In this document: positions 1 to 64,000 of the stretch, one piece after another
How positions within the stretch are numbered: the first letter of the stretch is position 1
How the letters are laid out: the number at the start of each line of letters is the position of its first letter
Origin: Bacteroidaceae bacterium
GTDB lineage: Bacteria > Bacteroidota > Bacteroidia > Bacteroidales > Bacteroidaceae
Assembly (NCBI GenBank): GCA_017429525.1
Contig: JAFROT010000030.1
Span: forward strand, 113,776-177,775
Direction: 5' to 3'
DNA length: 64,000 bases
Notes under the pieces: model-generated
Told to the model about the DNA's origin: nothing
The model's input: only the letters and a program-made list of their open reading frames with translations
The model's database searches: none
Program-made: the position numbers and the translations under genes

Positions 1-1302
1 CATTTCATCGTCTACTGGGACAAAGCCTTCGGCGACAATCCGAATGCCTCGACCGTACCTTCCGCCCTGCGCGTTGACGTCAACGACTTGCTCAAGAAAG
101 CCGAGCAGTTCTACGACACGAACGTCAACAAACTCGGAATGGCCATCGAAGGCGAGTCGCAGGTCGATAACTACAAGATGATCATCCATCTCCTCTATCA
201 GACGGAATGGCTCGCAACGGGTTCTGGCTACGACGACAAGATCGGCGCCCTCTGGGTGAACCCCTCCACGTGCAAGCCAGTCGGCCACACCATCGGCCAC
301 GAGATCGGCCACTCCTTCCAGTATCAGGTAGCCTGCGACCACCGCTACAACTTCGTCGGAGCCTACACGCAGCGCGGCTGGCGCTACGGCTTTGGCCCCA
401 ACGGCTCAGGCGGCAATGGCTTCTGGGAGCAGTGCGCACAATGGCAGGGCTTCCAGGACTATCCCGACCAGGTCTTCGGCTACGACGTCACCGTATGGCT
501 ATACAACTACCACCGCCACTACTGCCATGAGTGGATGCGCTACGCTTCCTACTGGTGGCAGTACCACCTCGTCGAGAAGCACGGCCTGCAGGCGTTCGGA
601 CGTTTATGGCGTGAGAGCCGCTATCCCGAAGACCCCCTCGAGACCTACACGCGCCTCTTCTGCGACGGCGACTGGGATGCCTTCTGGGCCGACTATTTCG
701 AGTACTGCACCAAGCTGCAGAACTATCAGTTCGACGAGATCCACAAGTACATTACCAAGAATTACAGCGCCCGCAACTACAAGACGCAGATGTACAAGAC
801 CGACGACGACTATTGGCAGGTGGCCTTCAACAGCTGCCCCGAGACGGCTGGCATGAACTTCATCCCCCTCACCGGCTATAAGCAGGGCGACGACGTCACA
901 GTCTCCTTTCAGGCGCTCAAGCCTGGCGACGCCCTCCTCGCTGCCGATCCAGGCAAGTCGTGGAACGGCGACCCGATGGCATCGGAGAACGCCAACAAGT
1001 TCGACAAAGTGACCAAGTACAACAGCGCCGGCAAGCTCGCCGACCGCTCCTTCCGCTTCGCCTTCGTGGCTGTCGTACAGGATGGCAGCACAGGCGGCAA
1101 TACGGCCGTTTCTGAGATCGTCAAGACCGATGCCGACGGCAACCTCACCTTCACCGTGCCCGAGAAGACCATTCGCCTCTCGCTCCTCGTCGTGCCTACG
1201 CCCAAGACCTATCATCGCCATGCTTGGGACGAGACCGACAGCAACGACGAGCAGTGGCCCTATCGCGTCAAGTTCGACGGCTGCAGGCCCAGCGGACTGT
1301 AA
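1..1302 (+). CDS. secreted HExxH zinc-metallopeptidase-like protein, 5' end outside the window
   Basis: Frame 1 is open from base 1 (HFIVYWDKAFGDNP...) into listed ORF 88..1302. Contains motif GHTIGHEIGHSF. Family not recognised beyond the motif. Confidence 0.6.
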   Translation, partial: HFIVYWDKAFGDNPNASTVPSALRVDVNDLLKKAEQFYDTNVNKLGMAIEGESQVDNYKMIIHLLYQTEWLATGSGYDDKIGALWVNPSTCKPVGHTIGHEIGHSFQYQVACDHRYNFVGAYTQRGWRYGFGPNGSGGNGFWEQCAQWQGFQDYPDQVFGYDVTVWLYNYHRHYCHEWMRYASYWWQYHLVEKHGLQAFGRLWRESRYPEDPLETYTRLFCDGDWDAFWADYFEYCTKLQNYQFDEIHKYITKNYSARNYKTQMYKTDDDYWQVAFNSCPETAGMNFIPLTGYKQGDDVTVSFQALKPGDALLAADPGKSWNGDPMASENANKFDKVTKYNSAGKLADRSFRFAFVAVVQDGSTGGNTAVSEIVKTDADGNLTFTVPEKTIRLSLLVVPTPKTYHRHAWDETDSNDEQWPYRVKFDGCRPSGL

Positions 1303-1402
1303 GCGCCAGCGCACGTTTCGCCTAACAAGTGAACGCTTGTCGTTCATGACTTAATAACAGAGAATAGGAATCATTTTTTCAACTAACTAATTTTTAACGC
1401 TT

Positions 1403-3934
1403 ATGAAAAAGTATTTTACTCATCTCATGGCGCTTCTCGCATGCTTCGTAGTGAGCATGAGCGCTAATGCGCAGTTCAGCGCAACGATTGAGGACTACCC
1501 GACTAGCGATTGGAGCTGGAAAGGTCATGACTTCAGTCTCGCAGAGGTAGCATCAACGTTAGGAACCGACGCTGCCACGCTCGTAGCGGCCCTCGATGCT
1601 TGGATGGCAGAAGAAGCTCCCACGGAGTTTCTCTTCCAAACATCCGACTACGTGCCCACGGCGTTAGAGAACTATGCAGCAGCCGACCGAGGTTTCTGGA
1701 TGTCGCTTGACGGCGTGCCTCACGCTTGGGACGAAACAGATGCAGAAGGCAACCAATTGGTCAGCATCTACAACCATTTCGCATGGGATGCTGCAGCTGG
1801 CACATTCACCGTAGGTATCGGTCAGCGCGCAGGTGCCCTTGCTGCCGGAGCTGAAGGTCACGCATCTCTGGTGCTGGCTTACAACGGTAAAAAAGCAACC
1901 TTCGACATCACGTTCAAGGTCATCGAGAAGGAAGCGCCCGACCTCCCTGAGGCTGAGACCGATCTGACTAAGCTGACCATCGTCGGCGAGAAGACCGTCG
2001 AGTTGGATCAGTATCCCAACGTTGCTACGCAACAGAAAATCGACCTCACAGGCGTTGCCGAAGCTCTCGGCACGACGGACGAGATTATCGCTGAGAACCT
2101 CGGCGAGTTTCTCTTCACCACCACCATCGAGCTCCGCGGTGAGGACGAGGACAGCCAGAAGCCTTACAAGACCAACACGCTCAGCAAAGAGCCTTCTGCT
2201 GGTGGCATCGGCTGGTGGCTGGCTGCCGTCTGGGACGACGAGAACGATGCCTGGTCCGAGGAAACCGCCCGCTGCGTATGGGGCGAGCATGCCGCTTTCC
2301 GAAGCATGTACAGCGAGCAATACAGCTTCGACGCTGCCACCCACACCCTCAGCTGCGTAACAGGCTGGGAAAACTATTCACTCGAACTGGGCACGAAGTA
2401 CAACTTCCACGTCTACGTCGTCTACGGCAACAAGGCCTATCATATTAATAACGTAGTTACCTTGTCACAGAAGCCCGAGGAAGATCCCAGCAAGTGGGAG
2501 AAGATCGGCGAGCAGGATGAGGCCGTAAGCATGTTCCAAGGCGACAACCTCACCACGCTGAGCCTCGACGTTGACGCTATCGCTACAGCCCTTGGCTGTG
2601 AAGTATCGAATCTCAAGATGTATGGCCCGTCAGATGAAAAGGGCAATATCGATGACCGCCAGACGGCTAACAATGGCGGTATATGGTTCAGTGGAAATGG
2701 TTTTGTCTGCGCTTGGAATAGCAATGACGACAAGGGTAGCCCCTTCACCTTCTACATTGAGCCTGTAAGCGACAAGGACTTCAGTAATATGAATGTCGGT
2801 CAGAATGCCGGTGCCACCGAAGCTGGAGTTACTTATACAACAACTCTCTTCTTCTTCAACGGCGACAAGAGCGACGAAAACAACAAGTATTACGCCGTCA
2901 ACGTCAGCATCGCCATTGAAAAAGAAGACCAAGGCGAAATCGTTGATCCCAGAGAGTGGGAAAGTGTTGCCACAAAGAACCTCAGCTACAATGTAGAGGT
3001 AGCCACCTCGGGCTGGGGCGGCGAGATTGGAGAAGGCGTCGACCTCGATGAGATCGAGACGCTTATTGGCACGCGCACTCCCAAACTTTACGGATGGGTG
3101 AAGACCGATGCAGGCACCGAATACTCCAAAGATTGGAGCTGCGATCCGAAACCAGGTTTCTGGTTGACTGGCGACGGTTACGTGACCACTTGGACCGACA
3201 ACACCGCCTCTCCCTTCGGCGTCTGCTACCTCGCCGACGGCACATTCCAACTCTTCCAATGGGTGGGCGGTAATCCCGAAGGAACCGTCCGCAAAACCAC
3301 CTTCTTCCTCGTCAACGAACAGAACGGCAAGTTTGTCACCATCAATATGACCATTATCTTCGGTCAGACCATTCAGGTCGACGAGATTGGCGAGACTTCC
3401 GTTGAGATGGGCATCGGCACAAGCAATACCTACTACGACGTTGACTTCACCGAGGCTGTCAAGGGCTTTGAGGTCGAGAAGATCGAAGACGTCATCGGCT
3501 CACGCTGCATGCGCGCCCTCAACGACGATGGCACTTGGACCGAGCAGATGGTTCCCGGCGACGGTGTGCCCTTGAATGAGAACGGCGCCCTCGACGTCTC
3601 CGACGACAACATCCTCGCCATGGCATGGATCTACGCCGAACCTAAGGACGACAACACCGTGACCTTCGAAGTCGAGCCCGGCAACATCAAGATTGCCAAG
3701 GGCAGCAAGGTAACCACCAAGCTGGCCTTCGAGTACGAGCCCGAGGGCGAAGAGACGATTGCCAAGCGCTTCGTGGTCAACATCACCCTCATGGATGCCG
3801 ACGACCTCACTGGCGTTCAGAGCATCAAGGCTGAGGTGAACAGCGTTGAGGTCTACGACCTCGCCGGCCGTCGCGTCAGCAATGCTGCCACCAAGGGCAT
3901 CTACATCGTAGGTGGTCGCAAGGTTGTCCGCTAA
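1403..3934 (+). CDS. T9SS-secreted repeat protein (signal peptide, five ~170-aa modules, C-terminal sorting domain)
   Basis: N-terminal signal MKKYFTHLMALLACFVVSMSANAQ. The C-terminus VEVYDLAGRRVSNAATKGIYIVGGRKVVR matches the type IX secretion CTD pattern. Repeated module anchor L..A..LG (AEVASTLGTD, VAEALGTTD, IATALGCE, IETLIGTR). Confidence 0.75.
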   Translation: MKKYFTHLMALLACFVVSMSANAQFSATIEDYPTSDWSWKGHDFSLAEVASTLGTDAATLVAALDAWMAEEAPTEFLFQTSDYVPTALENYAAADRGFWMSLDGVPHAWDETDAEGNQLVSIYNHFAWDAAAGTFTVGIGQRAGALAAGAEGHASLVLAYNGKKATFDITFKVIEKEAPDLPEAETDLTKLTIVGEKTVELDQYPNVATQQKIDLTGVAEALGTTDEIIAENLGEFLFTTTIELRGEDEDSQKPYKTNTLSKEPSAGGIGWWLAAVWDDENDAWSEETARCVWGEHAAFRSMYSEQYSFDAATHTLSCVTGWENYSLELGTKYNFHVYVVYGNKAYHINNVVTLSQKPEEDPSKWEKIGEQDEAVSMFQGDNLTTLSLDVDAIATALGCEVSNLKMYGPSDEKGNIDDRQTANNGGIWFSGNGFVCAWNSNDDKGSPFTFYIEPVSDKDFSNMNVGQNAGATEAGVTYTTTLFFFNGDKSDENNKYYAVNVSIAIEKEDQGEIVDPREWESVATKNLSYNVEVATSGWGGEIGEGVDLDEIETLIGTRTPKLYGWVKTDAGTEYSKDWSCDPKPGFWLTGDGYVTTWTDNTASPFGVCYLADGTFQLFQWVGGNPEGTVRKTTFFLVNEQNGKFVTINMTIIFGQTIQVDEIGETSVEMGIGTSNTYYDVDFTEAVKGFEVEKIEDVIGSRCMRALNDDGTWTEQMVPGDGVPLNENGALDVSDDNILAMAWIYAEPKDDNTVTFEVEPGNIKIAKGSKVTTKLAFEYEPEGEETIAKRFVVNITLMDADDLTGVQSIKAEVNSVEVYDLAGRRVSNAATKGIYIVGGRKVVR

Positions 3935-3988
3935 TCCACTTGACTCTCTTCGAGTGTGCCTCCACTGACGAGGCACCCACAACTTATC

Positions 3989-4027
3989 ATGTACGCGCTC
4001 GCACATACGGGCGCGTACATTATTTTA
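3989..4027 (+). terminator. hairpin downstream of the T9SS cargo gene
   Basis: atgtacgcgc (3989-3998) pairs with gcgcgtacat (4011-4020), followed by tattttat. Confidence 0.4.
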
Positions 4028-4084
4028 TACCCTCGCAACGACCTCAGCAGTCGCACCTTTATTCGCGACGGCCTCAGCGACCAG

Positions 4085-4197
4085 TCGTGAAGGGTGATGC
4101 GACTATTCGCAAGCATCGACACGAGCCGTCGTGAAGGCTGACGCGTATATACGTGTGAGGTGGACCACCAAGGTGATCCACCTCTCGCATATATACG
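4085..4197. repeat. cluster of tcgtgaagg..gatgcga and cgtatatacg repeat words flanking a hairpin
   Basis: tcgtgaagggtgatgcga at 4085; cgtatatacg at 4144-4153; hairpin gaggtgga/tccacctc at 4157-4184; catatatacg at 4188-4197. The same words occur at 20112-20209 and 57503-57660. Confidence 0.7.
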
Positions 4198-4329
4198 TAA
4201 GAAGGTCGACGAATAAAGAGGAATGTAGAAGCGACTCATTGCGTCGGCTGTCACGAATGGTCGCGAAGGACGAAGCGATGAGGCAAGTTGTCAATCAAGT
4301 CCATTCACGAACGCGACCCTGACGCATCA

Positions 4330-6252
4330 TCAGAGCTGCTGCATGTCGTTGAGATGCTTGTAATAGCCGCCGAGTTGGATGAGCTCGTCGTGCGTGCCTT
4401 GTTCAACGATACGGCCCTCATGGAGCACACAGATGAGGTCGGCATGACGGATGGTGGAGAGGCGGTGGGCGATGGCGATGGTGGTGCGGTTCTGCATCAG
4501 TCGTTCCAAGGCCTCTTGCACAAGGCGCTCACTCTCCGTGTCGAGGGCGCTGGTGGCTTCATCCAGAATGAGGATAGGCGGATTCTTCAGGATAGCACGG
4601 GCGATGCTGACGCGCTGACGCTGACCGCCACTGAGACGGCAACCACGGTCGCCGACGTAAGTGTCGTAGCCGTGTTCCGAGGCCAGGATGAACTCATGGG
4701 CATTGGCAATCTTAGCCGCCTCGACCACCTGCTCCATCGTAGCGTTCTCCACGCCGAAGGCGATATTGTTGAAGAACGTATCATTGAAGAGGATAGCCTC
4801 CTGATTGACGTTACCGATGAGCGTGCGGAGGTCGTGGATGCGGAAGTTGCGAATGTCCGTGCCGTCGATGCTGATGCTGCCGCCCGTCACGTCGTGGTAG
4901 CGCGGCAACAAGTCCACAAGCGTCGACTTGCCCGAACCCGACTGCCCGACGATGGCGATGGTCTTGCCTTTCGGTACGTCGAGGTCTACTCCATGTATCA
5001 CCTCGAGCGGATTGTTGGCATACTGGAAATGGACATCTTCAAAGCGAATGCCTTTGTCGAGACCCGTGATGGCTACGGGATTAGCGGGCTCCTTGATGGG
5101 ATTCTCGGTATTCAAGATCTTGTCGATGCGCTCCATCGAGGCAAGACCTTTGGGGATCTGGTAGCTGGTCTTGGACAAGTCCTTCAGCGGATTGATGACG
5201 CTGTAAAGAATCACCATATAGAAGATGAACGTAGGTGCATCGATGGGCGAGTGCTCGCTGAAGATGAGCGTACCGCCGAACCAGAGCACGATGACGATGA
5301 TGCACGTGCCCAGGAACTCGCTGACCGGATGGGCCGACGCCTGGCGGATGGCCACGCGACTGCTGGCGTCGCGGTACTCATTGTTGACGCGGCTGAAGCG
5401 CGCCAGCATCTTGTCCTCGGCGATGAATGCCTTGATGATGCGCAGACCTCCGAGCATCTCGTCGAGCTGCGACATCGTCTCGCTCCACTTCGACTGCGCA
5501 TAGAGACTCTTGGCCTTCAGCTTGCGACCAATGGTGCCCATGACCCAGATCAGTCCGGGGATGACGAGCACGGTGAACAACGTCAGTTGCCACGACACGA
5601 ATACGAGCGTGAAGAAGTAGAACAGGATGAGTATCGGGTCCTTGATGAGCATGTTCAGCGACGAGGTGATGCTGGTCTCCACCTCTGCGACATCGCCACT
5701 CATGCGGGCGATGATGTCGCCGCGCCGCTCATCGTTGACGAAAGCCAGAGGCAGATGCAACACCTTGTCGAAGACCATCACACGGATGTCGCGGACGATG
5801 CCCGTGCGCAGCGGCACCATCACAGCCGACGCCGCAAAGAAGCACGCCGTCTTGAAGAACGTGGTGATGCAGAGGAAAAGGCCGATGATCAACAGCGTGG
5901 TCTTGTGGCCGTAGCTGCCGATGAGTACGGAGGTGAAATAATAGAGGTTGTTGATGGCGATGTCCTTGATGCCGTCCAGTTGCCAGGGCTGATACGAGTA
6001 GGCGCTGGTGTCCATGCCGAAGAGCATGTGGAGCATAGGCATGACACTCATGAACGAGAACACGTTGAGCACAGCCGACAGCAGATTGGCCACTACAGCA
6101 CCAATCATGTAACCCTTGTAAGGCATCGCAAAGCGACCCAGGAGAGAGAAGAATGAAGAAAAAGAACTGCCGCCAGCAGAACCATTCCCTTGCCCTTGCA
6201 GAGGGGTAGATGGCGTTGGCTGTTGTGTATTGTTCGTTGTATGCTTGCTCAT
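4330..6252 (-). CDS. ABC transporter, fused permease/ATPase (MsbA-like exporter)
   Basis: Six-TM N-terminal half. Walker A GQSGSGKST, signature LSGGQRQRVSIARA, Walker B ILILDEATSALD. Confidence 0.9.
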   Translation of the reverse strand: MSKHTTNNTQQPTPSTPLQGQGNGSAGGSSFSSFFSLLGRFAMPYKGYMIGAVVANLLSAVLNVFSFMSVMPMLHMLFGMDTSAYSYQPWQLDGIKDIAINNLYYFTSVLIGSYGHKTTLLIIGLFLCITTFFKTACFFAASAVMVPLRTGIVRDIRVMVFDKVLHLPLAFVNDERRGDIIARMSGDVAEVETSITSSLNMLIKDPILILFYFFTLVFVSWQLTLFTVLVIPGLIWVMGTIGRKLKAKSLYAQSKWSETMSQLDEMLGGLRIIKAFIAEDKMLARFSRVNNEYRDASSRVAIRQASAHPVSEFLGTCIIVIVLWFGGTLIFSEHSPIDAPTFIFYMVILYSVINPLKDLSKTSYQIPKGLASMERIDKILNTENPIKEPANPVAITGLDKGIRFEDVHFQYANNPLEVIHGVDLDVPKGKTIAIVGQSGSGKSTLVDLLPRYHDVTGGSISIDGTDIRNFRIHDLRTLIGNVNQEAILFNDTFFNNIAFGVENATMEQVVEAAKIANAHEFILASEHGYDTYVGDRGCRLSGGQRQRVSIARAILKNPPILILDEATSALDTESERLVQEALERLMQNRTTIAIAHRLSTIRHADLICVLHEGRIVEQGTHDELIQLGGYYKHLNDMQQL

Positions 6253-6341
6253 AATCTTTTAATTATCAGTCCTTGTAAGGGTGTTCTCCTCTCCGATGCT
6301 CTATTCTTGATATCGGAATGAAGGAAGACAGAGGTGTCCTG

Positions 6342-6749
6342 CTATTTTCTGCCGAAGTCGGCAGGAATCTCGCCCCAGTTCTCCGTATCCCATTTGATGA
6401 GCGGGAAGGGCGTTCCATTCTGCCTCAGCCAAGCCTCAGCACGAGCCACGAGGCCGAGCAGCGGTTGGTTCTCAGGCGTCGGCGCCAGCGTCGTCTTAGC
6501 CTTACGCTTTGTCACCCAGATGATGGCCGTTCGCGAGTCGCTATAGACGGGCATCGAAAGGCCTTTCTGCTTCAGCAGAGCCATCGCATGCACAATAGCC
6601 AAGAACTCGCCAATATTATTGGTTCCATGAACGGGGCCGTAGTGGAACACCTCCTGACCTGTCTTCAGATAGATGCCTCGGTACTCCATCGGCCCTGGAT
6701 TGCCACTGCAGGCAGCATCCACGGCGATAGCTTCAGCCGGCACTTCCAT
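6342..6749 (-). CDS. rnhA: ribonuclease HI
   Basis: IAVDAACSGNPGPMEYRG, NNIGEFLAIVHAM and YSDSRTAI match the RNase H DEDD core. The listed ORF extends to a TTG at 6812 inside the tandem repeat. The ATG at 6749 gives an E. coli-like N-terminus. Confidence 0.8.
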   Translation of the reverse strand: MEVPAEAIAVDAACSGNPGPMEYRGIYLKTGQEVFHYGPVHGTNNIGEFLAIVHAMALLKQKGLSMPVYSDSRTAIIWVTKRKAKTTLAPTPENQPLLGLVARAEAWLRQNGTPFPLIKWDTENWGEIPADFGRK

Positions 6750-6796
6750 CGGGAGTGGCAGCACCGTGTCGTGGCGGTAGGCGGGAGGATTAACTA

Positions 6797-7035
6797 ATTT
6801 ACTATTTGACAATTTACTATTTACAATTTATTGACCGTCTTATGATTTACTATTTGACAATTTACTATTTACAATTTATTGACCGTCTTATGATTTACTA
6901 TTTGACAATTTACGATTTACAATTTATGGGCAATGGCTTTTATTGACGACAGTTATGCTCTTGATGCATTGATTATAGGCAAGTTACCAAAGACCAGATA
7001 AATGGTAAATCGTAAATGGTCAAATCGTAAATGGG
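6797..7035. repeat. 48-bp tandem repeat (2 perfect copies plus 1 diverged) with an inverted tttacgattta-type arm
   Basis: Unit atttactatttgacaatttactatttacaatttattgaccgtcttatg at 6797-6844 and 6845-6892, with a variant copy from 6893. The reverse-complement-like arm ataaatggtaaatcgtaaatggtcaaatcgtaaatggg lies at about 6998-7035. Confidence 0.85.
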
Positions 7036-7036
7036 A

Positions 7037-8848
7037 TTACATCCTCTCCGGCACCTCAATGCCAAGCAGGCCCATGCCCGTCTTGATGACTTTCGCCACA
7101 GCCTCGCAGAGGGCAAGGCGGACGGCACGCTTCTGCGGGTCTTCCTCCTTCAGGATCTGGAAGTCGTGGTAGAAGCCGTTGAACTCCTTCGCCAGGTCAT
7201 AGCAATAGTTGGCGATGACGCTGACGTTGTAGTCGGTGCCAGCCTGACGAACGGCAGTTCCAAAGGCGGCAAGTTGCTGGATGAGGGCGATCTCCTTCTC
7301 GCTTAGCGCACATTGTCCGTTGTCCATTGCCCATTGTCCATTTGCCTTGCGCAGGATGCTGCGGATACGGGCATAGGTGTACTGGATGAAGGGACCTGTG
7401 TTTCCGTTGAAGTCGATCGACTCCTCGGGATTAAAGAGCATATTCTTGCGGGCATCCACTTTGAGGATGAAGTACTTCAGCGCGCCCATACCGACGATGC
7501 GGGCAATCTCTTGCGCCTCAGCCTCGGTGATGTCGTCGAGCTTATTCACTTTGTCCTTGCTCATCTCGCGGGCATCGCTGATCATCTTGGCGATGAGGTC
7601 GTCGGCATCTACGACGGTGCCTTCGCGCGACTTCATCTTGCCATTGGGCAGTTCCACCATTCCATAGGAGAAGTGTACGAGGTCCTTACCCCACTTGAAG
7701 CCCAACTTATCCAGCAGGATGGAGAGCACTTGGAAATGATAGTTCTGCTCGTTGCCCACGACGTAAATCATCTTGTCGATGGGAAAGTCCTGGAAGCGCA
7801 GCTTGGCCGTACCGATGTCCTGCGTCATGTAGACGCTTGTGCCATCGGCGCGCAAGAGCAGTTTCTCGTCGAGGCCTTCGGCGTTGAGGTTGGCCCATAT
7901 GCTGCCGTCCTCGCGACGATAGAAGAAGCCTTTTTCCAAGCCTTCCATCACTTTCTCCTTACCCTCGAGATAGGTCTGGCTCTCGTAGTAAATCTTGTCG
8001 AACGAGACGCCCAGCGCCTTGTAGGTCTCGTCGAAGCCTGCATAGACCCAGTCGTTCATGCGCTTCCACAGGCCACGCACCTCAGGGTCGTTCTGCTCCC
8101 ATTTGACCAGCATCGCACGGGCCTCGTTCATCAACGGACTCTCCTTCTCAGCACGTTCCTTGGCGGCCTCCTCGTCCATGCCTTCGGCCACGAACTTCTC
8201 GGTCAGCTGCTTCAACTCAGCACGATAGTGCTTGTCGAAAGCCACATAATAGTCGCCGATGAGGTGGTCGCCCTTCTTGCCCGTGCTCTCGGGCGTCTCG
8301 CCATTGCCCCATTTCAGCCACGCCAGCATCGACTTGCAGATGTGTATGCCACGGTCGTTGACGATATTGGTCTTGACGACACGGTTGCCGTTGGCCTCCA
8401 TCACTTGTGCCAGCGCCCAGCCCAGGAGGTTATTGCGCACGTGGCCGAGGTGAAGAGGTTTGTTCGTATTGGGCGACGAGTATTCGATCATCACGAGCGG
8501 CGACTCATCGGTCACGGGCGTGAGGCCATAGTGAGCATCCTGCTGGATCTCGCTGAGCAGGCTGACCCAGCAAGCGTCGGCAATGACCATATTCAGGAAA
8601 CCCTTGATGACATTGAAACGCGCGACCACATCCGGCAGGTTCGTGACCAGATACTGTCCGATCTCCTCGGCCGTGTCCTCGGGACGCTTGCGGCTCATCT
8701 TCAGGAAGGGGAAGACGATGAGCGTCAGATGTCCCTCAAATTCCTTCTTGGTGGCGCCCAGTTGCACTATCGTCTCGGGCACGTCCTGCCCATATAAAGC
8801 CTTGACGGCAGCGACAACAGCTGCTGTGAGTTTTTGTTCGATTTGCAT
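7037..8848 (-). CDS. argS: arginine--tRNA ligase
   Basis: 603 aa. Class I motifs PNTNKPLHLGHVRNN and GKMKSREG. Typical ArgRS C-terminus ...GIEVPERM. Confidence 0.95.
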   Translation of the reverse strand: MQIEQKLTAAVVAAVKALYGQDVPETIVQLGATKKEFEGHLTLIVFPFLKMSRKRPEDTAEEIGQYLVTNLPDVVARFNVIKGFLNMVIADACWVSLLSEIQQDAHYGLTPVTDESPLVMIEYSSPNTNKPLHLGHVRNNLLGWALAQVMEANGNRVVKTNIVNDRGIHICKSMLAWLKWGNGETPESTGKKGDHLIGDYYVAFDKHYRAELKQLTEKFVAEGMDEEAAKERAEKESPLMNEARAMLVKWEQNDPEVRGLWKRMNDWVYAGFDETYKALGVSFDKIYYESQTYLEGKEKVMEGLEKGFFYRREDGSIWANLNAEGLDEKLLLRADGTSVYMTQDIGTAKLRFQDFPIDKMIYVVGNEQNYHFQVLSILLDKLGFKWGKDLVHFSYGMVELPNGKMKSREGTVVDADDLIAKMISDAREMSKDKVNKLDDITEAEAQEIARIVGMGALKYFILKVDARKNMLFNPEESIDFNGNTGPFIQYTYARIRSILRKANGQWAMDNGQCALSEKEIALIQQLAAFGTAVRQAGTDYNVSVIANYCYDLAKEFNGFYHDFQILKEEDPQKRAVRLALCEAVAKVIKTGMGLLGIEVPERM

Positions 8849-8880
8849 ACCTTATAATATATAAAAATTGATTTCGGCTG

Positions 8881-8888
8881 CAAAGGTA
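8881..8888 (-). promoter_or_regulatory. Bacteroidota -7 box (TAccTTTG) for argS
   Basis: Plus-strand caaaggta, 33 nt upstream of the argS ATG. Confidence 0.5.
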
Positions 8889-8991
8889 AGCATTTTTATG
8901 GACTTAAGCCCCACGATTTACGTTTTTTAGTGGAAAGCATCTCTCTTTTCAGCTCCTCGAAGCGCTCAGTAGGGCAAAGGGCCGCAGTCAA

Positions 8992-9026
8992 CAACAAAAA
9001 AACCTTAGGGCCGAAGCCCTAAGGTC
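8992..9026 (-). terminator. rho-independent terminator of the HU gene
   Basis: ccttagggc cgaa gccctaagg at 9003-9024. On the minus strand it is followed by tttttttgttg. Confidence 0.8.
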
Positions 9027-9054
9027 TTGTGATTCGAAAAGAGATGTCAGAGGA

Positions 9055-9327
9055 TTACTGGATTGCAGCGTCGAGTTCAGCACCAGCCTTGAACTTAGCC
9101 TGCTTCTTGGCAGCAATCTCGATGGCTTTACCCGTCTGGGGGTTCACACCCTGACGAGCAAGGCGCTCGTTGACGGCGAATGTGCCGAAGCCGATGAGAG
9201 CGACCTTTTTACCAGCCTTCAGAGCTTCGGTGATAGCGGCGATAGTTGCGTCGAGAGCCTTCTTGGCATCTACTTTCGTCAAGCCTGCCTTGGCGGCGAT
9301 GGCATTTGTCAAATCTGTCTTGTTCAT
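9055..9327 (-). CDS. hup: HU family DNA-binding protein
   Basis: 90 aa: MNKTDLTNAIA...GFGTFAVNERLARQGVNPQTGKAIEIAAKK. Confidence 0.95.
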   Translation of the reverse strand: MNKTDLTNAIAAKAGLTKVDAKKALDATIAAITEALKAGKKVALIGFGTFAVNERLARQGVNPQTGKAIEIAAKKQAKFKAGAELDAAIQ

Positions 9328-9406
9328 AATTAGGTTTTAATAATTGAGTTAAAAAAAACGTTCCTTGATGAATTAAGAAATGGCTTTTTTGTGCCTATTC
9401 TTGTGG

Positions 9407-9414
9407 CAAATGTA
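9407..9414 (-). promoter_or_regulatory. -7 box (TAcaTTTG) for hup
   Basis: Plus-strand caaatgta, 80 nt upstream of the ATG. Confidence 0.45.
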
Positions 9415-9509
9415 GTTAAAGTTGTGATTCGCACCAAGTTTTTAGGCAAAAAAGACATAAAAAACTTTATTTTTATGGCGAATTAGCCTTAAATCACCAC
9501 AAAAATACC

Positions 9510-9517
9510 TACTTTTG
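9510..9517 (+). promoter_or_regulatory. -7 box (TActTTTG) for the rhomboid/EEP operon
   Basis: tacttttg. It overlaps the first codon of the listed ORF start at 9515, arguing for the ATG at 9548. Confidence 0.5.
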
Positions 9518-9547
9518 CGCTCTCTAAACACTAAAGCTAAACGTAAA

Positions 9548-10561
9548 ATGCTGAATATGCCCCCCGTAACCAAGAATCTCATCATCATTAACTTGTTGAT
9601 GTTTCTTGCTAAGATTGTAGCGGCCCGTTATGGCATCGACTTCGACGACCTGCTAGGACTGCATTTCTTCATGGCGTCTGACTTCCGCCTCTATCAATTC
9701 TTCACCTATATGTTCGTGCACGGCGGATGGGAGCACATCTTCTTCAACATGTTTGCCGTATGGATGTTCGGCCGCATCATGGAACAAGTGATGGGCTCGC
9801 AACGCTTCCTTTTCTATTATATCGTGTGCGGCGCAGGTGCCGGCCTGATGCAGGAGGTGGCTCAATACGGCCAATTCGTCTACGAAGGTCTTGCCGCCTA
9901 TGACAGCGTGAACGTCAGCGGCTTGACGATGCCGATGGAAGCCTATCTGAACAACTGGACGACCGTCGGTGCCTCAGGAGCTGTCTATGGCATTCTACTC
10001 AGCTTCGGAATGACCTTCCCTGAGGAGCGCATGTTCATCATCCCTATCCCCTTCCCCATCAAAGCAAAGTGGTTCGTGATGGGTTACGCTGTCATCGAAC
10101 TCGTCAGCGCCCTCCACAACCCCGGCGACGGCATCGCCCACATGGCACACCTTGGTGGTATGCTCTTCGGCCTGGCCCTGATCCTCTACTGGCGTCGTCG
10201 CAATGGCAGCGGAGGCCGGGGAGGACGTTTCTTCGGAGGCGGTGGTGGCTTCGGCGGCTACGACAATTACTTCACTCGCTACGAGGATGTCACGAACACC
10301 AGCTACAACCAGCGCCAGCCGTTCGCTGCGCGCATTAAGCAGTGGTGGAGCTCGATCGCCGCACGCTTTCGCCGTAAGCCTAAGATGAAGGTGAGCGTGG
10401 GGCACGGCACGAGCAAGCACGACGACGACATGCAATGGCGCCGCCAAAAGCAGGAACGCGAGCAGGAGATAGACCGCATCCTGGCCAAAGTGAAGCAGGG
10501 CGGCTACAGCAGCCTGACCGACGAAGAGAAGCGTAAGCTCTTCGAAGCGAGCGAACGATGA
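9548..10561 (+). CDS. rhomboid family intramembrane serine protease
   Basis: Multi-TM protein with catalytic GASGAVYGIL and AHLGGMLFG. Gly-rich basic C-terminal tail. Confidence 0.85.
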   Translation: MLNMPPVTKNLIIINLLMFLAKIVAARYGIDFDDLLGLHFFMASDFRLYQFFTYMFVHGGWEHIFFNMFAVWMFGRIMEQVMGSQRFLFYYIVCGAGAGLMQEVAQYGQFVYEGLAAYDSVNVSGLTMPMEAYLNNWTTVGASGAVYGILLSFGMTFPEERMFIIPIPFPIKAKWFVMGYAVIELVSALHNPGDGIAHMAHLGGMLFGLALILYWRRRNGSGGRGGRFFGGGGGFGGYDNYFTRYEDVTNTSYNQRQPFAARIKQWWSSIAARFRRKPKMKVSVGHGTSKHDDDMQWRRQKQEREQEIDRILAKVKQGGYSSLTDEEKRKLFEASER

Positions 10562-11658
10562 AAGTCCTTCGCACCATACTGGTCAATCTTTTCGTGGGAG
10601 CCAACATCGCAGTCATTCTGCTGATGTGGCTCACGTGTCTGTCCACCTACCTCAACCCGTCGTCGTGGCCACGGCTGAGCCTGCTGTCATTGACCTTCCC
10701 CGTATTCCTGGCGTCCGACTTGGCCTTCATCGTCTTCTGGCTGATCTTCAAGATTCGGCGCGTCTGGATTCCCATCGTCGGCCTGTTGGCCTGCGGCAGT
10801 TTTGCCCGCGATTACTTTCCGCTCAATCTGCCCTCATCCCCCACGGGCGACTCGCTCAGGGTGCTTACCTTCAACGTCCACGGGTTCGGCGGAGCTGATG
10901 CCATCCTTCCTGATGGCAGGAATGCCATCGTCGAATACATCGAGGCTTCCCAAGCCGACGTGATCTGCCTCCAGGAGTCTCATATGGCCAAGCATCGTGA
11001 TTCCTTAGACCTGAAGTTGCAGGCGCTGGGCTATGAGCACTACCACCACGCTACCGTCAGTTTCTACTCCCGCCTGCACATCCTTTGGGCCGACAGCCTT
11101 GCGCTGCCCAGCCGCACCAACAGCGGCGTGGTCGCCCACCTGCTTTACGAGGGCGACACCATCTTGCTCATCAACAATCATTTCGAGAGCAATCATTTCA
11201 CCCCTACAATGCGCGAAGCCTACGTCGACGCCATCAAGCAATCGACGCTTAACGCGCCCTCTCGTCTCATGGGCGACTCCCTGCGGCGCGAGCTCTCGCC
11301 CATCGTACGCCTCCTCTCCGAGGCTGCCCCCTATCGGGCCGCTCAGGCCGACAGCATCAGCAACATCGTCAGCCGGTGGGCGCCACGTCCCGTGATCCTT
11401 TGCGGCGACTTCAACGAGACGCCCGTCTCCTACCCCCATCGACTCCTCACACGCACACTCACCAGCGCCTTCGTCCAGAGCGGCAACGGACTCGGTATCA
11501 CCTTCCACGCCCGAGGCTTTCCCGTACGCATCGACCACGTCCTGTTCAGTGGCGACGTCTGGCAAAGTCATCACACTGTCATCGACAATACCTTTAAATA
11601 CTCCGACCACCTCCCACTTTCCACCATTCTGACACGGAAAACGCCGAAAAAGAGGTAA
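10558..11658 (+). CDS. endonuclease/exonuclease/phosphatase (EEP) family membrane protein
   Basis: ATGA overlap with the rhomboid gene. N-terminal TM helices, LRVLTFNVHG, ICLQES, GDFNETP, SDHLPL. Confidence 0.8.
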   Translation: MKVLRTILVNLFVGANIAVILLMWLTCLSTYLNPSSWPRLSLLSLTFPVFLASDLAFIVFWLIFKIRRVWIPIVGLLACGSFARDYFPLNLPSSPTGDSLRVLTFNVHGFGGADAILPDGRNAIVEYIEASQADVICLQESHMAKHRDSLDLKLQALGYEHYHHATVSFYSRLHILWADSLALPSRTNSGVVAHLLYEGDTILLINNHFESNHFTPTMREAYVDAIKQSTLNAPSRLMGDSLRRELSPIVRLLSEAAPYRAAQADSISNIVSRWAPRPVILCGDFNETPVSYPHRLLTRTLTSAFVQSGNGLGITFHARGFPVRIDHVLFSGDVWQSHHTVIDNTFKYSDHLPLSTILTRKTPKKR

Positions 11659-11717
11659 AAAGCATCGGAAAAACCAAATATTTGGCCTTTTAGCGTCGCA
11701 CATACACAAAAAAACTG

Positions 11718-11725
11718 TATATTTG
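11718..11725 (+). promoter_or_regulatory. -7 box (TAtaTTTG) for secDF
   Basis: tatatttg, 94 nt upstream of the ATG. Confidence 0.45.
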
Positions 11726-11818
11726 CGCGCTATTTTGTGGCGATTGGTCTTAAAAAGGCCGAAAAGCGGCCACATCACCTCTGAAATTATAACAAACATC
11801 AATAACTAAATTATCAAA

Positions 11819-14800
11819 ATGCAAAACAAAGGATTTGTAAAAGTTTTCGCAATCCTGTTAGCTCTCGTATGCATCTTCTACCTGAGCTTCTCCTTCGTGA
11901 CCAATCATTACGAAGGAAAGGCCGAGAAGATTGCTGCGCTCCAAGGCGAGGTAGCAGGACAGCACTACCTGGACTCACTGGCCAACGAGCCTGTTTATTT
12001 CGGAGTCTGGACTCTCAAAGAATGCCGCGAGATGGGTATCGGCCTCGGCCTCGACCTTAAAGGCGGTATGAACGTCATCCTCGAGGTCAGCGTGCCCGAC
12101 GTCGTCGAAGCTTTGGCCGACCACAAGGAGGATGCCAACTTCAAACAAGCTATTGCTCAGGCTAAGCAAGAGGCCAAGGAGGGTAAGGGCGATTTCATCA
12201 CGCTCTTCGTGAAAGACTACAAGGCCATCGCTCCTAATAGCAACCTGGCCGAACTCTTCGCTACGCAGCAGCTCCGTGGAAAGGTGAACACCAAGAGTCC
12301 CGATCGCGAGGTTGAGCGCGTACTGCGCGAAGAGGTGAAGGCCGCCATCGACAACTCATTCAACGTCATCCGCACCCGTATTGACCGCTTCGGCGTCGTG
12401 CAGCCCAACATCCAGGCCCTCGAGGGTCAGGAAGGCCGCATCATGGTCGAGCTGCCAGGCATCAAGGAGCCGGAGCGCGTTCGTAAGCTCCTCCAGGGCT
12501 CTGCCAACCTTGAGTTCTGGGAGACCTACACGACCGCTGAGGCTGTTCCCTTCCTCGTTCAGCTCGACAGCAAGCTCGCCGCAGATGGTAGCGAAGCCGC
12601 TACCGACACCACCGCCACTGAAGCCGAGGCTAAGGCCGAGACAGAAGTAGCCGAGGCTAAGGCCGACACGGCTGCTGCCAAGAGCTCCGACGAGGCCCTG
12701 GCCAACATCGCCAAGGGTGCCGCTGCCGAGACCGCCGAGGCTAAGGCCGATGCTCAGAGTGCCGCCGCTAACGAGCAGGCTCTCCGCCAGCATCCTCTCC
12801 TGGCTCGTCTGCAGGTGCTCCAGCAGGACAATGGTGCTTGCGTAGGTTATGCCAACAAGCGCGACCTCGACGCCATCAGCGCACTCTTCGAGACCCCCGA
12901 GGCTAAGGCTGTCCTGCCCTCCGACATGAAACTGCTCTGGGGCGTCAAGGGTATCGACAAGAACGACGAGGTCTACGAGCTCTATGCCATCAAGGTTACC
13001 GAGCGCAACGGCCGCGCACCCCTCGAGGGTGATGTCGTCACCGACGCCAAGGACGAGTACGACCAGAACAGCCGCCCCTGCGTCTCCATGCAGATGAACG
13101 TCGAGGGCGCACGCCGCTGGGCAGCCCTCACGAAGGCCAACGTGCATCGTCCCATTGCTATCGTGCTCGACGGCTACGTCTACAGCGCACCTAACGTCCA
13201 GAACGAGATCACCGGCGGCAACAGCCAGATTACAGGTAACTTCACGGCTGAGGATACCCGCGACCTGGCCAACGTGCTCAAGTCCGGTAAGATGCCGGCT
13301 CCCGCCAACATCGTCAGTGAGGAAATCGTAGGTCCTACCCTCGGTCAGGAATCCATCCGCCAGGGCTTCATCTCCGTCATCCTCGCCTTCATCGCCCTGA
13401 TGCTTTACATGATTGCCATGTACGGCTTCCGTCCCGGTATGGTCGCCAACTGCGCCCTGCTGCTCAACCTCTTCTTCACCCTCGGCATCCTGACGAGCTT
13501 CCAGGCAGCCCTGACCATGAGCGGTATCGCCGGTATGGTGCTGACCCTCGGTATGGCCGTCGACGCCAACGTGCTTATCTTCGAACGTACGAAGGAGGAG
13601 ATGCGCGCCGGCAAGGCTGTCCGCCAAGCCTTGAGCGCAGGTTACAGCAACGCCTTCAGCGCCATCATCGACTCCAACGTGACGAGCATCCTGACGGGTA
13701 TCATCCTCTACTACTTCGGTACTGGTCCTATCCGCGGTTTCGCCACCACCTACATCATTGGTATCGTCATCTCGTTCTTCACCGCTGTCTATCTCACGCG
13801 CGTAGTATTCGACACGATGATGTCCAAGGACAAGTGGCTCGACCTCACCTTCACCACTCCGCTGAGCCGCAAGTTCCTCCAGAACACCAACTACAACTTC
13901 ATGGGCTCCTGGAAGCGCTCCTTCGCCATCTTCGGCACCATCGTAGTGCTCTCCATCCTGAGCTGGGCCGTTCGCGGCTTCTCGCGCTCCATCGACTTCA
14001 CCGGCGGTCGCAACTTCGTCGTCCTCTTCGAGAAGGAAGTGTCGCCTGAGAGCATCCGTCCGCTCTTCGCTGAGGCCTTCCCCGAGTCCAACACCAGCGT
14101 CATCGCCCTCGGTACTGAAGGCAAGACCGTCCGCATCAGCACCAACTATCGCATCGACGAGGACGGCATGGAAGTCGACTCCGAGATCGAGCAGAAGCTC
14201 TTCGATGTCCTCAAGGCTGGTGGTCAGCTCAGCTCTGACCTCACTGTTGACAACTTCATCAACCGCGACGAGCGTGCCGGCGGCTCCATCATCAGCTCGC
14301 AGAAGGTAGGACCGTCCATCGCTGAGAACATCACCCGTGGCGCCATCATCTCCGTCATCCTCGCCCTCATCGTCATCTTCATCTACATCCTTGTCCGCTT
14401 CCGCAACGTAGCCTTCTCCGTAGGTGCTATCGTGGCGCTGACCGTCGACACCATCTTCATCCTCGGTATGTACAGCGCATGCTGGGGCTGGATGCCCTTC
14501 TCGCTCGAGATCGACCAGACCTTCATCGGCGCTCTGCTGACCTGTATCGGTTACTCCATCAACGATAAGGTGGTCGTCTTCGACCGTATCCGCGAGAACC
14601 TCGGCCTCTATCCCAAGCGCGACAAGCAGCTGCTCTTCAACCAGTCGCTGAACGCCACCCTGACACGTACCATCAACACGTCAGTCTCCACGTTCATCGT
14701 CCTGCTGTTCATCTTCGCCTTCGGTGGTGCCAGCATCCGCAGCTTCGCCTTCGCCATGATGCTCGGTGTCATCATCGGTACCCTCACTTCAATGTTCATC

Positions 14801-14854
14801 GCTGCTCCCACGGCTTACCTCGTCATGGGTCGTAAGATCAAAGAGGAAGAGTAA
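11819..14854 (+). CDS. secDF: protein translocase subunit SecDF fusion
   Basis: 1011 aa. Two 6-TM blocks (GIAGMVLTLGMAVDANVLIFER; IGYSINDKVVVFDRIRE). Ala/Glu/Lys-rich insertion in the first periplasmic domain. Confidence 0.95.
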   Translation: MQNKGFVKVFAILLALVCIFYLSFSFVTNHYEGKAEKIAALQGEVAGQHYLDSLANEPVYFGVWTLKECREMGIGLGLDLKGGMNVILEVSVPDVVEALADHKEDANFKQAIAQAKQEAKEGKGDFITLFVKDYKAIAPNSNLAELFATQQLRGKVNTKSPDREVERVLREEVKAAIDNSFNVIRTRIDRFGVVQPNIQALEGQEGRIMVELPGIKEPERVRKLLQGSANLEFWETYTTAEAVPFLVQLDSKLAADGSEAATDTTATEAEAKAETEVAEAKADTAAAKSSDEALANIAKGAAAETAEAKADAQSAAANEQALRQHPLLARLQVLQQDNGACVGYANKRDLDAISALFETPEAKAVLPSDMKLLWGVKGIDKNDEVYELYAIKVTERNGRAPLEGDVVTDAKDEYDQNSRPCVSMQMNVEGARRWAALTKANVHRPIAIVLDGYVYSAPNVQNEITGGNSQITGNFTAEDTRDLANVLKSGKMPAPANIVSEEIVGPTLGQESIRQGFISVILAFIALMLYMIAMYGFRPGMVANCALLLNLFFTLGILTSFQAALTMSGIAGMVLTLGMAVDANVLIFERTKEEMRAGKAVRQALSAGYSNAFSAIIDSNVTSILTGIILYYFGTGPIRGFATTYIIGIVISFFTAVYLTRVVFDTMMSKDKWLDLTFTTPLSRKFLQNTNYNFMGSWKRSFAIFGTIVVLSILSWAVRGFSRSIDFTGGRNFVVLFEKEVSPESIRPLFAEAFPESNTSVIALGTEGKTVRISTNYRIDEDGMEVDSEIEQKLFDVLKAGGQLSSDLTVDNFINRDERAGGSIISSQKVGPSIAENITRGAIISVILALIVIFIYILVRFRNVAFSVGAIVALTVDTIFILGMYSACWGWMPFSLEIDQTFIGALLTCIGYSINDKVVVFDRIRENLGLYPKRDKQLLFNQSLNATLTRTINTSVSTFIVLLFIFAFGGASIRSFAFAMMLGVIIGTLTSMFIAAPTAYLVMGRKIKEEE

Positions 14855-14891
14855 AAAGAATAAGACAGTACCATAGGTACAACAGATTTCA

Positions 14892-14932
14892 AGCAGGGGT
14901 GGAGTCCAAAGGGCGACGCCCCTGCTTTCTAT
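14892..14932 (+). terminator. terminator hairpin after secDF
   Basis: agcagggg (14892-14899) pairs with cccctgct (14919-14926), followed by ttctatt. Confidence 0.6.
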
Positions 14933-15014
14933 TAACGAATGATAGAGTGCCGCTGGCACGACGGAATGAGTGAGACTATTCCTTCGTGCTAACGGCACTC
15001 TTTATCTCCAGTAT

Positions 15015-15067
15015 AGATTGACGACGATTGCCATCCAGATTGGCGACGATTGCCATCCAGATTGACG
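15015..15067. repeat. 22-bp tandem repeat, 2.4 copies
   Basis: agattgacgacgattgccatcc / agattggcgacgattgccatcc / agattgacg. Preceded by a 58-nt extended hairpin at 14944-15001 (agagtgccg...cggcactct). Confidence 0.8.
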
Positions 15068-15210
15068 TCTTTATCCTATTCATCTGCTCTGACGATTGGA
15101 TATTCCATCATTGCCCGTCTGAACACCCATCGATGATGAATCATGGAAAGTTCTTACTGATAATTTATAAAAAAAATGACCATATTTATTATGATTTACG
15201 ATATAATCAC

Positions 15211-15218
15211 TAACTTTG
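15211..15218 (+). promoter_or_regulatory. -7 box (TAacTTTG) for the LRR surface protein gene
   Basis: taactttg, 73 nt upstream of the ATG at 15291. Confidence 0.5.
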
Positions 15219-15290
15219 CAGCGGAACTGATACCCTTTCGAGGGCTTTCAGGTGAAAAATCGTATAAATAAACATCAAAACATACCCATT

Positions 15291-18200
15291 ATGAAGACCA
15301 AATGCTTTACTTTCCTACTCGCTCTCCTCTTCACCGCTATGGGGGGAGTCAACGCTGCAGGGACATATACCGTTAGGGTCACTGATGGCTACACCCTCAG
15401 TACGTCAGACTTACAAGCAATCACGGTGCTTGTTACTCAGAACGTCATCTCCCTTACGACTTCGGGCAACCTTAGAATCGTCAAGAACTCCAGTGGCACT
15501 ACGCTATTCAATATTGATTGGGATACGCGGACATGCTATCTGTCTTCCAGCACCTCCAGTGCCAACAACATGTTGAGTTCAATCACTTTAAGCTCAACCC
15601 AGTTGATAAACATAAACGCCCCCTCCATGGTGAACTACACCTCTATCGCCATGACGTTTCCCGACCCAGAGGCTTACGCCGCGCGCCTTAACAACAAGTT
15701 GACGTTCTACTACGACCATCAGAGGTCCGTCCATACCACTACCTACTCGTTGAACACCGGCAGCAACAACCCAGGCTGGTACAGCATAAGCGGGAGCATC
15801 ACTTCGGTGGAGTTCAATCAGACATTTGCCAACGCCCGCCCCACCAGCTGCTACCGTTGGTTCGCTGAAATGACGAGCATCACTAACATCACAGGACTGA
15901 ACTACCTCAACACCAGCAACGTCACCAACATGAGTTACATGTTCGACGGCAGCACTGGCTTCAACAGCCTCGATGTGAGCGCCCTCAACACCGCCAACGT
16001 CACCAACATGGAAGCAATGTTCAGGAACTGCACAGGCCTCTCTGGCCTCTATGTGAGCTCTCTCAACACTGCCAAGGTCACCAACATGAAGGAAATGTTC
16101 AAGAACTGTAGTGGCATTGTTAACCTCGACTTGAGCAGCCTCAATGTTGCCAATGTCACGACGACAACTGGCATACTCCAAGGCTGCAGTGAGCTGAAAA
16201 GCCTGAACCTTAGCGCCGCGTTGTTAAACAAGATCGAGGATGGCGGTTGCTCGGGCATCGGCACCACCACCAGCCCCTGTGCACTCTACTATCCCACAAC
16301 CTCGCACCCGACGTTCAGCGAGGCCACTAACGTCTACGTCAAATGGAAGGGCGGCTACTTCAACAGCGCGAACAGGAGGACCTACGCCTACATGAGCGGC
16401 ACTACCCTCATCTTCTGCTACGACGATTACTACGATTCAAGGAAGGCCTCTTCGACCGTCTACGACCTGAATTACGGTAGCAACAACCCAAGTTGGTACA
16501 GCAACCGCACGAACATCAGTTCGGTGTCGTTCAGTTCCTCGTTTGCCAATGCCCGCCCCCTCACCTGCTACATGTGGTTCTCTGGAATGAGCAACCTGAC
16601 CAGCATCTCGGGGCTGACCAACCTCAACACCAGCAGCGTCACCAACATGTATGGCATGTTTTCCCTTTGCCAACAGCTCACGAGCCTCAACGTGAGCTCG
16701 TTCAACACCAGCAACGTCACCAACATGGAATCCATGTTCGCAGGACTGAGCCAAGTCAAGAGCCTCAACGTGAGCTCGTTCAACACCGCGAAGGTCACCA
16801 ACATGCAAAATATGTTCAAGAACTGCAGCCAAGTTACCAGCCTCAACCTAAGCAACTTCACGATAACCAGCTCGACGAACACCTCAGGCATGCTCAACAA
16901 CATGCTCGGCTTGCAGACACTGACCCTCTCCACCTCCTTGGTGAACTATCTGAACAGCACGGCCTGCACACATATCGGCACTGACATTTACGGCACCCTC
17001 ACCACGCCCTGCACGCTCATCTATCCCGCCAATCTACACCTGACATTCACGGAGGTGGGGCCAAACTACGTGAAGTGGAAGGATGGCTACTTCACCGACC
17101 CCAACATGAAACCCTACGCCTGCCTCAGTGGCAACACCCTCACGTTCTACTACGATGACAATTACACATCGAGACAGGCTACCTCGACGGTCTACGACTT
17201 GACCACCAGCGACAGACCTGGTTGGTACAACAGCCGTCAAAACATCACGTCGGTCGTGTTCAACTCATCGTTTGCCAATGCCCGCCCCACCACCTGCGAG
17301 AGTTGGTTCGAAGGTATGAACAACCTCACCACCATCACGGGGTTGAGCAACCTCAATACGAGCAATGTCACCAACATGGCTGGGATGTTCAACGGTTGCT
17401 CGCGCCTCACCAGCCTCAACCTGAACCTGAGTACCTTCAACACATCCAACGTCACCGATATGGCATCGATGTTCTACGGCTGCTCGAGCCTCACCAGCCT
17501 CAATGTGAGCAACTTCAATACGGCCAAAGTCACCGATATGTACCGCATGTTCTACGGATGCTCGAGTCTCACCACTCTCAATGCGAACAACTTCAATACG
17601 ACCAAGGTCACCGACTTTCAAGAGATGTTCTACGGCTGCTCGGGGCTGAAGAGCCTCGACGTGAGCAGCTTCGTTACCAATGTAGACGCCGATTGGGTGA
17701 GAGGCTTCGTGAGTGGCTGCACGGCGTTGGAGAGCCTGAGCCTTAGTGCATCGCTGACGAGCCGAATCGAGGTCAATGGCTGCACCGACATCGGCACCGC
17801 CACAGCACCCTGCACACTCATTTATCCCACCTCCGTGTGCCTGTCTTACAGCGATGCTACTCCCACCTATTTCAGATGGAAGGGAGGCTACTTCACCAGC
17901 CCCAATGTGAAGCCCTACGCCTGTCTGCGCGGGAACATCCTCACCTTCCACTACGACGACCAATACGTGACAAGTCAAGCCTCCTCGACGGTCTACGACT
18001 TGAACACTGGATTAGACGACCCAACCTGGATTAGCAGCGCTGAGAGTATCACAGAAGTGGAGTTCGCCGCTTCGTTCCGCAATGCCCGCCCCACCAGTTG
18101 CCGAGCATGGTTCGCTATGATGAGCAACCTCACCTCTATTACGGGACTGAACTACCTCAACACCAGCGAAGTCACCAATATGGCATACATGTTTATGAAC

Positions 18201-19616
18201 TGCAGCCACTTCGACGACTTGGATTTGAGCCAACTCAATACCTCCAAAGTCACTACCATGGAAGGTATGTTTTTCGGTTGTACCCCACTCATCAATCTGA
18301 ACATCAGCTCATTCAATACCGAGAATGTCACCAATATGTCGTACATGTTCTACACCTGCCGCGGGCTGGAGGACCTTGACTTGAGTAACTTCAATGCTGA
18401 ACATGTCACCAACACGGAAAGAATGTTCTTTTACTGCTCTGGGCTGGAGAGCCTCAGCTTGAGTGCAGCGCTCGCGACCAATATGAATAATAATGCCTGC
18501 GAAGGCGTAGGCACGGCCGAGTCGCCTTGCGTGCTCAACTATCCTTCTGATGTGGAACTGACATTCACGGAGGTGACGCCAAACTACGTGAAGTGGAAGA
18601 TTGGTTACTTCCTCCCCAACGCGAGTTTGGTGAAAGCCTATGCCGTGTTCTATGGCAATACGCTTACCTTCTACTATGATGACGCATCCTCTTCAAAGAG
18701 CGGCACAGTCTACAAGTTGAACACGGCCGAAAACGACCCGGCCTGGATTCCTAACGCTGAGAGTATCACAGAAGTGGTGTTCGACGCTTCGTTCAGCGAT
18801 GCCCGCCCCACCAGTTGCTACGCATGGTTCGCTAGGATGAAAAACCTCACCTCTATTACGGGACTAAACTACCTCAACACCAGCGAAGTCACCACCATGG
18901 CAAACATGTTTATGAACTGCAGTGGCTTCACCAACTTGGATTTGAGCCAACTCAACACGACCAACGTCACCAATATGTCGCAAATGTTCTACCGCTGTAC
19001 GAACCTTACCAACCTCGATGTGAGCCACTTCAACACCGCTAATGTCGAGAGCATGTATGCGATGTTCTTCCAATGCCTCAGCCTTACCAGCCTCGACGTG
19101 AGCAATTTCAACACAGCCAACGTCCGTTCTATGTCTGCCATGTTCAACTCCTGTAGTAGCCTTACAAGCCTCAATGTAAGCAACTTCCAAACCGACAACA
19201 TCACGGATACTATGGACACGGAAGGGATGTTCTACAACTGCTCTGGGATGAAGAGCTTAAGTTTAAGTGCCGCGCTCATAGACGTCATACATCCAGATGC
19301 CTGCTCAAGCGTGGGCACGACGGAGTCGCCCTGCGTGCTCATCTATCCCGAAGGCTGCTCGATTGAAAAAGATGAGATAGGAGACGGTTGGTTCCGCTGG
19401 AGTAACGGATACTTCACCGAGGCGCCCGCTTACCTAATGGGTGATGTGAACAGCGACGACAAGGTGACCATTGCCGACGTGACGGCACTCGTCAACATCA
19501 TCCTCGGCAAAGACTCCGCCGGACTCTACAACCGCGACGCAGCCGACGTGAACGGCGACCATCAAGTCACGATTGCCGATGTGACGGCGCTGGTAAACTT
19601 GATTCTCGGGAAATAA
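15291..19616 (+). CDS. BspA-type leucine-rich repeat surface protein with C-terminal dockerin-like pair
   Basis: Signal peptide MKTKCFTFLLALLFTAMGGVNA. Five ~240-270-aa modules, each with TLTFYYDD...SFANARPTSC..WF followed by NTSNVTNMxxMFxxCSxLxSL repeats. C-terminus GDVNSDDKVTIADVTALVNIILGK...ADVNGDHQVTIADVTALVNLILGK. The listed ORF starts at a GTG at 15252. Confidence 0.85.
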   Translation: MKTKCFTFLLALLFTAMGGVNAAGTYTVRVTDGYTLSTSDLQAITVLVTQNVISLTTSGNLRIVKNSSGTTLFNIDWDTRTCYLSSSTSSANNMLSSITLSSTQLININAPSMVNYTSIAMTFPDPEAYAARLNNKLTFYYDHQRSVHTTTYSLNTGSNNPGWYSISGSITSVEFNQTFANARPTSCYRWFAEMTSITNITGLNYLNTSNVTNMSYMFDGSTGFNSLDVSALNTANVTNMEAMFRNCTGLSGLYVSSLNTAKVTNMKEMFKNCSGIVNLDLSSLNVANVTTTTGILQGCSELKSLNLSAALLNKIEDGGCSGIGTTTSPCALYYPTTSHPTFSEATNVYVKWKGGYFNSANRRTYAYMSGTTLIFCYDDYYDSRKASSTVYDLNYGSNNPSWYSNRTNISSVSFSSSFANARPLTCYMWFSGMSNLTSISGLTNLNTSSVTNMYGMFSLCQQLTSLNVSSFNTSNVTNMESMFAGLSQVKSLNVSSFNTAKVTNMQNMFKNCSQVTSLNLSNFTITSSTNTSGMLNNMLGLQTLTLSTSLVNYLNSTACTHIGTDIYGTLTTPCTLIYPANLHLTFTEVGPNYVKWKDGYFTDPNMKPYACLSGNTLTFYYDDNYTSRQATSTVYDLTTSDRPGWYNSRQNITSVVFNSSFANARPTTCESWFEGMNNLTTITGLSNLNTSNVTNMAGMFNGCSRLTSLNLNLSTFNTSNVTDMASMFYGCSSLTSLNVSNFNTAKVTDMYRMFYGCSSLTTLNANNFNTTKVTDFQEMFYGCSGLKSLDVSSFVTNVDADWVRGFVSGCTALESLSLSASLTSRIEVNGCTDIGTATAPCTLIYPTSVCLSYSDATPTYFRWKGGYFTSPNVKPYACLRGNILTFHYDDQYVTSQASSTVYDLNTGLDDPTWISSAESITEVEFAASFRNARPTSCRAWFAMMSNLTSITGLNYLNTSEVTNMAYMFMNCSHFDDLDLSQLNTSKVTTMEGMFFGCTPLINLNISSFNTENVTNMSYMFYTCRGLEDLDLSNFNAEHVTNTERMFFYCSGLESLSLSAALATNMNNNACEGVGTAESPCVLNYPSDVELTFTEVTPNYVKWKIGYFLPNASLVKAYAVFYGNTLTFYYDDASSSKSGTVYKLNTAENDPAWIPNAESITEVVFDASFSDARPTSCYAWFARMKNLTSITGLNYLNTSEVTTMANMFMNCSGFTNLDLSQLNTTNVTNMSQMFYRCTNLTNLDVSHFNTANVESMYAMFFQCLSLTSLDVSNFNTANVRSMSAMFNSCSSLTSLNVSNFQTDNITDTMDTEGMFYNCSGMKSLSLSAALIDVIHPDACSSVGTTESPCVLIYPEGCSIEKDEIGDGWFRWSNGYFTEAPAYLMGDVNSDDKVTIADVTALVNIILGKDSAGLYNRDAADVNGDHQVTIADVTALVNLILGK

Positions 19617-19800
19617 AGACCCAACCCCCAGCAGACCCTCTCCCCAACCTGCCCTCACGTCAGGAAGGAGAAAAGCCTCCCCCCCTAACCCCCTCCCCTG
19701 TTAGGGAGGGGGAAAGCCTACGGCAGTGAGAGAGAGGGGATAAAATGACTATGAAGCCCCCAGGACTGCGCTGAGTCTTGGGGGCTTAAAAAAAATAATA

Positions 19801-20030
19801 CGAATGAAGACATAGCTTCCACTTCCTGCTAAATCATACCGCTTATTTCATTGAATATTACTTTGCTAGGTGTTGTGGAAGCTACTCATTTTGCCTCCAC
19901 TCCGCTTCCACCACTTGAGAGGAAATGATTCAATGGAGACTGAGTGGAAGCAAAATGAATAGCCTCCACAAGCGCAAACCGCTAGCTATCAATCTATTCA
20001 TTCGCATTCTGGAGGAAAAAGTGGAAGATA
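19801..20030. repeat. ~230-bp imperfect palindrome (possible structured RNA, minus strand)
   Basis: Inner arms 19875-19902 and 19942-19970 are complementary except for 3 transitions. All 3 are G-U compatible only on the minus strand. Outer arms atagcttccactt / aagtggaagatag. Confidence 0.6.
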
Positions 20031-20111
20031 GGCAAAAGTCCATAAAATTTTTCATCAAAGGTCATATCTGATAAAGCCTGTTCATTTTTGTTTTCCTACC
20101 CTTGCGGAACG

Positions 20112-20209
20112 CATATATACGCTCAGGGTCACACGTATATACGCTCAAGCTTACACGTATATACGTGAGAGGCTTTGCGTATATACGCGCGAGGCGATGC
20201 GAATATACG
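20112..20209. repeat. 22-bp tandem array, 5 units with palindromic core cgtatatacg
   Basis: Cores at 20112, 20134, 20156, 20178 and 20200, an exact 22-bp period. Confidence 0.85.
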
Positions 20210-20387
20210 TGCGGCACTTAGCGACGATTTCTTGACTTCCTTAGGGATTGGCCCTTCGCTGCTGAAGTTCCGGTCCTTCAAAGCCCACGTCTTTTCCTCT
20301 GACCCGTTCCGATAGTTGAAGCGAACAAGTTCGCGCGGTTTTAACCATCTTTAAGGGCGATTCTTTGTTCGATGCAGCAAAGAAGTG

Positions 20388-20395
20388 TATATTTG
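20388..20395 (+). promoter_or_regulatory. -7 box (TAtaTTTG) for xerD
   Basis: tatatttg lies downstream of the listed ATG at 20372, so the ATG at 20417 is the likely start. Confidence 0.5.
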
Positions 20396-20416
20396 TACCC
20401 GCAAAGCAAAACGCTC

Positions 20417-21406
20417 ATGACTCAAGGCTCACCAACCACGGAGAGGACCCTCCTACCCGCAGCCCTCTATCGCCGCTACATCCAGTACCTCCGCCTCGAA
20501 CGCGGTTTCTCTGAGAACACCCTACAGGCCTATCAGAACGACCTCGACAAACTGCTCAACTTTCTCGCCGAAGAGAAGATACCCTTCCGCGAGGTGACAG
20601 TCGAACAGTTGCAGACGTTCGTGGCCACGCTCATCGACCTGGGCATAGCGCCGCGCTCCGTGGCACGCATTCTCGCGGGCGTGCGCGCGTTCTATAGATT
20701 TCTAGAACTCGAGCATGAGATTTCCGACGATCCCTGTCAGCTGCTCGACTCCCCCTCGCGTGGCCACCATCTGCCCGACGTCCTCACCCTGCAGGAGATC
20801 GATGCCCTCATCGGCGCCATCGACATGACCAAGGCCGAAGGCCAGCGTGACCGTGCCATCCTCGAGACGCTCTATTCGTGCGGACTGCGCGTCAGCGAGC
20901 TCTGCCACTTGCAGATGTCCGACCTCTTCCTCGACGAAGGCTTCATCCGCGTTCACGGCAAGGGCAAGAAAGAACGCCTCGTACCTATCTCGCAGAGCGC
21001 CATCCGCGAGCTGCAACTGTGGTTTGTCGACCGCGAGCAGATCGACATACGCCCGGGACACGAAGACGCCGTCTTCGTCAGCCATCGTCGCGGCACAGCA
21101 CTCTCGCGCATCACCGTTTTCCATATCGTCAAGATGCTCTGCGCGGCCGTAGGCATCCGCGCCACCGTCTCGCCCCACACCTTCCGACATAGCTTCGCCA
21201 CCCATCTGCTCGAGGGAGGGGCCAACCTGCGCGTCATCCAAGAGATGCTCGGACACGAAGAGATAGGTACCACCGAGATCTACATGCACATCAACCGTCA
21301 GCACCTGCGGCAGGAGATCCTGGAGCATCATCCACGCAACATACGCAAGGACGTTTCCGCCAACAATCATCGCGATGCGGATGCAAACGGAGATGCTGAA
21401 AGCTGA
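20417..21406 (+). CDS. xerD: site-specific tyrosine recombinase XerD
   Basis: SAM-like N-domain (YLRLERGFSENTLQAYQNDL). Catalytic ARG...HTFRHSFATHLLEGGANLRVIQEMLGHEEIGTTEIYMH. Confidence 0.85.
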   Translation: MTQGSPTTERTLLPAALYRRYIQYLRLERGFSENTLQAYQNDLDKLLNFLAEEKIPFREVTVEQLQTFVATLIDLGIAPRSVARILAGVRAFYRFLELEHEISDDPCQLLDSPSRGHHLPDVLTLQEIDALIGAIDMTKAEGQRDRAILETLYSCGLRVSELCHLQMSDLFLDEGFIRVHGKGKKERLVPISQSAIRELQLWFVDREQIDIRPGHEDAVFVSHRRGTALSRITVFHIVKMLCAAVGIRATVSPHTFRHSFATHLLEGGANLRVIQEMLGHEEIGTTEIYMHINRQHLRQEILEHHPRNIRKDVSANNHRDADANGDAES

Positions 21407-21486
21407 TAGACAATTGATAAACAAGAAAACTTTGCCAAAGAAACCTAAAAAAGCGACGAATATTTGGTTATCCCCGACGTTTGCAG

Positions 21487-21494
21487 TAACTTTG
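21487..21494 (+). promoter_or_regulatory. -7 box (TAacTTTG)
   Basis: taactttg, 51 nt upstream of the ATG at 21545. Confidence 0.5.
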
Positions 21495-21544
21495 CAGCCC
21501 AAAAGCAAAAAGAAAGAAGAATACTCATTAAATAAACATTCAAC

Positions 21545-23239
21545 ATGCGTAAACTTACCATCCTTTCATTCGCAGCTGTCGGCGCTCTCATGCTGACCGC
21601 TTGCAGCAAGCTCGGCCCCCTCACGGCCGACAACGTGACCGTCAATCCCACGCCCCTCGAGGCCATTGGCGGCGAAGTACCTGCTACCCTCAACCTCCAC
21701 TTCCCCCAGAAGTTCATGAAGAAGAAGGCCACCATCGAGATCACTCCGGTACTCAAGTACCAGGGCGGTCAGGCTACGTCGCAGCCCTCCACGTTCCAGG
21801 GCGAGAAGGTGCTGGCCAACGGCACCACCGTGCCTTACAAGGCTGGCGGCAACTACGCCATGCGTGCCAACTTCCCCTATATCGATGCCATGCAGGCCAG
21901 CGACCTCTACCTCCACTTCAACGCCAAGAAGGGTAAGAAGGTGGTCAGTCTGCCCGACGTGAAGGTCGGCTACGGCGTCGTCGCCACAAGCGAACTCCTG
22001 CACAACACCATCGCTACGGTCAACCCCGCCCTCGCTCCCGATGCCTACCAGCGCATCATCAAGCAGAAGCAAGAGGCTCAGATCAAGTATCTCGTCAACC
22101 AGGCCAACGTGCGCGCCAGCGAGCTCAACAGCAGCAGCATCAAGGACTTCGTGAAGATCCTCAAGGAAATCAACGACAACCAGGAGAAGCTGCAGCTGCA
22201 GAACATCGAAGTCAGCGCCTACGCTTCGCCCGAAGGCCGCTACGACTTCAACGCCGCCCTGGCCGAGAAGCGCCAGAACACCTCCAGCGCCTACGTTGAA
22301 GGTCAGCTCAAGAAGAACCGCATGAAGGCCGACGTCGACACCAAGTTCACCGCCGAGGACTGGGAAGGCTTCCAGCAGCTCGTCAGCGAGAGCAACATCC
22401 AGGACAAGGATGTCATCCTGCGCGTCCTCTCGATGTATAAGGATCCCGCCGAGCGCGAGCAGCAGATTCGCAACATGAGCGTTGTCTACGACGAGCTCGC
22501 AAAGGGTATCCTGCCCGAGCTGCGCCGCGCACGCCTCATCGCCAACTACAACGTCATCGGTCGCTCCGACGAGCAGATTGTCGACCAGTTCCAGAAGGAC
22601 GCTCGCGAGCTGAACGTCGAGGAAGTGCTCTACGGAGCAGCCCTCCAGAGCGACAACGCCCAGAAACAGGCTTGGTATGAGAAGGCTACGCAGCTCTTCC
22701 AGAACGACGCCCGTGCCTACAACAACCTCGCTAACCTCGCTTATCAGAACGGCGACCTCGCCACCGCTGCCAACTATCTGGCCAAGGCCAAGAGCATCAA
22801 TGCCAACAGCCCCGAGGTAGCCACCAACGAGGCTCTCCTCGCCCTGGCCAAGGGTCAGGTCGCTGAGGCCGAAGCTCTCCTGGCTAAGGGTACCGGCGCC
22901 AACACCTACAGCGAAGTACTCGGCAACCTCAACCTCGCCAAGGGCAACTACGCTGCCGCAGCTGCCAACCTCGCCGGCGTGAACACCAACAGCGCCCTGC
23001 TCGCACAAATCCTCAACAAGGACTATGCAGCTGCTGCCACCACACTCGCTGGCATCAAGAATGCCGACGCCTACACCGCCTACCTCAGCGCCATCCTCGG
23101 TGCTCGCAAGGGCGATGCCTCAGCTGTCGTCAATGGTCTCCAGAGCGCTATCCAGCAGAACCCCAGCCTCGCGCTGCGTGCTGCCCGCGACCTCGAGTTC
23201 GCCAAGTACACCACTCAGCTCGCCAGCGTGCTGAAGTAA
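21545..23239 (+). CDS. TPR-repeat lipoprotein
   Basis: Lipoprotein signal MRKLTILSFAAVGALMLTAC. C-terminal Ala/Asn/Leu-rich TPR-like repeats (AYNNLANLAYQNGDLATAANYLAKA...). Confidence 0.7.
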   Translation: MRKLTILSFAAVGALMLTACSKLGPLTADNVTVNPTPLEAIGGEVPATLNLHFPQKFMKKKATIEITPVLKYQGGQATSQPSTFQGEKVLANGTTVPYKAGGNYAMRANFPYIDAMQASDLYLHFNAKKGKKVVSLPDVKVGYGVVATSELLHNTIATVNPALAPDAYQRIIKQKQEAQIKYLVNQANVRASELNSSSIKDFVKILKEINDNQEKLQLQNIEVSAYASPEGRYDFNAALAEKRQNTSSAYVEGQLKKNRMKADVDTKFTAEDWEGFQQLVSESNIQDKDVILRVLSMYKDPAEREQQIRNMSVVYDELAKGILPELRRARLIANYNVIGRSDEQIVDQFQKDARELNVEEVLYGAALQSDNAQKQAWYEKATQLFQNDARAYNNLANLAYQNGDLATAANYLAKAKSINANSPEVATNEALLALAKGQVAEAEALLAKGTGANTYSEVLGNLNLAKGNYAAAAANLAGVNTNSALLAQILNKDYAAAATTLAGIKNADAYTAYLSAILGARKGDASAVVNGLQSAIQQNPSLALRAARDLEFAKYTTQLASVLK

Positions 23240-23245
23240 TTTAAG

Positions 23246-23432
23246 GTGTGTTCTAAAAATTAGTATTTATGCCATTGGCAGATCTCTCAATTGCTTCGAT
23301 GCTTTGTGCTCCTTTTCGGATGCTTCGCACTTTAGGCCTTGAACCATAGCCCGCTATGCTTCGGCGGCATAAAGTGTGAATCCTCTCGAAAATGAGCTAC
23401 AAATCATCTGAAGCTAATTATTAGAACCCACC
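23246..23432. repeat. ~187-bp imperfect palindrome downstream of the TPR lipoprotein gene
   Basis: Outer arms ggtgtgttctaaaaattag / ctaattattagaacccacc. Inner arms 23293-23334 and 23370-23414 are complementary with several mismatches or bulges. Confidence 0.6.
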
Positions 23433-23450
23433 TTAAAAAGACCCAGCCCC

Positions 23451-23561
23451 AAGTGAAAAGTGAAAGAGTGAAAAGTGAAAAATATATGAATCCTTCAAGA
23501 CTTGTTTCCAGCCTTGCAGGTAAATCCCATTTTTCACCTTTCACTCTTTCACTTTTCACTT
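23451..23561. repeat. 33-bp inverted repeat of gtgaaaag words, 45-bp spacer
   Basis: aagtgaaaagtgaaagagtgaaaagtgaaaaat (23451-23483) against atttttcacctttcactctttcacttttcactt (23529-23561), 1 mismatch. Confidence 0.85.
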
Positions 23562-24496
23562 TTCATTTCTCCCTCCTCATCGCCGTGGCGATGCTGTTCG
23601 CCTCCTGCTCTGATCCCACCCGCTTCCGCATACGTGGCGAGATCAGCAACCTGCGCGAGGCGGATTTCTATATCATCAGCACCGACGGAGGCCTCGACCA
23701 CCTCGACACCATTCATGTCGTGGACGGTTCCTTCAAGTGGCAGACGCATATTGATCAGGAAGCCACCTTCACCCTCATCTTCCCGAACCTCAGCCAGCAA
23801 ATCATCTTCGCCACGCCTGGCGAAGACGTCAAGGTCGTGGGCGACGCCACCGAGTTGCGCGCCATCAACATCTTAGGCACCGACGAGAACGAGGATTACA
23901 CGCAGTTCCGCATCGACCATTTCTACGACAAGCCCAAAGAGCTTATCGCCGCCATGCAGGGCTACATCGACCAGCACCCCGGCAGCCGTGTCAGCGATTA
24001 CATGCGCCGCCATATAGCCCTACTCAAAGGCGAGAACAACCGTCTCGTCACAGGCAAACCCCTGCCCGCTATCTCGCTGCCGCCCGACGGTCTCAGCAGC
24101 GACTCCACGACCATCACCCTCCATCCGCATCATCCCATACTCCTCGTGTTCTGGGCTTCATGGGATCGTTCGAGCATAGAGGACTTCTACAATATCGTCA
24201 AGCTCTACCACCAGTCGCAACACCAACCCGACCCCAAGCGTGCCGTGCAAGCCATCGGCATCAGCCTCGACGTCAACCCGCAGGAGTATGCCTCCGTCTG
24301 CCGCTACGACTCCGTCCTTTGGGATAGCCGCTGCTACCGCCTGTCATGGAGCACGCCAATCGTGGAGCAGCTCTCCATCCGCGAGCTACCCTACTACATC
24401 CTCACCGACGACCAACTGAAGGTCATCGCCCATGGCTCTAAATGGAAAGAGAATATCGCCCAACCCCTCTGGCGCCTGACGAGCAGAGAGAGATGA
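23486..24496 (+). CDS. TlpA/thioredoxin-fold lipoprotein (DUF4369-like N-domain) lacking the CxxC motif
   Basis: ML FASCSDP lipobox. FRIRGEISNL...FYII N-domain. LLVFWASWDRSSIEDFYNIVKLY aligns to the FWASWCGPC redoxin motif. Start is uncertain (23453, 23486 or 23591) because the 5' end lies in the inverted repeat. Confidence 0.7.
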   Translation: MNPSRLVSSLAGKSHFSPFTLSLFTFHFSLLIAVAMLFASCSDPTRFRIRGEISNLREADFYIISTDGGLDHLDTIHVVDGSFKWQTHIDQEATFTLIFPNLSQQIIFATPGEDVKVVGDATELRAINILGTDENEDYTQFRIDHFYDKPKELIAAMQGYIDQHPGSRVSDYMRRHIALLKGENNRLVTGKPLPAISLPPDGLSSDSTTITLHPHHPILLVFWASWDRSSIEDFYNIVKLYHQSQHQPDPKRAVQAIGISLDVNPQEYASVCRYDSVLWDSRCYRLSWSTPIVEQLSIRELPYYILTDDQLKVIAHGSKWKENIAQPLWRLTSRER

Positions 24497-24557
24497 GGTG
24501 AAAGAGTGGACAAGTTGACGAGTTAAAAGTTAATAGTTAATAGTTAATAGTTAAAAG

Positions 24558-24602
24558 TTAGGAGTTCCTTGCTAACGAAGCATGGAACTCCTAATTTTAA
24601 TT
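24558..24602 (+). terminator. terminator hairpin between convergent genes
   Basis: ttaggagttcc (24558-24568) pairs with ggaactcctaa (24584-24594), followed by ttttaatttg. Preceded by (agttaat)n words. Confidence 0.65.
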
Positions 24603-24714
24603 TGAGAATTGAATCTTAGATGTTAGCTTATCTGCTCGAGCTACGCTCTGCGAAGAAATCGTCCGCTCGAGCTACGCTCGCTTTGCTTTGCAAAGAAGCC
24701 GTCTACTCTTCCAC

Positions 24715-25518
24715 TTACTTCGGCTGCTTGCCGATGTAAGCCAGAATGCCACCGTCGACGTAGAGGATGTGACCGTTCACGGCGTTCGAAGCCTCTGAGG
24801 CCAGGAAGACAGCGGGACCTGTCAGTTCCTGCGGGTCGAGCCAACGGCCAGCGGGCGTCTTGGCACAGATGAACGAGTCGAAGGGATGGCGGCTGCCGTC
24901 CGGCTGACGCTCGCGCAGGGGAGCCGTCTGGGGCGTGGCGATATAGCCCGGGCCGATACCGTTGCACTGGATGTTGTACCCGCCATATTCCGAGCAGATG
25001 TTGCGCGTCAGCATCTTCAGACCGCCCTTGGCAGCTGCGTAGGCGCTGACCGTCTCACGGCCCAGCTCAGACATCATCGAGCAGATGTTGATGATTTTGC
25101 CATGACCCTTGGCCATCATGTCGGGCAGAACGGCCTTCGAAACGATGAACGGAGCGTTCAGGTCGATGTCGATGACCTTGCGGAATTCGGAGGCCTCCAT
25201 CTCGTGCATCGGGATGCGACGGATGATACCGGCATTGTTCACCAGGATATCAATCGTGCCCACCTCTTCCTTGATCTTCTTCACGAGAGCCTGTACGGCG
25301 GGCTCGTCCGTCACGTCGCAGACGTAACCATGGGCCTTGATGCCCTTCTCTTCGTAGGATTTCAGGCCGCGGTCCACCAACTCCTGGTTGATGTCGTTGA
25401 AGCAAATCGTAGCACCCTGCTCAGCGAACGCGCTGGCAATAGCAAAACCGATGCCGTAGGAGGCACCTGTCACGAGGGCAACTTTACCCTCAAGCGAAAA
25501 ATTCAGATAGGGGTTCAT
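24715..25518 (-). CDS. short-chain dehydrogenase/reductase (gluconate 5-dehydrogenase-like)
   Basis: TGASYGIGFAIA Rossmann motif, NNAG, catalytic YAAAKGG. Confidence 0.85.
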   Translation of the reverse strand: MNPYLNFSLEGKVALVTGASYGIGFAIASAFAEQGATICFNDINQELVDRGLKSYEEKGIKAHGYVCDVTDEPAVQALVKKIKEEVGTIDILVNNAGIIRRIPMHEMEASEFRKVIDIDLNAPFIVSKAVLPDMMAKGHGKIINICSMMSELGRETVSAYAAAKGGLKMLTRNICSEYGGYNIQCNGIGPGYIATPQTAPLRERQPDGSRHPFDSFICAKTPAGRWLDPQELTGPAVFLASEASNAVNGHILYVDGGILAYIGKQPK

Positions 25519-25564
25519 CTTTGTTAGTTAGATTTTAATGTTTAACATTTGATGATTCTGCCTG

Positions 25565-25572
25565 CAAAGATA
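25565..25572 (-). promoter_or_regulatory. -7 box (TAtcTTTG) for the SDR gene
   Basis: Plus-strand caaagata, 47 nt upstream of the ATG. Confidence 0.45.
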
Positions 25573-25652
25573 GCAATAAAAGCACATACTGCGTCAGTTT
25601 TTCACATCTTTTTTCAAAAAAAGTAAAGATTGCCTTGTTTTCCCGATAGTCC

Positions 25653-25709
25653 AGAACTTCTAGAGCATATAGAGTTTCTAGAACTTCTAGAGCATCTAGA
25701 GCTTCTAGA
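25653..25709. repeat. TCTAGA-rich word repeat
   Basis: agaacttctagagcat occurs twice plus ctagagcttctaga, abutting the stop codon of the phosphatase gene. The reverse-complement word occurs at 51898-51950. Confidence 0.8.
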
Positions 25710-27714
25710 CCGCCCCCTTCGCCTGAATAGCCAGCATCGTGAGGTCGTCGCTCTGCTCGGCTGTGCCGACGAAGCGGTGGATGGCTGCCACCACCTCCGC
25801 AACGAGACGCTCTGGCGCACAAGCGGCAGCGCCTGCCTCTGCCGACGCACTCGCTGTTGCCGTGCGATCCGACATCTTCCATTGGCTTAAGCTCTCATGC
25901 AGCCGCTGAAGGCCGAACTGAGCGTGCTCTGCATCCTCAGCTTCGGTGAGGCCGTCGGTGTAGAGGAAGAGGATATCGCCGGGAGCCAGGGTGTCGTGCT
26001 GGAGCGTGTAAGCCCATGACGACATGACGCCTACAGGCAGGTTGGCATCGCAGCTGAGGTGGCGGAGCGTGCCGTCGGCAGCCAGGAGGAGAGGCGCGTC
26101 ATGACCAGCGTTGCTGTAGTCGAGACGGCTCGTGCTGAGGTCGAGCACACCCACGAACAGCGTCACGAACATATTCGACTCGTTGCGCGGCGTGACCGCG
26201 TCGTTCAGTGTGGCGAGGATGCGCTCGGGGCTGTCCTCAGCTGCCGCCAGCGTGCGGAACTGCGCTCCGGTGACTGCCATGATGAGCGAGGCCGGAACGC
26301 CTTTGCCCGAGACATCGCCGATGCAGAAGAAGAGGCGCTCCTCGCGGATGAAGAAATCGTAGAGGTCGCCGCCTACGGCCTTGGCGGGCGTGAGTTGCCC
26401 GTAGATGTCGATGTCCGTCCGCTCGGGGAACGGCGGGTAGTCCTTGGGGAGCATCGCCATCTGTATGGCACGCGCGATGGCCAGCTCACTCTCGATCGAA
26501 GCCTGCTGCGCCGTGGTCGTCTGCAGCTGCTGGACATAGCGGGCGAGCGACTGTTGCATATCGCTGAAGGAGTCGCGCAAGTGCCCGATCTCGTCGCGGT
26601 GGCGGATGATGGGCAGTGGCGAGTCGAAGTGTCCCCGCGCTACCTCGCCCGCCGATTGGGCCAGCATGTGCAAGGGGCGCGTAGCATGTCGGATCATGAA
26701 ATAACAGAGGGGGAAGATGATGAGCAGGCACAGCAGCATCAAGGCGACCACGCAGACCGCAAACACGACGCCCGGCGAGGCCATAGTCTGCCAGGGCACG
26801 ACGATGGCCATCGACCATCCCGAATGTTTGAGGGGCTTATAGAAGACGTAAGCCGAGAGGCTGTCGACCACCGCCCGGGCATATCCTTCCTGCTGCTGCC
26901 GCAGGCCGTGGAGCAGATTCTCGGCACCCGGACCCTGCGTCAGGTCGAGATGTCGCACGAGGCTGTCGCGGAGGATACGACGGCGCTCGGGATGGACGAC
27001 GTACTCGCCACGCCGCCCCACGATGAAGCTGTAGGTCGGGAGTTCCTCGTCGTCAGCGTCGAACACGTCGAGGGTGCGCTCGTTGGTCTTCTGGTCGTAC
27101 TCCTGCACCTGCTCCGAGAGCCATTCCAACGACACATCCGCGCAGAACAGACCCACGGTGCGGCCGTCCTTGCCGTGCACAGGCACGATATAGCTGCAGA
27201 GCACAGCCTTGGCTCCAGCATCGTCCACGTAAGGTTCCGACCAGAAAGCGCTGTCCGCCTGCATGCCCTGCACGAACCACGGCGACTTGTGGTAGTCGTG
27301 GCTGGCAGAACCGATGTCCATCCGGCGGATAGACCCGTCGCTGGTACGCATGACGTAAGGCTCAAACCATTGGCCGCGGTCGGGGAAGAAGTCGGGCGCG
27401 AAAGCCACGGCACAGCCGACCAAGTGGCTGTTGAGCTTCAATTCCTTGATGAGGGCATCAAACACCTGCTCAGACCGGCCGAGCGACTGCTCTACCTCGT
27501 CGACGTTGTTGACTGCTGAAACCTCAACGGCCGACAGCGTCCTTTCGACGCGCTCCGACGTCACGTCGATCACATCGAAATAGCGGTCGCGCATGTGAGC
27601 AATCATCAGCCCCAGCCCGAAGAAAGAGAGGAGCAGCGTCACCGCCGTCATACTCAGGAAGAGTACGATGATGATTCGCCACGTCAGGCGTCGGGCAAAA
27701 GAGCGGTATCTCAT
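25705..27714 (-). CDS. membrane sensor SpoIIE/PP2C-family protein phosphatase (extracytoplasmic sensor, HAMP, PPM domain)
   Basis: Two TM helices flank a ~270-aa periplasmic domain. HAMP-like PLHMLAQSAGEVARGHFDSPL. PP2C motifs GGDLYDFF, GDVSGKGVPASL, LYTDGLTEA, SDDLTMLAI. Confidence 0.85.
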   Translation of the reverse strand: MRYRSFARRLTWRIIIVLFLSMTAVTLLLSFFGLGLMIAHMRDRYFDVIDVTSERVERTLSAVEVSAVNNVDEVEQSLGRSEQVFDALIKELKLNSHLVGCAVAFAPDFFPDRGQWFEPYVMRTSDGSIRRMDIGSASHDYHKSPWFVQGMQADSAFWSEPYVDDAGAKAVLCSYIVPVHGKDGRTVGLFCADVSLEWLSEQVQEYDQKTNERTLDVFDADDEELPTYSFIVGRRGEYVVHPERRRILRDSLVRHLDLTQGPGAENLLHGLRQQQEGYARAVVDSLSAYVFYKPLKHSGWSMAIVVPWQTMASPGVVFAVCVVALMLLCLLIIFPLCYFMIRHATRPLHMLAQSAGEVARGHFDSPLPIIRHRDEIGHLRDSFSDMQQSLARYVQQLQTTTAQQASIESELAIARAIQMAMLPKDYPPFPERTDIDIYGQLTPAKAVGGDLYDFFIREERLFFCIGDVSGKGVPASLIMAVTGAQFRTLAAAEDSPERILATLNDAVTPRNESNMFVTLFVGVLDLSTSRLDYSNAGHDAPLLLAADGTLRHLSCDANLPVGVMSSWAYTLQHDTLAPGDILFLYTDGLTEAEDAEHAQFGLQRLHESLSQWKMSDRTATASASAEAGAAACAPERLVAEVVAAIHRFVGTAEQSDDLTMLAIQAKGAV

Positions 27715-27745
27715 GAGCGTCTATCGATTTATTCGTTTTTGACTT

Positions 27746-27836
27746 TGAAAGTAAATGCGGAGTAAATGATTTCGGTAAATAGATTGTATCTTTTCTGGAT
27801 GAAATTTACTGCGTATTTACTCCGCATTTACTTTCA
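27746..27836. repeat. perfect 22-bp inverted repeat of gtaaat words, 47-bp spacer
   Basis: tgaaagtaaatgcggagtaaat (27746-27767) against atttactccgcatttactttca (27815-27836). A related half copy lies at 45469-45516. Confidence 0.85.
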
Positions 27837-27911
27837 GTGTCAACATTCATCTTACTTTCAGCCTTTGACGAGCGGACAAGTAGGTCGCAGCTGGCGAATC
27901 GTTTTCGTTAC

Positions 27912-29189
27912 CTATTGGCTCAGCAACACGCAGACACGGTCCTGGAAGTCGCGGCCCTCAGCCATGCGCCGCACGCCCTGGTTCATGATGGCGAAGGCGA
28001 TGAGGTGGCCCGTGGAGCGCTGCGTCGTATAGCCCACGAGCGTCGACACGGCACTGACCGAACCCGTCTTGGCCCGCACGTTCTGCGCCGCCGGCGTGCC
28101 TGCCATGCGACTCTTCAGCGTGCCGTCGACGGCCGCTATGGGCAGGGCCGCCAGCAAGGGCGTGCAGATGCTGTCGGGGCGCTGAGCGGCGTAGGTGAGC
28201 AGACGTGTGAACGCCTCCGGCGTCTGATAGTTGTAGAGCGAGAGGCCGCTGCCGTCGGCGATGGTCGAGCCATCGGCTGCCTGCCCGCTGTAAGCACGGA
28301 TGAGGAGGTCCTGGATGCGAGCCACCACCTGCTTGCGCGTGCGTCCCATCTGATAGAAGACGCTCTCGGCACAGAGGTTGTCGCTCTGCTTCATCATCGG
28401 CTGCAGGACGGCGGTCAGCGGACGACTGACCACGGCCAGCGTACGTGCCGACGCAGGCGTAGTGCCGACGCTGACGGCGCCGACGCGTATGCCTGCCGCT
28501 TTCAAGGCGGCCTGCAACTGACTCACCAACGTGGGCTTGCCGCCGCAGAGCAACGGCGAGAGCGTGGGATTCTCGTCGTCCCAGCACCAGCCCCAGCCGA
28601 ACTCGTCGGCATCCTTCAGCGAAGCGTCCGTGACGAGGCGACCCGTGATGCTGCGCACGCCGGCCGCTCGCAACTGGTTGACCAGCGAGCGCACGTCGGC
28701 CACGCTGAGCAACGGGTCCATGCCACCGCGCACGTAGAGGTCGCCACGCAACACGCTGCCATCGACGGCGCCCGTCGTGCTGAGCGTAGTGCGCAGCGGA
28801 TAGTTGGGCCCTAAGAGGTCGAGGGCGGCAATGGCCGTGACCACCTTCTCGCTCGACGCCGGCCGCATTCGCTGGCGCGCGCCGTGGCTAAACAGCTGTT
28901 CGCCTGTCGTGAGATCCACGATGCTGAGTCCCAGCTGCGTACTCTCGAAGAGCGTATCAGCCACCAACGCCGCAAGCCCCTGTTGCAGGGGCGAGAGCTG
29001 ACTGCGCGCCTCGTCTTTAGCGGGCTTACTGACTTTGGGCTGGGCTACTTGATCGCCCTGCGCCGAGAGAGCGATCGGATTGACACCCGCATCGGGGTGA
29101 GCCTGACGCCGCTGCACGCGGCTCGTCGTGCCGCAACCGCACAACACCAGCGCAGCGGCGAGCACCAAAAGGAGTTTCCTTCGTTTCAT
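27912..29189 (-). CDS. dacB: D-alanyl-D-alanine carboxypeptidase/endopeptidase (PBP4, peptidase S13)
   Basis: Signal/lipobox MKRRKLLLVLAAALVLCGCG at the ATG at 29189. PASSEKV (SxxK), SDN, KTGS motifs. The listed ORF extends upstream to 29474 without support. Confidence 0.85.
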   Translation of the reverse strand: MKRRKLLLVLAAALVLCGCGTTSRVQRRQAHPDAGVNPIALSAQGDQVAQPKVSKPAKDEARSQLSPLQQGLAALVADTLFESTQLGLSIVDLTTGEQLFSHGARQRMRPASSEKVVTAIAALDLLGPNYPLRTTLSTTGAVDGSVLRGDLYVRGGMDPLLSVADVRSLVNQLRAAGVRSITGRLVTDASLKDADEFGWGWCWDDENPTLSPLLCGGKPTLVSQLQAALKAAGIRVGAVSVGTTPASARTLAVVSRPLTAVLQPMMKQSDNLCAESVFYQMGRTRKQVVARIQDLLIRAYSGQAADGSTIADGSGLSLYNYQTPEAFTRLLTYAAQRPDSICTPLLAALPIAAVDGTLKSRMAGTPAAQNVRAKTGSVSAVSTLVGYTTQRSTGHLIAFAIMNQGVRRMAEGRDFQDRVCVLLSQ

Positions 29190-29439
29190 GCCGCAAAGAT
29201 AACAATTCCTCACGAACCCACCTAATTTTACGACCAAATCAACAAAAAAACGCCTCATTTCTTGTGCCTCCCTACATCCTCGGAAGCAGTCCATTACTAT
29301 TCCAACAGTCGCCCGTTCCACCATTCCCATCACATTACACCAACCGACATATCGCCTTGCACATATAGTCGTAAAGCCCTGAACGACCGCTCGCACAGCC
29401 CTACACATACAGACGCATTGCCCTACGCGACTATATGTG

Positions 29440-29469
29440 TTCGTTATTCGGTCGCGACCGAATAACGAA
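29440..29469. repeat. perfect 26-30-bp palindrome
   Basis: cgttattcggtcg|cgaccgaataacg (29442-29467), extendable by 2 A-T pairs. Confidence 0.8.
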
Positions 29470-29652
29470 GTCACCTATATCAATTCACCGATTCCACCAG
29501 TCAACTGACCCTGCACGAGCAAAGCATTCACCATTGTTGACCCCTCGACCAATCTACGTCCTCCCATCGACCAGCCTTCGTCCTCCCGCTACCGAGCGCC
29601 CATCTTCTATGCTCTCACGCGCGCACGCGCACGTAAAAACTTTTGCGAGCAC

Positions 29653-29843
29653 CTACACTTTAGCACTCTTTTACACCCATTCACTTGACTAACAATGAAA
29701 TAACCATATCAAAAACGGTGTAGTTTGGGTGTAATTTACAGTGCTAAAGTGTAGTTTGTGCCTCAAAATCGCCAAAAATGTCGTCAAAAACAGGCAAATC
29801 TCGTCAAAAGTCGTTCACAAATGCACAAAAGTCGTTCACAAAT
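29653..29843. repeat. nested inverted repeat plus ~21-bp direct repeats at the left flank of the accessory region
   Basis: ctacactttagcact (29653-29667) / agtgctaaagtgtag (29740-29754). tacaccc/gggtgta nested. caaaagtcgttcacaaat at 29805 and 29826. tcgtcaaaa at about 29780 and 29801. Confidence 0.7.
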
Positions 29844-29893
29844 CAACTAATGTCATTACCTTTTTTAGCGGAAAAGACACGTTCGGAATATCT

Positions 29894-30421
29894 TTAGAAC
29901 CTATACAGGACACCGCCTTGCACGAAGTCTTGCATACCTACGCCTGCCTCAAGATAGCCCCGCCAATGTTTCTTTCCGACCTCAACGCCGACAGGCGAGA
30001 GCTGAAAATCGACGAAAAATCTGTTGTCGTAGTTGATATAATAGGCATACATGAGACCAACTCCCACGCGGGAATACAAACTCACCTTCTCGCGATTCAG
30101 CCAAGACCACTTTGCCTGAGGCATCAAGCCGTAGTAGAACTCCCGCCTGCCATACTGCTCGTAATGGGCGGTTGCGCCTAATGCCCATTTGTCGTTCAGA
30201 CGGTAGAAATAGTGAACGGAAACTGGAGCGGGGAAGGGATGGCGTGCTTCCAGTCCTTCGCCCCACGTGCCCCACCAATGTGAGTACACTATCGATGCGA
30301 AGCTGGTGTAGCCTGTGCCTAAGGCAACCTCATGGCGATATAGTCTGTCGTCCGATCTCTCCTGTGCCGAAACGCCGAGGACGAGAATGAAGGACGAAAT
30401 AATTGTCAGTAGTCGTTTCAT
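29894..30421 (-). CDS. small outer-membrane beta-barrel protein
   Basis: Signal peptide MKRLLTIISSFILVLGVSAQ. Alternating aromatic beta-strand pattern. C-terminal ...GGVLYRF. Confidence 0.6.
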   Translation of the reverse strand: MKRLLTIISSFILVLGVSAQERSDDRLYRHEVALGTGYTSFASIVYSHWWGTWGEGLEARHPFPAPVSVHYFYRLNDKWALGATAHYEQYGRREFYYGLMPQAKWSWLNREKVSLYSRVGVGLMYAYYINYDNRFFVDFQLSPVGVEVGKKHWRGYLEAGVGMQDFVQGGVLYRF

Positions 30422-30427
30422 AGTCGT

Positions 30428-31075
30428 TCAATATTCTTCTGGGTAATTCGTTCTGCAATCATAGCAAAGGCCTTTGGGATCCAGGCATTTGACGAGGATG
30501 CTCCGCTCTTTTCTTATCGGGTCGAAGGAAACGCAAACGCCCATGGCGGCTCCGATACCCTCCACCCAGCTGTCCTTGAACTTGTTGTCAGAGGTATAGA
30601 CGTCTACGACATTACGCATGATTCCCTCTATATATTTGCGAGGGGGATTAGTGGGTAGGAGGATGTAGCCGTACCAGCGTAAGATATTGCCCGATACCAG
30701 ACCAAAATCATAGAGCAGCCGTTCATCCCGCTTGCCTCTGTCGACGAACTTCACTTTCATCAGTGTGTCGCGCACGGCTCCGATGTAGTGCCATTCGGAG
30801 TCGCCATAGGTGGCCGCCTCGCGCAAGTACATCTTTTTATAATTCTTGCCTTTAAGGAGCGTGTCCCCTGCAATCTGATAGCGATATCTCTCGTGCAGAT
30901 CGTCGGTGTTTTCCGCAGCTGCGTAAACCCATACTTTTCCCTCTTCTGCAAAACTGTGATAATCCTCTGGAACCACCCGCTCGCTGTCGGGGACGATGAT
31001 ATCGTCTACAGTGCAGCCGAAGAAAGAGGACGCAATCAGGAGACAGAAAAAGGGTTTGATCAAAACTCTTGACAT
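30428..31075 (-). CDS. hypothetical lipoprotein
   Basis: Lipobox LLIASSFFGC. No recognisable domain. 6 nt upstream of the beta-barrel gene. Confidence 0.55.
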   Translation of the reverse strand: MSRVLIKPFFCLLIASSFFGCTVDDIIVPDSERVVPEDYHSFAEEGKVWVYAAAENTDDLHERYRYQIAGDTLLKGKNYKKMYLREAATYGDSEWHYIGAVRDTLMKVKFVDRGKRDERLLYDFGLVSGNILRWYGYILLPTNPPRKYIEGIMRNVVDVYTSDNKFKDSWVEGIGAAMGVCVSFDPIRKERSILVKCLDPKGLCYDCRTNYPEEY

Positions 31076-31117
31076 TGTATTGCTATTCCTGGTTATATTG
31101 GTATAACGTTTAAGATG

Positions 31118-31575
31118 TCAATTTATTTTAAGTTGAGCGCCTAAATTTACTTTGAAACCATTCTTTATGAAAACCCTGTGATTACCTTGAATAGTCAACT
31201 TGCCTCCGTTGACAATCACATTCCCTTCTGCTTCTAAGTCTGTTACGTCATTTCCAACATAAATGTTATCGCCAGTGATAGTAGAGTTGGTTGAAAAAAT
31301 TCGATTCTGCACATATACATTATTTCCGATATTTTTATGAACCTCCGTCGTAAAGGCTGCATAATTAGGTTTAGTAACAGTTACGATAAAATCAGCCGCA
31401 TTGGTATGGGATAAATCAAAAGAGTAACTGGATTATAGTATCATCAACAGCCACCGTCGATAGCAAAGTTAAGTCCTTTATAGAGCTTGGAAACTCAAGC
31501 GTAGAGCTCATATCGTCAAACTTATGAATACTAATCGGTACGGGAATGATGCTAATATTGTCAAGTGAATCAATA
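31118..31575 (-). pseudogene. frameshifted 3' fragment of a large surface-protein gene
   Basis: Two minus-strand reading segments, (R)IDSLDNISIIPVPISIHKFDD...TIIQLLF* and SYSFDLSHTNAADFIVTVTKPNYAAFTTEV...GNHRVFIKNGFKVNLGAQLKIN*, joined only by a frameshift near 31430. No start or N-terminal part. AT-rich. Confidence 0.6.
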
Positions 31576-31577
31576 CG

Positions 31578-31721
31578 TTACTTCATCAGCACCTTCCTAC
31601 CGTCCCTGATATAGACTCCTTTCGGGAGCACGGAGGGCACGGAGCAGGCAGAGGGCACAGAGAGGCGGCGACCAGAGAGGTCGTACCAGTTTCCCAGACT
31701 CTTCGAGGCTTCCTGCTCACT
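31578..31721 (-). pseudogene. orphan T9SS C-terminal sorting domain remnant
   Basis: Minus-strand frame reads EQEASKSLGNWYDLSGRRLSVPSACSVPSVLPKGVYIRDGRKVLMK*. GC-rich, no upstream coding body. Overlaps the stop of the mini-HlyD ORF. Confidence 0.7.
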
Positions 31722-32244
31722 CTATCCCCAATACACGAGGCAGTAGGTGGCGTTCACGCAAGATTATGGTGGCAGTGGCATCCATCAACCAAGGATCTTC
31801 GCGACGATCGAGGCTCCATAGCTCGAGTTCAAAACCACCTTTACTCGTGTGGTAATCTCCTACGCAGAGCTCAATGGGATAGAGTCCCGTGGAGTCTGAA
31901 TGCTGAGGGAGCGACTGAAGTTTGGCTGTGTAGTAGCCCCAACTCCTGTCCTTCACGTCCAGGGTGATGTGTGCCTCCATCCCTGGCCGCAATTGCTTCA
32001 AATTCGATGCTTCCACGTTTGTTCGAAAGTACCATTCGTTCGGTATACCTGTCACTTCCAGCGTCCCGTGTACCACCAACGTGTCCGGCCACGGAGTAAA
32101 CCAGCCCGCTGTCAGCAACGCCACCACAATGACAGTCATCAAGGCCATCCAACAGCGTAAAGTCCATTTCGGAGTGTTCCACTTGAACATCTCCTTTTTC
32201 TCGCTGTGATCCCACAACATTTTTTTGTTCTTGTTTGCTCCCAT
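31717..32244 (-). CDS. truncated HlyD-like adaptor (TM anchor plus beta-barrel, no coiled-coil hairpin)
   Basis: WMALMTVIVVALLTAGWFTPWPDTLVVHGTLEV parallels YVSLVVTALLMVMVVLSVLITYPDTVIGEVTLTS of the 430-aa HlyD. The C-terminus ATATIILRERHLLPRVL parallels GSAEIITEPKRLIERLF. Confidence 0.6.
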   Translation of the reverse strand: MGANKNKKMLWDHSEKKEMFKWNTPKWTLRCWMALMTVIVVALLTAGWFTPWPDTLVVHGTLEVTGIPNEWYFRTNVEASNLKQLRPGMEAHITLDVKDRSWGYYTAKLQSLPQHSDSTGLYPIELCVGDYHTSKGGFELELWSLDRREDPWLMDATATIILRERHLLPRVLGIE

Positions 32245-32340
32245 TTCTTTTGATTATTAAATGTTATATACAAATTTTATATAATCCTTAAGCCTTAAGT
32301 ATACTAAAGATGTCGGGACCTACACTCACATATAATAAAA

Positions 32341-34533
32341 CTACAATTCTGGAATTCCCTGAGAAGCATAGAGGCTGTAGTAGAAACCTTTCTTCTCCAT
32401 CAGTGTCATATGATTCCCGACCTCAACGATATGCCCGTCATGCATTACAATGATTTGATCGGCCCCTCTGATTGTACTAAGTCGATGAGCAATAACTACA
32501 ACTGTCCTGTTCTCAAAAGCACTTTCCAATGCATTGACAATTTTACGTTCATTGATTGTATCAAGAGCATTGGTAGCCTCATCAAGAAAAAGGAATTGCG
32601 GGTTACGATAGAGGGCTCGAGCTATCAATAAACGTTGTTTTTGCCCTCCGCTGAGGCCTCTGCCACGTTCGCCAATCATAGTTTTAAATCCTTTGGGCAT
32701 TGCATTAATTTCATCAAGAATTTGTGCTGTTCGGCAGCAATCCAAGACTCGTTCATGGTCTATATGTTCATCATCCAGAACAATATTTCCTAGAATAGTA
32801 TCACTGAACATCTTTCCATCTTGCATTACAACACCACAAATACTTCTCCATTTACGCAGATTTATGTTCGAAACATTCATTCCTCCCATCTTAATCTCAC
32901 CGAAAGATGGTTTGTAAAGACGTACCAATAGTTTTAACAGTGTGGACTTTCCACTTCCGCTTCCACCCACAATGGCAGTCACTTTGTTTTCTGGAATATG
33001 CAAATAGATGTTTTTTAGAACTAATGGGGCATTTGATGTGTACTGGAACACAACATTTTCAAACGTAATGTCTTTTTTTTCTGGCAAAATAGTTGTAGCC
33101 CCAAGCGAAAGCAATTCCTCCTCGTCTTCCAATTGCCGGATCTCATTCATCCGCAAGAATGATATCTTAGCATACTGAGCAGAAACGACAAAATTGATAA
33201 ATTGCACAAGTGGGCCATTGAGCATCCCAAGGATAAACTGTGTGGAAATCATTACGCCAAAGGTGATATCTCCTTTGATAACGGCTGTAGCACAGAAAAA
33301 GACTATCACCATATTCTTAATGCTATCAATGAATTGTGCTCCAAGATTTTGCATATTTGTAACAGCAAGAACTCGCTTGTTTACATGATACAGGCTTGCT
33401 TGTATGCCTTCCCATTTCCAACGACGCGAACGCTCATAATTGTAGATTTTAATATCTTGTATGGCCGACACCGTTTCAACCCAATAACTTTGGTTGCGCG
33501 AGACAAGTTCGAAGTACTGCCAATCCAATCTCTTGCGGATTTTCAAGAACAGAAGTACCCATGCTATATAGCAAACCGAGCCAGCAAGAAATACGAAGAA
33601 TATGGTTACATTATATACCAAGAGGATGAGTGAGAAAACCACAAACGTCAACAATGAGAAAATCATCGACAAAGAATTGTTCATGATAAACGCCCTTATA
33701 CGCTCATGATCCTGCGCTCGCTGAAGTATATCTCCAAGGAACTTATTCTCAAAGAACGTTACTGGCAGTTTCATCAATTTTATCAGATAGTCCGAAATCA
33801 GAGCCACGTTAACACGCGCAGTAATATGCATTAGTATCCAATCCCGCATCACATTGAATAACATCACACTTATCAATATGCAGACATTACCGATAAGTAC
33901 CATGTTTATGAAATTAATGTCCGAGGTACTTATACCCACGTCTATTACGGCTTTCGAGATAAAAGGCAGAATAGCTTGCAGAGCTGTCACAATTGTCATG
34001 ATACAGAAGATAAGTGCAAACTCACGAAGATATGGTCTGAAATAGCGCAACAAACTCACTATACTATCCTTCTGCTGACGGCGTTCCAATTCTGTTGCCT
34101 TGAAATCAGCAGTGGGTTCTATTGCCATCAAGACACCTGTTTGTTCACCTCTCAGATACCATCCATGACGAAACTCTTCATGCGTGTATCGGATATGACC
34201 TTTAGCAGGATCTGCCACATAGACGAATCTTTTGTCTGCATCATAGACAACTACGAAATGGCTTTCATTCCAGAATACTATAGCTGGTAATGGAACCTTA
34301 TACACCAAATCATTCAATGCGCAACGTATTACCAACGTATGTAATCCTATCTTTTCTGCACCAGTAGCGAGATTTGCTAACGAAACACCTTCTTTCGTGA
34401 TTCCTGAAAGATCACGCAGATACTGTAAAGAGTAATAGCGACCATAATACTTCGCCACCATCTTCAATGATGCAGGACCACAATCTTGAGAGTCCATTTG
34501 GTATTCTATTGGAAAGCGTCTAAAAAAGTTCAT
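32341..34533 (-). CDS. peptidase C39 domain-containing ABC exporter (PCAT, double-glycine leader processing)
   Basis: C39 catalytic QMDSQDCGPASLKMV and NESHFVVVYD. 6-TM domain. Walker A GGSGSGKST, LSGGQKQRLLIARAL, FLFLDEATNALD. Confidence 0.92.
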   Translation of the reverse strand: MNFFRRFPIEYQMDSQDCGPASLKMVAKYYGRYYSLQYLRDLSGITKEGVSLANLATGAEKIGLHTLVIRCALNDLVYKVPLPAIVFWNESHFVVVYDADKRFVYVADPAKGHIRYTHEEFRHGWYLRGEQTGVLMAIEPTADFKATELERRQQKDSIVSLLRYFRPYLREFALIFCIMTIVTALQAILPFISKAVIDVGISTSDINFINMVLIGNVCILISVMLFNVMRDWILMHITARVNVALISDYLIKLMKLPVTFFENKFLGDILQRAQDHERIRAFIMNNSLSMIFSLLTFVVFSLILLVYNVTIFFVFLAGSVCYIAWVLLFLKIRKRLDWQYFELVSRNQSYWVETVSAIQDIKIYNYERSRRWKWEGIQASLYHVNKRVLAVTNMQNLGAQFIDSIKNMVIVFFCATAVIKGDITFGVMISTQFILGMLNGPLVQFINFVVSAQYAKISFLRMNEIRQLEDEEELLSLGATTILPEKKDITFENVVFQYTSNAPLVLKNIYLHIPENKVTAIVGGSGSGKSTLLKLLVRLYKPSFGEIKMGGMNVSNINLRKWRSICGVVMQDGKMFSDTILGNIVLDDEHIDHERVLDCCRTAQILDEINAMPKGFKTMIGERGRGLSGGQKQRLLIARALYRNPQFLFLDEATNALDTINERKIVNALESAFENRTVVVIAHRLSTIRGADQIIVMHDGHIVEVGNHMTLMEKKGFYYSLYASQGIPEL

Positions 34534-35822
34534 TTTCCCTGTTGTGATTTTAGATTATCAAATAGCCGTTCGATGAGTCGTTTTGGTTCCGTAATAATCT
34601 CTGCTGAACCATGAGCTTCATACCCAACATCCAACGTAACACCGTAATTTGTCTGAAGTCCTTTTGGGAAATCCATCAATACCAAATAACTTTCCCTATT
34701 ACCGTTCAGAGTCTGCACTGATTGCTTTAAGTGCGAGATATGCTTCACTCGACCTTCCAAATGGCCAAACTCATCATAAGGATAGTTTTCTAGTTTCACA
34801 CTTACACGCTGTCCAACTTCCACTTTACCAAAACCTAAGGCTGATATATGTGCTTCACCGAAAATATTACCACGGAAAGGGAGTACAGTAAACAATATCT
34901 TCCCAGGCGTCACCATTTCATTCTCTCGCCAGAATCCCAGATATTCAAGACGCCCATTTATTGCAGACGTCAGAAGATAACGTTCCTTCCATTGTCGCAA
35001 TGAACTCCGCAATTCGTCTTCTTTCACCCGTACATAATTCAAAGCCTTATTGAGTTCTTCTTTCTCATTTATGCTCACTCGAGCTTTCTCAATTTGATTT
35101 TGCTGAATTTCCGACTGAGTTGAAAGGAAATTACTTTCTTGACTTATCTGCCTCTGCTCAAAAGCTATCACAGCACTATACCGATGTTCCATGTCTTCAT
35201 CACTGATGGCACCCTCATTATGTAATATACTATCTTTCACTAAGCGCAAACGTGATAGTTGCAAATCACCTTCATTCATTAGTAATTGGCGTTTCTGAAT
35301 CTCTGCTAAAGCATAATGAACCTGTATTTGTGCATCAAGCGACTGCAGCATATTCTTATAGACACTTGTCGAACGCAGTTGTTCCAGTTGCTGGCGAGCA
35401 AATACGACCTCATTGTACATACTACTTAAATTGCCTAATACCAATGACGGCAAGGGCTCGTTACTCATAGCATTACGACCTAAAAGGGAGTCCAGTAACA
35501 AAATGTCTGGCAACAACGCACCATCATCTACAAATGCAATAATATCCCCTACACAAACAGAGTCACCATCGGCATGCAACAGATGTAAACGCCCTGTCGA
35601 AGTTGCGACAAGACGGACAGGTGCGACCTCCGATGTTAAAGTAACCTCGCCAATCACGGTATCAGGGTATGTGATAAGGACGCTTAATACAACCATCACC
35701 ATTAATAAAGCTGTCACCACAAGCGATACATAGCGTGTCCATCCTGTCGGCATACGTTCAATTATATCTTGGACTTCTTCTGAACGGAACATCAGGTTTT
35801 CTTCATTTCGTACGGTATTCAT
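34530..35822 (-). CDS. HlyD family secretion adaptor protein
   Basis: N-terminal TM, long heptad-rich central region, C-terminal beta-barrel. ATGA overlaps with both neighbouring genes. Confidence 0.85.
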   Translation of the reverse strand: MNTVRNEENLMFRSEEVQDIIERMPTGWTRYVSLVVTALLMVMVVLSVLITYPDTVIGEVTLTSEVAPVRLVATSTGRLHLLHADGDSVCVGDIIAFVDDGALLPDILLLDSLLGRNAMSNEPLPSLVLGNLSSMYNEVVFARQQLEQLRSTSVYKNMLQSLDAQIQVHYALAEIQKRQLLMNEGDLQLSRLRLVKDSILHNEGAISDEDMEHRYSAVIAFEQRQISQESNFLSTQSEIQQNQIEKARVSINEKEELNKALNYVRVKEDELRSSLRQWKERYLLTSAINGRLEYLGFWRENEMVTPGKILFTVLPFRGNIFGEAHISALGFGKVEVGQRVSVKLENYPYDEFGHLEGRVKHISHLKQSVQTLNGNRESYLVLMDFPKGLQTNYGVTLDVGYEAHGSAEIITEPKRLIERLFDNLKSQQGK

Positions 35823-37300
35823 AAGTATTCCTCCTCAAGATTCTTTTTTTTTACAAAATCATACAGTGTAATTGTGCGTAGCTGATAGTATTCACTGAAC
35901 AAAGATTGTAGCGCTGAGAGCATATTCTTGAGAGATTCGCGCAGAGATTTGTGTGCATCTATAACCTCTGCAAGTGAAAACTCACCTTGGCTGAAACGAA
36001 GCATGGCAAGACGATATTGCTCCTGAGCTAAGGCGTATTGTTTTAGACCCAAACGATAACTGGCTGACGATTGATTGTAAACTTTTATGCTTTTATGGAT
36101 TTCTTGTTCTGCTTTTAGTAGAGATTCATTTATTCCTATTTGTGCCTGCTGGTAGTCATTCTCAGCCATCCTTCGACGATTACGACTAATACCCCAGTCA
36201 AAAGATGGAATACTCAGTGTCAGGCTTATACTTTGTCGATGATTAGGATGTCGATAGGCATTGCTGAATGTGTGAGCAAATTGATTAAGTCCATAATTAA
36301 TTGAAAGTTCTCCTCCGAGCCGAGTCGACAAACGCTGTTTCCTCAAAGTCTGCAACACCTGTTGTCGTTGAAGTTCCAAAGCTAGAACTTTCGGGGTGTT
36401 GGCCTGAGCAACAGCATACACCTCATTTTCGTCCAGCAAAAGTGGTAGGGCTGCAGCATCTGGTTTCACTACGTTGACATCCAACTCCACTAGGCCCAAA
36501 CGAGAACGTAACAAAAACAAGGCATCATTCAACTCTGTCTGAGAAGCCACCAAGGCTTGTTCTGCTTCAAATCGCTCAAGACGAATCACGTTTAATTCAT
36601 AGTCTGTGACATATCCGAGTTTACGACGCAACTGGCCAAAAGCCAACAAGGTATCACTAGCAGAAACATCCTGCTCTGCCTGCTCTTTCTCAACTTGAGC
36701 CATATAAGCTTTCAGATAAAGACGAGCTACATCTTGTTGCTCGTTTGCTAGAGCAGTGCAAAGCGTCTTCACAGCTACTTTGTACTGCAGGCGATTGATG
36801 GAACGCTCTATGATGTAGTCTTTATAGCCACCACGAAGACCTTGGCTATAACTTAAAGAGAATGGTGTAGAACTAAAGTTGTTTCGTGAGCCCGTGAATT
36901 CGCGCAGATAACTTAATCCAGAACTTGCCGTTAATATGCCGCCCAAAGGCCCAATCCTTTGCGAAAGGGTCAATGTAGCAACTGATGTGTTGACATAATC
37001 CTCCACACTGTGATACTCGCCTTTCTGTGGGTCTTGTAGAAGTCTCAAAGAGCGATTGAAACTTATTGGGTTCACGCTAAGTCCAATCATCGGCAGAAAG
37101 TCTTTCTTGTAGTTCTCATATTTGAGGACAGAGTTCTCATAATGCAATCGAGCTGAACGCGAACGAGGAGAGAGAAGAGCCTGCTTTTCTACCAAATAAG
37201 CAAACGACTTCGTATCCGTTTCACTAGACATCAGATTAAATCTGCATGACATCATCAATATTATAGCAACAAAAAGCCTATCCATTTTTATTGTACTCAA
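35819..37300 (-). CDS. TolC family outer-membrane channel
   Basis: 493 aa, signal sequence, two-fold repeated helix/strand pattern. First gene of the TolC-HlyD-PCAT operon. Confidence 0.8.
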   Translation of the reverse strand: MSTIKMDRLFVAIILMMSCRFNLMSSETDTKSFAYLVEKQALLSPRSRSARLHYENSVLKYENYKKDFLPMIGLSVNPISFNRSLRLLQDPQKGEYHSVEDYVNTSVATLTLSQRIGPLGGILTASSGLSYLREFTGSRNNFSSTPFSLSYSQGLRGGYKDYIIERSINRLQYKVAVKTLCTALANEQQDVARLYLKAYMAQVEKEQAEQDVSASDTLLAFGQLRRKLGYVTDYELNVIRLERFEAEQALVASQTELNDALFLLRSRLGLVELDVNVVKPDAAALPLLLDENEVYAVAQANTPKVLALELQRQQVLQTLRKQRLSTRLGGELSINYGLNQFAHTFSNAYRHPNHRQSISLTLSIPSFDWGISRNRRRMAENDYQQAQIGINESLLKAEQEIHKSIKVYNQSSASYRLGLKQYALAQEQYRLAMLRFSQGEFSLAEVIDAHKSLRESLKNMLSALQSLFSEYYQLRTITLYDFVKKKNLEEEYL

Positions 37301-37354
37301 TAATAACGTTTTCTACATCACATACTCCCTAAGTTCTGGAATAATAAGGAAATG

Positions 37355-37399
37355 TTCAAAAAAATCCTATATATGGGTGCCCAAATCTGGCACCCATAT
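37355..37399 (-). terminator. rho-independent terminator of the 970-aa gene
   Basis: atatgggtgcc (37371-37381) pairs with ggcacccatat (37389-37399). On the minus strand it is followed by ataggattttttt. Confidence 0.75.
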
Positions 37400-37503
37400 T
37401 GCAATAATCAATCATTTATTTAACGATCCATAAAACAACATTAAAAATGATAACTTTATCCAGTCGCTTTATCCATAATCAAGTCCGCATTAACTCGCCA
37501 TAC

Positions 37504-40416
37504 TCATTTGTTATACAGCAGTTGTCCGTCAGCCTCTTGGCCTTCAGCCTCAACGAGGATGCTGGTTTGCTGGCTGTTGTTGTAGAAGGTGACGTTCGCT
37601 CGGCCATCGTCGTCGAGTTGCAGGTCGGGATTCCAGTAGAGCGTGCGACGGTAGTCCTTCTGACCCTCCACTGGCGGGTTGCGCTGATAGTCGGGATGGT
37701 AAAAGTCTTCCTGATAAGCGAATCCTGGCAGGATGTAGCGGCGGTCACGATAAGTTACCCGGCGTGCCCAGTCAGGGTAGCGGTGAAGCGACACCTCCAC
37801 GCTGGGCTGGTTGCCCTGTTCGTAACGCTCATCACCCTCGCGACGAGGCGAGTAATCGGAGTAGACATACACTTTATCCAGATATTCCAGACGTTGGTAG
37901 CGTCTCTTGTCGCCACGCGGCATGAACGGTGGCGTAAATCTACTCATTGCGTCCTCATCCTTGCTCACGAAACGCATAGGCAACGAGTCGAAGTAGAGCT
38001 TGAAGTCGTAGAAACGGTTCATACCCATATCACCGATATAGAGGCTGGCAGTCTGCGTGCCGAGGTCGTCGGAATTGGAATAGTGCGTCATCAGCCCGGC
38101 ATCCATAATTTCATTGAACACGGCATAAGCATCTTTCACATAGGCGGGCTTGGAGAGGTCTATGCGCCGCTTACCTCCATGACTGGCACGTACGATGACT
38201 TGTTCCAGTAGATGATCCCCATCTGTCGTGAGCGCTGATGGGAGGACATCTTCACGTAATGAGGCATTATGTACTTGATAGTAAGTGTAAGGTTTGACAA
38301 AACGGGGATAAGGGAAGTTCAGACGGACATAGTATTCGGGAAATGTCTTCAGCCGATCGTTTTCGTCTGCCTCCATCTCCACCCAGTTGAACGTCTTGTT
38401 TTTGCTCCACTTTGCCGTGTCGCTGGCTGCGAGGAAGAAGACGCACTCGCCCTCAAAGCGAGGCAGTTCCATACGGAAGGCACCACCGCGTGTCTCCACA
38501 TCGCCCACGATGCCATTCTTAGGATCATCGGGATGGAAGAACTCAGCATGTACGCGCACCTCACGTCTCAGATTGCCCCGCTCGATGAAGCGACGTTCAC
38601 TCTCCCTGACGCGCTCCCTCTGCTCGGATGACTCATGCGTCAGCGCATTGTACGACCGATTGTCAATCGCCTGATTTCCGAAACCGTCATTGTCTACACG
38701 GCTCCGCTCCACAACGCTACTGGAGGGACGTAACCCAAACGTTCGTTCGCCATCATATTGCTTTTCAGTTCCAATGCCATCGAGCAGCAGATAGTGGGAC
38801 TCCAGTGCTGCAGCATAGTCCTCATCCTCCTCAGCATACGTATTGTAGCGGTTGACGGTACCCGTCACCATCTGTGTCTGCTCTGCGGGATGTGTCAGTT
38901 CGAAGGCACCACTGACAGCCATGTCCTGCCAGTTGAAACGGCGCCAACCCTGCGTCAGCATCAGCAGGTCGAGCCCACGACGATGCTCCTCGTCGTCCTT
39001 CTCGAAGAACCACTCCGCCTGTGGCACGAAGCCCTTGATTTCCGATGCCAGCAACATCTCTGTCATGATATTGCCGCTATCGAATGTCACATCCGTGTGG
39101 GCGGCATCGCGGACGGCGAGAGAGAAGTAAGACGCTGAATGAGAAGCATTGGCTGAGGATGTCTTCGTTTTCGCTATCGTCAACGCTACTTTTTCGAATG
39201 GCTTGTATTGATCCTTTACGCCGTTGATGGCCAACGTTGGCGTCATCATATCCGTGGACGTGACGAAGAAAAGACGGTCGGCATACACCCGGCCGTCTGC
39301 ATCGAAGACCGTCAGTTGGTGGACACCAGGGGAAGTAGTGGGAAGTTGAAAGACAAAAGAGTTAGACGATTGAGTGTCAGCATTGCCTAATGTCTCGAAA
39401 TGCTCGAGGACACCTTCACGCATCACCGTCACCCCCAGTTGTTTCTCCTGCGTCTTGCCGCAGACATAGATCTCAGCCTGCCACTCACCGCTGTGCTGAT
39501 GCAACTGCAGTGCTACGCCTTCGGCCACAACAGTTTTGATTTCCTGACGAACTTGCGCGCCGTCGTTGCTCGCAGTGAACACCACTTCGTAGTTCTGTCC
39601 CGCTTCAGGTGTGAACGTGAATGTACCTCGCCCACGGTTTTCGCTCGTCACGAAATCCACGGTCTCACCTTGATTGTTTTCTATTTTCTGATTCTCATTT
39701 TTCACCCTGATTGCTAGTGAGCCTTCGCGAACCTCACCCTCGTTCGTTGCCACCTCGAAAGCGACGCGGCACGGCACACCTGCTACGAGGTTACCACCCT
39801 CGGGGAATAACGACAACCGCAGCTGGGGCTGCGAAGGGGCATCCTTGAAGTAACGGCGTAGCGGGCGAAGTGTCATATCTTTGTAGAAATCACCCGCTTC
39901 CTTAGGTTTGTCATAAACAGGGAACACGCGCGAGTAAAGCTTGTCGTAGTCACGGTAATAGTCCTTTGCCATGCCTTTGTTGTAAAAGCTCAGTTCTCGT
40001 GTCCAGCGATGCGCATGCTCCGTCTGGCCCCAGTTCAGCTGCCAGCGTGTGTACGCACGCAATTCGAAATACCCACTATAGAGCGAATCGGGTAAGGCGA
40101 AGAAGCCATGCCCTCGACCGTCTTGCATCTCGATCAGCTTACGCTCAACGAGGTAGCCATCGTGGTTCCATAGTTCGGCATACAACACACGCGAGATCTT
40201 GCTTGGGCGGTCGCCATTCGTCCGCCGCGTGTAGGCAGCAAACCAGATGGTGTCGCCGAGATAGTAGCTTGTATTATCCATGTGTACATAAACCTTCTCT
40301 TGCGGAATGCGCTCCCCAAAGAGGCGCAACCGCTGCGTGAGGCTGTCCATGCAGCTCTCTGCGGAGGCCGCGAATGTGCTGAGTAGAGTCAGCATACTGA
40401 CGAAAATAGTCTTCAT
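37504..40416 (-). CDS. large secreted protein with MG2/alpha-2-macroglobulin-like N-terminal region
   Basis: Signal MKTIFVSMLTLLSTFAASA. QEKVYVHMDNTSYYLGDTIWFAAYT...VLYAELWNHDGYLV...GYFELRAYTRW pattern. Host-like GC. Family call made from memory only. Confidence 0.55.
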   Translation of the reverse strand: MKTIFVSMLTLLSTFAASAESCMDSLTQRLRLFGERIPQEKVYVHMDNTSYYLGDTIWFAAYTRRTNGDRPSKISRVLYAELWNHDGYLVERKLIEMQDGRGHGFFALPDSLYSGYFELRAYTRWQLNWGQTEHAHRWTRELSFYNKGMAKDYYRDYDKLYSRVFPVYDKPKEAGDFYKDMTLRPLRRYFKDAPSQPQLRLSLFPEGGNLVAGVPCRVAFEVATNEGEVREGSLAIRVKNENQKIENNQGETVDFVTSENRGRGTFTFTPEAGQNYEVVFTASNDGAQVRQEIKTVVAEGVALQLHQHSGEWQAEIYVCGKTQEKQLGVTVMREGVLEHFETLGNADTQSSNSFVFQLPTTSPGVHQLTVFDADGRVYADRLFFVTSTDMMTPTLAINGVKDQYKPFEKVALTIAKTKTSSANASHSASYFSLAVRDAAHTDVTFDSGNIMTEMLLASEIKGFVPQAEWFFEKDDEEHRRGLDLLMLTQGWRRFNWQDMAVSGAFELTHPAEQTQMVTGTVNRYNTYAEEDEDYAAALESHYLLLDGIGTEKQYDGERTFGLRPSSSVVERSRVDNDGFGNQAIDNRSYNALTHESSEQRERVRESERRFIERGNLRREVRVHAEFFHPDDPKNGIVGDVETRGGAFRMELPRFEGECVFFLAASDTAKWSKNKTFNWVEMEADENDRLKTFPEYYVRLNFPYPRFVKPYTYYQVHNASLREDVLPSALTTDGDHLLEQVIVRASHGGKRRIDLSKPAYVKDAYAVFNEIMDAGLMTHYSNSDDLGTQTASLYIGDMGMNRFYDFKLYFDSLPMRFVSKDEDAMSRFTPPFMPRGDKRRYQRLEYLDKVYVYSDYSPRREGDERYEQGNQPSVEVSLHRYPDWARRVTYRDRRYILPGFAYQEDFYHPDYQRNPPVEGQKDYRRTLYWNPDLQLDDDGRANVTFYNNSQQTSILVEAEGQEADGQLLYNK

Positions 40417-40457
40417 AGTCGTAGGCTTTTTAGATTGGTTAGACATGATTTCGACGG

Positions 40458-40465
40458 CAAAGGTA
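40458..40465 (-). promoter_or_regulatory. -7 box (TAccTTTG) for the 970-aa gene
   Basis: Plus-strand caaaggta, only 12 nt from the listed ATG at 40446, so the ATG at 40416 is the likely start. Confidence 0.45.
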
Positions 40466-40820
40466 CGGACTTTTCAGTCACCCGTCAAGCATCTAGTGTG
40501 GAAAAATGAAATGAAAGAAAAGTTATTTAAGCCGCTCTTTTTTTATCAATTATCCTTGTATGCTTACATTAATACTGTGGAAATCGTATCTTTATTATAG
40601 CTCATATTATTGGAAAAATCAGTCCTACTGGATTGTATGTGAGTTCAGGTATAGGACATTAAAAGCCAAATCTTATCTGTAGTAAAGGAATAGACTATTG
40701 GCCGAGGCATTTGAACAATGATCATAATTTACATTTTTCCGATAAAAGTGACTCACGCCTAACCCAGCAGAACTGATTATTATATTAAAATTAATATATA
40801 GAATAATCCACACAATGAAA

Positions 40821-41471
40821 TTACACAGTAGGCAAAGTATATTCAGCCCCTTGTTGATTAGATGTGTTTCGAATTATTACTTTAATACCTCCTTCTACTT
40901 CTTCAAAATGATAGGCAATATACATTAGACCTACATGTTGACTAAGCATAGTACTTCTAGCCCAATTAAAGAAATTCGTCATTTCAATAGAGTTTTTTTC
41001 TAAGCCTGATTGACCAGCAGCTTCATTCACAATTTGTTCCAACCATACTTGATTCACATTTGGTTCATCATCTGTACTAAAACCGAATAATGTTGAATAT
41101 TCAGACACATAATCCCAAGATACTTTGAATTGCTTATCTGAATAAAAAGACATCAATGCTTGATAGTAGTTATTCTCATCTGAAACACCATAAGCAATCT
41201 GATAGTCAATGTCAGACATCACTGTTCCCCAATTTACACTTGATGATGTTCCAGAATAGTCTTCAAAATAATTAAGGAATTCATCAATATCAGGATAAGA
41301 GTCACTTGGGAAATAAGAAGGATTACCATAAAGTGCAATCATCTCCTCATAAGAGAGATAAGCATCCTCCCCGTCTAAGCTCATTCCACCTACCAGACTT
41401 TTACTCTGAGTAGAGCTTACAACTTTGTAGTTCTTTGCGAGTTGCTCCAATGAATAGCTTTTAATTTTCAT
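40821..41471 (-). CDS. 216-aa acidic protein with double-glycine-type leader (candidate PCAT cargo)
   Basis: N-terminus MKIKSYSLEQLAKNYKVVSSTQSKSLVGG|MSLDGED. No Sec signal, TM helix or Cys. The mature part is rich in D/E/Y/S. AT-rich gene 28 nt downstream of the GT14-MT gene. Confidence 0.6.
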   Translation of the reverse strand: MKIKSYSLEQLAKNYKVVSSTQSKSLVGGMSLDGEDAYLSYEEMIALYGNPSYFPSDSYPDIDEFLNYFEDYSGTSSSVNWGTVMSDIDYQIAYGVSDENNYYQALMSFYSDKQFKVSWDYVSEYSTLFGFSTDDEPNVNQVWLEQIVNEAAGQSGLEKNSIEMTNFFNWARSTMLSQHVGLMYIAYHFEEVEGGIKVIIRNTSNQQGAEYTLPTV

Positions 41472-41499
41472 AATTTTATTATTTTAAAATGATTAATAG

Positions 41500-42945
41500 C
41501 TACCTCGCCAATAGCAGCGAGAGTTTATGATTTCTTACTAAATTCTGATTCAAAATAGATGTGCCAAGTTCATCTTTTTTGAAGCCCAACTCTTGAAACG
41601 ATATTTCGTATTCATTAATGCTTTTTAAACCCTTTTTAAAAGATTGAAAAGCCTCTATAATCAAGATATATCGTTTTGAAAGACGAGCAATATTTTGTAC
41701 CGCTTTATCCCTGAACTGCATAGGAATACAGCTCAGTGTATCCATACTTAATACGAGGTCAAAAGGGGAATCTACTTCTATATTATCTGTTAAATCTGCT
41801 ACCCCACACAACTCATCATTTTTGGGGAGTAACAAAGATGACAACTTTGGAGTATATGGATTTGCATCATAACCAGCCGTTGGGATCCCTCTTTTTCTTA
41901 GAGCTGCTGTATAGAAACCTGCTCCACATCCAATATCCAGCACATTTAGTATTTTCAAGGAGCGACACGTTTTATAGATCTCACGAAGAATATTATAATC
42001 ATAAGAATACCGCATAAGACCATCGTATCTCCAGCCACCAGTTTTAGTAACTTCGTATGCAGACTGTTTTAGTAAGTAGGTATCTATATTGTGGACTAAG
42101 TCCGCACAAATTGGATACTCCATCTTTCGTGCAAAATAGAAATCTTTGGATGATGCCAACGCATGAAAATGCTTCATTCCCAGATTTGCAGGACAATTCC
42201 CATTCTCTTCTCTCCAAATGATAAATCGAAGATCTGAGGGTACGATTCTACTTTTCCCAACAATATTTACCAATACCGTTGCAATGTAATATTCCTCTGC
42301 AGCAAAAGTCCAACGAGCACGATGATAAAAAGAAGGATGTTGCGATGTATAGTGAATAATTGCTTTGGTTGCTTCATAAGTTATAGAAAACCATTGTGTA
42401 CTTCCATAAAGATGGTCAAACTGATCTGGAATACGCCGTTTGATTCCCAACTTATGTTCTAAGTTAATTATTTTTTGCATCCACTTTATAGCGTCTTTGC
42501 TTTCTTTATTTATATAATCATAAGGGAAATAGTATTGGAATCTAGAAAACGTATATTGATCCCAACGAGGATTTGGAATATTTGCATAACGAATAAATTC
42601 TTTGCCCTGTTTCTTTTCAAAAAAAGAGAGAAATTCATCAAGTGGTTTAATTGGGTAATCTTGCCCACTTATGAGATGAATATAATCGTAGCCACCATCC
42701 TTCACCACTTGTCGAAGTAAAAAAATTTCTGTTTTAAGAATGCTATGTCCCCCCCAGTGAACATTATACTTTCGATACACTGCACGAACTTGTGATATAC
42801 AAGCTATTGAAGATAATTCTTCATCTGAAATAACAGCTTTCTTGTCAATATGTACATAAATAGAGCAGTCCTTAATAAAATACTCTATCAAGTGGCGAAG
42901 CTGACCAAAGTCTTTGTGCGCTAATATCAAAATGGCATGTTTCAT
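41500..42945 (-). CDS. GT14 (core-2/I-branching type) glycosyltransferase fused to a class I SAM-dependent methyltransferase
   Basis: N-terminal half MKHAILILAHKDFGQLRHLIEYF...YVHIDKK...VHWGGHSILKTE...HLISGQDYPIKP. C-terminal half VLDIGCGAGFYTAALRKRG...FDLVLSMDTL. Confidence 0.75.
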   Translation of the reverse strand: MKHAILILAHKDFGQLRHLIEYFIKDCSIYVHIDKKAVISDEELSSIACISQVRAVYRKYNVHWGGHSILKTEIFLLRQVVKDGGYDYIHLISGQDYPIKPLDEFLSFFEKKQGKEFIRYANIPNPRWDQYTFSRFQYYFPYDYINKESKDAIKWMQKIINLEHKLGIKRRIPDQFDHLYGSTQWFSITYEATKAIIHYTSQHPSFYHRARWTFAAEEYYIATVLVNIVGKSRIVPSDLRFIIWREENGNCPANLGMKHFHALASSKDFYFARKMEYPICADLVHNIDTYLLKQSAYEVTKTGGWRYDGLMRYSYDYNILREIYKTCRSLKILNVLDIGCGAGFYTAALRKRGIPTAGYDANPYTPKLSSLLLPKNDELCGVADLTDNIEVDSPFDLVLSMDTLSCIPMQFRDKAVQNIARLSKRYILIIEAFQSFKKGLKSINEYEISFQELGFKKDELGTSILNQNLVRNHKLSLLLAR

Positions 42946-43017
42946 TGCAAACTTCTATAGCTATTCCTAATGATGATTGAAACACTTTTACATAAATTTT
43001 TGGGAGAAACCGAGCTT

Positions 43018-43392
43018 CTATAGCTCGATCTCTCCGATGAAACTTTGTTCACCACGTACGACTTCAATGAGGTAAGTGCCACAAAGTTCTGACGGCAGTA
43101 TGATATACGTCTCGTCAGCGGGGACATAGGTGGTATAAACGATTTGCTCGTCACCATTCTCATCTTCCTCCTTAATATATACCGTGAACGCGCAGGAATC
43201 CCAGAAGTAGAGAGTATGGTCTTCAAGACTGACGGAAGGAACACGGATAGGAGCGCGACTATAACCAGGTTCTGGATCTGTATAAGTGATGGGGCCATCG
43301 AGCACCAACGGTATACGATTATCAATTGAATCACCTGCGAAGGTGTTCAGGGCTGCCAGAGTGAGGCAGAGGGATAGGAAAAGTCTCTTCAT
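43018..43392 (-). CDS. DUF3244-like small secreted beta-sandwich protein
   Basis: Signal MKRLFLSLCLTLAALNTFAG. LEDHTLYFWDSCAFTVYIKEED...CGTYLIEVVRGEQSFIGEIEL pattern. Confidence 0.6.
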   Translation of the reverse strand: MKRLFLSLCLTLAALNTFAGDSIDNRIPLVLDGPITYTDPEPGYSRAPIRVPSVSLEDHTLYFWDSCAFTVYIKEEDENGDEQIVYTTYVPADETYIILPSELCGTYLIEVVRGEQSFIGEIEL

Positions 43393-43461
43393 AGTTTTGA
43401 TGAGTTTGTTTGAAATAGGTAAATAATGATTTTAAGTTAAATGGATTTCCGCAATCCGTTG

Positions 43462-43469
43462 CAAAGGTA
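43462..43469 (-). promoter_or_regulatory. -7 box (TAccTTTG) for the DUF3244/GT14-MT/GG-protein operon
   Basis: Plus-strand caaaggta, 70 nt upstream of the ATG at 43392. Confidence 0.5.
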
Positions 43470-43588
43470 TAGCGATGCGACGAAAAAAAATTTCACAATA
43501 TTTCAATTCTCACTTTTCGATTTCACAATATTTCACTCGCAAAGAGAAAAAAGTGGCCGTAAGAGATTGGGATTCCGTGAATTCTATG

Positions 43589-43596
43589 TATCTTTG
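43589..43596 (+). promoter_or_regulatory. -7 box (TAtcTTTG) for the TPR-HTH regulator
   Basis: tatctttg, 25 nt upstream of the ATG at 43621. Confidence 0.5.
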
Positions 43597-43620
43597 CGCA
43601 TCCACAAAAAAGTTTCGATC

Positions 43621-45303
43621 ATGAACCGCTTTATATCTATCTTTTGTTGTGTTTTTCTCTTGACAGGATGTCAGGAACGCTCCATCAAGAGCGATCTTGA
43701 TGTCTACGAGAGCAACCTCGAAAAGACTCCGAAGGCCATCTATGAGATCCTGAATGGCCTACAACCGACGAACGATGGAGACCGCGCACGCCACGCCTTG
43801 CTGACTATTAAGGCGAAGAACTTGGCCTATATCCCGTTGGAGGGGAAAGATACCATCGCTATCTTAGATGCCATCGACTATTACCAGAGACGCAGCGTCA
43901 CGGAACAGGTGATGCTGGGGTACTACCTTCTCGGCAGTATCTACCGGGACTTGGGGGATGCGCCACGAGGCGTGGAGGCTTTCACAAGAGTGATTGAGGT
44001 CGCAGACACCACACGGAAGGACTGCAACTACAGACTGATGGCAAGAGCAGAGGCGCAGAAAAGTAATCTGCAATCAGCCCAAAGTGTTCTGCCAAAAGCT
44101 ATTGAATCATCCTATCGTGCAGAATATTACGCAAGGATGGCAAAAGACACTTCCTATGTGTTTGAACTCGCTTTAGGAACTATAGGTTTATCAATGCTCA
44201 ATGGGAACCCCAAACCTTTATTGGAGGAAGCACCGCTCCTTATGGAAAAATGCCTGGAATTTGGTGATACAGCAATTGCTCTCGGCTACGCCAAGGCTTG
44301 GGCTTGGTATTACCTACAATTAGGAATTGTAGATAAAGCAGAGCAGTTGGTTGCCTTCTATGACCAATTTAATGGCACCCCCTATCCCATCTACTACGGC
44401 ACTAAGGGAGAACTCTATCTGGCTCGTCACCAGGTGGATTCGGCTGAAAGATGCTTCCGCAAAGAGCTGAAGGCCACGGACTGGAACAACAGGCAAACAG
44501 CCTATCGAGGACTGAAGAAGGTGTTCGAGCAGCGGCATCAAGCGGACTCGGCGCTGAAATATGCAACCTTGCAATGTGATGCCGTAGACAGCGACTACTA
44601 CCATAAGGTATCCGATGCCATCATACAGATGGAGCACGTCTATAACTATGAGGCAGCGAAGGAACAGGCTCGGCGCAGCGAGATGGCACAACAGCGAATG
44701 AGGTGGACAATAGGATGGATCGTGATGGCAATGGCAGTAGCCGCGTTGGCTGCCCTGCTCGCATTCCGCACCTACCGTGACCGACAACGGCGCCGACTGC
44801 TCCAGGAGGAGGCGAAGAACGAAGCCATCAGGGCACAACTGGCAGAAAAAGACAAGCAGTTGGCGCTGGAGGAGAACCGAAGGATGAAGAAACTGCTGGA
44901 TTACCAGAAGAAGATGGAAGGGATGCAGGCCACCATCGAGGAGTTCCGTGAAGAGGTGCGGTCGTTAGATGCCTTAGGCGACGGCGTACGACAGATGCGC
45001 AAGCAACTGGAAAGCGGGAAGCATGCCTCGATCCGCAACTGGGAGGCACTGCAGCATCAGGTGGTCAGACTGCACCCCGACTTCGTCAAGACGTTGCGCA
45101 AGGAGATCAACCCTCTACAGGCGAACGACCTCCATCTGGCGTTGCTCATCAAGATGGGATTCAAGCCGAGCGAGATTGCCGTACTCATGGACAAGTCGCC
45201 CTCCAGCATCTCGATGGCACGCACCCGCCTCTACGCCAAGCGCTTCGGCACCAACCCGCCAACGCCCGAAGCCTTAGACGAATGGATTGAAGAGATAGAA
45301 TGA
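43621..45303 (+). CDS. transmembrane TPR sensor with cytoplasmic coiled coil and C-terminal HTH
   Basis: Lipoprotein-like signal MNRFISIFCCVFLLTGCQ. TPR-like repeats. TM WTIGWIVMAMAVAALAALLAF. Heptad-rich segment. C-terminal LHLALLIKMGFKPSEIAVLMDKSPSSISMARTRLYAKRFG. Confidence 0.7.
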   Translation: MNRFISIFCCVFLLTGCQERSIKSDLDVYESNLEKTPKAIYEILNGLQPTNDGDRARHALLTIKAKNLAYIPLEGKDTIAILDAIDYYQRRSVTEQVMLGYYLLGSIYRDLGDAPRGVEAFTRVIEVADTTRKDCNYRLMARAEAQKSNLQSAQSVLPKAIESSYRAEYYARMAKDTSYVFELALGTIGLSMLNGNPKPLLEEAPLLMEKCLEFGDTAIALGYAKAWAWYYLQLGIVDKAEQLVAFYDQFNGTPYPIYYGTKGELYLARHQVDSAERCFRKELKATDWNNRQTAYRGLKKVFEQRHQADSALKYATLQCDAVDSDYYHKVSDAIIQMEHVYNYEAAKEQARRSEMAQQRMRWTIGWIVMAMAVAALAALLAFRTYRDRQRRRLLQEEAKNEAIRAQLAEKDKQLALEENRRMKKLLDYQKKMEGMQATIEEFREEVRSLDALGDGVRQMRKQLESGKHASIRNWEALQHQVVRLHPDFVKTLRKEINPLQANDLHLALLIKMGFKPSEIAVLMDKSPSSISMARTRLYAKRFGTNPPTPEALDEWIEEIE

Positions 45304-45632
45304 GAACGAAAAAGAAAAACGGGAATGTGCTTTGCGCAGAAATCGCGCAAACGTTTTGATGAGGAAAATAAATGCGTTTTTTGACTTAGGAAAGTAAATG
45401 GGATTCACCTCGACGAAGAAATCAAACAAAATCGATAACAAAATCAAACAAAGATTATTTTTGACGAAGAAAGTAAATACGCAGGAATGCGCAGTAAATG
45501 ATTTCAGTAAATAGATGTTATTCAAGTTTCGGTTGTTCTACATGGGTCGGCCGAGCGCTCGCCGCAGACGACCCCATTCCATCTTTATACTCTTTTTTCT
45601 GCGTTTTCTAATTCACTTTTGAAAATAATGCG

Positions 45633-45640
45633 TACCTTTG
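45633..45640 (+). promoter_or_regulatory. -7 box (TAccTTTG) for nadB
   Basis: tacctttg overlaps the listed start at 45638, so the ATG at 45680 is the likely start. Confidence 0.5.
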
Positions 45641-45679
45641 TGCCGTAAAAAGTCAATTCCTTTAACTTACAACAAATCG

Positions 45680-47269
45680 ATGATTCGCAAATTCGACTTC
45701 CTCATCATCGGCTCGGGCGTGGCCGGAATGAGTTATGCCCTGAAGGTCGCTCAAAGCGGCAAGGGCAAGGTAGCGCTCATCTGCAAGACAACTATCGACG
45801 AGGCCAACACGGACAAAGCGCAGGGCGGCGTGGCCTCGGTGACCAACCTAAAGGTAGATAACTTCGAGAAGCACATCCACGACACGATGGTGGCTGGCGA
45901 CTTCATCTCCGACCCCGCAGCCGTGGAACAGGTGGTCAGGAACGCGCCGAAGGGCATCGCCGACCTGGTGAAGTGGGGCGTCAACTTCGACAAGAACGAG
46001 GACGGCGAGTTCGACCTCCATCGAGAGGGCGGCCACTCGGAGTTCCGCATCCTTCATCACGCCGACGACACGGGTCACGAGATTCAGCAGGGACTGATTC
46101 GCGCCGTACGTGCCGACAAGCGCATCACGGTTCTGGAGAACCACTTTGCCGTGGAGATCATCACGCAGCACCACTTGGGCCGCGAGGTGAACCGCCACAT
46201 GACGGACATCGAGTGCTACGGCGCCTACGTGCTGGACCCCGACACGCAGAAGATCGACACCTTCCTCTCGCGCGTCACGCTGATGGCCACGGGCGGCACC
46301 GGTGCCGTCTACGCCACGACGACGAACCCGAATATCGCCACGGGCGACGGCATCGCCATGGTCTATCGTGCCAAGGGCATCGTCAAGGACATGGAGTTCG
46401 TGCAGTTCCACCCCACAGCGCTCTACAACCCGGCAGAGACGCATCCCGCCTACCTCATCACCGAGGCCATGCGTGGCTACGGCGGCATCCTGCGCCTGCC
46501 TAACGGCGAGGAGTTTATGCAGAAGTACGACAAGCGCCTCTCGCTGGCGCCGCGCGACATCGTGGCACGTGCCATCGACAAGGAGATGAAGATCCACGGC
46601 ATCGACCACGTTTGTCTGGACGTGACGCACAAGAATGCCGAGGAGACGAAGCATCACTTCCCCAATATCTACGCCAAGTGCCTCTCGATAGGCATCGACA
46701 TCACGAAGCAGATGATCCCCGTCGTGCCTTGCGCCCATTACATGTGCGGCGGCATCAAGGTCAACCTCAACGCCGAGAGCACCATCCACCGCTTGTATGC
46801 CGTAGGCGAATGTTCGTGCACGGGCCTGCACGGCGGCAACCGCCTGGCCTCCAACTCGCTCATCGAGGCCGTGGTCTATGCCGACAAGGCTGCCGAGCAC
46901 TCGATTGCCCACATCGACGACTACACGTTCAACGAGCAGGTGCCCGAATGGAACGACGAGGGCACGATGACCAACGAGGAGAAGGTGCTCATCGCCCAGG
47001 ACATGAAGGAAGTAGGACAAATCATGTCGAACTACGTCGGCATCGTACGCTCCGACCTTCGCCTGCACCGTGCCTGGACACGACTCGACATCATCTACGA
47101 GGAGACTGAAGAACTGTTCAAACGCGTGAAGGCGTCGAAGGACATCTGTGAGTTGCGCAACATGGTCAACGTGGGTTACCTGATCACGCGGCAGGCCATC
47201 GAGCGCAAGGAGAGCCGCGGCCTCCACTACACCGTCGACTATCCCAAGCACGCCTACGACCAGAAATAA
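45680..47269 (+). CDS. nadB: L-aspartate oxidase
   Basis: FDFLIIGSGVAGMSYAL FAD motif, QGGVA, HPTAL, RLASNSLIEAVV. ~530 aa. Confidence 0.92.
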   Translation: MIRKFDFLIIGSGVAGMSYALKVAQSGKGKVALICKTTIDEANTDKAQGGVASVTNLKVDNFEKHIHDTMVAGDFISDPAAVEQVVRNAPKGIADLVKWGVNFDKNEDGEFDLHREGGHSEFRILHHADDTGHEIQQGLIRAVRADKRITVLENHFAVEIITQHHLGREVNRHMTDIECYGAYVLDPDTQKIDTFLSRVTLMATGGTGAVYATTTNPNIATGDGIAMVYRAKGIVKDMEFVQFHPTALYNPAETHPAYLITEAMRGYGGILRLPNGEEFMQKYDKRLSLAPRDIVARAIDKEMKIHGIDHVCLDVTHKNAEETKHHFPNIYAKCLSIGIDITKQMIPVVPCAHYMCGGIKVNLNAESTIHRLYAVGECSCTGLHGGNRLASNSLIEAVVYADKAAEHSIAHIDDYTFNEQVPEWNDEGTMTNEEKVLIAQDMKEVGQIMSNYVGIVRSDLRLHRAWTRLDIIYEETEELFKRVKASKDICELRNMVNVGYLITRQAIERKESRGLHYTVDYPKHAYDQK

Positions 47270-47291
47270 GCCCTTAACCATAAGACTGAAT

Positions 47292-47338
47292 AGCAGCCAG
47301 GAGCTACAATTGAAAGCATTTCTGGCTGCTTTTTTGTT
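47292..47338 (+). terminator. rho-independent terminator of nadB
   Basis: agcagccag (47292-47300) pairs with ctggctgct (47322-47330), followed by tttttgtt. Confidence 0.75.
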
Positions 47339-47421
47339 CATTTACTTTGATTTATATCAATAAAGGATATATTTTTACAGAAAAAGAAAAGAAAAAGTGT
47401 TCAGGTTACACATATTCGCCG

Positions 47422-47429
47422 TACCTTTG
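47422..47429 (+). promoter_or_regulatory. -7 box (TAccTTTG) with no downstream ORF
   Basis: tacctttg lies after the nadB terminator. The next feature on this strand is a strong terminator at 47716. Confidence 0.5.
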
Positions 47430-47435
47430 CAGCGT

Positions 47436-47752
47436 CAAAGAGATGACAAGACGTCTCGCGAGAGACTCAAGATATACGGTTTTTCATGGTATTAGGTTAG
47501 TTTTAAAGGTTTTCATCACCGAGTAGCATTGCTACTCATCTTTAGGTAAGTTAGTTAAGGTAAGTTGATTGCAGGATTCCCCAAGTGGGAATCGCAGAAT
47601 AACGCAAGCACAACTGTCGCAGTGATGCGATAGAAAAAGCAAAAGGACGCATCATCGGATGTGTATTCCAAAAGGTTATTCTGAGAGATTCAACAAAGAT
47701 TTGTTCATAGCTAAGGCGCGGCTCTTCGTGAGAAGGGCCGCGTTTGTTTTGT
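47436..47752 (+). ncRNA. candidate ~315-nt small RNA, unclassified
   Basis: Bounded by its own -7 box and a 12-bp GC-rich terminator with a U-tract. Internal hairpins gagtagc/gctactc (47521-47537) and gattccc/gggaatc (47575-47593). Only very short ORFs. Ends are approximate. Confidence 0.5.
47716..47752 (+). terminator. rho-independent terminator
   Basis: gcgcggctcttc gtga gaagggccgcgt followed by ttgttttgtg. Confidence 0.8.
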
Positions 47753-47797
47753 GTACGTCCTGGACCATGAGGGCTTTCCTTCGCCAGGCTGATTCTT

Positions 47798-49885
47798 CTA
47801 CAAGGGATCGACGTCAAAAAGGATCTGGCCGGAGGCGAAGGCTTTTTGCGCGAGGAGGTCGGTGCGCATGCTAAGGAGGTTCTGCTTGATGCGAGCGATG
47901 GGGAGGCTGCGCTCAAGCTTCAAGATGATGCGCCTGATGCTGAGGCCCTGAACACGAGCCACGGGCGGCTCATCGGGACCGAGGACACGGGTTCCGAGCA
48001 GCTGACGCAGGCGGAGGGTCAGTTCGCGGGCGAGCAGATCGGCATCGGCAGCACGACGGTGCCGCACATAGACGATAATCATCTGCATGAAAGGAGGATA
48101 AGCGAACTCACGACGCTCGAGCATCTGCTCGCGGTAGGCGCTGGCATAGTCGTCGGCCACGACTTGACGGATTAGCGAGAGGTCGGGCGTCAGCGTCTGC
48201 AAGAGGACGTAGCCACGGCTGTCGCGACGTCCGGCACGCCCTGCCACTTGCGTCAGCATCTGGAACGAACGCTCGTAGGCGCGGAAATCGGGCTGACAGA
48301 GCATCGTATCGGCCGAGAGGATGCCTACGACGCTGACGCGGCCGAAGTCGAGCCCTTTGGCTACCATCTGCGTACCCACGAGGATGTCGGTGCGGTGGGC
48401 GGCGAAGTCTTCGAGGATCTGCTCGTAGGCCGTGCGTGTGCGCGTCGTATCGAGGTCGAGACGAGCAATGCGTGCCTCAGGGAATAGCTTTTGGAGGTCC
48501 TCCTCGATACGCTCCGTGCCGAAGCCCCGGCTGCGAAGGTCGGGATTCTCACAAGCAGGGCACTGGGCCGGTATCTCGGTGGTGAAGCCGCAGTAGTGGC
48601 ACGTCATGCGGCCCGACTTCTTGTGGAGCGTCAGTGGGACGTCGCAATGAGGGCAACGCGGTACCCAACCGCAGACGTGGCACTGCACATGAGGGGCGTA
48701 ACCACGACGGTTCTGGAAGAGGATAACCTGCTCGCCTGCCTCGAGAGCCGCACGCGTGCGGTCGAGCAACTGCGGCGAGAAAGGGCCTGTCATGCGACGT
48801 TTGCGGCGCAGTTCGCTCACGTCGACGACCTCAACCTCGGGCAACTGCACGCGCCCATAACGCTCGCTGAGCTCTACGAGGCCATACTTGCCCATGCGCG
48901 CATTGTAATAGCTCTCGAAGGAGGGCGTAGCGGTGCCGAGGAGGGTAAGTGCCTTGGCTCGCGAAGCCATGAGGATGGCAACGCTACGGGCGCTGTAACG
49001 CGGTGCTGGCTCCTGTTGCTTGAAGTTGACCTCGTGCTCCTCGTCGACGATGACGAGCCCGAGGCGCTGGAACGGAAGGAAGACTGACGAACGGACGCCC
49101 ACGATGATATCGTAAGGCTGAGTCGAGAGTTGGCGCCACCAGACGTCGGCACGCTCCTTGTCGGTGAACTTGCTGTGGTAGACGCCCATACGCTCACCGA
49201 AGACGGCACGCAGGCGGTCGGTGAGCTGCGTCGTGAGGACAATCTCGGGCAGCAGATACAATACCTGCTTGCCTTGGGCGATGGCCTCAGCAATCAGATG
49301 AATATAGACCTCCGTCTTGCCTGCCGACGTGACGCCATGAAAGAGGCAGACGGGATGCTGCTGCCACTGATTCCTGATGCTCGAGAGGGCTGCGGACTGA
49401 GCGGGGGAGAGAGCGGGTACGGAAGGCCCACCCTCCTGCCCCTCCGCTGTAGGAAAAGTCGCAAGATGTACTGAGTAGGCATCCGCCTCCTTGTCTCCTT
49501 GAGCCTGTCTTTCAGAGTATTTACTCCCCTCTCTACGAGAGCGTGACAGGGGGGTGGGCCTTCTTTTCAACTTCCCTGGCAGTGCGGCTTTGAAGACCTC
49601 GCCGATGGAGCAGAGGTAGTAGTCGGCTATCCACTGCCAGAGGCTGAGTTGCTGCGGCAGGATGACTGGTGTGGCGTCAACGACTTCCAATATCTGCTTG
49701 ACTTCGATGCCAACAGGGGCTTGATCATGAAGACGTACGACGAGTCCGACGAGCGATTGCCGATTGCCAAAAGGCACGAGAACACGACACCCTGCCTGCG
49801 GCGGAGTAGCCAGCGCGTCGGGCAGAGCGTAAGTGAACAGTCCCTGAAGCGGGACAGGTATGATGACGTCGGCGAAATGCGACAT
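47798..49885 (-). CDS. priA: primosomal replication restart helicase PriA
   Basis: MSHFADVIIPVPL N-terminus. Walker A GVTSAGKTEVY, DEEH (IVDEEHE). Cys-rich zinc region CHVCGWVPRCPHCDVPLTLHKKSGRMTCHYCG...CPAC. Confidence 0.92.
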   Translation of the reverse strand: MSHFADVIIPVPLQGLFTYALPDALATPPQAGCRVLVPFGNRQSLVGLVVRLHDQAPVGIEVKQILEVVDATPVILPQQLSLWQWIADYYLCSIGEVFKAALPGKLKRRPTPLSRSRREGSKYSERQAQGDKEADAYSVHLATFPTAEGQEGGPSVPALSPAQSAALSSIRNQWQQHPVCLFHGVTSAGKTEVYIHLIAEAIAQGKQVLYLLPEIVLTTQLTDRLRAVFGERMGVYHSKFTDKERADVWWRQLSTQPYDIIVGVRSSVFLPFQRLGLVIVDEEHEVNFKQQEPAPRYSARSVAILMASRAKALTLLGTATPSFESYYNARMGKYGLVELSERYGRVQLPEVEVVDVSELRRKRRMTGPFSPQLLDRTRAALEAGEQVILFQNRRGYAPHVQCHVCGWVPRCPHCDVPLTLHKKSGRMTCHYCGFTTEIPAQCPACENPDLRSRGFGTERIEEDLQKLFPEARIARLDLDTTRTRTAYEQILEDFAAHRTDILVGTQMVAKGLDFGRVSVVGILSADTMLCQPDFRAYERSFQMLTQVAGRAGRRDSRGYVLLQTLTPDLSLIRQVVADDYASAYREQMLERREFAYPPFMQMIIVYVRHRRAADADLLARELTLRLRQLLGTRVLGPDEPPVARVQGLSIRRIILKLERSLPIARIKQNLLSMRTDLLAQKAFASGQILFDVDPL

Positions 49886-49981
49886 CCGAGCTTACGTAAT
49901 TAAAGATGTACCTTAATAATCAATACACTCTCCATGCGCTCGACGAAGGTCGCTTCCATGCGCAAAGGAGAGAGTCTTTAC

Positions 49982-50572
49982 TCAGAAGAAATAGTTGAGG
50001 CGCACCTGCCACTCCTTGTTCTTCATGCTGATGTTATCCGTGACTTCCTCGTAGACATCCTTGACGCTGCCAGCCTTGGAGAGCGGGATGCAATAGCTGG
50101 CACCGACCTGCAGGTGGCTGAAAAGCATCAAGCCGAAGCCTACGTTCCAACTGAAGACGCTGTGGTTGAAGGTTGCACGCAAGCCCTCGCGCGTGGAGAG
50201 GTTGGAGTTGCCGATAAGCCAGTCCCATTGTGGACCGGTGCTGACGTAAGCCCCGAACTGCCTTGGGCCTATTTCCCAGCGAACGTTGACGGGTACACGG
50301 GCGTAGCTCATGTGCTTGTGCTCAGCATCATTAATCTCGGCTGTGCGATGAGCATAGAGCAGGGCCGCATCGGCTCCGAGGCCGAGGATGGGAATAGTGG
50401 TCTTCAGCTTAGGACCGATGAAGAATCCCGAACAGTTGTCTGACTTGAAGACATCCTTGGAGAAGGACATCTTGTTGATGATGGCTCCAGCCTCAACGCC
50501 GAACTGCGTCTGAGCAGACACCGTGGCTGTTAGGGCGAAGACGGACGTGAGAAAAATCAGTAGGCGTTTCAT
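49982..50572 (-). CDS. outer-membrane beta-barrel (porin family) protein
   Basis: Signal MKRLLIFLTSVFALTATVSAQ. Alternating strand pattern. C-terminal ...VRLNYFF. Confidence 0.65.
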   Translation of the reverse strand: MKRLLIFLTSVFALTATVSAQTQFGVEAGAIINKMSFSKDVFKSDNCSGFFIGPKLKTTIPILGLGADAALLYAHRTAEINDAEHKHMSYARVPVNVRWEIGPRQFGAYVSTGPQWDWLIGNSNLSTREGLRATFNHSVFSWNVGFGLMLFSHLQVGASYCIPLSKAGSVKDVYEEVTDNISMKNKEWQVRLNYFF

Positions 50573-50586
50573 GAGAGGATTTTATT

Positions 50587-50750
50587 TAACGGGAACGATA
50601 ACGAAAACGTTAACTAGCTGCGCGTTGGGAGGGGTAACGGGAACGAAAACGAAAACGTTAACTAGCTGCGCGTTGAGGGGTAACGAGTAGATCGTTTTGG
50701 TGTTCACACCAGGAAGGAGGTTTTCGTTTTCGTTAACGTTTTCGTTGATT
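50587..50750. repeat. ~48-bp tandem repeat (2 copies) of aacgaaaacg words plus an inverted partial copy
   Basis: taacgggaacgataacgaaaacgttaactagctgcgcgttgggagggg (50587-50634) and a 46-bp variant (50635-50680). Inverted ttttcgttttcgttaacgttttcgtt at about 50721-50746. Confidence 0.85.
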
Positions 50751-50752
50751 CG

Positions 50753-51871
50753 TTATCTCCGTTGGCGACGAGCGGATACGCGGGGAGCGGACGAGGAGGA
50801 AGAGGACGAAGGTGTCTTAGTGCGCTTGGAGGCAGCCGAAGCACCGCGACGTCCCGTAGATTTCTTTTCGTCGCTGCTGGAGTTCCCTGACCTGCGGGAG
50901 GCGCGAGCGACCTTCTTGTCGGCCTTGTCGGCTTTGTCGGCTACGGAAACGCTGTCGAGGGAGTCAGCGGGAACTGGGGTGTGCCAAATATGCTCCTCGA
51001 AGTCTACGAGCTGCTGCTCGATACGCTTCTGTTCGGCCGCCATAGCCGTATCGTTCTTAGCATAGTCCGACAACAAGCGCCCCTGCAGGTTGTTGGTCTT
51101 GTAGATCTTGCCTTCGTAGCGGTTGAGCGTGAAATAGTCGTCAACAGTCATATTGGTGACATTGTTGAAGTTGGAAGCCATCACCGGCATACGGGAGAGG
51201 TAGCTGGAGATGTCGTCGTATCTCACCCAGAACAAAGGTCTCGACTGTGCGGTTCCGGGCTCGTTGTCAATCGATTCGAACTCATTCTCTTCCATTAGCA
51301 CTGGGCAGAGGGCTACGACACGCGTCTTATAGGTAGCGGAACGCTGGTCGAAGTAGCTGCTTTCCTTCAAGTAGAAACGTTTGACGAAAGCCGAGGGGAT
51401 ATCGCTCTCGGGAACCGTGATCTTACCGCCCTCCTCCTCGAAGTAGATGCGCTGGTCAGTCAGCAAGTCCTTGATCTCGAGACGATCTTTCTCGTCGAAC
51501 GACTCGCCGCCATCATCGCCGGGCTTATAGCCCTTGATGCGTCCCGACACGAAAAGACGGAAGATGAACGTGAAGAGGTTCTGCTCCTTGCCATGCGGCT
51601 CGACGGGATAGTAGAGGGGTGCGTTGGCATCCTTCAGCAAGTCCAGCTGGCGGTAGATGTCACGACGCCAGACGACGTCCTCGGGCATCCCGGCTGACGT
51701 AGGAAACATGAGCGACGCGCGGTCGGGCTTCTTCTCGGCAGCTGCTTGTCTCTGAGCCGCAGCACCTCGGTTGGCCGTCGTGGAGGTCGTTGTGCGACGC
51801 TTGGCAGGTTGGGCATTGGCGGTGATGCCAGCCACGAGCACTGCCGTTAATATGATAAGGAGTCTTTTCAT
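50753..51871 (-). CDS. porN: T9SS ring protein PorN/GldN
   Basis: Signal peptide, DVVWRRDIYRQLDL region, position directly after porM. Basic Ser/Arg/Lys-rich C-terminal tail. Confidence 0.75.
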   Translation of the reverse strand: MKRLLIILTAVLVAGITANAQPAKRRTTTSTTANRGAAAQRQAAAEKKPDRASLMFPTSAGMPEDVVWRRDIYRQLDLLKDANAPLYYPVEPHGKEQNLFTFIFRLFVSGRIKGYKPGDDGGESFDEKDRLEIKDLLTDQRIYFEEEGGKITVPESDIPSAFVKRFYLKESSYFDQRSATYKTRVVALCPVLMEENEFESIDNEPGTAQSRPLFWVRYDDISSYLSRMPVMASNFNNVTNMTVDDYFTLNRYEGKIYKTNNLQGRLLSDYAKNDTAMAAEQKRIEQQLVDFEEHIWHTPVPADSLDSVSVADKADKADKKVARASRRSGNSSSDEKKSTGRRGASAASKRTKTPSSSSSSSAPRVSARRQRR

Positions 51872-51897
51872 AATCGTTATCGTTTATTTGCAGATTT

Positions 51898-51950
51898 GCT
51901 AGATGCTCTAGATTTTCTAGATGCTCTAGATGGTCTAGATGCTCTAGGTT
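51898..51950. repeat. TCTAGA-rich word repeat (ctagatgctctag x3) in the porM-porN spacer
   Basis: gctagatgctctagattttctagatgctctagatggtctagatgctctagg. Reverse complement of the word at 25653-25709. Confidence 0.8.
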
Positions 51951-51954
51951 TCTT

Positions 51955-53520
51955 TTAGTTAACAGTCACGTCCATTGCGCCGTCGAGGGTGCGTTCTACG
52001 CCATCAGGCCCTATAGCTTTGATGCGCGTAATGAAAAAACGTTTACCGCGCGTGAGGCCACGGAACATACTTTTTTGTCTATCCGTGAATTCAGCAGACT
52101 CCGAGACGACGGGGAAGGCATTGCCCATACGGTCATAGGAGACCGTCTCGAATCCCGTCACACGGAAGGGGATATTGAGTAGTCCGTCGTCGACGGCAGC
52201 GCCGAGGACATTGGCACTCATCAGCACTTGCTTGGAGATCTTGCCTCCCTTAAAGCGGTTCTCACCTCCCTGCCCGTCGGAATAGGCGATGAAGGCCGTC
52301 GGATCGGGCAGCTTGCGCACGCGGAAGGTAAACTTGCCCATCTCCTGCACGCGCCCTTCGGTCTTCGCTGCCACGGTGATGACTGCTTCGCCACCAACCT
52401 GAGTGGGACGTGCGATGAACTTGCCATCGCCCTTGGCCGTGAGACCGCCGCCAGTCATGGTCACCTGCAACTGACTGGTTGAGACGCCGGGAACGCTCAC
52501 CGACATTGGGTTGTCATAACCTGCATAGAGAACATTCATCAAGTCGGCCGAGACGGTAGCGGAGGGAGCCACGACGCTGTACTTCTGCTCGAAGTTGCGG
52601 CGCACGAGCTCGCCCTGAGCATTCATCATCTCGATATATCCGACGAGGGTAAAGTCGCCCGTCCGCGAGCAGACGGTCTCGTAGATGCCGCGGTCGCTGT
52701 TAATCTTCTGACCACCAATATAGATGGTAGGACGGTTTGTCGTGTCGACGGCAGCCATGAGAATCTGTGCCGAGAACTTGCCGCCCTGGACAACAGTCTG
52801 CGCCGAGGGGATGACGTAAGCATTGAGTTCGTTGACGCGGATATCCTTGACACCGATGTTGGAGGCCAGACCGTGCAGTACCTCGCCTTCGGCATAGCGG
52901 ACGTCGCTCTGCAGCTTGGTCAGGAGCGTCACGGCGGCAGCCGTAGGCATCGACTCGAACATGTATTCCTGCCAGTTCTTGCCGAGGGTTCGAACGCTGG
53001 TGGGCACATCGGTCGAGAGGTTGGAGGCGATGATGCGCCGCTGTGCGGAGTCAGTCACCATCTGAATGATGCGCTCACGATAGTTGTTGATGCCATTGTA
53101 GAGCTGACGTCCACGTCCTGTGCCTGGGGCGAGCATCACGCTGGTGGCAGCCTCAAGGTCCTCGCGGTTCTTGATATCGGTGACGTCGGCGTCCTTGCCA
53201 TCGCTCTTCTTGACAATAAGCTCTTTCAGTTCCTCAGCAAAATTGAACAGCGAGTCGGACATCTGACGGACTACCTGCGCTTTATCATACCACTCCTTGA
53301 CCTTCTTCGGGTTAGCCTTCATCTGCTCCTCGAAGTCGTCATAGATGCCTTCGTTCACCTGACTGGCGTTCTTCGTAGTGGTCTGCAAACTCTTGTCGAC
53401 CAACGAGAAGCCATTGAGCACGTCGCTCGACACGTTGAGCGCGAGCATCGCCATGAGGACGACGTACATCAGGTTAATCATCTTCTGACGAGGAGATATG
53501 GGTCTTTTCTTAACGGGCAT
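51955..53520 (-). CDS. porM: T9SS motor/periplasmic shaft protein PorM/GldM
   Basis: N-terminus MPVKKRPISPRQKMINLMYVVLMAMLALNVS is the GldM signature. 521 aa. Confidence 0.92.
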   Translation of the reverse strand: MPVKKRPISPRQKMINLMYVVLMAMLALNVSSDVLNGFSLVDKSLQTTTKNASQVNEGIYDDFEEQMKANPKKVKEWYDKAQVVRQMSDSLFNFAEELKELIVKKSDGKDADVTDIKNREDLEAATSVMLAPGTGRGRQLYNGINNYRERIIQMVTDSAQRRIIASNLSTDVPTSVRTLGKNWQEYMFESMPTAAAVTLLTKLQSDVRYAEGEVLHGLASNIGVKDIRVNELNAYVIPSAQTVVQGGKFSAQILMAAVDTTNRPTIYIGGQKINSDRGIYETVCSRTGDFTLVGYIEMMNAQGELVRRNFEQKYSVVAPSATVSADLMNVLYAGYDNPMSVSVPGVSTSQLQVTMTGGGLTAKGDGKFIARPTQVGGEAVITVAAKTEGRVQEMGKFTFRVRKLPDPTAFIAYSDGQGGENRFKGGKISKQVLMSANVLGAAVDDGLLNIPFRVTGFETVSYDRMGNAFPVVSESAEFTDRQKSMFRGLTRGKRFFITRIKAIGPDGVERTLDGAMDVTVN

Positions 53521-53558
53521 AATTGCAGTTTTCGATTAGACAATTTACGATTTACAAT

Positions 53559-54551
53559 TTATGCTTGCGGAGCGGCTTTAGGCATATTGACGGTGAGCGC
53601 CTCGATCATGCGGGCATAGACGCCGTTGAGCTCTTCGATCTGGCTGGCCATTCGGCGCGTCTGGTCGTTGATTTGGTCGATCGTGCCGACCTGCTGGCTG
53701 ACGCTCTTGAGCTGCATCTCATAAATCGTGTTGATGCCCGTAAGGGTGCGGTTGAGGTTGACCATCTCTTCGCTGTCCTGCGTCATGCGGCTGGCCTGCT
53801 CGCGCACACGAGTAAGCACTTCCGTGAGTTGTTGCAACTGGTCGACGTAGGCTTCGATGGCATCCTCGACCTCGGGAGCATTGGCAGCCTGTGCGTTGGT
53901 GAGCAGCCCCTGTGCATCCTGCCCGATGTGAGCAGCGCTGGCTGCCGCTTGTGCAGCTGCGGCCAGGTTGGCAGCATCCTCTGCCGAGAGGCCGGCACCG
54001 CCGACGACACCGCCACCGCCTGCAACGACGGTAGTCCCTTCGCCTGCCACAGGTGCACCGCCACCGATGACCACTGTGCCACCCGCAGGTGCGCCACCGC
54101 CACCGATGATGACCGTGCCACCACCGCCGCCAACGACCGTGCCACTGCCGACGGCACCCTCAGCAGCCACTGTAGCGCCTGCAGACACAGGACCACCAGC
54201 GACGACCGTGCCACCGACGGGCACCACCTGAGGAGCACCATCAATGTTGGCTGCACGCGAAGCGGCTTCCTTCAGTTCTTCGAGTTCGTCGAGCGTTACG
54301 AAGTCATCGGCCAACTCGGTGTCGGCCTTGGCATCGAACGGGCGGTCGAAGCCAGAGATGAAGAACACGAAGACCTCCGTGCCCATACCGATGAACAGCA
54401 TCAAATTGGCGCCAGGGATGTGCGTCAGCTTGAACAGCGTGCCCAGGATGACGACAGCGGCACCCCAACTGTAGGCGTAATTCATAAATGTCTGGCCCGG
54501 AACGGAATCCATCCAGTGCTGTAAGCGGGCTATAAGGCTGAATCTACTCAT
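53559..54551 (-). CDS. porL: T9SS motor protein PorL/GldL with a Gly/Val/Ala-rich insertion
   Basis: FMNYAYSWGAAVVILGTLFKLTHIPGANLMLFIGMGTEVFVFFISGFD (two TM helices, conserved Glu). ~85-aa low-complexity segment at aa 105-188. Confidence 0.9.
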   Translation of the reverse strand: MSRFSLIARLQHWMDSVPGQTFMNYAYSWGAAVVILGTLFKLTHIPGANLMLFIGMGTEVFVFFISGFDRPFDAKADTELADDFVTLDELEELKEAASRAANIDGAPQVVPVGGTVVAGGPVSAGATVAAEGAVGSGTVVGGGGGTVIIGGGGAPAGGTVVIGGGAPVAGEGTTVVAGGGGVVGGAGLSAEDAANLAAAAQAAASAAHIGQDAQGLLTNAQAANAPEVEDAIEAYVDQLQQLTEVLTRVREQASRMTQDSEEMVNLNRTLTGINTIYEMQLKSVSQQVGTIDQINDQTRRMASQIEELNGVYARMIEALTVNMPKAAPQA

Positions 54552-54638
54552 CTATTTATAATATGATTTGATTATTTGTACTATGATTTGCTTTCAAGTA
54601 ATAAAAGGTTTCCTTGCAATCCCTAAATCCTCGAACCT

Positions 54639-56129
54639 TTATTTCTTTCCTTTATTCTTGATTCCCGAGCCATCGCGTACCATAGAACGGACGCAGCGGA
54701 AACCGATGTAGGAACGGGGCTGATTCTGGTATTCGTAGGAGCGCCATGCCGAACGGATCATCGACTCAGGATCTTTCCATGAGCCACCGCGGACGCTCTT
54801 CTTCTTCAGTCGGTAGGGATCTTCCTTGGCCGCGTTGTAGCGCAACTCGGGATTCATGTCGCTCATGGCATCAACGCCCGCTTCGGTGAAGACGGTACTG
54901 GTCCACTCGGCCGCATTGCCAGCCATATCGTAGAGGCCGTTCGAGTTGGCCGAGAAGATGCCGCACTTCGACGTGATGAGCGAGCCGTCCTTGGTATAGT
55001 TGCCGCGGTCGGGCTTGAAGTTGGCATAGAAGCAGCCCTTGTCGCTCTTGACGTCGGAGGACTCCCAGGGGAAAGGATTGCCGTCCTTGCCACGGGCTGC
55101 ATACTCCCATTCTATCTCAGTGGGCAGGCGGAAAGGCTGGATGTCGGCAGCATTGGAGCCGAGGCCCTTGGCGAGGAACTCCGTGCGCCAGCGGCAGAAA
55201 GCTGTGGCCTGCTCCCACGTCACGCCCACGACAGGATAGTCGTCGTAGACTGGATTGGAGAAATAGAGTCGCATATAGCGCTCGTTCTCAGCATTCTGGA
55301 AGTCGTTGACCCAGCATGTTGTGTCGGGGTAGACATTGACGATATAGGTGTTCAGGAAGTCCCATGGGCCGGAGAGCGGACGGGTGATGGTCTGACGCAC
55401 AATCTTGCCGTCATCGTCAATATAAGCGGTATCCTTGGAGATCATCACCTCGGCAGTCGAGACGGCGTGATCGGTATTCAGGTCACGCTCCTCGGGATTG
55501 AGGCGGTACTTACGCAAAGCTGCTGAAGCGTAGTCATAGACTTCATAGCGATAGTTCATCTGGCTGGCATCCAACATCTTGGTGCCGTCGATAGGATGCG
55601 TCACGTAGACACTCTCGATGGCACGGGCCTCGTCCTCACTGGCCTTACGCCAAGGAATGGCCTTGCTCCAGTTCAGATGCGGTGTCACGGGGTTACCCTC
55701 CTTGTCCTCCTCGATCTTGTAGGTCTCGTCGCCGCCGAAAGCGGGGTCAGCCAGACGCTCACGGATGATGCTGTCGCGCACCCAGTGCACGAACTGGCGA
55801 TATTTTGCATTGGAGACCTCAGTCTGATCCATCCAGAAGCCGTCGACCGAGATGTCGCGCGAGGGGAAACCAGCGCCCCAGAGGGTGTCGCCTTCCTCAA
55901 AGCCCACGCGCAGCGAGCCTTTGGGGACAGCTACCATGCCGAAGGGCGTCGACTCGCCCAGCGCCGTACCACGGACGCCCGTGATCTCGCCACCGGCAGC
56001 CATTGCATTGGACTTGGCACCAGCGCAAGAAGAAAGCACGACAAGACAAAGCAAGAGGAGCAAAGAACAAGCCTCTGCTCCACCCTTGAAGAAGGGGGTA
56101 TAATGCTTTTGTGAACTATTAGTTGCCAT
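54639..56129 (-). CDS. porK: T9SS lipoprotein PorK/GldK (FGE-sulfatase/SUMF1 fold)
   Basis: Lipobox VVLSSCAG. GFWMDQTEVSNAKY, YDMAGNAAEWT, RGGSWKD motifs. Confidence 0.92.
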   Translation of the reverse strand: MATNSSQKHYTPFFKGGAEACSLLLLLCLVVLSSCAGAKSNAMAAGGEITGVRGTALGESTPFGMVAVPKGSLRVGFEEGDTLWGAGFPSRDISVDGFWMDQTEVSNAKYRQFVHWVRDSIIRERLADPAFGGDETYKIEEDKEGNPVTPHLNWSKAIPWRKASEDEARAIESVYVTHPIDGTKMLDASQMNYRYEVYDYASAALRKYRLNPEERDLNTDHAVSTAEVMISKDTAYIDDDGKIVRQTITRPLSGPWDFLNTYIVNVYPDTTCWVNDFQNAENERYMRLYFSNPVYDDYPVVGVTWEQATAFCRWRTEFLAKGLGSNAADIQPFRLPTEIEWEYAARGKDGNPFPWESSDVKSDKGCFYANFKPDRGNYTKDGSLITSKCGIFSANSNGLYDMAGNAAEWTSTVFTEAGVDAMSDMNPELRYNAAKEDPYRLKKKSVRGGSWKDPESMIRSAWRSYEYQNQPRSYIGFRCVRSMVRDGSGIKNKGKK

Positions 56130-56398
56130 AGTTTATGATTTTCGTTATCAGTTTACGTTTTCGTCCTATTGGGGTCGCTTGCGGCGAGAATTCGAACAAT
56201 TCCAGAAAAACAAGCAAAGCGCGTAGCGCACGTGTCTTTGTCAGATTCTGTCGTAGATTTGATGAGTTTCTGCGCGATGCTCACCCGTTATCGTTATTCG
56301 TTTACGTTCTTAGTGATTTCTTTTTTCGTATTCACTCCCCTCGCCCTTTGGAGTGGGACTGGGGGAGAGGCTCAGGAGCCTGTCATGAGGCTTATCCA

Positions 56399-57346
56399 TT
56401 ACAGGATTCTGACGCTTTGATGGCGGTTCTTGCCCTTCTTGAAGAGGTTCAGGTCAGTAGTATAGCCTATCGACAGTTCATGCGTCCCCTGAAGGGCACC
56501 TATGCCCGAGGTATAGATCTCGTAACAATAGCCCAGTTGAATGCCATGGAAGTCACCTCCAATCAGCACAGAGGCTGAGATTGTCGGGCTGTAGCCCGCT
56601 CCCACGTACATCTTCCCTTTCGGGCCATTATAGCAGAGACGCACCGTCGCATCGCCACGCCAGGCACTCAAGTCCGTGCGCACGATGGCAGAGGTCTGCA
56701 TAGATAATAACGGATTACGGAGCCGAATATTGTATCCACCCGTCAAATAAAATGTCTGAGGCACCTCAAATTCATTCACTTTGGCATCGCCAAGCGACAC
56801 CATCGGAGCCAGCGCATGCGCCACCGAGAAGCCGGCATACCACTGCCGCCCGTCGTAGCGCAAGCCGCCATCGAGGTCGAAAACCGTGCCATTCACCTCC
56901 GACGAGGGGAAGGCCGGGTCGCCCGTCTCGATGACATCTACGCCCGTGCCGTCGAACGATTCAGCAAGCAAACCTCCGCGGACGCCCACGCTAAGGCGAC
57001 CGCCCCACAGTTTCTGGTGGTAGGCATAATGAATGAAGAAGCGCTTGTGCTCGAACAGACCTATCTTGTCGTTCACGAAGCCCACGCCCGCACCATGAGC
57101 CGGACTGATCATCCATAGCGGCACATCGGCCGTGATGGTCATCGTGGCCGGGGCGTGCGTGTAGCCCATCATCTGCATCGCATAGGCAGCCTGCACATCC
57201 AACTGACCTTTCAACCCCGAAGCGGCTGGATTATACAGCGATTGCAGCGTCCAATAATGATTGAACGCAGCATCGTACTGGGCCCCTGCACCCACGCACA
57301 GGCTCACAGCCGCCAATAGGCAGAAGACTCTCAGGTGTCTGAACAC
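56399..57346 (-). CDS. porP: PorP/SprF family T9SS membrane protein
   Basis: Signal peptide, QSLYNPAASG motif, beta-barrel pattern. First gene of the porPKLMN operon. Confidence 0.85.
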   Translation of the reverse strand: MFRHLRVFCLLAAVSLCVGAGAQYDAAFNHYWTLQSLYNPAASGLKGQLDVQAAYAMQMMGYTHAPATMTITADVPLWMISPAHGAGVGFVNDKIGLFEHKRFFIHYAYHQKLWGGRLSVGVRGGLLAESFDGTGVDVIETGDPAFPSSEVNGTVFDLDGGLRYDGRQWYAGFSVAHALAPMVSLGDAKVNEFEVPQTFYLTGGYNIRLRNPLLSMQTSAIVRTDLSAWRGDATVRLCYNGPKGKMYVGAGYSPTISASVLIGGDFHGIQLGYCYEIYTSGIGALQGTHELSIGYTTDLNLFKKGKNRHQSVRIL

Positions 57347-57502
57347 ATCTATATAACGTACCGGCGCGCGCGATTATTGCGTAGGCGTCCACCTTTTTTC
57401 CCACTTTTTTGCAGTCACGTAAACAGGCTCGCACCGCTCGTCTCAACTCTTCCCCGGCTTGTCGGCATCCCGCCTGCAGCTGCCTCACCCCATCACGTCC
57501 GC

Positions 57503-57660
57503 TCGTGAGGGCCGATGCGAACGGTCGTGAGGGCCGATGCGAACGTTCGTGAAGGGCGATGCGAACGTTCGTGAAGGGCGATGCGAATGGTCGTGAAGGG
57601 CAACGCGAACGGTCGTGAAGGGCGATGCGAACGTTCGTGAAGGGCGATGCATATATACGC
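57503..57660. repeat. 22-bp tandem array, 6 full units plus 1 unit ending in gcatatatacgc
   Basis: tcgtgagggccgatgcgaacgg x2, then tcgtgaagggcgatgcgaacgt variants at 57547, 57569, 57591 and 57613. Last unit at 57635 is tcgtgaagggcgatgcatatatacgc. Confidence 0.9.
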
Positions 57661-57755
57661 ATTGGCCTGAATAGTGATAACTTCAGCGCTTAGGCATTAA
57701 GTTCAAAAGCCTTAACAAACAACTTTTCAACGCTTTACACCTATCTGAATCGCTT

Positions 57756-58550
57756 TCACTTTCTCAGGCTTCTCAGGTAGTCGGTGGGTGTCTGTCCGTA
57801 GGTTTGCTTGAAGTAGTGGGCGAAACGCTTTGCCGAGAGACCTACACTGTAGGCGACTTCAGAGACATTCGTACGCCCCTGCTCCAGCAAACTCTTGCCG
57901 CGCTTGAGCCGTAGGTGATGGATGAGGTCGAGCGGGGCACGACCCGTCAACGCGACCATACGTTTATAAAGATGTCCGCGCGTGAGTCCTACATCTCTGC
58001 TGAGTTCGGCCACCGAGTAGGAGCTATCGCAGAGGTGAGCCTCAATAGTCGCCATAACACGGCTGAGCAATTCATCGTCAATCGAACTGACGGCGACGGG
58101 CGTAGGCTCTACTTCAAGGGGCGCAGACCGGGAACTCACGTCCAAGGTCGCCTTTTGAACATCGTGAGAGGCCACCCTTTGACCGACATGGGTAGCTGTT
58201 CGCTGATCCGCATTTGCGCTTTCCTCTTGACCCGTGTCTCTTTGACTTGAATCGACGCCTACTCTTTGACCGACATCGGCGTCTGCCCCCTGACCCGCAT
58301 CGGCATCTGAAGTCAGGACGGAGAACGTCGGTTGAAGAGGCCCCGACGCTTCACGAAGGCTCGTGGACGACGATGTCACCGCCCCTTCTGCCGAGGTTGC
58401 CCGCTGGCGCCCATGTCGGCGCGAGGCGATCCACGCGACAGATACAATTCCAGCCGCAATAAAAAACAAGGCGGCAATGGCATCTGAATGAGTTGCCATC
58501 GCTGACGACAGGGGAATTACAGCCAAGATAGACATGAGCGCAGGTAACAA
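57756..58550 (-). CDS. membrane-anchored AraC-family HTH regulator
   Basis: Two N-terminal hydrophobic segments. Degenerate VGQRV-containing repeat linker. C-terminal SVAELSRDVGLTRGHLYKRM...VSEVAYSVGLSAKRFAHYFKQTYGQTPTDYL. Confidence 0.75.
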   Translation of the reverse strand: MLPALMSILAVIPLSSAMATHSDAIAALFFIAAGIVSVAWIASRRHGRQRATSAEGAVTSSSTSLREASGPLQPTFSVLTSDADAGQGADADVGQRVGVDSSQRDTGQEESANADQRTATHVGQRVASHDVQKATLDVSSRSAPLEVEPTPVAVSSIDDELLSRVMATIEAHLCDSSYSVAELSRDVGLTRGHLYKRMVALTGRAPLDLIHHLRLKRGKSLLEQGRTNVSEVAYSVGLSAKRFAHYFKQTYGQTPTDYLRSLRK

Positions 58551-58590
58551 ATATATATGAGTATGGTAAAAATGTTTCGTTTTCGCCCTG

Positions 58591-58598
58591 CAAATATA
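58591..58598 (-). promoter_or_regulatory. -7 box (TAtaTTTG) for the AraC-type gene
   Basis: Plus-strand caaatata, 41 nt upstream of the start. Confidence 0.45.
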
Positions 58599-58789
58599 GT
58601 GTTTATCCGAAACAAACGTTCACGTGAACGACTTTTTTGTGCAAATAAAAGTCTTTTTTAGGGCGAGAACCGTTAATTTTAGACAAAAGGAAGGTTCAAT
58701 TTGTATCTTTTTACGCCCAGAATGTATTAATGAAACAAGGAGCGAAGAAAAAAGGACGTTTAAAACAAATGCGAATTTGCATGCTCGAT

Positions 58790-58797
58790 TAAATTTG
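58790..58797 (+). promoter_or_regulatory. -7 box (TAaaTTTG) for susC/susD-like operon
   Basis: taaatttg, 50 nt upstream of the ATG at 58847. Confidence 0.5.
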
Positions 58798-58846
58798 CAA
58801 GCAAATCGAAACTTTTACCTACTTACTAACTTAAAAAAATGCTCAG

Positions 58847-61800
58847 ATGAAGAAAAGTAAATGTTATCTATTAGGCATCGTGGCGCTGTTGTGCCTCCTG
58901 CCTAATGTAGTGTTTGCCCAGGATCTGACGGTACAAGGAACGGTGAACGACGAGACGGGAGAACCGATGATCGGCGCCACCGTTAAAGTTCAGGGAAGTG
59001 GTCACGGGACTGTCACCGACATCGACGGCCATTTCCGCCTGACACCAGTCAAGCGCGGAGCAACACTTGAGTTTTCCTACATGGGCTACCTGACCCAGAC
59101 GCGTAAGGCTGACGGTCGCGCCATCGTCATCACGCTTCAGCCCGATACGAAGGCTCTCGAAGAAGTGGTAGTCATCGCCTATGGTCAACAGAAGAAGCTC
59201 ACCATCACGGGTGCTGTCTCGGCCGTCGGTGGTGAGGAACTGCTGAAGGCTCCTGTGCCTAACGTCGAGAACGCCCTTCAGGGCCGCCTGCCCGGTATCT
59301 CGGTCGTTCAAGGCTCAGGTATGCCAGGCGAAGAATCGAACACGATTCGTGTGCGCGGTATCGGCTCTCTCAACAGCGCGGACCCCCTCGTGCTGGTGGA
59401 CGGTGTTGAACGTCCGTCGCAGTCGTTCGGTCAGATCGACCCCAATGAAATTGAGGACATCACCATCCTGAAGGATGCCTCGGCGACGGCTGTGTTCGGC
59501 GTGCGAGGCGCTAACGGCGTCATTCTCATCACCACCAAGCGCGGTGCCCCCGGCAAGGCTGAGGTGACCGTCTCGGCCAGCACAGCCGTACAGACGATCT
59601 CCAAGTTCGTGGACTTCGCAGACTCCTACACTTATGGAAAGATGTGGAACTACACGGCCATCACCGACGCTCTGCCCATGGATCAATGGCCTGGAACGAC
59701 TGTTATTCCCGACTATTCGAAATACAGCGACACCGGCATCCGCTTCAGCCAAGACGTGATGGAGCACTTCCGCACGGGTGACATGCCCGTCACGTTCCCC
59801 AACACGGACTGGATTAACTACATGATGAAGGACGCCGCGTGGCAGGAGCAGGCCAACGTGAACGTGCGAGGCGGCACAGACCGTGTTCGCTACTTCGTTT
59901 CAGCGGGCTTCATGAATCAGAACTCTCTCTTCAAGACGTTCTCGCAGAATGACGATGAGACGTTCAAATACAGACGCTTCAACTATCGCGCCAACTTGGA
60001 CATCGACGTGTCGAAATACAGCCAGTTGTCGCTGACGCTGGGCGGCCGCGTACAGAATCGCACCACAATGGGCGGTGGCGAGGGCTTCATCTTCCGCTAC
60101 CTGCAAGGCGCTACGCCTTACGCCGGTATCGGCGTTGACGATCAGGGCCGCCACATTGTAGCCGATGAGAATATCGTAGGCCCCTACGACCGCGATGCCC
60201 TCTCGAACTATTACGACCTGGGATTCGTCAATCAGAGCAACAACGTGCTGAGCCTGGACCTCCAGTACAAACTCGACATGAGTTTCCTCACCCCTGGTCT
60301 GGACTTCAAGGTAAAGGGATCCTACAATACCGATTATACCGCGCGTAAGAACCGCCAGAATGGCTTCGGCACGGGCGTGACCTACGTGGCCACCCTCGTC
60401 GACGGCGAAGAAGTGCTTCGCAAAGAGGGCGTGACCTGGCCTATTCCTTACAGCGAGAGCAAGTGGGGCAACCGCAACTGGTATGCAGAAGCCAGCTTCA
60501 ACTACGCCCGCAAGTTTGACAAGCACAACGTGGGCGCCCTGCTGCTGTACAACCAGAGCAAGACCTATTATCCCTGGGACTCCGACAACAGCCTGTACCA
60601 GTCGATTCCTAAGGGATATGTCGGCCTTGTGGGTCGCGTCACCTACGACTACGACACGCGCTACCTGCTCGACTTCAACATCGGTTACAACGGCTCCGAG
60701 AACTTCGCCGAGGGCAAGCGTTACGGCACCTTCCCCTCCTTCTCCGCAGGTTGGATCATCTCGAACGAAAAGTTCTGGCAGCCCCTGGAGAACGTTATCG
60801 GTTACCTGAAACTCCGTGGATCGTGGGGTAAGGTCGGTAACGACAACACCAACGGTGCCCGCTTCCTCTATCTGCCCGGCGCATGGCAGTTCTATCAGGG
60901 CTCTATGACGGGCAACCCGCAGAACCGCGGCGCCAACTTCGGCACGAGCGGCAACTGGCTGCAAGCGGTGAAGGAGCTGACGGCTGGTAACCCGAACGTC
61001 ACTTGGGAAACCGCTTCAAAGGTCAACCTGGGTGTTGATGCCGCCCTCTTCAGCGACCGCCTGATGATCAACTTCGATATCTTCTGGGAAGATCGCAAGG
61101 ACATCCTCGTCTCCAACGCCTCGCTGCTTCCTGCCGTGACCAGCCTTCCTGGCAGCTACGTCAACGAGGGCCGCGTGAAGAACCACGGTTACGAGCTGAC
61201 CCTGAAATGGTCCGACAAAGTCGGTAAATTCCGCTACAGCATCAGCCCAAGCTTAGCCTATGCCCGCAACAAGATTATCGAGATGCTCGAGGTTCCGCCT
61301 TTGTATGACTACCTCAGCCGCACAGGCCTGCCCGTAGGTCAGCGCTTCGGCTACGATCTCTTCGAGTTCTATCAGCCCGGCACCGAGGACCGCTATAAGG
61401 CTAAGTTCGGCGTCGACATGCCCAACCAGCAGTACGATATTAAATATGGTGACGCTGTCTATGTCGACTTGAATGGCGACGGCCTCATCGATCAGAACGA
61501 CCAGAAGCCTATCGGCTACACCGACGTCCCGGAACTCACGTGGAGCGTAAATGGCAATCTGAGCTGGAAGGGCTTCGACCTCTCTATGCTCTGGGTAGGT
61601 GCAGAACGCACGAGCCGTATGCTCAATGGCTACTTCCGCGACCAGTTCGGCTCTACGAACACCTCGGCCCTCGTCCAGTGGGTTGCCGACAACTCCTGGA
61701 CTGAGGACAATCCCGACGCTATCCTGCCGCGTATCTCATTTACCAACCGTGTCCACAACAACCACGACTCACAGGCATGGCTCGTCAACTCAAGATACGT

Positions 61801-62014
61801 GCGTCTGAAGAACGTTGAACTCGGCTACACGTTCAATAAGATTCGTTTCCTGCCGCTGCTCAACTACATCCGACTCTACGCTTCAGGCCAGAACCTGCTG
61901 ACCTTCTCAGACTTCAAAGGCAACGACCCCGAGGCTCCCGGCTCAGGACTTGACTATGGTTTGCGCTATCCTATGACGCGCGTATATAATTTTGGTGTAC
62001 AAGTGAACTTCTAA
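58847..62014 (+). CDS. SusC/RagA family TonB-dependent outer-membrane transporter
   Basis: Signal peptide. Carboxypeptidase-regulatory-like domain (LTVQGTVNDETGEPMIGATVKV). Plug (VVVIAYGQQKK...IRVRGIGS). 1055 aa ending ...YNFGVQVNF. Confidence 0.93.
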   Translation: MKKSKCYLLGIVALLCLLPNVVFAQDLTVQGTVNDETGEPMIGATVKVQGSGHGTVTDIDGHFRLTPVKRGATLEFSYMGYLTQTRKADGRAIVITLQPDTKALEEVVVIAYGQQKKLTITGAVSAVGGEELLKAPVPNVENALQGRLPGISVVQGSGMPGEESNTIRVRGIGSLNSADPLVLVDGVERPSQSFGQIDPNEIEDITILKDASATAVFGVRGANGVILITTKRGAPGKAEVTVSASTAVQTISKFVDFADSYTYGKMWNYTAITDALPMDQWPGTTVIPDYSKYSDTGIRFSQDVMEHFRTGDMPVTFPNTDWINYMMKDAAWQEQANVNVRGGTDRVRYFVSAGFMNQNSLFKTFSQNDDETFKYRRFNYRANLDIDVSKYSQLSLTLGGRVQNRTTMGGGEGFIFRYLQGATPYAGIGVDDQGRHIVADENIVGPYDRDALSNYYDLGFVNQSNNVLSLDLQYKLDMSFLTPGLDFKVKGSYNTDYTARKNRQNGFGTGVTYVATLVDGEEVLRKEGVTWPIPYSESKWGNRNWYAEASFNYARKFDKHNVGALLLYNQSKTYYPWDSDNSLYQSIPKGYVGLVGRVTYDYDTRYLLDFNIGYNGSENFAEGKRYGTFPSFSAGWIISNEKFWQPLENVIGYLKLRGSWGKVGNDNTNGARFLYLPGAWQFYQGSMTGNPQNRGANFGTSGNWLQAVKELTAGNPNVTWETASKVNLGVDAALFSDRLMINFDIFWEDRKDILVSNASLLPAVTSLPGSYVNEGRVKNHGYELTLKWSDKVGKFRYSISPSLAYARNKIIEMLEVPPLYDYLSRTGLPVGQRFGYDLFEFYQPGTEDRYKAKFGVDMPNQQYDIKYGDAVYVDLNGDGLIDQNDQKPIGYTDVPELTWSVNGNLSWKGFDLSMLWVGAERTSRMLNGYFRDQFGSTNTSALVQWVADNSWTEDNPDAILPRISFTNRVHNNHDSQAWLVNSRYVRLKNVELGYTFNKIRFLPLLNYIRLYASGQNLLTFSDFKGNDPEAPGSGLDYGLRYPMTRVYNFGVQVNF

Positions 62015-62101
62015 AGACCCACCCCCGTCCCCTCCCGTCATGGAGGGGGGCCTTCAGGCTGAAGGGGAGTTTCAAGATTCAAGATTCAATAATTGAAGAT
62101 T

Positions 62102-64000
62102 ATGAAAAAGATACATTATTATATAATAGCTTTGGGTATGTCGGCTGGCCTCTTCTCATCGTGTGTCGACGATTTCAACGTAGGCAACGCCTTCCTCGAG
62201 AAAGCCCCCGGCGTCGACGTGAACATCGACACCGTGTTCTCCAAAGCCGAATATGCCCGCAATTTCCTGTGGAGCGCCTACGGACAGCTCTATTGCACCT
62301 ATACAGCAGGAAATATGATGAATGGCGCGCCCATCGACGTGCTGTCCGACTCCTATCACTGCTACGTCAGCTGGGGCGGTCCCAAGCAGAGCTACTATCC
62401 TGGTGGTCTGACTGAGGATGCCCAAGATACGGATAATGGCAACTATCAAGGCAAGTTCTCTTATTCTACGAAGCCCGGTGGTCTGGACAGCGATGCCGGC
62501 GGCCGCGTCTCGATTTATGAGACCGTGCGCAAGTGCTGGCAGCTGATTGAGAATATCGAGCGTGTTCCCGATATGAGTGAGGATGAGAAGAGCCGTCTGC
62601 GCGGCGAGGCCTATACGATTATGGCCAGCCGCTACTACGACGCCTTCCGCAACTTCGGCGGCCTTTGCCTCGTCAAGAAAGCGTTCGCCGTTGGCGAAGG
62701 TTTCACCGAAGGGCGTGCCACCGCTTGGCAGACCGTTGAGTTCATTGATTCGCTCATCCAGTGCGCCATCAACGAGCCTGGATACATCTGGAATATCCCC
62801 AATGCCGACATCGGCCAGTGGTCAGGCCGTCTGACCCGCGCCTCGGCTCGCGCACTGCGTGCCAAGGTCTGGATGTTTGCCGCCTCGCCGCTGTTCAACA
62901 GCAATGAGCCCTACATGAGATACGACAAGACACCTACGGGTCTGGAAAGCGAAGAACACGTATGGTTCGGCAAGGAAGATCCGACGTTGTGGCAGCGTTG
63001 CTTGCAGTACTGCAACGACTTCTTCACCGACAACGCGGCCAATGGCGACTACTATCAGCTCATCCAGCCTGAGACTCAAGACGAAGGCGGTTATCGCATG
63101 GCCTACCGTCGTGCCTATCGCTATCGCAACAACGAGTCGCGCCACGAGAAAATCTTCGACGCTCATCCGACCCAGTACCTCAGCGATGCCGTCGTCAATG
63201 GCGAGCGCCAGAACTCCTGGGGATGGGGATGGGCCGGATTTGCCCTCGACTGCTACCGTCAGGGTGGTGCCGTCCCGACCAACGAGCTGATGGAGTGCTT
63301 CGGCATGCAGGATGGCCGTGTCTTCCCCTACGCTGACCTCTACGGCGCAGGCAAGAACCCGAATGGCATTGACATGTTCGCCGACCGCGACCCGCGCCTG
63401 TATGAGACGATGGTGGTACCTCGTCCATCGTTCCCGACGGCAGTCGTCGGCGACTACAACGGCTATACCTATATTGATACTTGGTACAACGGCGCTATGC
63501 GCACGGCTCCCGATCAGTTCGGCGCTCAGGGCAACGACGACGTCGCTTCAGGCTACCGTAAGTTCAAGTGGATGCTCGACTACTCCAACGACAAGATGAA
63601 CGACGAATACATCGGCGTCTCCTACATCCGTCTGGCCGAGATGTACCTCATCCGTGCAGAGGCCAAGGCTGAGACCGGCGACCTTCGCGGTGCACTCGAC
63701 GACCTCCATGTGGTCCGCAGCCGCGTAGGCCTGGGACGACTGGAGACGATGAACCCGTCGCTGAACCTGACGTCCAACAAGGACAACCTGATCAACGAGA
63801 TTCTTCGCGAGCGCAACTGCGAGATCGGAGCTGAATGTGGCGACCGTGTCTACGATATGATCCGCCGCAAGCGTCAGGACCTCTTCACCAAGCCGCTGCA
63901 TGAGATCGTGATCTACCGCTTGGACGAAAACGGCAACCGCATGACCGAAGGCGACACGAACTGGGATCCCAGCACACCGTGGCCTAAGTTTGAATACGAG
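62102..64000 (+). CDS. SusD/RagB family lipoprotein, 3' end outside the window
   Basis: ATG at 62102, lipobox GLFSSC. The frame is open to the window end (not in the ORF track because no stop is reached). AEMYLIRAEAKAETGDLRGALDDLHVVRSRVGL is a typical SusD helix. Confidence 0.88.
   Translation, partial: MKKIHYYIIALGMSAGLFSSCVDDFNVGNAFLEKAPGVDVNIDTVFSKAEYARNFLWSAYGQLYCTYTAGNMMNGAPIDVLSDSYHCYVSWGGPKQSYYPGGLTEDAQDTDNGNYQGKFSYSTKPGGLDSDAGGRVSIYETVRKCWQLIENIERVPDMSEDEKSRLRGEAYTIMASRYYDAFRNFGGLCLVKKAFAVGEGFTEGRATAWQTVEFIDSLIQCAINEPGYIWNIPNADIGQWSGRLTRASARALRAKVWMFAASPLFNSNEPYMRYDKTPTGLESEEHVWFGKEDPTLWQRCLQYCNDFFTDNAANGDYYQLIQPETQDEGGYRMAYRRAYRYRNNESRHEKIFDAHPTQYLSDAVVNGERQNSWGWGWAGFALDCYRQGGAVPTNELMECFGMQDGRVFPYADLYGAGKNPNGIDMFADRDPRLYETMVVPRPSFPTAVVGDYNGYTYIDTWYNGAMRTAPDQFGAQGNDDVASGYRKFKWMLDYSNDKMNDEYIGVSYIRLAEMYLIRAEAKAETGDLRGALDDLHVVRSRVGLGRLETMNPSLNLTSNKDNLINEILRERNCEIGAECGDRVYDMIRRKRQDLFTKPLHEIVIYRLDENGNRMTEGDTNWDPSTPWPKFEYE

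Follow-up and report, generated by a model that had tools for sequence, protein, structure and literature searches.

A dockerin-tagged leucine-rich repeat protein of a ruminant-gut Bacteroidales bacterium and its candidate cohesin partners with T9SS-like tails

Gene and domain layout

We analysed a stretch of 64,000 nt (the window) from the genome of an uncultured Bacteroidales bacterium of the ruminant gut. The long open reading frame called there in a preliminary description is a real gene, encoding a protein (P0001) of 1441 aa; orthologue comparison showed that its start Met is the same in its orthologues. One orthologue, 96% identical and of equal length, lies in the same gene order, between SecDF and a tyrosine recombinase. 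The features of the locus are as follows.

15212..15219, + strand: TAACTTTG, putative Bacteroidetes -7 promoter element, read directly, 72 nt upstream of the start codon
15291..19616, + strand: coding sequence of P0001, 1441 aa plus stop (open reading frame and translation)
15291..15356, + strand: Sec (type I) signal peptide, aa 1-22 (from sequence; cleavage site placed by eye)
15357..15668, + strand: N-terminal region, aa 23-126, Ser/Thr-rich, no family match (Pfam)
15669..16361, + strand: module 1, aa 127-357, DUF285/PARCEL LRR module
16377..17093, + strand: module 2, aa 363-601
17109..17894, + strand: module 3, aa 607-868, with one repeat more than modules 1, 2 and 4
17910..18611, + strand: module 4, aa 874-1107
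18633..19415, + strand: module 5, aa 1115-1375, modelled as an LRR solenoid; site of strain variants
19440..19607, + strand: type-I-like dockerin, aa 1384-1439 (PF00404 above cut-off; AF2 model against solved dockerins)

The Bacteroidetes -7 promoter consensus is TAnnTTTG; a sigma-70 scan is uninformative for the host's phylum. The signal peptide combines a basic N-terminus with a hydrophobic core and a ..VNA/AG site, and inspection of its sequence found no lipobox cysteine. Pfam gave no match at E<=1 to aa 23-126, the region that leads into the repeats.

Five diverged modules of the DUF285/PARCEL family

The division into five modules proposed earlier holds, with starts at nt 15669, 16377, 17109, 17910 and 18633 and with shared motifs at both ends of each (LTFYYD at the start, SPC..YP...W.GGYF at the end). 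So does the short tandem repeat within them, which has a period of 78 nt (26 aa); 21 copies were found in the DNA, and each module holds about 4-6. The family is a different one from that first named. The repeat had been called BspA-type, an identity we rejected because PF13306 (LRR_5) was silent at E<=1 while PF03382 (371.8 bits, cut-off 25) and TIGR02167 (526 bits, in 22 stretches) matched strongly; a profile score above cut-off together with the tandem 26-aa periodicity places P0001 in the DUF285/PARCEL family. A relative nevertheless carries the NCBI name 'BspA family leucine-rich repeat surface protein'. In an AF2 model of module 5 and the dockerin (pLDDT 88 overall, 96-98 across the solenoid), the best PDB fold matches of the module are LRR structures, and the LRR modules probably bind ligands.

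The modules had also been taken for near-identical DNA units that might drive variation in size. Their DNA is considerably more diverged than that: compared pairwise they share 56-69% DNA identity and 45-60% protein identity, and the longest exact words common to them are 14-28 nt. The size variation itself is seen, as whole-unit differences between close relatives in metagenome assemblies, where proteins ~95-96% identical to P0001 have 4, 5, 5 plus one repeat, or 6 modules. The variants fall in the module 5 region, which gains one extra 26-aa repeat or lacks or adds a whole module. A 268-aa deletion in one relative (P0123) has its junction inside the module-end motif, and a 316-aa additional module in another (P0126) is inserted at that motif. 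Two direct-repeat arms (D8), 85% identical, mark the likely deletion junction in P0001.

18493..18544, + strand: module 4 end segment GT.ESPC.L.YP, one arm of the likely deletion junction
19297..19348, + strand: module 5 end segment GT.ESPC.L.YP, the other arm

Module number shifts between strains by in-frame gain or loss of whole units at the conserved module-end motif. A changed number would alter the reach, valency or antigenicity of P0001, and unit-wise variation of this kind suggests that a surface binding protein is under selection in the ruminant gut.

A C-terminal dockerin shared by many secreted proteins

The last 56 aa of P0001 match PF00404 (Dockerin_1), for which the cut-off is 22.9 bits, at 34.9 bits when the full-length protein is scanned and at 41.1 bits when the tail is scanned by itself. 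They form two near-identical F-hands (D-V-N-x-D-x-x-V-T-I-A-D-V-T-A-L-V-N), each a segment of ~22 aa in which a 12-residue EF-hand-like loop (D1, N3, D5, D12) precedes a helix. Both calcium loops, DVNSDDKVTIAD and DVNGDHQVTIAD, carry D-x-N-x-D...D and run on into VTALVN.ILGK. The helices span fragment residues 287-297 and 321-331 of the AF2 model, and Foldseek aligned the modelled domain with 6kge_D (TM 0.83, rmsd 1.7 A) and 3ul4_B (TM 0.80); against 2mte it reached TM 0.71 at 41% identity. This is a genuine type-I-like dockerin, as its two repeated segments had led us to expect, and it is predicted to act as an attachment tag by binding a cohesin. We rejected an identity of P0001 as T9SS type A cargo because CTD profiles do not recognise its tail: those for the canonical and short CTDs of its own genome gave <=2 bits over the last 150 aa. 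The analysis therefore supports the earlier picture of a secreted, multi-module LRR-type protein with a dockerin rather than a T9SS CTD at its C-terminus.

The tag is not peculiar to P0001. The genome has 26 Pfam dockerin matches above cut-off, about 20 of which stop 2-4 residues short of the C-terminus in proteins with a signal-peptide-like N-terminus, and the motif DVNxDxxVTIADVTALVNIILGK is common to all of its dockerin-tagged proteins. A single, almost invariant dockerin class sits on about 23 otherwise unrelated secreted proteins, among them endonuclease I, a PL11 lyase, peptidases of the M60 and M6 families and other LRR proteins; the dockerin cargoes found also include a GH31, but no cellulase. 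Another dockerin protein of the genome combines LRR_5 and DUF285. In three metagenomes contig depth rises 3- to 8-fold at the dockerin DNA and contigs break there, so this DNA is common to many genes.

Cohesin-type proteins with T9SS-like tails

The preliminary description saw no cohesin gene nearby and left the attachment partner open. The first part stands: neither Pfam nor a custom cohesin profile found a cohesin in the window or elsewhere on the same contig, and all matches were limited to contigs C10, C16, C32 and C51. The partner, however, no longer lacks candidates, because a genome-wide search of the kind proposed earlier returned five cohesin-type ORFs elsewhere. Two scored above the PF00963 cut-off in the genome scan (31.9 and 25.2 bits); scanned as proteins they gave 27.7 and 19.7 bits, the second falling below the cut-off of 24.1. 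A jackhmmer search begun from a Pfam-detected cohesin yielded the full five, mostly missed by Pfam. Two of them are small, previously unannotated proteins, which we call adaptors, composed of a signal peptide, a cohesin, an X domain and a short T9SS-like tail that resembles type A.

Contig C16 of the genome (G000), 14641-15924: adaptor protein gene, cohesin plus T9SS-like tail
Contig C16 of the genome (G000), 1725-2927: adaptor protein gene, cohesin plus T9SS-like tail

An AF2 model of one adaptor (P0134, 427 aa), built with 45 homologues, has a pLDDT of 84.9, and its N-domain aligns with the solved cohesins 5nrm_A, 2jh2_C, 4ums and 2xdh at TM 0.72-0.76 and probability 1.0. PF00963 matches just 5 of the 45 adaptor homologues. 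Cohesins detectable by profile and by fold are thus encoded in the same genome as P0001; these candidate partners appear too diverged for the standard Pfam model, and the cohesin-fold module of the small T9SS-tailed adaptors is most likely the partner of P0001. No ORF with more than two cohesins was found in the genome, nor was a multi-cohesin scaffoldin or a CBM seen there. We accordingly rejected identity as a cellulosome, given at most two cohesins per ORF and cargoes that include no cellulase among those found.

Curated models give the adaptor tail weak support as a T9SS domain. The P0134 tail aligns with a profile built from bona fide type A CTDs of this genome (hhalign probability 91.7%, E 8e-7), but scores below cut-off with TIGR04183 (E 0.003-0.008); with PF18962 it reaches E 0.0066 when the genome is scanned and 0.021 when the protein is; it is also the least confident part of the AF2 model (pLDDT 49-76). 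Across the adaptor family TIGR04183 matched 3 of 45 members at E<=0.01, none of them above cut-off. About 52 ORFs end in the short CTD-like tail, none of which ends in a dockerin, and two ORFs are matched by both the canonical and the short tail profiles. Other proteins of the window had been said to use T9SS sorting domains. TIGR04183 and PF18962 match nothing anywhere in the 64,000 nt, and the claim survives for one protein, the only detectable T9SS-type cargo in the window, whose tail the lineage-specific short-CTD profile matches at E 1.5e-8.

1403..3934, + strand: secreted protein of 843 aa, DUF4859 x3 (Pfam), with a short T9SS-CTD-like tail (tail profile)

Gene tandems and fusions link dockerin and cohesin

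A dockerin LRR gene at C16:9465-14381 has an adaptor gene 260 nt downstream. The arrangement recurs: in at least 15 gene pairs from at least 12 genomes of several genera, a dockerin lies 57-730 nt upstream of a cohesin start on the same strand. Among the 120 nearest homologues of P0001, 42 have a dockerin end, 40 a short CTD alone, and 27 join dockerin, cohesin and CTD in one chain, fusions in which hhalign recognises the cohesin at 97.1% and the CTD at 97.5%. Tandem genes, single-chain fusions and alternative tails all link this dockerin class to this cohesin family. SprA, present in the genome of P0001, occurs in 15 of 15 sampled genomes with at least five dockerins, whereas 0-1 dockerin is found in each genome that lacks SprA; since kin genomes are not independent samples, these co-occurrence counts overstate the support. 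Among 25 sampled genomes with at least two dockerins, three lacked an adaptor-family match, two of those three being incomplete.

Discussion

As P0001 carries a dockerin and its own genome encodes cohesins with T9SS-like tails, the protein is probably one component of a cellulosome-style display system, here in a Gram-negative cell. The explanation we favour, with moderate confidence, is that P0001 is a secreted, non-enzymatic LRR binding protein whose dockerin is plugged into the cohesin of a T9SS-anchored adaptor. The Sec signal peptide would direct its export, and the five diverged LRR solenoid modules would be the binding part. The T9SS would export the adaptors and fix them to the cell surface, and the dockerin would plug, in a calcium-dependent and non-covalent manner, into an anchored cohesin, so that P0001 would be displayed without a T9SS tail of its own. 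Several observations speak against this reading: the genome has five cohesin ORFs for about 23 dockerin-only cargoes, curated T9SS models recognise the adaptor tail weakly, and three of the 25 sampled genomes lacked an adaptor-family match. No description of a T9SS-linked cohesin-dockerin system was found in the literature searched.

Such a plug-and-socket model raises the question of how a protein that lacks a sorting tail can exit a two-membrane cell. P0001 has neither CTD nor lipobox, and no secretin was found in the genome, which is 86% complete, so the protein has no known route across the outer membrane. One conceivable answer, which we regard as unlikely, is that the dockerin is itself a trans-acting export tag: the adaptor cohesin would capture the cargo in the periplasm and the adaptor tail would carry the folded complex through the T9SS translocon. 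In that case the dockerin would serve as secretion signal and anchor together, half of a two-part non-covalent sorting signal, and about 23 proteins would be T9SS-dependent. The T9SS moves folded proteins, and such transport would account for the exit of about 23 large CTD-less proteins from a diderm in which no secretin was found. The tandem cargo and adaptor genes, the restriction of dockerin expansions to SprA genomes among those sampled, and homologous passengers that end in a CTD of their own, in a dockerin, or in a single-chain fusion of dockerin, cohesin and CTD also agree with it. Extracellular docking, however, would account for all of this evidence just as well; at up to about 2000 aa the cargoes are very large, adaptors are few relative to cargo, and T9SS co-transport of a non-covalent partner is not described in the literature searched.

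P0001 might instead stay inside, in the periplasm or the lumen of vesicles, where its dockerin would assemble complexes or have no partner, and it would not be a surface adhesin. Its type I signal peptide, unaccompanied by CTD or lipobox, is what such a protein would have, and several dockerin cargoes are enzymes that may be periplasmic (GH31, PL11). We nevertheless think this improbable: close homologues of the P0001 passenger bear T9SS-type tails, so it is made for the cell exterior, comparable LRR arrays have surface-protein annotations, and the cohesin proteins carry export tails. An equally slim chance attaches to a calcium-stabilised dockerin that binds something else (a glycan, LPS, itself, or a cohesin from a different species in the rumen). 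The cohesins that Pfam detects are not distributed in step with dockerin-rich genomes, one same-genus genome with 22 dockerins has 0 Pfam cohesins, and dockerin-only genomes are noted in the literature, with the role of dockerins in rumen Bacteroidetes undefined (PMC7480376; PMC9763041). Yet searches with the cohesin modules of the P0001 genome found diverged cohesins in dockerin-rich genomes, and the conserved tandems and single-chain fusions tie the dockerin class of P0001 to the adaptor cohesin family.

Comparison with known systems

With T9SS type A cargo (TIGR04183/PF18962) P0001 shares a large, multi-domain architecture, a type I signal peptide and a conserved ~60-aa C-terminal tag, and a third of its nearest homologues have a CTD-like tail. 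Its own tag, however, is a helical calcium-binding dockerin and not a beta-sandwich CTD, and P0001 would be linked to the T9SS through its partner only. The BspA of Tannerella bears a T9SS C-terminal domain, which P0001 lacks. Like the BspA-type LRR proteins of Bacteroidota, P0001 is an LRR solenoid of gut Bacteroidales, and its best PDB match by sequence (E 1.1e-5) and by fold is 4fs7 (Bacteroides ovatus BACOVA_04585); it resembles the LRR_5 family by fold and distant sequence only, through that structure. The PARCEL/DUF285 proteins of Mollicutes, Listeria and others (PMC2996958) have, by HMM, the same 26-aa repeat family, likewise in tandem in secreted or surface proteins. P0001 differs in that one chain carries five capped modules, each a group of repeats 230-260 aa long, and in being no lipoprotein and ending in a dockerin; the PARCEL paper mentions neither dockerins nor Bacteroidetes (PMC2996958).

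Clostridial cellulosomes (C. thermocellum Doc48S and OlpA-Doc918; A. cellulolyticus ScaB cohesins) offer a parallel to the tag, a duplicated F-hand C-terminal dockerin of ~60 aa, with one dockerin class common to many cargoes. The dockerin folds superpose at TM 0.7-0.83; for the candidate partner module, the cohesin fold matches at TM 0.72-0.76. The host here, in contrast, is a diderm Bacteroidales, P0001 is a non-enzymatic LRR protein in a cargo set almost without cellulases, and the predicted sockets are small adaptors with 1-2 cohesins and T9SS-like tails instead of SLH or sortase anchors.

Of the same habitat and lineage are the dockerin proteins of rumen Prevotella and Bacteroides, in which dockerins likewise sit on non-cellulosomal proteins (PMC6487960; PMC7480376). 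The rumen metagenome papers list these dockerins, call their role undefined and describe no T9SS-tailed cohesin partner (PMC6487960; PMC7480376). Rumen and gut Bacteroidales have many dockerin-tagged proteins, for which surveys based on Pfam cohesins report few or no partners; diverged cohesins, T9SS-like tails, and gene tandems and fusions together offer a testable plug-and-socket model of display wired to the T9SS.

The target gene and its surroundings

The target frame covers positions 15291-19616 of the plus strand (1441 codons). A GTG at 15252 opens the longest possible frame; we took the ATG at 15291 as the predicted start because a classical signal peptide runs from there and all close orthologues begin there. 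The surrounding features are:

SecDF gene, directly upstream of the target
14944-15001, 24-nt hairpin after SecDF, ahead of the direct repeat
15015-15058, intergenic, upstream of the target, 22-nt direct repeat in two tandem copies, 95% identical
20112-20221, five 22-nt tandem units with palindromic core CGTATATACG, just upstream of the recombinase gene
20372, gene for a XerC/D-type tyrosine recombinase, directly downstream of the target

The order SecDF, target, recombinase is repeated around a 96%-identical copy on an independent metagenome contig. The copy number of the 22-nt array varies, as one goat metagenome has an extra unit at 20175; it may be a protein-binding array. Invertible promoter or phase variation near the recombinase gene was considered and set aside, as no inverted repeat flanks the promoter region. 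Farther along the window, G+C content is 0.39-0.48 between 30000 and 44000, apart from a higher block (0.53) at 38-40 kb, versus about 0.55 elsewhere; this stretch may have been horizontally acquired.

The target contig is from Bacteroidales, specifically the Prevotella line (GTDB Bacteroidaceae). Its arginyl-tRNA synthetase shares 92% identity with the enzyme from ‘Prevotellaceae bacterium UBA4372’, and the near relatives are all ruminant-gut MAGs. The genome containing the window (G000) is a 3.3-Mb MAG of 56 contigs, 86% complete. Short contigs matching the target were present in one RNA-library run, in which DNA carry-over is possible.

Diverged modules and variation in length

The preliminary description of this protein proposed five near-identical DNA modules of BspA-type LRRs. 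Five modules were indeed found, at residues 127-357, 363-601, 607-868, 874-1107 and 1115-1375, each opening with an N-terminal cap (LTFYYD...), continuing with 4-6 repeats of 26 aa and closing with a C-terminal cap (SPC..YP...W.GGYF). These repeats keep a strict 78-nt DNA period over 21 DNA copies. Near-identity of the modules did not hold: they share only 56-69% of their DNA and 45-60% of their protein sequence, with exact shared words of only 14-28 nt. The BspA-type assignment stood for the fold and failed for the family. The repeats score against DUF285 (PF03382, 372 bits) and against the PARCEL model TIGR02167 (526 bits, 22 stretches), and the BspA-type LRR_5 model had no match to the target at E<=1. 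Module 5 and the tail were modelled together in AlphaFold2, with 41 related C-termini, at a pLDDT of 88 overall and 96-98 in the LRR-like solenoid; LRR proteins, headed by 4fs7 from Bacteroides ovatus, are the closest matches of this model in the PDB. The target is a member of a protein family that is very large and uncharacterised.

Recombinational size variation had also been predicted, and four lengths were observed among full-length members of the 90%-identity cluster of the target, all from metagenome assemblies and 95-96% identical as counted over their shared parts.

Length variants of the target
1441 aa; four members including the target; reference form
1467 aa; two members; one more 26-aa repeat in module 5
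1173 aa; one member, on four contigs of up to 166 kb; lacks 268 aa
1757 aa; one member; 316 aa longer, including a sixth module of 312 aa that shares 70% identity with module 5

For both large differences (-268 and +316 aa) the junction falls within the conserved module-end motif, a 52-nt repeat at 18493-18544 and 19297-19348 (85% identical), and the last cap, beside the dockerin, is the same in every variant. This pattern fits recombination at that motif, with entire units gained or lost; assembly collapse is unlikely because the modules are so diverged. Heterogeneity of modules within a sample was rejected: contigs from three independent sheep and goat gut metagenomes were colinear with the five-module form, and the apparent joints, which were short-sided (20-75 nt) or 9% mismatched, probably derive from paralogues.

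The dockerin is a genome-wide tag

The proposed dockerin end was confirmed by Dockerin_1 scores of 34.9 and 41.1 bits, against a curated cut-off of 22.9, and the last 59 residues of the model superpose on solved type I dockerins (TM 0.71-0.83, rmsd 1.6-1.9 A). At the dockerin DNA (19425-19605) contig depth rose 3- to 8-fold in three metagenomes and contigs broke exactly there, indicating a segment repeated among many genes. G000 has 26 Pfam dockerin matches above cut-off, about 20 of which lie 2-4 residues from the C-terminus of proteins with a signal-peptide-like N-terminus. The passengers are mutually unrelated; among them are:

PL11 rhamnogalacturonan lyase
M60 and M6 peptidases
endonuclease I
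Cthe_2159-type protein
DUF6055, Big_2 and beta-helix proteins
several DUF285 or LRR_5 repeat proteins

Almost all of these dockerins have the motif DVNxDxxVTIADVTALVNIILGK in both halves, and are therefore predicted to form a single specificity class.

Candidate cohesin partners

The preliminary description saw no cohesin-like gene nearby, which we confirmed; cohesin ORFs were found on other contigs of G000. The Pfam model identified two above cut-off (on C32 and C10), and an iterated search from these over all six-frame ORFs of the genome identified at least three more that Pfam had missed.

Cohesin ORFs of G000 (contig:positions)
C32:48355-52140; GH31 protein with fn3 and discoidin domain, divergent dockerin then directly cohesin, in a single chain; Pfam
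C10:36731-40327; four MBG repeats, cohesin, divergent dockerin, second cohesin, DUF6359; Pfam
C16:292-1677; LRR_5, cohesin, divergent dockerin; iterated search
C51:15741-16292; signal peptide, cohesin, half a dockerin; iterated search
C16:1725-2927 and C16:14641-15924; paralogous adaptors with signal peptide, cohesin, X domain of about 180 aa, and short tail

The GH31 protein (L131) has orthologues of about 1290 aa in many relatives, a separate conserved family also present in genomes without SprA/T9SS; it seems to represent a distinct cohesin-dockerin pair that may self-associate. The two-cohesin gene (C10:36731-41117; L123 and L159) is split over two frames overlapping at 40254-40327; as the upstream frame bears a signal peptide and LRR_5 repeats, the gene is frameshifted in the assembly, through either a real mutation or an assembly error. 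The end of C10:36731-40327 was CTD-like by eye, and was dropped as a T9SS tail when the CTD profiles gave E 1.6 and no match.

For the 427-aa adaptor (P0134, C16:14641-15924), the protein collection contains at least 797 homologues; among the best 120, the few that are named are all ‘hypothetical’, and one has a precomputed Pfam cohesin match. In the AlphaFold2 model of the adaptor (45 homologues, pLDDT 84.9), the N-terminal domain matches solved cohesins with TM 0.72-0.76 and probability 1.0. The sole match in a PDB sequence search with the adaptor profile was the C-terminus of a rumen arabinanase, 4kca (E 0.002). The X domain (residues about 186-365) is beta-rich, modelled at pLDDT about 90-96, has an invariant W..T..P motif, and had no match in Pfam. 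In related genomes, the X domain and the tail together also terminate many large proteins, of 1000-2900 aa.

Two other leads were discarded. A Pfam cohesin match of 19.8 bits in the 2476-aa T9SS translocon, SprA/Sov, lies inside the normal conserved region of SprA and is probably due to chance. Pfam cohesin counts did not track dockerin counts across 121 genomes; that model being too insensitive, we replaced it with family-specific searches.

A short T9SS-like tail and linkage to dockerins

Neither curated type A CTD model recognized the adaptor tail above its cut-off: TIGR04183 gave E 0.003-0.008 and matched 3 of 45 members, and PF18962 gave E 0.007-0.02. Compared as profiles, however, the tail and 12 clear type A CTDs of G000 matched with 91.7% probability (E 8e-7), and the tail aligned to both conserved CTD motifs, the stretch between which is shorter by about 13 residues. 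With moderate confidence, we take the tail to be a shortened type A CTD. The tail (..vYdL.Gr.v....kGvYIv.GkKv.v) terminates about 52 G000 ORFs, C26:36862-41019 for example, always at the extreme C-terminus. Two ORFs matched both the short and the canonical profile; no dockerin-ending ORF of G000 matched either. The earlier assertion that proteins in the window are T9SS cargo was rescued in part, for the ORF at 1403-3934 alone (short-tail match, E 1.5e-8). Since both curated models miss these roughly 52 tails, standard annotation would undercount the T9SS cargo of this lineage about four-fold.

SprA/Sov (C16:28916-36772) shares its contig with the two adaptor genes and with two dockerin genes, at distances of 13-35 kb. 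Gene placement also associates dockerins with adaptors. One adaptor gene follows a dockerin-tagged LRR gene (C16:9465-14381) after 260 nt, and the other follows the cohesin-dockerin gene C16:292-1677 after 48 nt. A sample of 121 genomes from the family contained at least 15 pairs in which a dockerin match precedes, by 57-730 nt and on the same strand, the start of a cohesin; these pairs come from at least 12 genomes and several genera. SprA was present in all 15 sampled genomes with at least five dockerins, while SprA-less genomes had 0 or 1 dockerin, and 22 of 25 genomes with two or more dockerins had adaptor-family matches; these counts are only suggestive because the genomes are related.

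Scoring the 120 nearest target homologues with custom profiles, we found 42 ending in a dockerin, 40 in a short CTD, and 27 in which the dockerin precedes a terminal stretch of about 172 aa. This stretch aligns to the adaptor cohesin (97.1%, E 7.5e-11) and then to the adaptor CTD (97.5%, E 6.5e-12). Proteins of this one passenger family thus carry either a tail of their own, a dockerin, or the two modules joined in a single chain.

The target cargo starts with a type I signal peptide and lacks both CTD and lipobox. Docking could take place outside the cell, following a separate export step; a search of G000 (86% complete) for a secretin of type II secretion found none. Alternatively, the cargo would dock in the periplasm and the adaptor tail would then carry the complex through the T9SS, a route that we consider rather improbable.

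Relation to known cohesin-dockerin systems

Dockerins of rumen Prevotella and Bacteroides were already reported in 2016 (PMC6487960), and their role was still ‘not defined yet’ in 2020 (PMC7480376). Neither dockerins nor Bacteroidetes are mentioned in the PARCEL paper, and our literature search, which combined dockerin with T9SS and cohesin or scaffoldin with Bacteroidota, yielded no account of T9SS-tailed proteins that carry cohesins. The system predicted for G000 is a variant of the cohesin-dockerin principle.

Follow-up and report, generated by a model that had tools for sequence, protein, structure and literature searches.

Bacteroidetocins are class II bacteriocin-like toxins of Bacteroidales that, according to PMC6671954 as summarised in PMC12219008, are smaller than 100 aa, carry a double-glycine (GG) leader of ~15 aa and give an unmodified, class IIa-like mature peptide. 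Bfe1, an effector of the Bacteroides fragilis GA3 type VI secretion system (T6SS) with Bfi1 as its immunity protein, lacks a GG leader and is delivered by the T6SS after loading on Hcp2-Hcp3 (PMC13035841). Here, we describe a gene cluster that probably encodes an antibacterial system of a new kind, based on a secreted and possibly modified protein. It lies in a window of 64,000 nucleotides (the whole stretch of DNA analysed, from a Bacteroidaceae bacterium) and combines a GG-leader protein with a GT14-methyltransferase fusion (GT14-MT) and a C39-ABC exporter (PCAT). We found no description of this combination in the literature searched, in line with an earlier note on this DNA that could match it to no described system.

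The locus forms a single gene cluster that is conserved in Bacteroidales of the gut and rumen, and every gene that the earlier note had placed in it was confirmed in position (Table 1). In diverged Bacteroidales MAGs and metagenome contigs the same order recurs: a gene for a small protein is followed by GT14-MT, the GG protein, a protein of ~860-980 aa and one or more C39-bearing genes. The locus had been described as split, but this does not hold, because what separates the two halves, the gene of the 980-aa protein, is conserved in the cluster as well; the exporter operon possibly begins with this gene. The related loci are few and fall into roughly a dozen distinct architectures, almost all of them seen in MAGs or metagenome contigs, and the module in which GT14-MT precedes the leader protein is present in every one recovered. 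GC content is 35-36% in the cargo and GT14-MT genes, against ~56% in the flanks.

Table 1. Features of the cluster, with positions in the window.
Feature	Positions	Strand	Basis or remark
175-aa single-TM protein, downstream of PCAT gene	31717..32244	-	Cluster membership uncertain
PCAT with catalytically intact C39 domain	32341..34533	-	Q12, C18, H92, D108
HlyD-family periplasmic adaptor (membrane fusion protein)	34530..35822	-	HlyD_3 24 bits (cut-off 22.2); TIGR01843 E 6.9e-22
TolC-like outer-membrane channel	35819..37300	-	Pfam OEP E 5e-21, 75.8 bits, two repeats
Alpha-2-macroglobulin-like MG-domain protein, Sec-exported, 970-980 aa	37504..40446	-	Foldseek; conserved member
Promoter-like TACCTTTG	40458..40465	-	~45 nt upstream of MG-domain gene; 5' region conserved with L012
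Mature cargo, 187 aa	40821..41384	-	Very acidic, Tyr-rich, no Cys; conserved motif and variable C-terminal domain
Cargo leader, codons 1-29, double-glycine MKIKSYSLEQLAKNYKVVSSTQSKSLVGG	41385..41471	-	Predicted cleavage after G29
GT14-MT fusion, 481 aa, cytoplasmic	41500..42945	-	Pfam Branch E 7.7e-19, Methyltransf_11 E 2.8e-8
DUF3244-like small beta-sandwich protein, 124 aa, Sec-exported	43018..43392	-	First gene of AT-rich operon
Transmembrane TPR-HTH regulator	43441..45303	+	Lipobox, TM helix and HTH read from translation
Bacteroidetes -7 promoter-like motif TACCTTTG	43462..43469	-	Upstream of DUF3244-like/GT14-MT/cargo operon; motif match only
Bacteroidetes -7 promoter-like motif TATCTTTG	43589..43596	+	25 nt upstream of regulator's probable start; motif match only

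The exporter has the parts of a tripartite type I system, i.e. a PCAT with an adjacent HlyD adaptor and TolC channel. The HlyD gene overlaps by ATGA on both sides, and TolC (started by gene callers at MDRLF, 37285), HlyD and PCAT are translationally coupled. The overlaps, previously noted, are real, since the minus-strand sequence is ...CTTATGAATACC at 35819-35822 and ...GAAAATGAACTTT at 34530-34533. The PCAT carries its Peptidase_C39 (PF03412, 117.5 bits), ABC_membrane and ABC_tran domains on one polypeptide; residues 4-722 align with residues 10-721 of PCAT1 (4ry2, E 5e-105), and it also aligns full-length with ComA. Its score against NCBIfam TIGR01193 is 409 bits, below the cut-off of 524, and it is a diverged branch with complete architecture. 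The catalytic Cys and His that the earlier note read as intact are so: C18 (QDCGPASL) and H92 (NESHFVVVY) are invariant, together with the oxyanion Gln Q12, in seven C39 domains of related loci, and D108 is present. The 175-aa protein encoded downstream of the PCAT gene belongs to no Pfam family, has faint similarity to the HlyD N-terminus or EmrA barrel (E 0.03-0.08), and is not kept at the same position in two sister loci (L014 and L097).

The 980-aa gene probably starts at MKTIF (40416), giving a protein of 970 aa. The gene comes after that of the cargo not only in the window but also in L001, L011, L012, L014, L015, L021, L023, L027, L094, L095, L100 and L101. Foldseek searches with its AF2 model (mean pLDDT 60.6) return complement C3/C5, TEP1 and bacterial alpha-2-macroglobulin (A2M) with E 5e-14 to 1e-11 and probability 1.0, and Pfam MG2 matches are weak and sub-threshold. 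As modelled, the protein has an A2M-like array of MG domains, and a C.EQ scan of the 980-aa sequence found no thioester motif CxEQ. The family has more than 3000 members, most of which do not lie beside GG cargos. Between this gene and TolC there is no promoter-like motif, so that it may be co-transcribed with the exporter genes.

The cargo is a 216-aa precursor that, at the family level, conforms in sequence to a double-glycine leader protein: the consensus MKIKxYxLEQLxxxxPVLSxxExxxLxGG fits the canonical L-12 / S-11 / E-8 / L-4 / G-2 / G-1 pattern. Leaders of this class carry Gly-Gly (or GA, GS or AG) at -2/-1, hydrophobic residues at -4 and -12 and an acidic one at -8, and the cargo, as expected for such substrates, lacks a Sec signal. 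The window leader reads V-12, S-11, Q-8 (Q, not E), L-4, G-2 and G-1, and its relatives keep hydrophobic residues at -4 and -12 plus S-11, with E-8 in most. G29 is invariant in 13 cargos, with G28 replaced by Ala in two ...SIIAG cargos; both glycines are invariant only among the seven window-type homologues. Within the protein, conservation is highest in the leader, with an identity of 16-19/29 in five of six homologues and 7/29 in the most distant one, while residues 61-216 are ~33% identical or less. In the AF2 model, residues 1-28 have pLDDT <50, and the leader comes out as a disordered segment that is not packed against the fold. Searches of NCBIfam with the 61-aa N-terminus (E<=5) or the full protein gave no match to GG-leader models (TIGR01847, TIGR04149 GG-Bacteroidales).

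The mature part carries the motif L-S-Y-E-E-M-I-x-x-Y-G-x-P-x-Y-F-P, of which Y41, E43, M44, G49, F54 and P55 are invariant in the seven window-type homologues, followed by a variable C-terminal domain. It contains 29 D+E, 6 K+R and no Cys; an acidic, Cys-free composition is typical of type I substrates. The mature domain has no Pfam, NCBIfam, PDB-sequence or Foldseek match, i.e. no toxin family or known fold, and an exhaustive search for relatives of the cargo gave only seven, all of 82-228 aa and without a known family. That the 216-aa ORF is the sole GG-leader ORF in the window, and that no short GG-peptide gene lies near the exporter, is borne out by scans of three intergenic regions (ORFs of at least 20 aa) and a window-wide regex scan, neither of which gave another convincing GG-leader ORF.

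In all six distinct locus types in which a [GA]G-leader cargo is present and the sequence extends at least 5 kb beyond it downstream, the cargo is followed by a C39 domain that keeps Q, C and H, versus 0/134 control loci (1.92 Mb) with a catalytic C39 domain. The 216-aa homologues keep GT14-MT in every locus recovered, and the linkage of cargo and GT14-MT is not due to chance. The 216-aa protein, proposed earlier as the exporter's substrate, is the best candidate for it, with cleavage and export predicted. The setting of the C39 domain varies: for the window, L014 and L097 it belongs to a PCAT, in L015 and L094/L095 it is encoded on its own, and L027/L098 have it fused to a DUF3405-like enzyme. 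As half of the locus types have a C39 domain without an attached ABC transporter, export need not use a linked type I system everywhere. The C39 domains of the three PCATs are 70-77% identical; their cargos share the leader and N-terminal motif only.

The fusion of a GT14 enzyme to a methyltransferase, proposed earlier, is confirmed by two Pfam scores above the cut-offs: Branch/GT14 at 68.7 bits (cut-off 23.4) and Methyltransf_11 at 34.7 bits. The GT14 domain (Core-2/I-branching, xylosyltransferase-like) spans residues ~1-260 and the class I SAM methyltransferase, which matches UbiG-like enzymes, residues ~330-435. Orthologues are 50-65% identical and all keep the Branch domain. GT14-MT has no signal peptide and is thus cytoplasmic, and we infer that it acts as a 'maturase' that modifies the cargo.

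Several sister loci combine the same leader and N-terminal module with other C-termini: an NlpC/P60 domain in L024 (36.8 bits, cut-off 23), a Bfe1-like T6SS effector C-terminus in L097 (E 2.7e-7; three Bfi1-like immunity genes follow the cargo gene, E 1.6e-7), a sub-threshold metallopeptidase-like C-terminus in L028, and domains of no known family in further cargos. Because leader and N-terminal motif are joined to NlpC/P60 or Bfe1-like domains with Bfi1-like immunity genes, the cargo family looks, from its sequences, like a set of polymorphic toxins; at the family level, a constant N-terminal module is combined with variable C-terminal domains. Window-type loci have no obvious immunity gene. 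In the window, the gene downstream of the cargo is that of the conserved MG-domain protein, and the 375-bp gap holds no small conserved ORF. The NlpC/P60 and Bfe1-like C-termini and the Bfi1-like genes had been missed in the earlier note.

Upstream of GT14-MT lie the genes of the DUF3244-like protein and, divergently, the regulator. In the regulator, a lipoprotein-type signal and a TPR domain in the periplasm are joined by a single TM helix to a coiled coil in the cytoplasm and, at the C-terminus, a LuxR-like HTH, and its true start is probably M61 (~43621), at the lipobox MNRFISIFCCVFLLTGC. This overall design is like that of BT3442-family / SusR-like TPR regulators (periplasmic TPR, TM, cytoplasmic HTH); in the comparison with the BT3442 family (NF053779; E 7.6e-15, 54.6 bits, cut-off 940) only the C-terminal part aligned, and TPR_2/TPR_12 and DUF6377 matches are weak. 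A scan of the window for the Bacteroidetes -7 promoter-like motif TANNTTTG gave 34 matches versus 21 expected. The window copy of the 124-aa protein has no Pfam match at E<=5; its homologues score 21.2-24.8 bits against DUF3244 (PF11589), just under the cut-off of 25, with weak Por_Secre_tail matches. The window protein is homologous to those copies (E 1e-10 to 1e-30), and 'DUF3244-like' is the best name for it. Its gene opens the AT-rich operon, as described before, but it is not specific to the cargo: regulator homologues adjoin a DUF3244-like ORF in 19/22 locus instances, and the pair is a generic two-gene regulatory module.

We hold, with moderate confidence, that the whole interval is one functional cluster for a regulated, GT14-MT-modified, PCAT-exported GG-leader antibacterial effector. 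The membrane-spanning TPR-HTH regulator and the small periplasmic DUF3244-like protein would control the cluster, and the AT-rich operon would give rise to the cytoplasmic GT14-MT and the 216-aa acidic precursor with its 29-residue leader. Before export, GT14-MT would probably glycosylate and methylate the constant N-terminal module of the cargo, by analogy with glycocins; the region modified would comprise the leader plus the S/T-Y-x-E-M motif and/or acidic Ser/Gly stretches. The C39 domain of the PCAT would then recognise the leader and cut after G29, and the PCAT/HlyD/TolC machine would export the mature protein of 187 aa straight to the outside, where it would most likely act as a polymorphic antibacterial effector. 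The Sec-exported A2M-like protein may be a conserved extracytoplasmic partner of the mature cargo; a specific immunity role for it is unlikely.

The PCAT might instead export a conventional small GG peptide encoded elsewhere, with the Gly-Gly at residues 28-29 of the 216-aa protein being fortuitous and the adjacency coincidental. The PCATs known from Bacteroidales, as far as covered by PMC6671954 (as summarised in PMC12219008) and PMC10352776, do serve short peptides, and GG-leader HMMs do not recognise the window leader. This reading is nevertheless disfavoured, and we consider it highly improbable: it would have to account for the C39 linkage in every locus type counted, an invariant GG position in diverged window-type homologues, a leader that is conserved along with the PCAT although the mature domains are unrelated, and the lack of a short GG ORF near the exporter in intergenic and window scans. 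A cargo that is indeed cleaved and exported could also coexist with a GT14-MT that works on a glycan or some other acceptor that is not a protein, either building or capping it (e.g. with a methylated sugar on a surface polysaccharide or lipid), and whose product could be needed to anchor or receive the secreted protein or to protect the producer. GT14 enzymes usually act on glycans, with characterised ones mostly extending them, and in L101, L029, L173 and L176 the fusion is replaced or supplemented by GT2, GT4 and GT25-like genes that are typical of glycan assembly, which the extra GT2/GT4 genes of L101 and L176 resemble more. We regard this as unlikely, as the fusion is always encoded directly upstream of the cargo and does not vary with the cargo C-termini, which differ between loci and hence probably in their targets. 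Moreover, it is a soluble protein of the cytoplasm, as is the leader-bearing precursor; the closest PDB sequence match of its profile is a protein-directed GT14, human xylosyltransferase 1 (XT1, 6ej7; E 1.4e-15); and in L027/L098 a different putative tailoring enzyme carries the catalytic, leader-binding and -cleaving C39 domain as a fusion.

The remaining alternative concerns the function of the cargo rather than its route: the 216-aa protein may be a secreted structural or signalling ligand that binds the envelope MG-domain protein and/or that the regulator senses through its periplasmic TPR domain, for auto-induction or surface assembly. The lack of an immunity-like gene in window-type loci, the highly conserved MG-domain protein at the usual immunity position, an extremely acidic mature domain without toxin-like family or fold, and the periplasmic sensor domain of the regulator are all consistent with such a role. 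However, the homologous leader and N-terminal module are fused elsewhere to genuine antibacterial domains, namely to NlpC/P60 and, accompanied by Bfi1-like immunity genes, to Bfe1-like domains, and the C-terminal part diverges fast (~33% or less versus ~60% for the leader), as in polymorphic toxins. To our knowledge, bacteroidetocins, the closest known Bacteroidales PCAT cargos, lack dedicated immunity genes as well. We therefore think it rather improbable that the cargo is a ligand and not a toxin.

An exported antibacterial effector, the reading that we prefer, shares features with several known systems. Like bacteroidetocins, it comes from Bacteroidales and has an N-terminal double-glycine leader on a ribosomal product encoded near a C39-ABC exporter (which bacteroidetocin production needs), a presumed antibacterial role and no obligatory immunity gene. 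In contrast to the definition summarised in PMC12219008 (<100 aa, 15-aa GG signal), the window cargo has 216 aa, a 29-aa leader and a novel mature domain, and its cluster type always has GT14-MT and the TPR regulator/DUF3244-like pair, and usually the MG-domain protein. Glycocins (sublancin SunA/SunS/SunT; glycocin F) resemble it in the proposed logic only, in that a leader-bearing precursor is glycosylated in the cytoplasm by a glycosyltransferase of its own, GG-cleaved and PCAT-exported. They are small Cys-containing Firmicutes peptides modified at Cys/Ser/Thr by GT2-family S/O-glycosyltransferases (SunS/GccA type), whereas the window combines a GT14 fused to a methyltransferase, a putative 187-aa Cys-free substrate, a diderm host and a TolC/HlyD route. 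Class II microcins (MccV: CvaC/CvaA/CvaB/TolC) likewise use a Gram-negative PCAT with an HlyD-type adaptor and TolC for a GG-leader toxin, but are ~10 kDa or less and have a dedicated immunity gene, no tailoring glycosyl- or methyltransferase and no MG-domain partner.

Single components have counterparts too. The 980-aa protein is Sec-exported like bacterial A2Ms (E. coli ECAM 4ziq, Salmonella 4u48), and its model matches their MG array (Foldseek E ~1e-13); unlike them, it lacks CxEQ, is ~600 aa shorter, shows no identified bait or receptor-binding domain and matches only MG2 in Pfam. XT1, a GT14 protein O-xylosyltransferase and the best solved sequence relative of the window GT14 domain, acts directly on Ser in acidic Ser-Gly contexts; repeats of D-S-G or G-S occur in sister-locus cargos, and EDYSG in that of the window. 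XT1 differs in being a eukaryotic Golgi enzyme with an extra Xylo_C domain and no methyltransferase fusion. As for Bfe1/Bfi1, here a GG leader precedes the module, C39/PCAT is linked and the C-terminal domain of the window cargo is unrelated to Bfe1, yet the L097 cargo matches the Bfe1 family C-terminally and, weakly, in the N-terminal motif, with which the window cargo aligns and in which E43 is invariant.

The gene set of the cluster was checked by ORF listing and profile searches, and the resulting features are collected in the table. Because the ORF, profile and alignment checks agree, the observations of the earlier note can be taken as correct apart from three small corrections. Both ATGA overlaps that it described between the exporter genes are present, and the C39 domain carries the reported catalytic Cys and His residues (C18 and H92) together with Q12 and D108. 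The exporter can be aligned over its full length with the solved PCAT1 and ComA transporters, which bears out its identification as a peptidase-containing ABC transporter (PCAT) operating in a tripartite exporter with HlyD and TolC. The 216-aa protein (hereafter the cargo), with a predicted 29-residue double-glycine (GG) leader, is as acidic as had been stated: its 187-aa mature part contains 29 acidic and 6 basic residues as well as 17 Tyr, and lacks Cys. Scans for ORFs of at least 20 aa in three gaps, combined with a window-wide pattern scan, likewise returned no other plausible GG-leader gene. The 124-aa protein itself has no DUF3244 match, and its homologues score just under the cut-off for that family. 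For the regulator, M61, which lies at a lipobox, is the probable start, and the 980-aa ORF is probably shorter by 30 nt at its 5′ end, in agreement with a 970-aa gene call. A reading of the 175-aa protein as a 'mini-HlyD' was rejected, as the similarity is too faint (E 0.03-0.08). Positions 31075-31717 hold ~640 bp without a substantial ORF, which is unusually long for such a gap; since a 64-aa ORF within it (31118-31312, minus strand) resembles the leftover C-terminal part of a larger beta-rich protein, the stretch may represent a gene in decay at the cluster edge.

Features of the cluster, in window coordinates
Feature	Position	Strand	Remarks
175-aa single-TM protein	31717-32244	minus	without family
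730-aa ABC exporter	32341-34533	minus	Peptidase_C39, ABC_membrane, ABC_tran
HlyD-family adaptor	34530-35822	minus	
TolC-like OEP protein	35819-37300	minus	
980-aa Sec-signal protein	37504-40446	minus	sole domain match a weak MG2
216-aa ORF	40821-41471	minus	without family
481-aa GT14 'Branch' and class I SAM methyltransferase fusion	41500-42945	minus	
124-aa signal-peptide protein	43018-43392	minus	
TPR/TM/HTH protein (regulator)	43441-45303	plus	only plus-strand gene of the set

Sister loci (L-numbers; mostly Bacteroidales MAGs or metagenome contigs) were found via the contigs of cargo homologues and then by scanning GTDB genomes and JGI metagenomes for the GT14-methyltransferase fusion (GT14-MT), after which the ORFs in all loci were mapped with phmmer. 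A recurring order consists of the TPR regulator, a ~120-aa DUF3244-like protein, GT14-MT, the leader protein, a homologue of the large protein (~860-980 aa) and C39-bearing genes. The locus had previously been described as split, a term that no longer fits, because the entire gene order is maintained and the large protein recurs between the cargo and C39 genes. L014 is an exact copy of the window arrangement, including TolC, HlyD and the 730-aa PCAT. In L015/L016 and L094/L095, the C39 protein instead stands alone and is 139-141 aa long. The C39 domain of L027/L098 is joined to a DUF3405-like enzyme, and L097 has TolC-HlyD-PCAT and lacks the large protein. The Q, C and H residues are kept in all C39 domains of these loci. 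Co-occurrence of cargo and C39 was found in all six distinct architectures whose cargo has a [GA]G leader and whose sequence extends 5 kb or more downstream, while the C39 HMM matched none of 134 control loci (1.92 Mb) having the GT14 domain only. Cargos without GG proved unsuitable as a negative control for this link: they come from loci with less than 4 kb downstream, and many of them have a possible G-S or G-G before the NPY motif. Among the window, L014 and L097, the PCAT C39 domains share 70-77% identity, and the cargos of these loci have the leader and N-terminal motif in common but not the mature C-terminal domain. Similar PCATs and a common leader despite differing C-termini are the pattern expected of a cognate leader-exporter pair. 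The system is rare: the GTDB scan returned at least nine species representatives bearing the fusion, and a few metagenome contigs, chiefly of ruminant-gut origin, were also recovered.

Several features accompany individual versions of the cluster. In L015 (5468-12226), the stand-alone C39 gene is followed by genes for a 218-aa protein and a 1887-aa protein in place of a type I exporter, the latter with AAA_16 P-loop and TPR-like matches (STAND-like). DUF3405-like proteins recur (L027:15101-16348, L094:15226-16023, L095:7336-8112, L097:11238-12692, L024:9144-9905, L028:9204-9995 and L022:8471-9982), either alone, fused to a catalytic C39 (L027/L098) or fused to a methyltransferase (L097); the window, L014 and L015 have no member of this family. 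Pfam matches for HU-HIG and a VapE-like primase adjoin the cluster at L014:1-2400, and ORFs at L027:17917-19419 and L023:6005-9808 look, by eye only, primase-like and XRE/toxin-like. Such mobile-element-type genes are consistent with horizontal spread.

Relatives of the cargo are few, with three retrieved by a word-indexed search and seven when HMMER was run exhaustively over 1.84 billion cluster representatives. The seven-sequence alignment has M1, K2, K4, Y6, G28, G29, Y41, E43, M44, G49, F54 and P55 as invariant positions. When extended to 13 sequences with the cargos of related loci, G29 and E43 remain invariant and the cleavage-site column is unchanged, G28 being replaced by Ala in the two AG-leader cargos. 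The family consensus, MKIKxYxLEQLxxxxPVLSxxExxxLxGG, matches the canonical double-glycine pattern (L-12, S-11, E-8, L-4, G-2, G-1), preceded by an N-terminal extension; the window leader has V-12, S-11, Q-8 and L-4. Leader identity is 16-19 of 29 residues in five of six homologues and 7 of 29 in the most distant, falling to ~33% or less past residue 60; GT14-MT is better conserved, at 50-65% identity. In the AlphaFold2 model of the cargo (mean pLDDT 70.5), residues 1-28 score below 50 and are detached from the fold. The TIGR01847 and TIGR04149 leader models do not detect this leader, and Pfam, NCBIfam, PDB-sequence and Foldseek searches gave no relative of the mature domain. Nor were there matches for window-type cargos in Pfam and NCBIfam, for the cargo alignment in a profile search of the genome contigs, or for the cargo, the L097 cargo and the large-protein family in PDB sequence searches. 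A profile search with the 75-aa N-terminal alignment returned a single 82-aa match, probably a length effect of the search tool. The cargo family is very small, with the leader as its conserved part.

What the cargo might do is indicated by its sister proteins, in which the same N-terminal module, encoded downstream of GT14-MT, precedes different C-termini. In L024 this is an NlpC/P60 peptidoglycan hydrolase domain (36.8 bits, cut-off 23; PRK10838 E 1.8e-7), and in L028 a metallopeptidase-like region below threshold. In L097 it is the C-terminus of a Bfe1-family type VI secretion system (T6SS) effector (E 2.7e-7), and three Bfi1-like immunity genes in tandem (E 1.6e-7) come next. Bfe1 and Bfi1 are the effector and immunity protein of a Bacteroides fragilis GA3 T6SS pair; Bfe1 is an experimentally established antibacterial effector whose N-terminal region loads onto Hcp2-Hcp3 (PMC13035841). 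Within L097:3884-6016, a 263-aa protein combines a GG leader (…ELELIGG) with a Bfe1-like effector (N-terminal NPY…WxGGYV and C-terminal toxin region); the Bfi1-like genes encode 135-aa TM proteins, and TolC-HlyD-PCAT adjoins. The post-leader motif of L097 and L099, NPY[ST]xxE[FY]...WxGGYVxGLG, aligns with LSYEEMIALYGNPSYFP in the window, E43 being invariant, and the L029 cargo carries both versions (HYTEEQMLEMVENGTWKGGYVNG). A constant N-terminal module with varying C-termini is, judged from sequence, a polymorphic-toxin architecture, which leads us to favour a role as antibacterial effector for the window cargo as well, although the C-terminal domain of that cargo cannot be recognised and its locus shows no evident immunity-like gene. 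The findings in L097 also suggest that a Bfe1-like effector family is served by both the T6SS and a type I/PCAT route, and that toxin modules move between secretion systems, which bears on the evolution of interbacterial weapons in the gut.

The large protein belongs to a family of more than 3000 members, all unnamed and mostly from Bacteroidaceae MAGs, many with an inserted CarboxypepD_reg domain. Its AlphaFold2 model (42 homologues) is of moderate confidence (pLDDT 60.6, higher at residues 50-450), and Foldseek matches it to the MG-domain arrays of complement C3/C5, TEP1 and bacterial alpha-2-macroglobulins (E 5e-14 to 1e-11); it contains no thioester motif. We considered whether this MG-domain protein could confer specific immunity, which is unlikely given that it is 50-66% conserved while cargos are 25-40% identical or unrelated, and that its family is huge. 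Other family members occupy analogous loci with a TPR regulator, a DUF3244-like protein, glycosyl- and methyltransferases and sometimes a C39-like-VKOR-thioredoxin protein. In these loci, a small leader-like protein without signal peptide (e.g. MKFNEVLSQGEALTPEEMMAM...GSGSGS or MAKLKLKTVQNGTEGEMANLMDSGS...) precedes the MG-domain protein, which is often followed by an OMP_b-brl_3 barrel. On this basis, the window cluster forms the GG/catalytic-C39 subtype within a broader Bacteroidales locus class. Examples of that class (L173:1616-15967, L176:1-12916, L178:5087-15850) have GT25/GT2/GT4 and methyltransferase genes and small leader-like proteins that contain GS or DSG repeats. The regulator and the ~120-aa DUF3244-like protein are adjacent in 19 of 22 locus instances, on the same or divergent strands. 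As this pair (window 43018-45303; L173:20115-22310) also lies beside an unrelated Por_Secre_tail gene, we read the two as a generic Bacteroidales regulatory module of two genes. Literature searches on DUF3244 and on C39 with VKOR found nothing, and the cluster would provide the first functional context for both the MG-domain family and the regulator pair.

Base composition could mark the large gene as an interloper, with 45-54% GC against 33-36% for GT14-MT and cargo and 37-45% for C39/PCAT (window 37504-40446 versus 40821-42945 and 32341-37300; L014, L015, L027, L094). This argument fails because the large gene is richer in GC than its neighbours in every cluster version, across different hosts, and gene order is kept as well. 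Upstream of the large gene, at a distance of ~45 nt, is a Bacteroidetes -7 motif (TACCTTTG); since no such motif occurs between this gene and TolC, the large gene may, on motif evidence only, head the exporter operon. The 5′ DNA of this gene, including the motif, is conserved between window 40417-40560 and L012:2520-2680, while the cargo genes are 27% identical. A sigma-70 promoter and terminator scan gave counts equal to the shuffled expectation. A reading concerning DSLTQRLRLFGERIPQEKV was rejected, as this motif is conserved throughout the family and the DNA differs at synonymous sites.

GT14-MT would, we infer, modify the cargo, because the enzyme is constant where the toxin domains vary, its gene is always directly upstream of the cargo gene, enzyme and precursor are both cytoplasmic, and in L027/L098 a catalytic C39 shares one polypeptide with another putative tailoring enzyme. 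A precedent is offered by glycocins, which are glycosylated before GG cleavage and export. The nearest solved sequence relative of the GT14-MT profile is human xylosyltransferase 1 (XT1), a protein-directed GT14, and the C-terminal half is similar to UbiG-type O-methyltransferases. Candidate acceptors are position 40 (S40 in the window; Ser/Thr in 11 and Asn in 2 of 13 cargos), directly before a conserved aromatic residue and three residues before E43, and acidic Ser-Gly segments. The latter, which we take to resemble XT1 acceptor sites, are EDYSG with S73 in the window and, in sister cargos, D-S-G or G-S repeats. Counting against cargo modification, GT14 enzymes commonly extend glycans, and sister loci contain GT2/GT4 genes. 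Combining cargo modification with the toxin findings, one tentative scenario, which we think rather unlikely as a whole, is that GT14-MT, guided by the leader or N-terminal motif, glycosylates and/or methylates large polymorphic toxins (~20-kDa 'glyco-bacteriocins') before C39 leader removal and PCAT export, with the MG-domain protein as obligatory extracytoplasmic partner and a Bfe1-like module deliverable by T6SS (no leader) or type I (GG leader). If so, GT14-MT would be the first protein-directed GT14 in bacteria, akin to proteoglycan xylosyltransferase. The strict linkage of GT14-MT would indicate that protein toxins of a new, tailored class occur in rumen and gut communities, and would provide bacterial GT14 enzymes with a testable function.

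Overall, the cluster is somewhat more probably a PCAT-dependent secreted toxin system than not, with several components that are unexplained. Its combination of a ~200-aa GG-leader protein, GT14-MT, an MG-domain protein and C39/PCAT has no counterpart in the literature searched, where C39 with a glycosyltransferase in Bacteroidales likewise gave nothing. PCAT exporters are regarded as peptide machines, serving small bacteroidetocins and radical-SAM RiPPs in Bacteroidales. The exporter itself is an ordinary Gram-negative PCAT/HlyD/TolC machine. Of the known Bacteroidales cargos, bacteroidetocins are below 100 aa with a 15-aa leader (PMC12219008), and others are radical-SAM or lanthipeptide-type RiPPs (PMC10352776). 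A PCAT or stand-alone C39 paired with leader proteins of 190-300 aa would therefore widen the PCAT substrate range. Glycocins follow the same order of events as that proposed for the cargo, but they use GT2 enzymes and are small peptides.

Follow-up and report, generated by a model that had tools for sequence, protein, structure and literature searches.

The window, a stretch of 64,000 nucleotides from a Bacteroidaceae bacterium, contains a conserved cluster of genes for a TPR protein (presumed to be a regulator), a DUF3244-like protein, a GT14-methyltransferase fusion (BranchMT), a protein with two glycines at residues 28 and 29 (GG protein), an MG2-like protein of approximately 970 aa, and the OMF, HlyD and PCAT components of a type I secretion system (T1SS). 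The features are listed in Table 1. The BranchMT gene is located 28 bp upstream of the ORF of the GG protein, and the 2.9-kb MG2-like gene together with spacers of 375 bp and 204 bp separates this ORF from the transporter genes. Within the transporter set, the HlyD gene overlaps each of its neighbours by 4 bp. The 175-aa protein encoded downstream of the PCAT showed no family match in Pfam or NCBIfam. Segments of the window differ in GC content (31–37%, 53% and 40%). Scans of the window with Rfam and for tRNAs were empty, and scans with models of sigma-70 promoters and of terminators performed no better than on shuffled sequences, Bacteroidetes promoters being outside the sigma-70 model.

Table 1. 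Positions in the window of the GG-protein ORF, its predicted parts and the neighbouring genes.
Feature	Position	Strand	Size and properties	Basis
GG-protein ORF	40821..41471	minus	216 aa	
Predicted leader, basic, double-glycine type	41385..41471	minus	codons 1–29, MKIKSYSLEQLAKNYKVVSSTQSKSLVGG	sequence and conservation
Predicted mature cargo	40821..41384	minus	codons 30–216 and stop, 187 aa	composition, AlphaFold
BranchMT, GT14 Branch glycosyltransferase fused to class I SAM methyltransferase	41500..42945	minus	481 aa	Pfam
DUF3244-like small protein	43018..43392	minus	124 aa, signal peptide, BT_3441-type Ig-like fold	orthologues
TPR protein	43441..45303	plus	620 aa, one predicted membrane helix	TPR and DUF6377 matches
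MG2-like large secreted protein	37504..40446	minus	970–980 aa, Sec signal	weak Pfam MG2 match
TolC-like outer-membrane factor (OMF) of T1SS	35819..37300	minus		Pfam OEP (5e-21); NCBIfam TolC/NodT subfamilies
HlyD-family periplasmic adaptor	34530..35822	minus		TIGR01843 (6.9e-22), HlyD_3
PCAT, peptidase-containing ABC transporter	32341..34533	minus	C39 domain, ABC membrane domain and ABC ATPase	Pfam C39 (4.8e-34); TIGR03796/TIGR01193
Protein downstream of PCAT, membership in cluster uncertain	31717..32244	minus	175 aa, one predicted TM helix	position only

The TPR gene is divergently transcribed and was also found in the related loci L001, L009, L013, L017 and L021. Its product matched the NCBIfam model BT3442_fam (7.6e-15) with a score of 54.6 bits, which is far under the cut-off of 940. 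The DUF3244-like gene is conserved in the cluster; the window copy has no Pfam match itself, and two of five orthologues match DUF3244 (best E-value 7.5e-5). The two genes resemble the BT_3442/BT_3441 pair described in PMC2954219, in which a TPR protein of the BT_3442 type and the Ig-like DUF3244 protein BT_3441 (PDB 3d33) head a cluster of secreted proteins, the MACPF cluster of B. thetaiotaomicron. The cargo of that cluster consists of a MACPF protein and lipoproteins, whereas the GG protein, the MG2-like protein and the T1SS are found here.

BranchMT displayed Pfam matches to Branch (7.7e-19) and Methyltransf_11 (2.8e-8), lacks a signal peptide and is encoded directly upstream of the GG protein in L001, L009, L013, L020, L021 and L023. 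Homologues recur beside other GG-leader precursors and PCATs in Bacteroidales, and we consider BranchMT a candidate tailoring enzyme. The MG2-like gene lies downstream of the GG gene in the window and in L001, L009, L013 (twice), L020, L021, L023 and L100. Its products are 33–48% identical between clusters and belong to a family of more than 3000 members. In L013, the pair of GG and MG2-like genes is duplicated in tandem, with 76% identity between the MG2-like copies as compared to approximately 54% over 85 aa for the GG proteins. A role of the MG2-like protein as the cognate immunity protein was considered and found unsupported, given its slower divergence and a family more than 100 times larger than that of the GG protein.

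The sequence-only reading had placed a C39 domain in the gene at 32341–34533. This gene indeed encodes a true PCAT with intact catalytic residues, as shown by the conservation of Gln12, Cys18, His92 and Asp108 in an alignment with PCAT1, LahT and ComA, and it shares 82% identity with its counterpart in the L021 cluster. Wherever the flank suffices, the GG gene shares an operon with a C39 peptidase gene or with PCAT type I secretion genes, and among the relatives it directly adjoins a PCAT gene, HlyD/OMF genes or a stand-alone C39 gene. Four gene orders link it to C39 genes. The L021 cluster follows the order BranchMT-GG-MG2-like-OMF-HlyD-PCAT, with only 12–16 bp between the first three genes. 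At L017, where HlyD and OMF genes are in the operon, the GG gene follows the HlyD gene at 13 bp, and at L100–L102 it follows the PCAT gene at 18 bp. At L009, L011, L012 and L013, the cluster includes a C39 peptidase that stands alone and has 47% identity with the C39 domain in the window. A scan of the window for a small GG-peptide gene beside the PCAT, which could be an alternative substrate, found none.

The GG protein starts with MKIKSYSLEQLAKNYKVVSSTQSKSLVGG, followed by MSLDGEDAYLSYEEM. None of its 216 residues is a cysteine, and the full-length protein has a pI of 4.17. Residues 1–29 are basic (pI 9.9), whereas the remaining 187 residues (21.4 kDa) have a pI of 4.05 or below, an upper bound since 4.05 is the floor of the pI routine. 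Kyte-Doolittle hydropathy over 19-residue windows reached a maximum of 0.83, and a TM helix and the h-region of a signal peptide are therefore absent. Judged by hydropathy only, the protein has neither a Sec or lipoprotein signal nor a TM segment, and its leader is hydrophilic. Composition and hydropathy thus agree with the sequence-only reading, which had described an acidic, Cys-free protein of 216 aa with no Sec signal or TM helix. Searches against Pfam, NCBIfam and PDB sequences gave no match. Matches to DUF7882 and Big_4 (E-values of 0.01–0.03) were dismissed as noise, a domain search identified no toxin domain, and there was no match to RTX or HemolysinCabind. The PCAT in the window keeps its catalytic Cys, unlike that of classical RTX-type T1SS.

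Approximately 20 relatives of the GG protein were found, all in Bacteroidales assemblies from the gut, mostly of ruminants. The glycines at residues 28–29 are kept in all 17 aligned relatives, at a fixed distance from Met1 and with no indels in the leader; one further family member, at L023, has AG in place of GG. The leader is the best-conserved region of the family (mean identity 46%), followed by residues 30–58 (40%), whereas most of the remainder shows 11–13% identity (range up to 26%). A conserved GG ahead of a strongly divergent mature part is what the sequence-only reading had proposed to look for among homologues. The mature parts are very acidic in all family members and the leaders are basic in nearly all. 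An acidic mature part with a basic leader is typical of T1SS cargo.

Relative to the double glycine, position −4 is hydrophobic in 16 of 17 relatives (L26 in the window) and position −12 in all of them (V18), position −8 is Glu in 15 of 17 (Gln in the window) and position −7 is variable (Ser in the window). The leaders of the relatives display the canonical L(−12)/E(−8)/L(−4)/GG pattern. As compared to the C39 recognition signature Leu(−12)-X3-Glu(−8)-Leu(−7) (PMC8277102), the window leader departs at both −8 and −7. The leader of relative P0015 scored 26.1 bits against TIGR04149, above the curated cut-off of 25 bits, and relative P0011 matched weakly (13.2 bits). The N-terminal 49 aa of the window protein gave no match to TIGR04149 at E-values up to 10, and the window leader matched none of the leader HMMs searched. 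Whereas the relatives have the canonical form of this leader, the window protein has a degenerate copy (Gln at −8, Ser at −7).

The residues noted earlier at −4 (Leu), −7 (Ser), −12 (Val) and −15 (Tyr) from G28-G29 were all placed correctly. The assignment of SLEQLAKN to the LSxxELxxI core was mistaken: this segment lies at −23 to −16, which is out of register. The core equivalent is V18-S19-..-Q22-S23-..-L26-V27-G28-G29, and SLEQL is part of a conserved N-terminal extension of the leader. A loose motif scan of the window, which required GG or GA at residues 13–40 and at least three of four hydrophobic positions, returned approximately 35 start positions, almost all in ordinary genes or spurious ORFs, and the motif in a single sequence is therefore not above chance. 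The significance of the leader call comes from conservation and gene context, and not from the motif alone.

The AlphaFold model of the GG protein (pLDDT 85, pTM 0.78) displayed an unstructured segment at residues 1–30 (pLDDT 51–56) and a confident globule at residues 31–216 (pLDDT approximately 90); a model built with three sequences (pLDDT 53) was set aside. The N-terminal residues, whose inclusion in a globular fold would have spoken against a leader, thus lie outside the fold in the model. The mature part is rich in Ser, Tyr, Asp and Glu and is predicted to adopt an alpha/beta fold. The fold search suggested in the sequence-only reading found nothing similar in PDB or BFVD: the best Foldseek hits (E-values of 0.03 and 0.01, respectively) had TM scores below 0.25, which is no match. 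The Ser or Thr of a conserved LSYEEM motif was considered as a site of glycosylation by the GT14 domain and rejected, since relatives have Asn and Phe there; the residue resembles a helix N-cap (S-x-x-E) that opens helix 41–48.

Taken together, the GG protein most likely belongs to the substrates of PCATs, with a cargo that is novel and of unusual size, and it is encoded in a conserved and undescribed cluster. We consider it probable that the product of the ORF is a precursor with a cleaved double-glycine leader, destined for type I secretion, and the tentative leader call made earlier is supported by the conserved GG, the disorder in the model and the gene context. The leader would dock into the C39 domain of the PCAT and be cut after Gly29, the predicted cleavage site, and the acidic domain of 187 residues would then be threaded out of the cell through the conduit formed by PCAT, HlyD and OMF. 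More speculatively, the cytoplasmic GT14-methyltransferase may modify the precursor ahead of export (by glycosylation and methylation, for instance), the MG2-like protein may be an extracytoplasmic partner of the cargo (receptor, scaffold or protective factor), and the fast-diverging C-terminal two-thirds may confer an extracellular activity that differs between strains and is of a bacteriocin-like or effector-like kind. Several observations count against this reading. The window leader is off-consensus and has no leader-HMM match, the MG2-like gene and two spacers stand between the ORF and the transporter genes in the window, where GC content also changes from segment to segment, the Foldseek results give no functional clue to the cargo, and in some clusters the contig ends after a stand-alone C39 gene with no ABC gene in sight. 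The PCAT system of MccV stops efficient export at 116 aa (PMC10231218), and the cargo of the GG protein is approximately twice this limit and nearly three times the 66-residue mature cargo of PCAT1.

An alternative that we regard as unlikely is that the C39 domain cleaves the leader while the protein stays unreleased, in the cytoplasm, in the periplasm or at the surface, as an envelope component together with the MG2-like protein and not as a diffusible effector. The latter has a Sec signal, and its gene is always adjacent to the GG gene, the two being duplicated as a pair in L013. For HetC-type PCATs, export into the periplasm only has been proposed (PMC10986499). The stand-alone C39 peptidase in L009, L011, L012 and L013 is a signal-less protein of 134 aa, and no ABC gene is visible in these loci. 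However, these contigs end 1–2 kb past the C39 gene, so that the transporter gene may simply be unseen. Furthermore, OMF and HlyD genes are present in the operon in the window, L021 and L017, and the PCAT gene in the window and L021, which argues for transport across both membranes.

That the protein is cytoplasmic, with a conserved N-terminus of another purpose and an incidental GG, appears highly unlikely; in this reading it could, for example, confer immunity, act as a chaperone or be modified by the GT14-methyltransferase. The failure of the window leader against every leader HMM and the chance-level motif in the single sequence would fit such a role. Residues 30–58 are also nearly as conserved as the leader, so that conservation of the N-terminus runs past the GG and does not on its own prove a leader. 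Against this role, the GG is invariant among the aligned relatives at a fixed spacing, Glu(−8) and the hydrophobic −4 and −12 positions are kept across them, one relative passes TIGR04149, the leader is disordered in the model, and the linkage to C39 genes recurs in all four gene orders. We give very little credence to a precursor of the RiPP type, in which a short modified stretch would be the product and the remainder a discarded scaffold. BranchMT homologues are indeed found in clusters of the TIGR04149 type, alongside radical-SAM genes and small GG peptides rich in Cys, and the middle of many family members consists of linkers rich in Ser, Gly, Asn and acidic residues. However, residues 31–216 are predicted as a single confident domain, the window protein lacks Cys, and the Pfam and NCBIfam searches showed no radical-SAM gene or other RiPP maturase gene in the window cluster; radical-SAM genes were seen only elsewhere among the BranchMT loci, L030 and L037 being examples. 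Finally, a chance open frame in AT-rich DNA, suggested by the location of the ORF in an island of 31–37% GC in a genome of approximately 55% GC, is refuted as far as computation goes by full-length homologues with 39–42% identity and retained synteny, the confidently predicted fold and the identical protein on 14 independent contigs.

The GG protein was compared with known systems. It resembles the class II microcin/colicin V system (MccV with the CvaB PCAT, CvaA and TolC) and PCAT1-CtA in its N-terminal double-glycine leader without a Sec signal, in the C39-ABC transporter with a Gln/Cys/His/Asp active site, in the HlyD-type adaptor and TolC-type channel and in the location of the substrate gene near the transporter. 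It differs in the cargo, 187 aa and 21 kDa with a confidently predicted globular fold, as compared to known cargos below 10 kDa (88 aa in mature MccV and 66 aa in mature CtA). The leader of 29 aa carries an extra conserved N-terminal segment, and the cluster adds the GT14-methyltransferase, the MG2-like protein and the TPR/DUF3244 pair. RTX-type substrates of T1SS are unlike the GG protein in having an uncleaved C-terminal signal, nonapeptide GG repeats and an inactive C39-like domain.

Similarities were also observed to the TIGR04149 (GG_sam_targ_CFB) RiPP precursors of Bacteroidetes, which have leaders in the style MKK..L..L...E...I.GG, occur in Bacteroidales like the GG protein, are linked to PCATs and occur with Branch-type enzymes in some clusters. 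The radical-SAM partner genes of these cassettes (TIGR04148/04150) are absent from the GG-protein cluster, and their cores are short Cys-rich peptides rather than a folded domain of 187 aa. Glycocins (for example sublancin, glycocin F and pallidocin) are GG-leader peptides with a dedicated glycosyltransferase and export by a SunT-type PCAT, so that a precursor with a leader, a cytoplasmic glycosyltransferase and a PCAT are combined in one cluster, as in the window. They are peptides of approximately 40 aa with disulfides, some of them S-glycosylated on Cys, unlike the GG protein, which is Cys-free and five times their size. Glycocin glycosyltransferases are of the SunS type (GT2), whereas the enzyme here is a GT14 Branch domain fused to a methyltransferase. 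We infer a possible glycosylation of the GG protein from gene adjacency only. Bacteroidetocins are likened to the GG protein by description only: according to PMC6671954, which mentions a double-glycine leader, these small toxins are peptides with a relationship to class IIa bacteriocins, Bacteroidetes producers and an antagonistic role.

The GG-protein gene is the fastest-evolving gene of its cluster. A conserved N-terminal module of approximately 58 aa is followed by a hypervariable remainder, a layout that recalls polymorphic toxins, whereas the recognised toxin domain and the small adjacent immunity gene of such toxins are absent at this locus. The layout of secondary structure is seemingly conserved along the whole length of the family, which makes fast divergence rather than domain swapping possible. 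Fastest evolution within a conserved eight-gene cluster is a signature of an extracellular effector with a role in competition or in host or surface interaction. A broader and more doubtful proposal is that the clusters represent a Bacteroidales effector system, in which GG-leader cargos of approximately 21 kDa would be tailored by the GT14-methyltransferase, cleaved by C39, exported by the T1SS and partnered by the MG2-like protein. If so, the GG protein would be a ‘protein-sized glycocin’ or a T1SS-delivered polymorphic effector, and its cluster one of a wider class common in gut Bacteroidales, with a TPR/DUF3244 head, modifying enzymes, a leader-bearing protein and an MG2-like protein.

Export by PCATs and double-glycine leaders is seen as serving peptides and mini-proteins below approximately 10 kDa. 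A conserved family of globular cargos of 21 kDa would roughly double the accepted size range and would serve as a natural model for the cargo capacity of PCATs, which bears on recombinant secretion. The recurrent pairing of a GT14-methyltransferase with a GG-leader precursor points to an unstudied tailoring chemistry of proteins or RiPPs. Two links, one to the very large family of MG2-like proteins and one to the TPR/DUF3244 module that also occurs at the MACPF locus of B. thetaiotaomicron, offer a way into widespread, uncharacterised clusters of Bacteroidales.

A scan of GTDB genomes with an alignment of the close subfamily and two scans of JGI metagenomes identified no family member, with confirmation by the first sequence only, so that distant members may be missed. 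A protein of 2256 aa retrieved by exhaustive search (P0010), with six repeats matching residues 31–82, was discarded as low-complexity similarity. Homology to a family with the motif NPYT..EE..W.GGYV is not claimed, since hhalign aligned only 16 N-terminal residues with a probability of 12%. A second family occupies the same genomic slot and displays CHAP/NlpC-P60 and possibly JAB-toxin C-termini.

The minus-strand ORF was found where the sequence-only reading had placed it. Its product begins with MKIKSYSLEQLAKNYKVVSSTQSKSLVGG, followed by MSLDGEDAYLSYEEM, and contains no Cys. As also claimed, hydropathy revealed no hydrophobic stretch suited to a signal peptide or TM helix, and counting backwards from G29 gives Leu at -4, Ser at -7, Val at -12 and Tyr at -15. 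The proposed GG-type leader was supported, whereas SLEQLAKN is not its core: this segment is located at -23 to -16, in a conserved N-terminal extension. The leader is basic (pI 9.9), and the 187-residue remainder (21.4 kDa) has a pI of at most 4.05, the floor of the routine, with 15.5% Asp and Glu versus 3.2% Lys and Arg, 11.8% Ser and 9.1% Tyr. Searches of Pfam and NCBIfam gave no family match. On its own the GG motif is weak evidence, since a loose scan of the window returned about 35 GG or GA positions with similar hydrophobic spacing, nearly all within ordinary genes.

The family is rare. Apart from the protein itself and one fragment, a search of 5.8 billion sequences returned only two homologues, with 39% identity. 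When 1.84 billion representatives were searched exhaustively with a profile, 13 matches emerged, and a second profile search added six members. These matches all trace to gut assemblies in ENA or Logan, many of ruminant origin. A neighbouring gene led to three extra members in GTDB MAGs that carry the labels Bacteroidales, Bacteroidaceae and Prevotella. Leader and identity statistics were taken from an alignment of 17 sequences, all of which keep G28 and G29 and show neither insertion nor deletion in the leader. A hydrophobic residue occupies position -12 in every sequence and position -4 in 16 of the 17, and Glu is found at -8 in 15. Averaged over sequence pairs, identity is 46% for the leader, 40% for residues 30-58 and 26% for residues 113-135, and no more than 11-13% outside these regions. 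A very acidic mature part is common to all family members and a basic leader to nearly all. Textbook double-glycine leaders occur among the relatives, for example VVLNESELNILKGG, and that of relative P0015 scores 26.1 bits (cut-off 25) on TIGR04149, the NCBIfam model of Bacteroidetes double-glycine leaders. By way of these relatives, sequence comparison indicates that the leader is homologous to the model. The window's own leader is a degenerate copy, with Gln at -8 and Ser at -7, and matched neither TIGR04149 nor any other leader model searched. The sole exception found to the GG is a member in locus L023 (HMM E 2e-9), in which AG replaces it (predicted cleavage motif 'IIAG|R').

An AlphaFold model built from 17 sequences reached a pLDDT of 85.1 and a pTM of 0.78. 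In it, residues 31-216 are confidently folded into an alpha/beta globule that comprises a beta-hairpin (31-40), helices and, at the C-terminus, a sheet of three strands (185-214). Residues 1-30, at pLDDT 51-56, form merely two short helices, and the leader is thus predicted to lie outside the fold. Foldseek matched the model to nothing in the PDB (best E 0.034, TM 0.16) or BFVD (best E 0.012, TM at most 0.24).

The gene lies in a cluster with a peptidase-containing ABC transporter (PCAT), an HlyD adaptor and an outer-membrane factor (OMF). The C39 domain of the PCAT aligns to those of PCAT1, LahT and ComA and keeps Gln12, Cys18, His92 and Asp108. Judged by these residues, a catalytically intact PCAT shares one conserved cluster with HlyD, the OMF and the GG protein. 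Window scans for an alternative substrate found no small GG-peptide gene near the PCAT. The PCAT is followed directly by an ORF of 175 aa that has one predicted TM helix and no family match and may encode a short protein of adaptor type; in L031 and L033, too, similar ORFs come after PCATs, with a length of about 178 aa and weak matches to HlyD.

Features of the window and of related loci (L numbers, outside the window)
Feature	Location	Strand	Remark
TPR/DUF6377-like protein	43441-45303	+	
Small DUF3244-like protein	43018-43392	-	
GT14 'Branch' and SAM-methyltransferase fusion (BranchMT)	41500-42945	-	
GG protein	40821-41471	-	216 aa
Spacer	40447-40820		375 bp, AT-rich, non-coding
MG2-like protein	37504-40446	-	970-980 aa, Sec signal
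TolC-like OMF	35819-37300	-	
HlyD adaptor	34530-35822	-	
PCAT	32341-34533	-	
Adaptor-like ORF (possible)	31717-32244		175 aa
Stand-alone C39 peptidases	L009:13637-14041, L011:5522-5926, L012:4106-4510, L013:9301-9705		134 aa, directly after MG2-like
GG/MG2-like tandem duplicate	L013:1931-9294		
Member with AG	L023:11450-12106		
Second slot family	L022:5962-6921, L024:1826-2569, L026 (4 copies), L027 (3 copies), L028:1654-2385, L039:8674-9405, L047		
Cys/Asn-rich precursors	L029:6893-7249, L029:10996-11664		118 and 222 aa
'MKFNEVLSSGEALTPEEMMAIPVG' proteins	L103:7534-8043, L104:8780-9268, L105:9374-9910		162-178 aa, long Ser-Gly repeats, beside ~61% MG2-like orthologues

The cluster genes recur in several arrangements around divergent family members. 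L021 holds the complete set, with gaps of 12-16 bp between BranchMT, GG and MG2-like genes; there MG2-like overlaps the called ORF of the OMF, and HlyD and PCAT overlap by 4 bp. In L017 the order is BranchMT-OMF-HlyD, with the GG gene 13 bp on, and in L100-L102 the GG gene lies 18 bp after the PCAT and is followed by MG2-like. In every locus whose downstream flank can be seen, the GG gene is followed by MG2-like. The pair is duplicated in L013, where the MG2-like copies are 76% identical and the GG copies 54%, the latter over no more than 85 aa. At this junction the window has a spacer with no Rfam match and no convincing ORF; the two genes are 12 bp apart in L021 and 48 bp apart in L001.

When the window is compared with L021, PCAT, BranchMT and MG2-like are 82%, 57% and 48% identical, whereas the GG proteins can be aligned across 57 residues only. 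The GG protein is thus the fastest-evolving gene of its cluster, as expected of an extracellular effector. GC content is 31-37% in the ORF and BranchMT island (40447-43000), about 40% in the type I secretion system (T1SS) genes (31000-37400) and about 53% in MG2-like, in a genome of about 55%. Because two low-GC segments flank MG2-like, these values suggest that parts of the cluster are mosaic or horizontally acquired.

The leader is conserved, Sec-independent and disordered in the model, with the GG invariant across the 17 aligned sequences. We infer that it docks on the C39 domain, that cleavage would follow Gly29 and that the 187-aa acidic domain would be exported in one step. The main caveat is cargo size: microcin-type PCAT cargos are below 10 kDa and MccV export falls sharply at 116 aa (PMC10231218), and the mature cargo of PCAT1 has 66 residues (PMC8277102), as against 187 predicted here. 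A second caveat is that the protein may be matured by a stand-alone C39 peptidase without T1SS export. This alternative is raised by L009, L011, L012 and L013, ordered BranchMT-GG-MG2-like-C39; their contigs stop too early for a transporter gene to come into view. These peptidases lack a signal peptide and an ABC part, are 47% identical to the C39 domain of the window PCAT and, like that domain with its catalytic Cys, carry a Cys within a 'DCGP' motif. Double-glycine/PCAT secretion itself is well known; the libraries and literature searched contained neither the cargo family, as marked by its size, its unmatched fold and its lack of a model in Pfam or NCBIfam, nor a cluster of this composition. 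More speculatively, the GT14-methyltransferase might tailor the precursor, MG2-like might act as a partner, and the GG protein might be an antagonistic or surface effector.

In other Bacteroidales, BranchMT homologues adjoin PCATs and small Cys-rich GG-leader peptides (L033, L036, L037, L041) or, in L029, directly follow two precursors with leaders ending in LGG, suggesting that BranchMT acts on leader-bearing precursors. The L029 precursors ('MKELRDLESELRNESLKSEMDATVILGG...') are each preceded by a protein of some 724 aa whose N-terminus resembles a signal sequence, and each has its own BranchMT copy after it; a possible radical-SAM gene was seen by eye upstream.

In other loci a different family stands between BranchMT and MG2-like, in the slot of the GG protein, with a conserved N-terminus ('NPYT..EE..W.GGYV'; over about 60 aa, 'KGTxxNPYTxxEFxxxLxxGxWxGGxVxGxGYV') and hypervariable C-termini. 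The latter include CHAP/NlpC-P60 (E 4e-5, 6e-4) and one weak Toxin-JAB1 match, so that the family looks like an undescribed polymorphic-toxin family; its homology to the GG family was not demonstrable.

The MG2-like family is very large (>3000 matches at E <1e-10 among 8000 scored), and no named or structurally solved relative was found in it. Many members, some 1400 aa in length, contain CarboxypepD_reg domains (PF13715/PF13620). Orthologues that are about 61% identical occur in clusters with TPR-like, DUF3244-like, VKOR-domain, GT25-like, methyltransferase and OMP_b-brl_3 barrel proteins; the N-terminal half of the VKOR-domain protein is C39-like by eye, and Pfam matches VKOR alone. Two of five of the cluster's small proteins matched DUF3244, and a TPR and DUF3244 pair is likewise found at the head of a MACPF cluster in B. 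thetaiotaomicron, BT_3442-BT_3433 (PMC2954219). The clusters of these orthologues also hold small proteins beginning 'MKFNEVLSSGEALTPEEMMAIPVG(SG)n', a start that fits a GG-type leader, L(-12)T(-11)..E(-8)M(-7)..I(-4), but terminates in VG.
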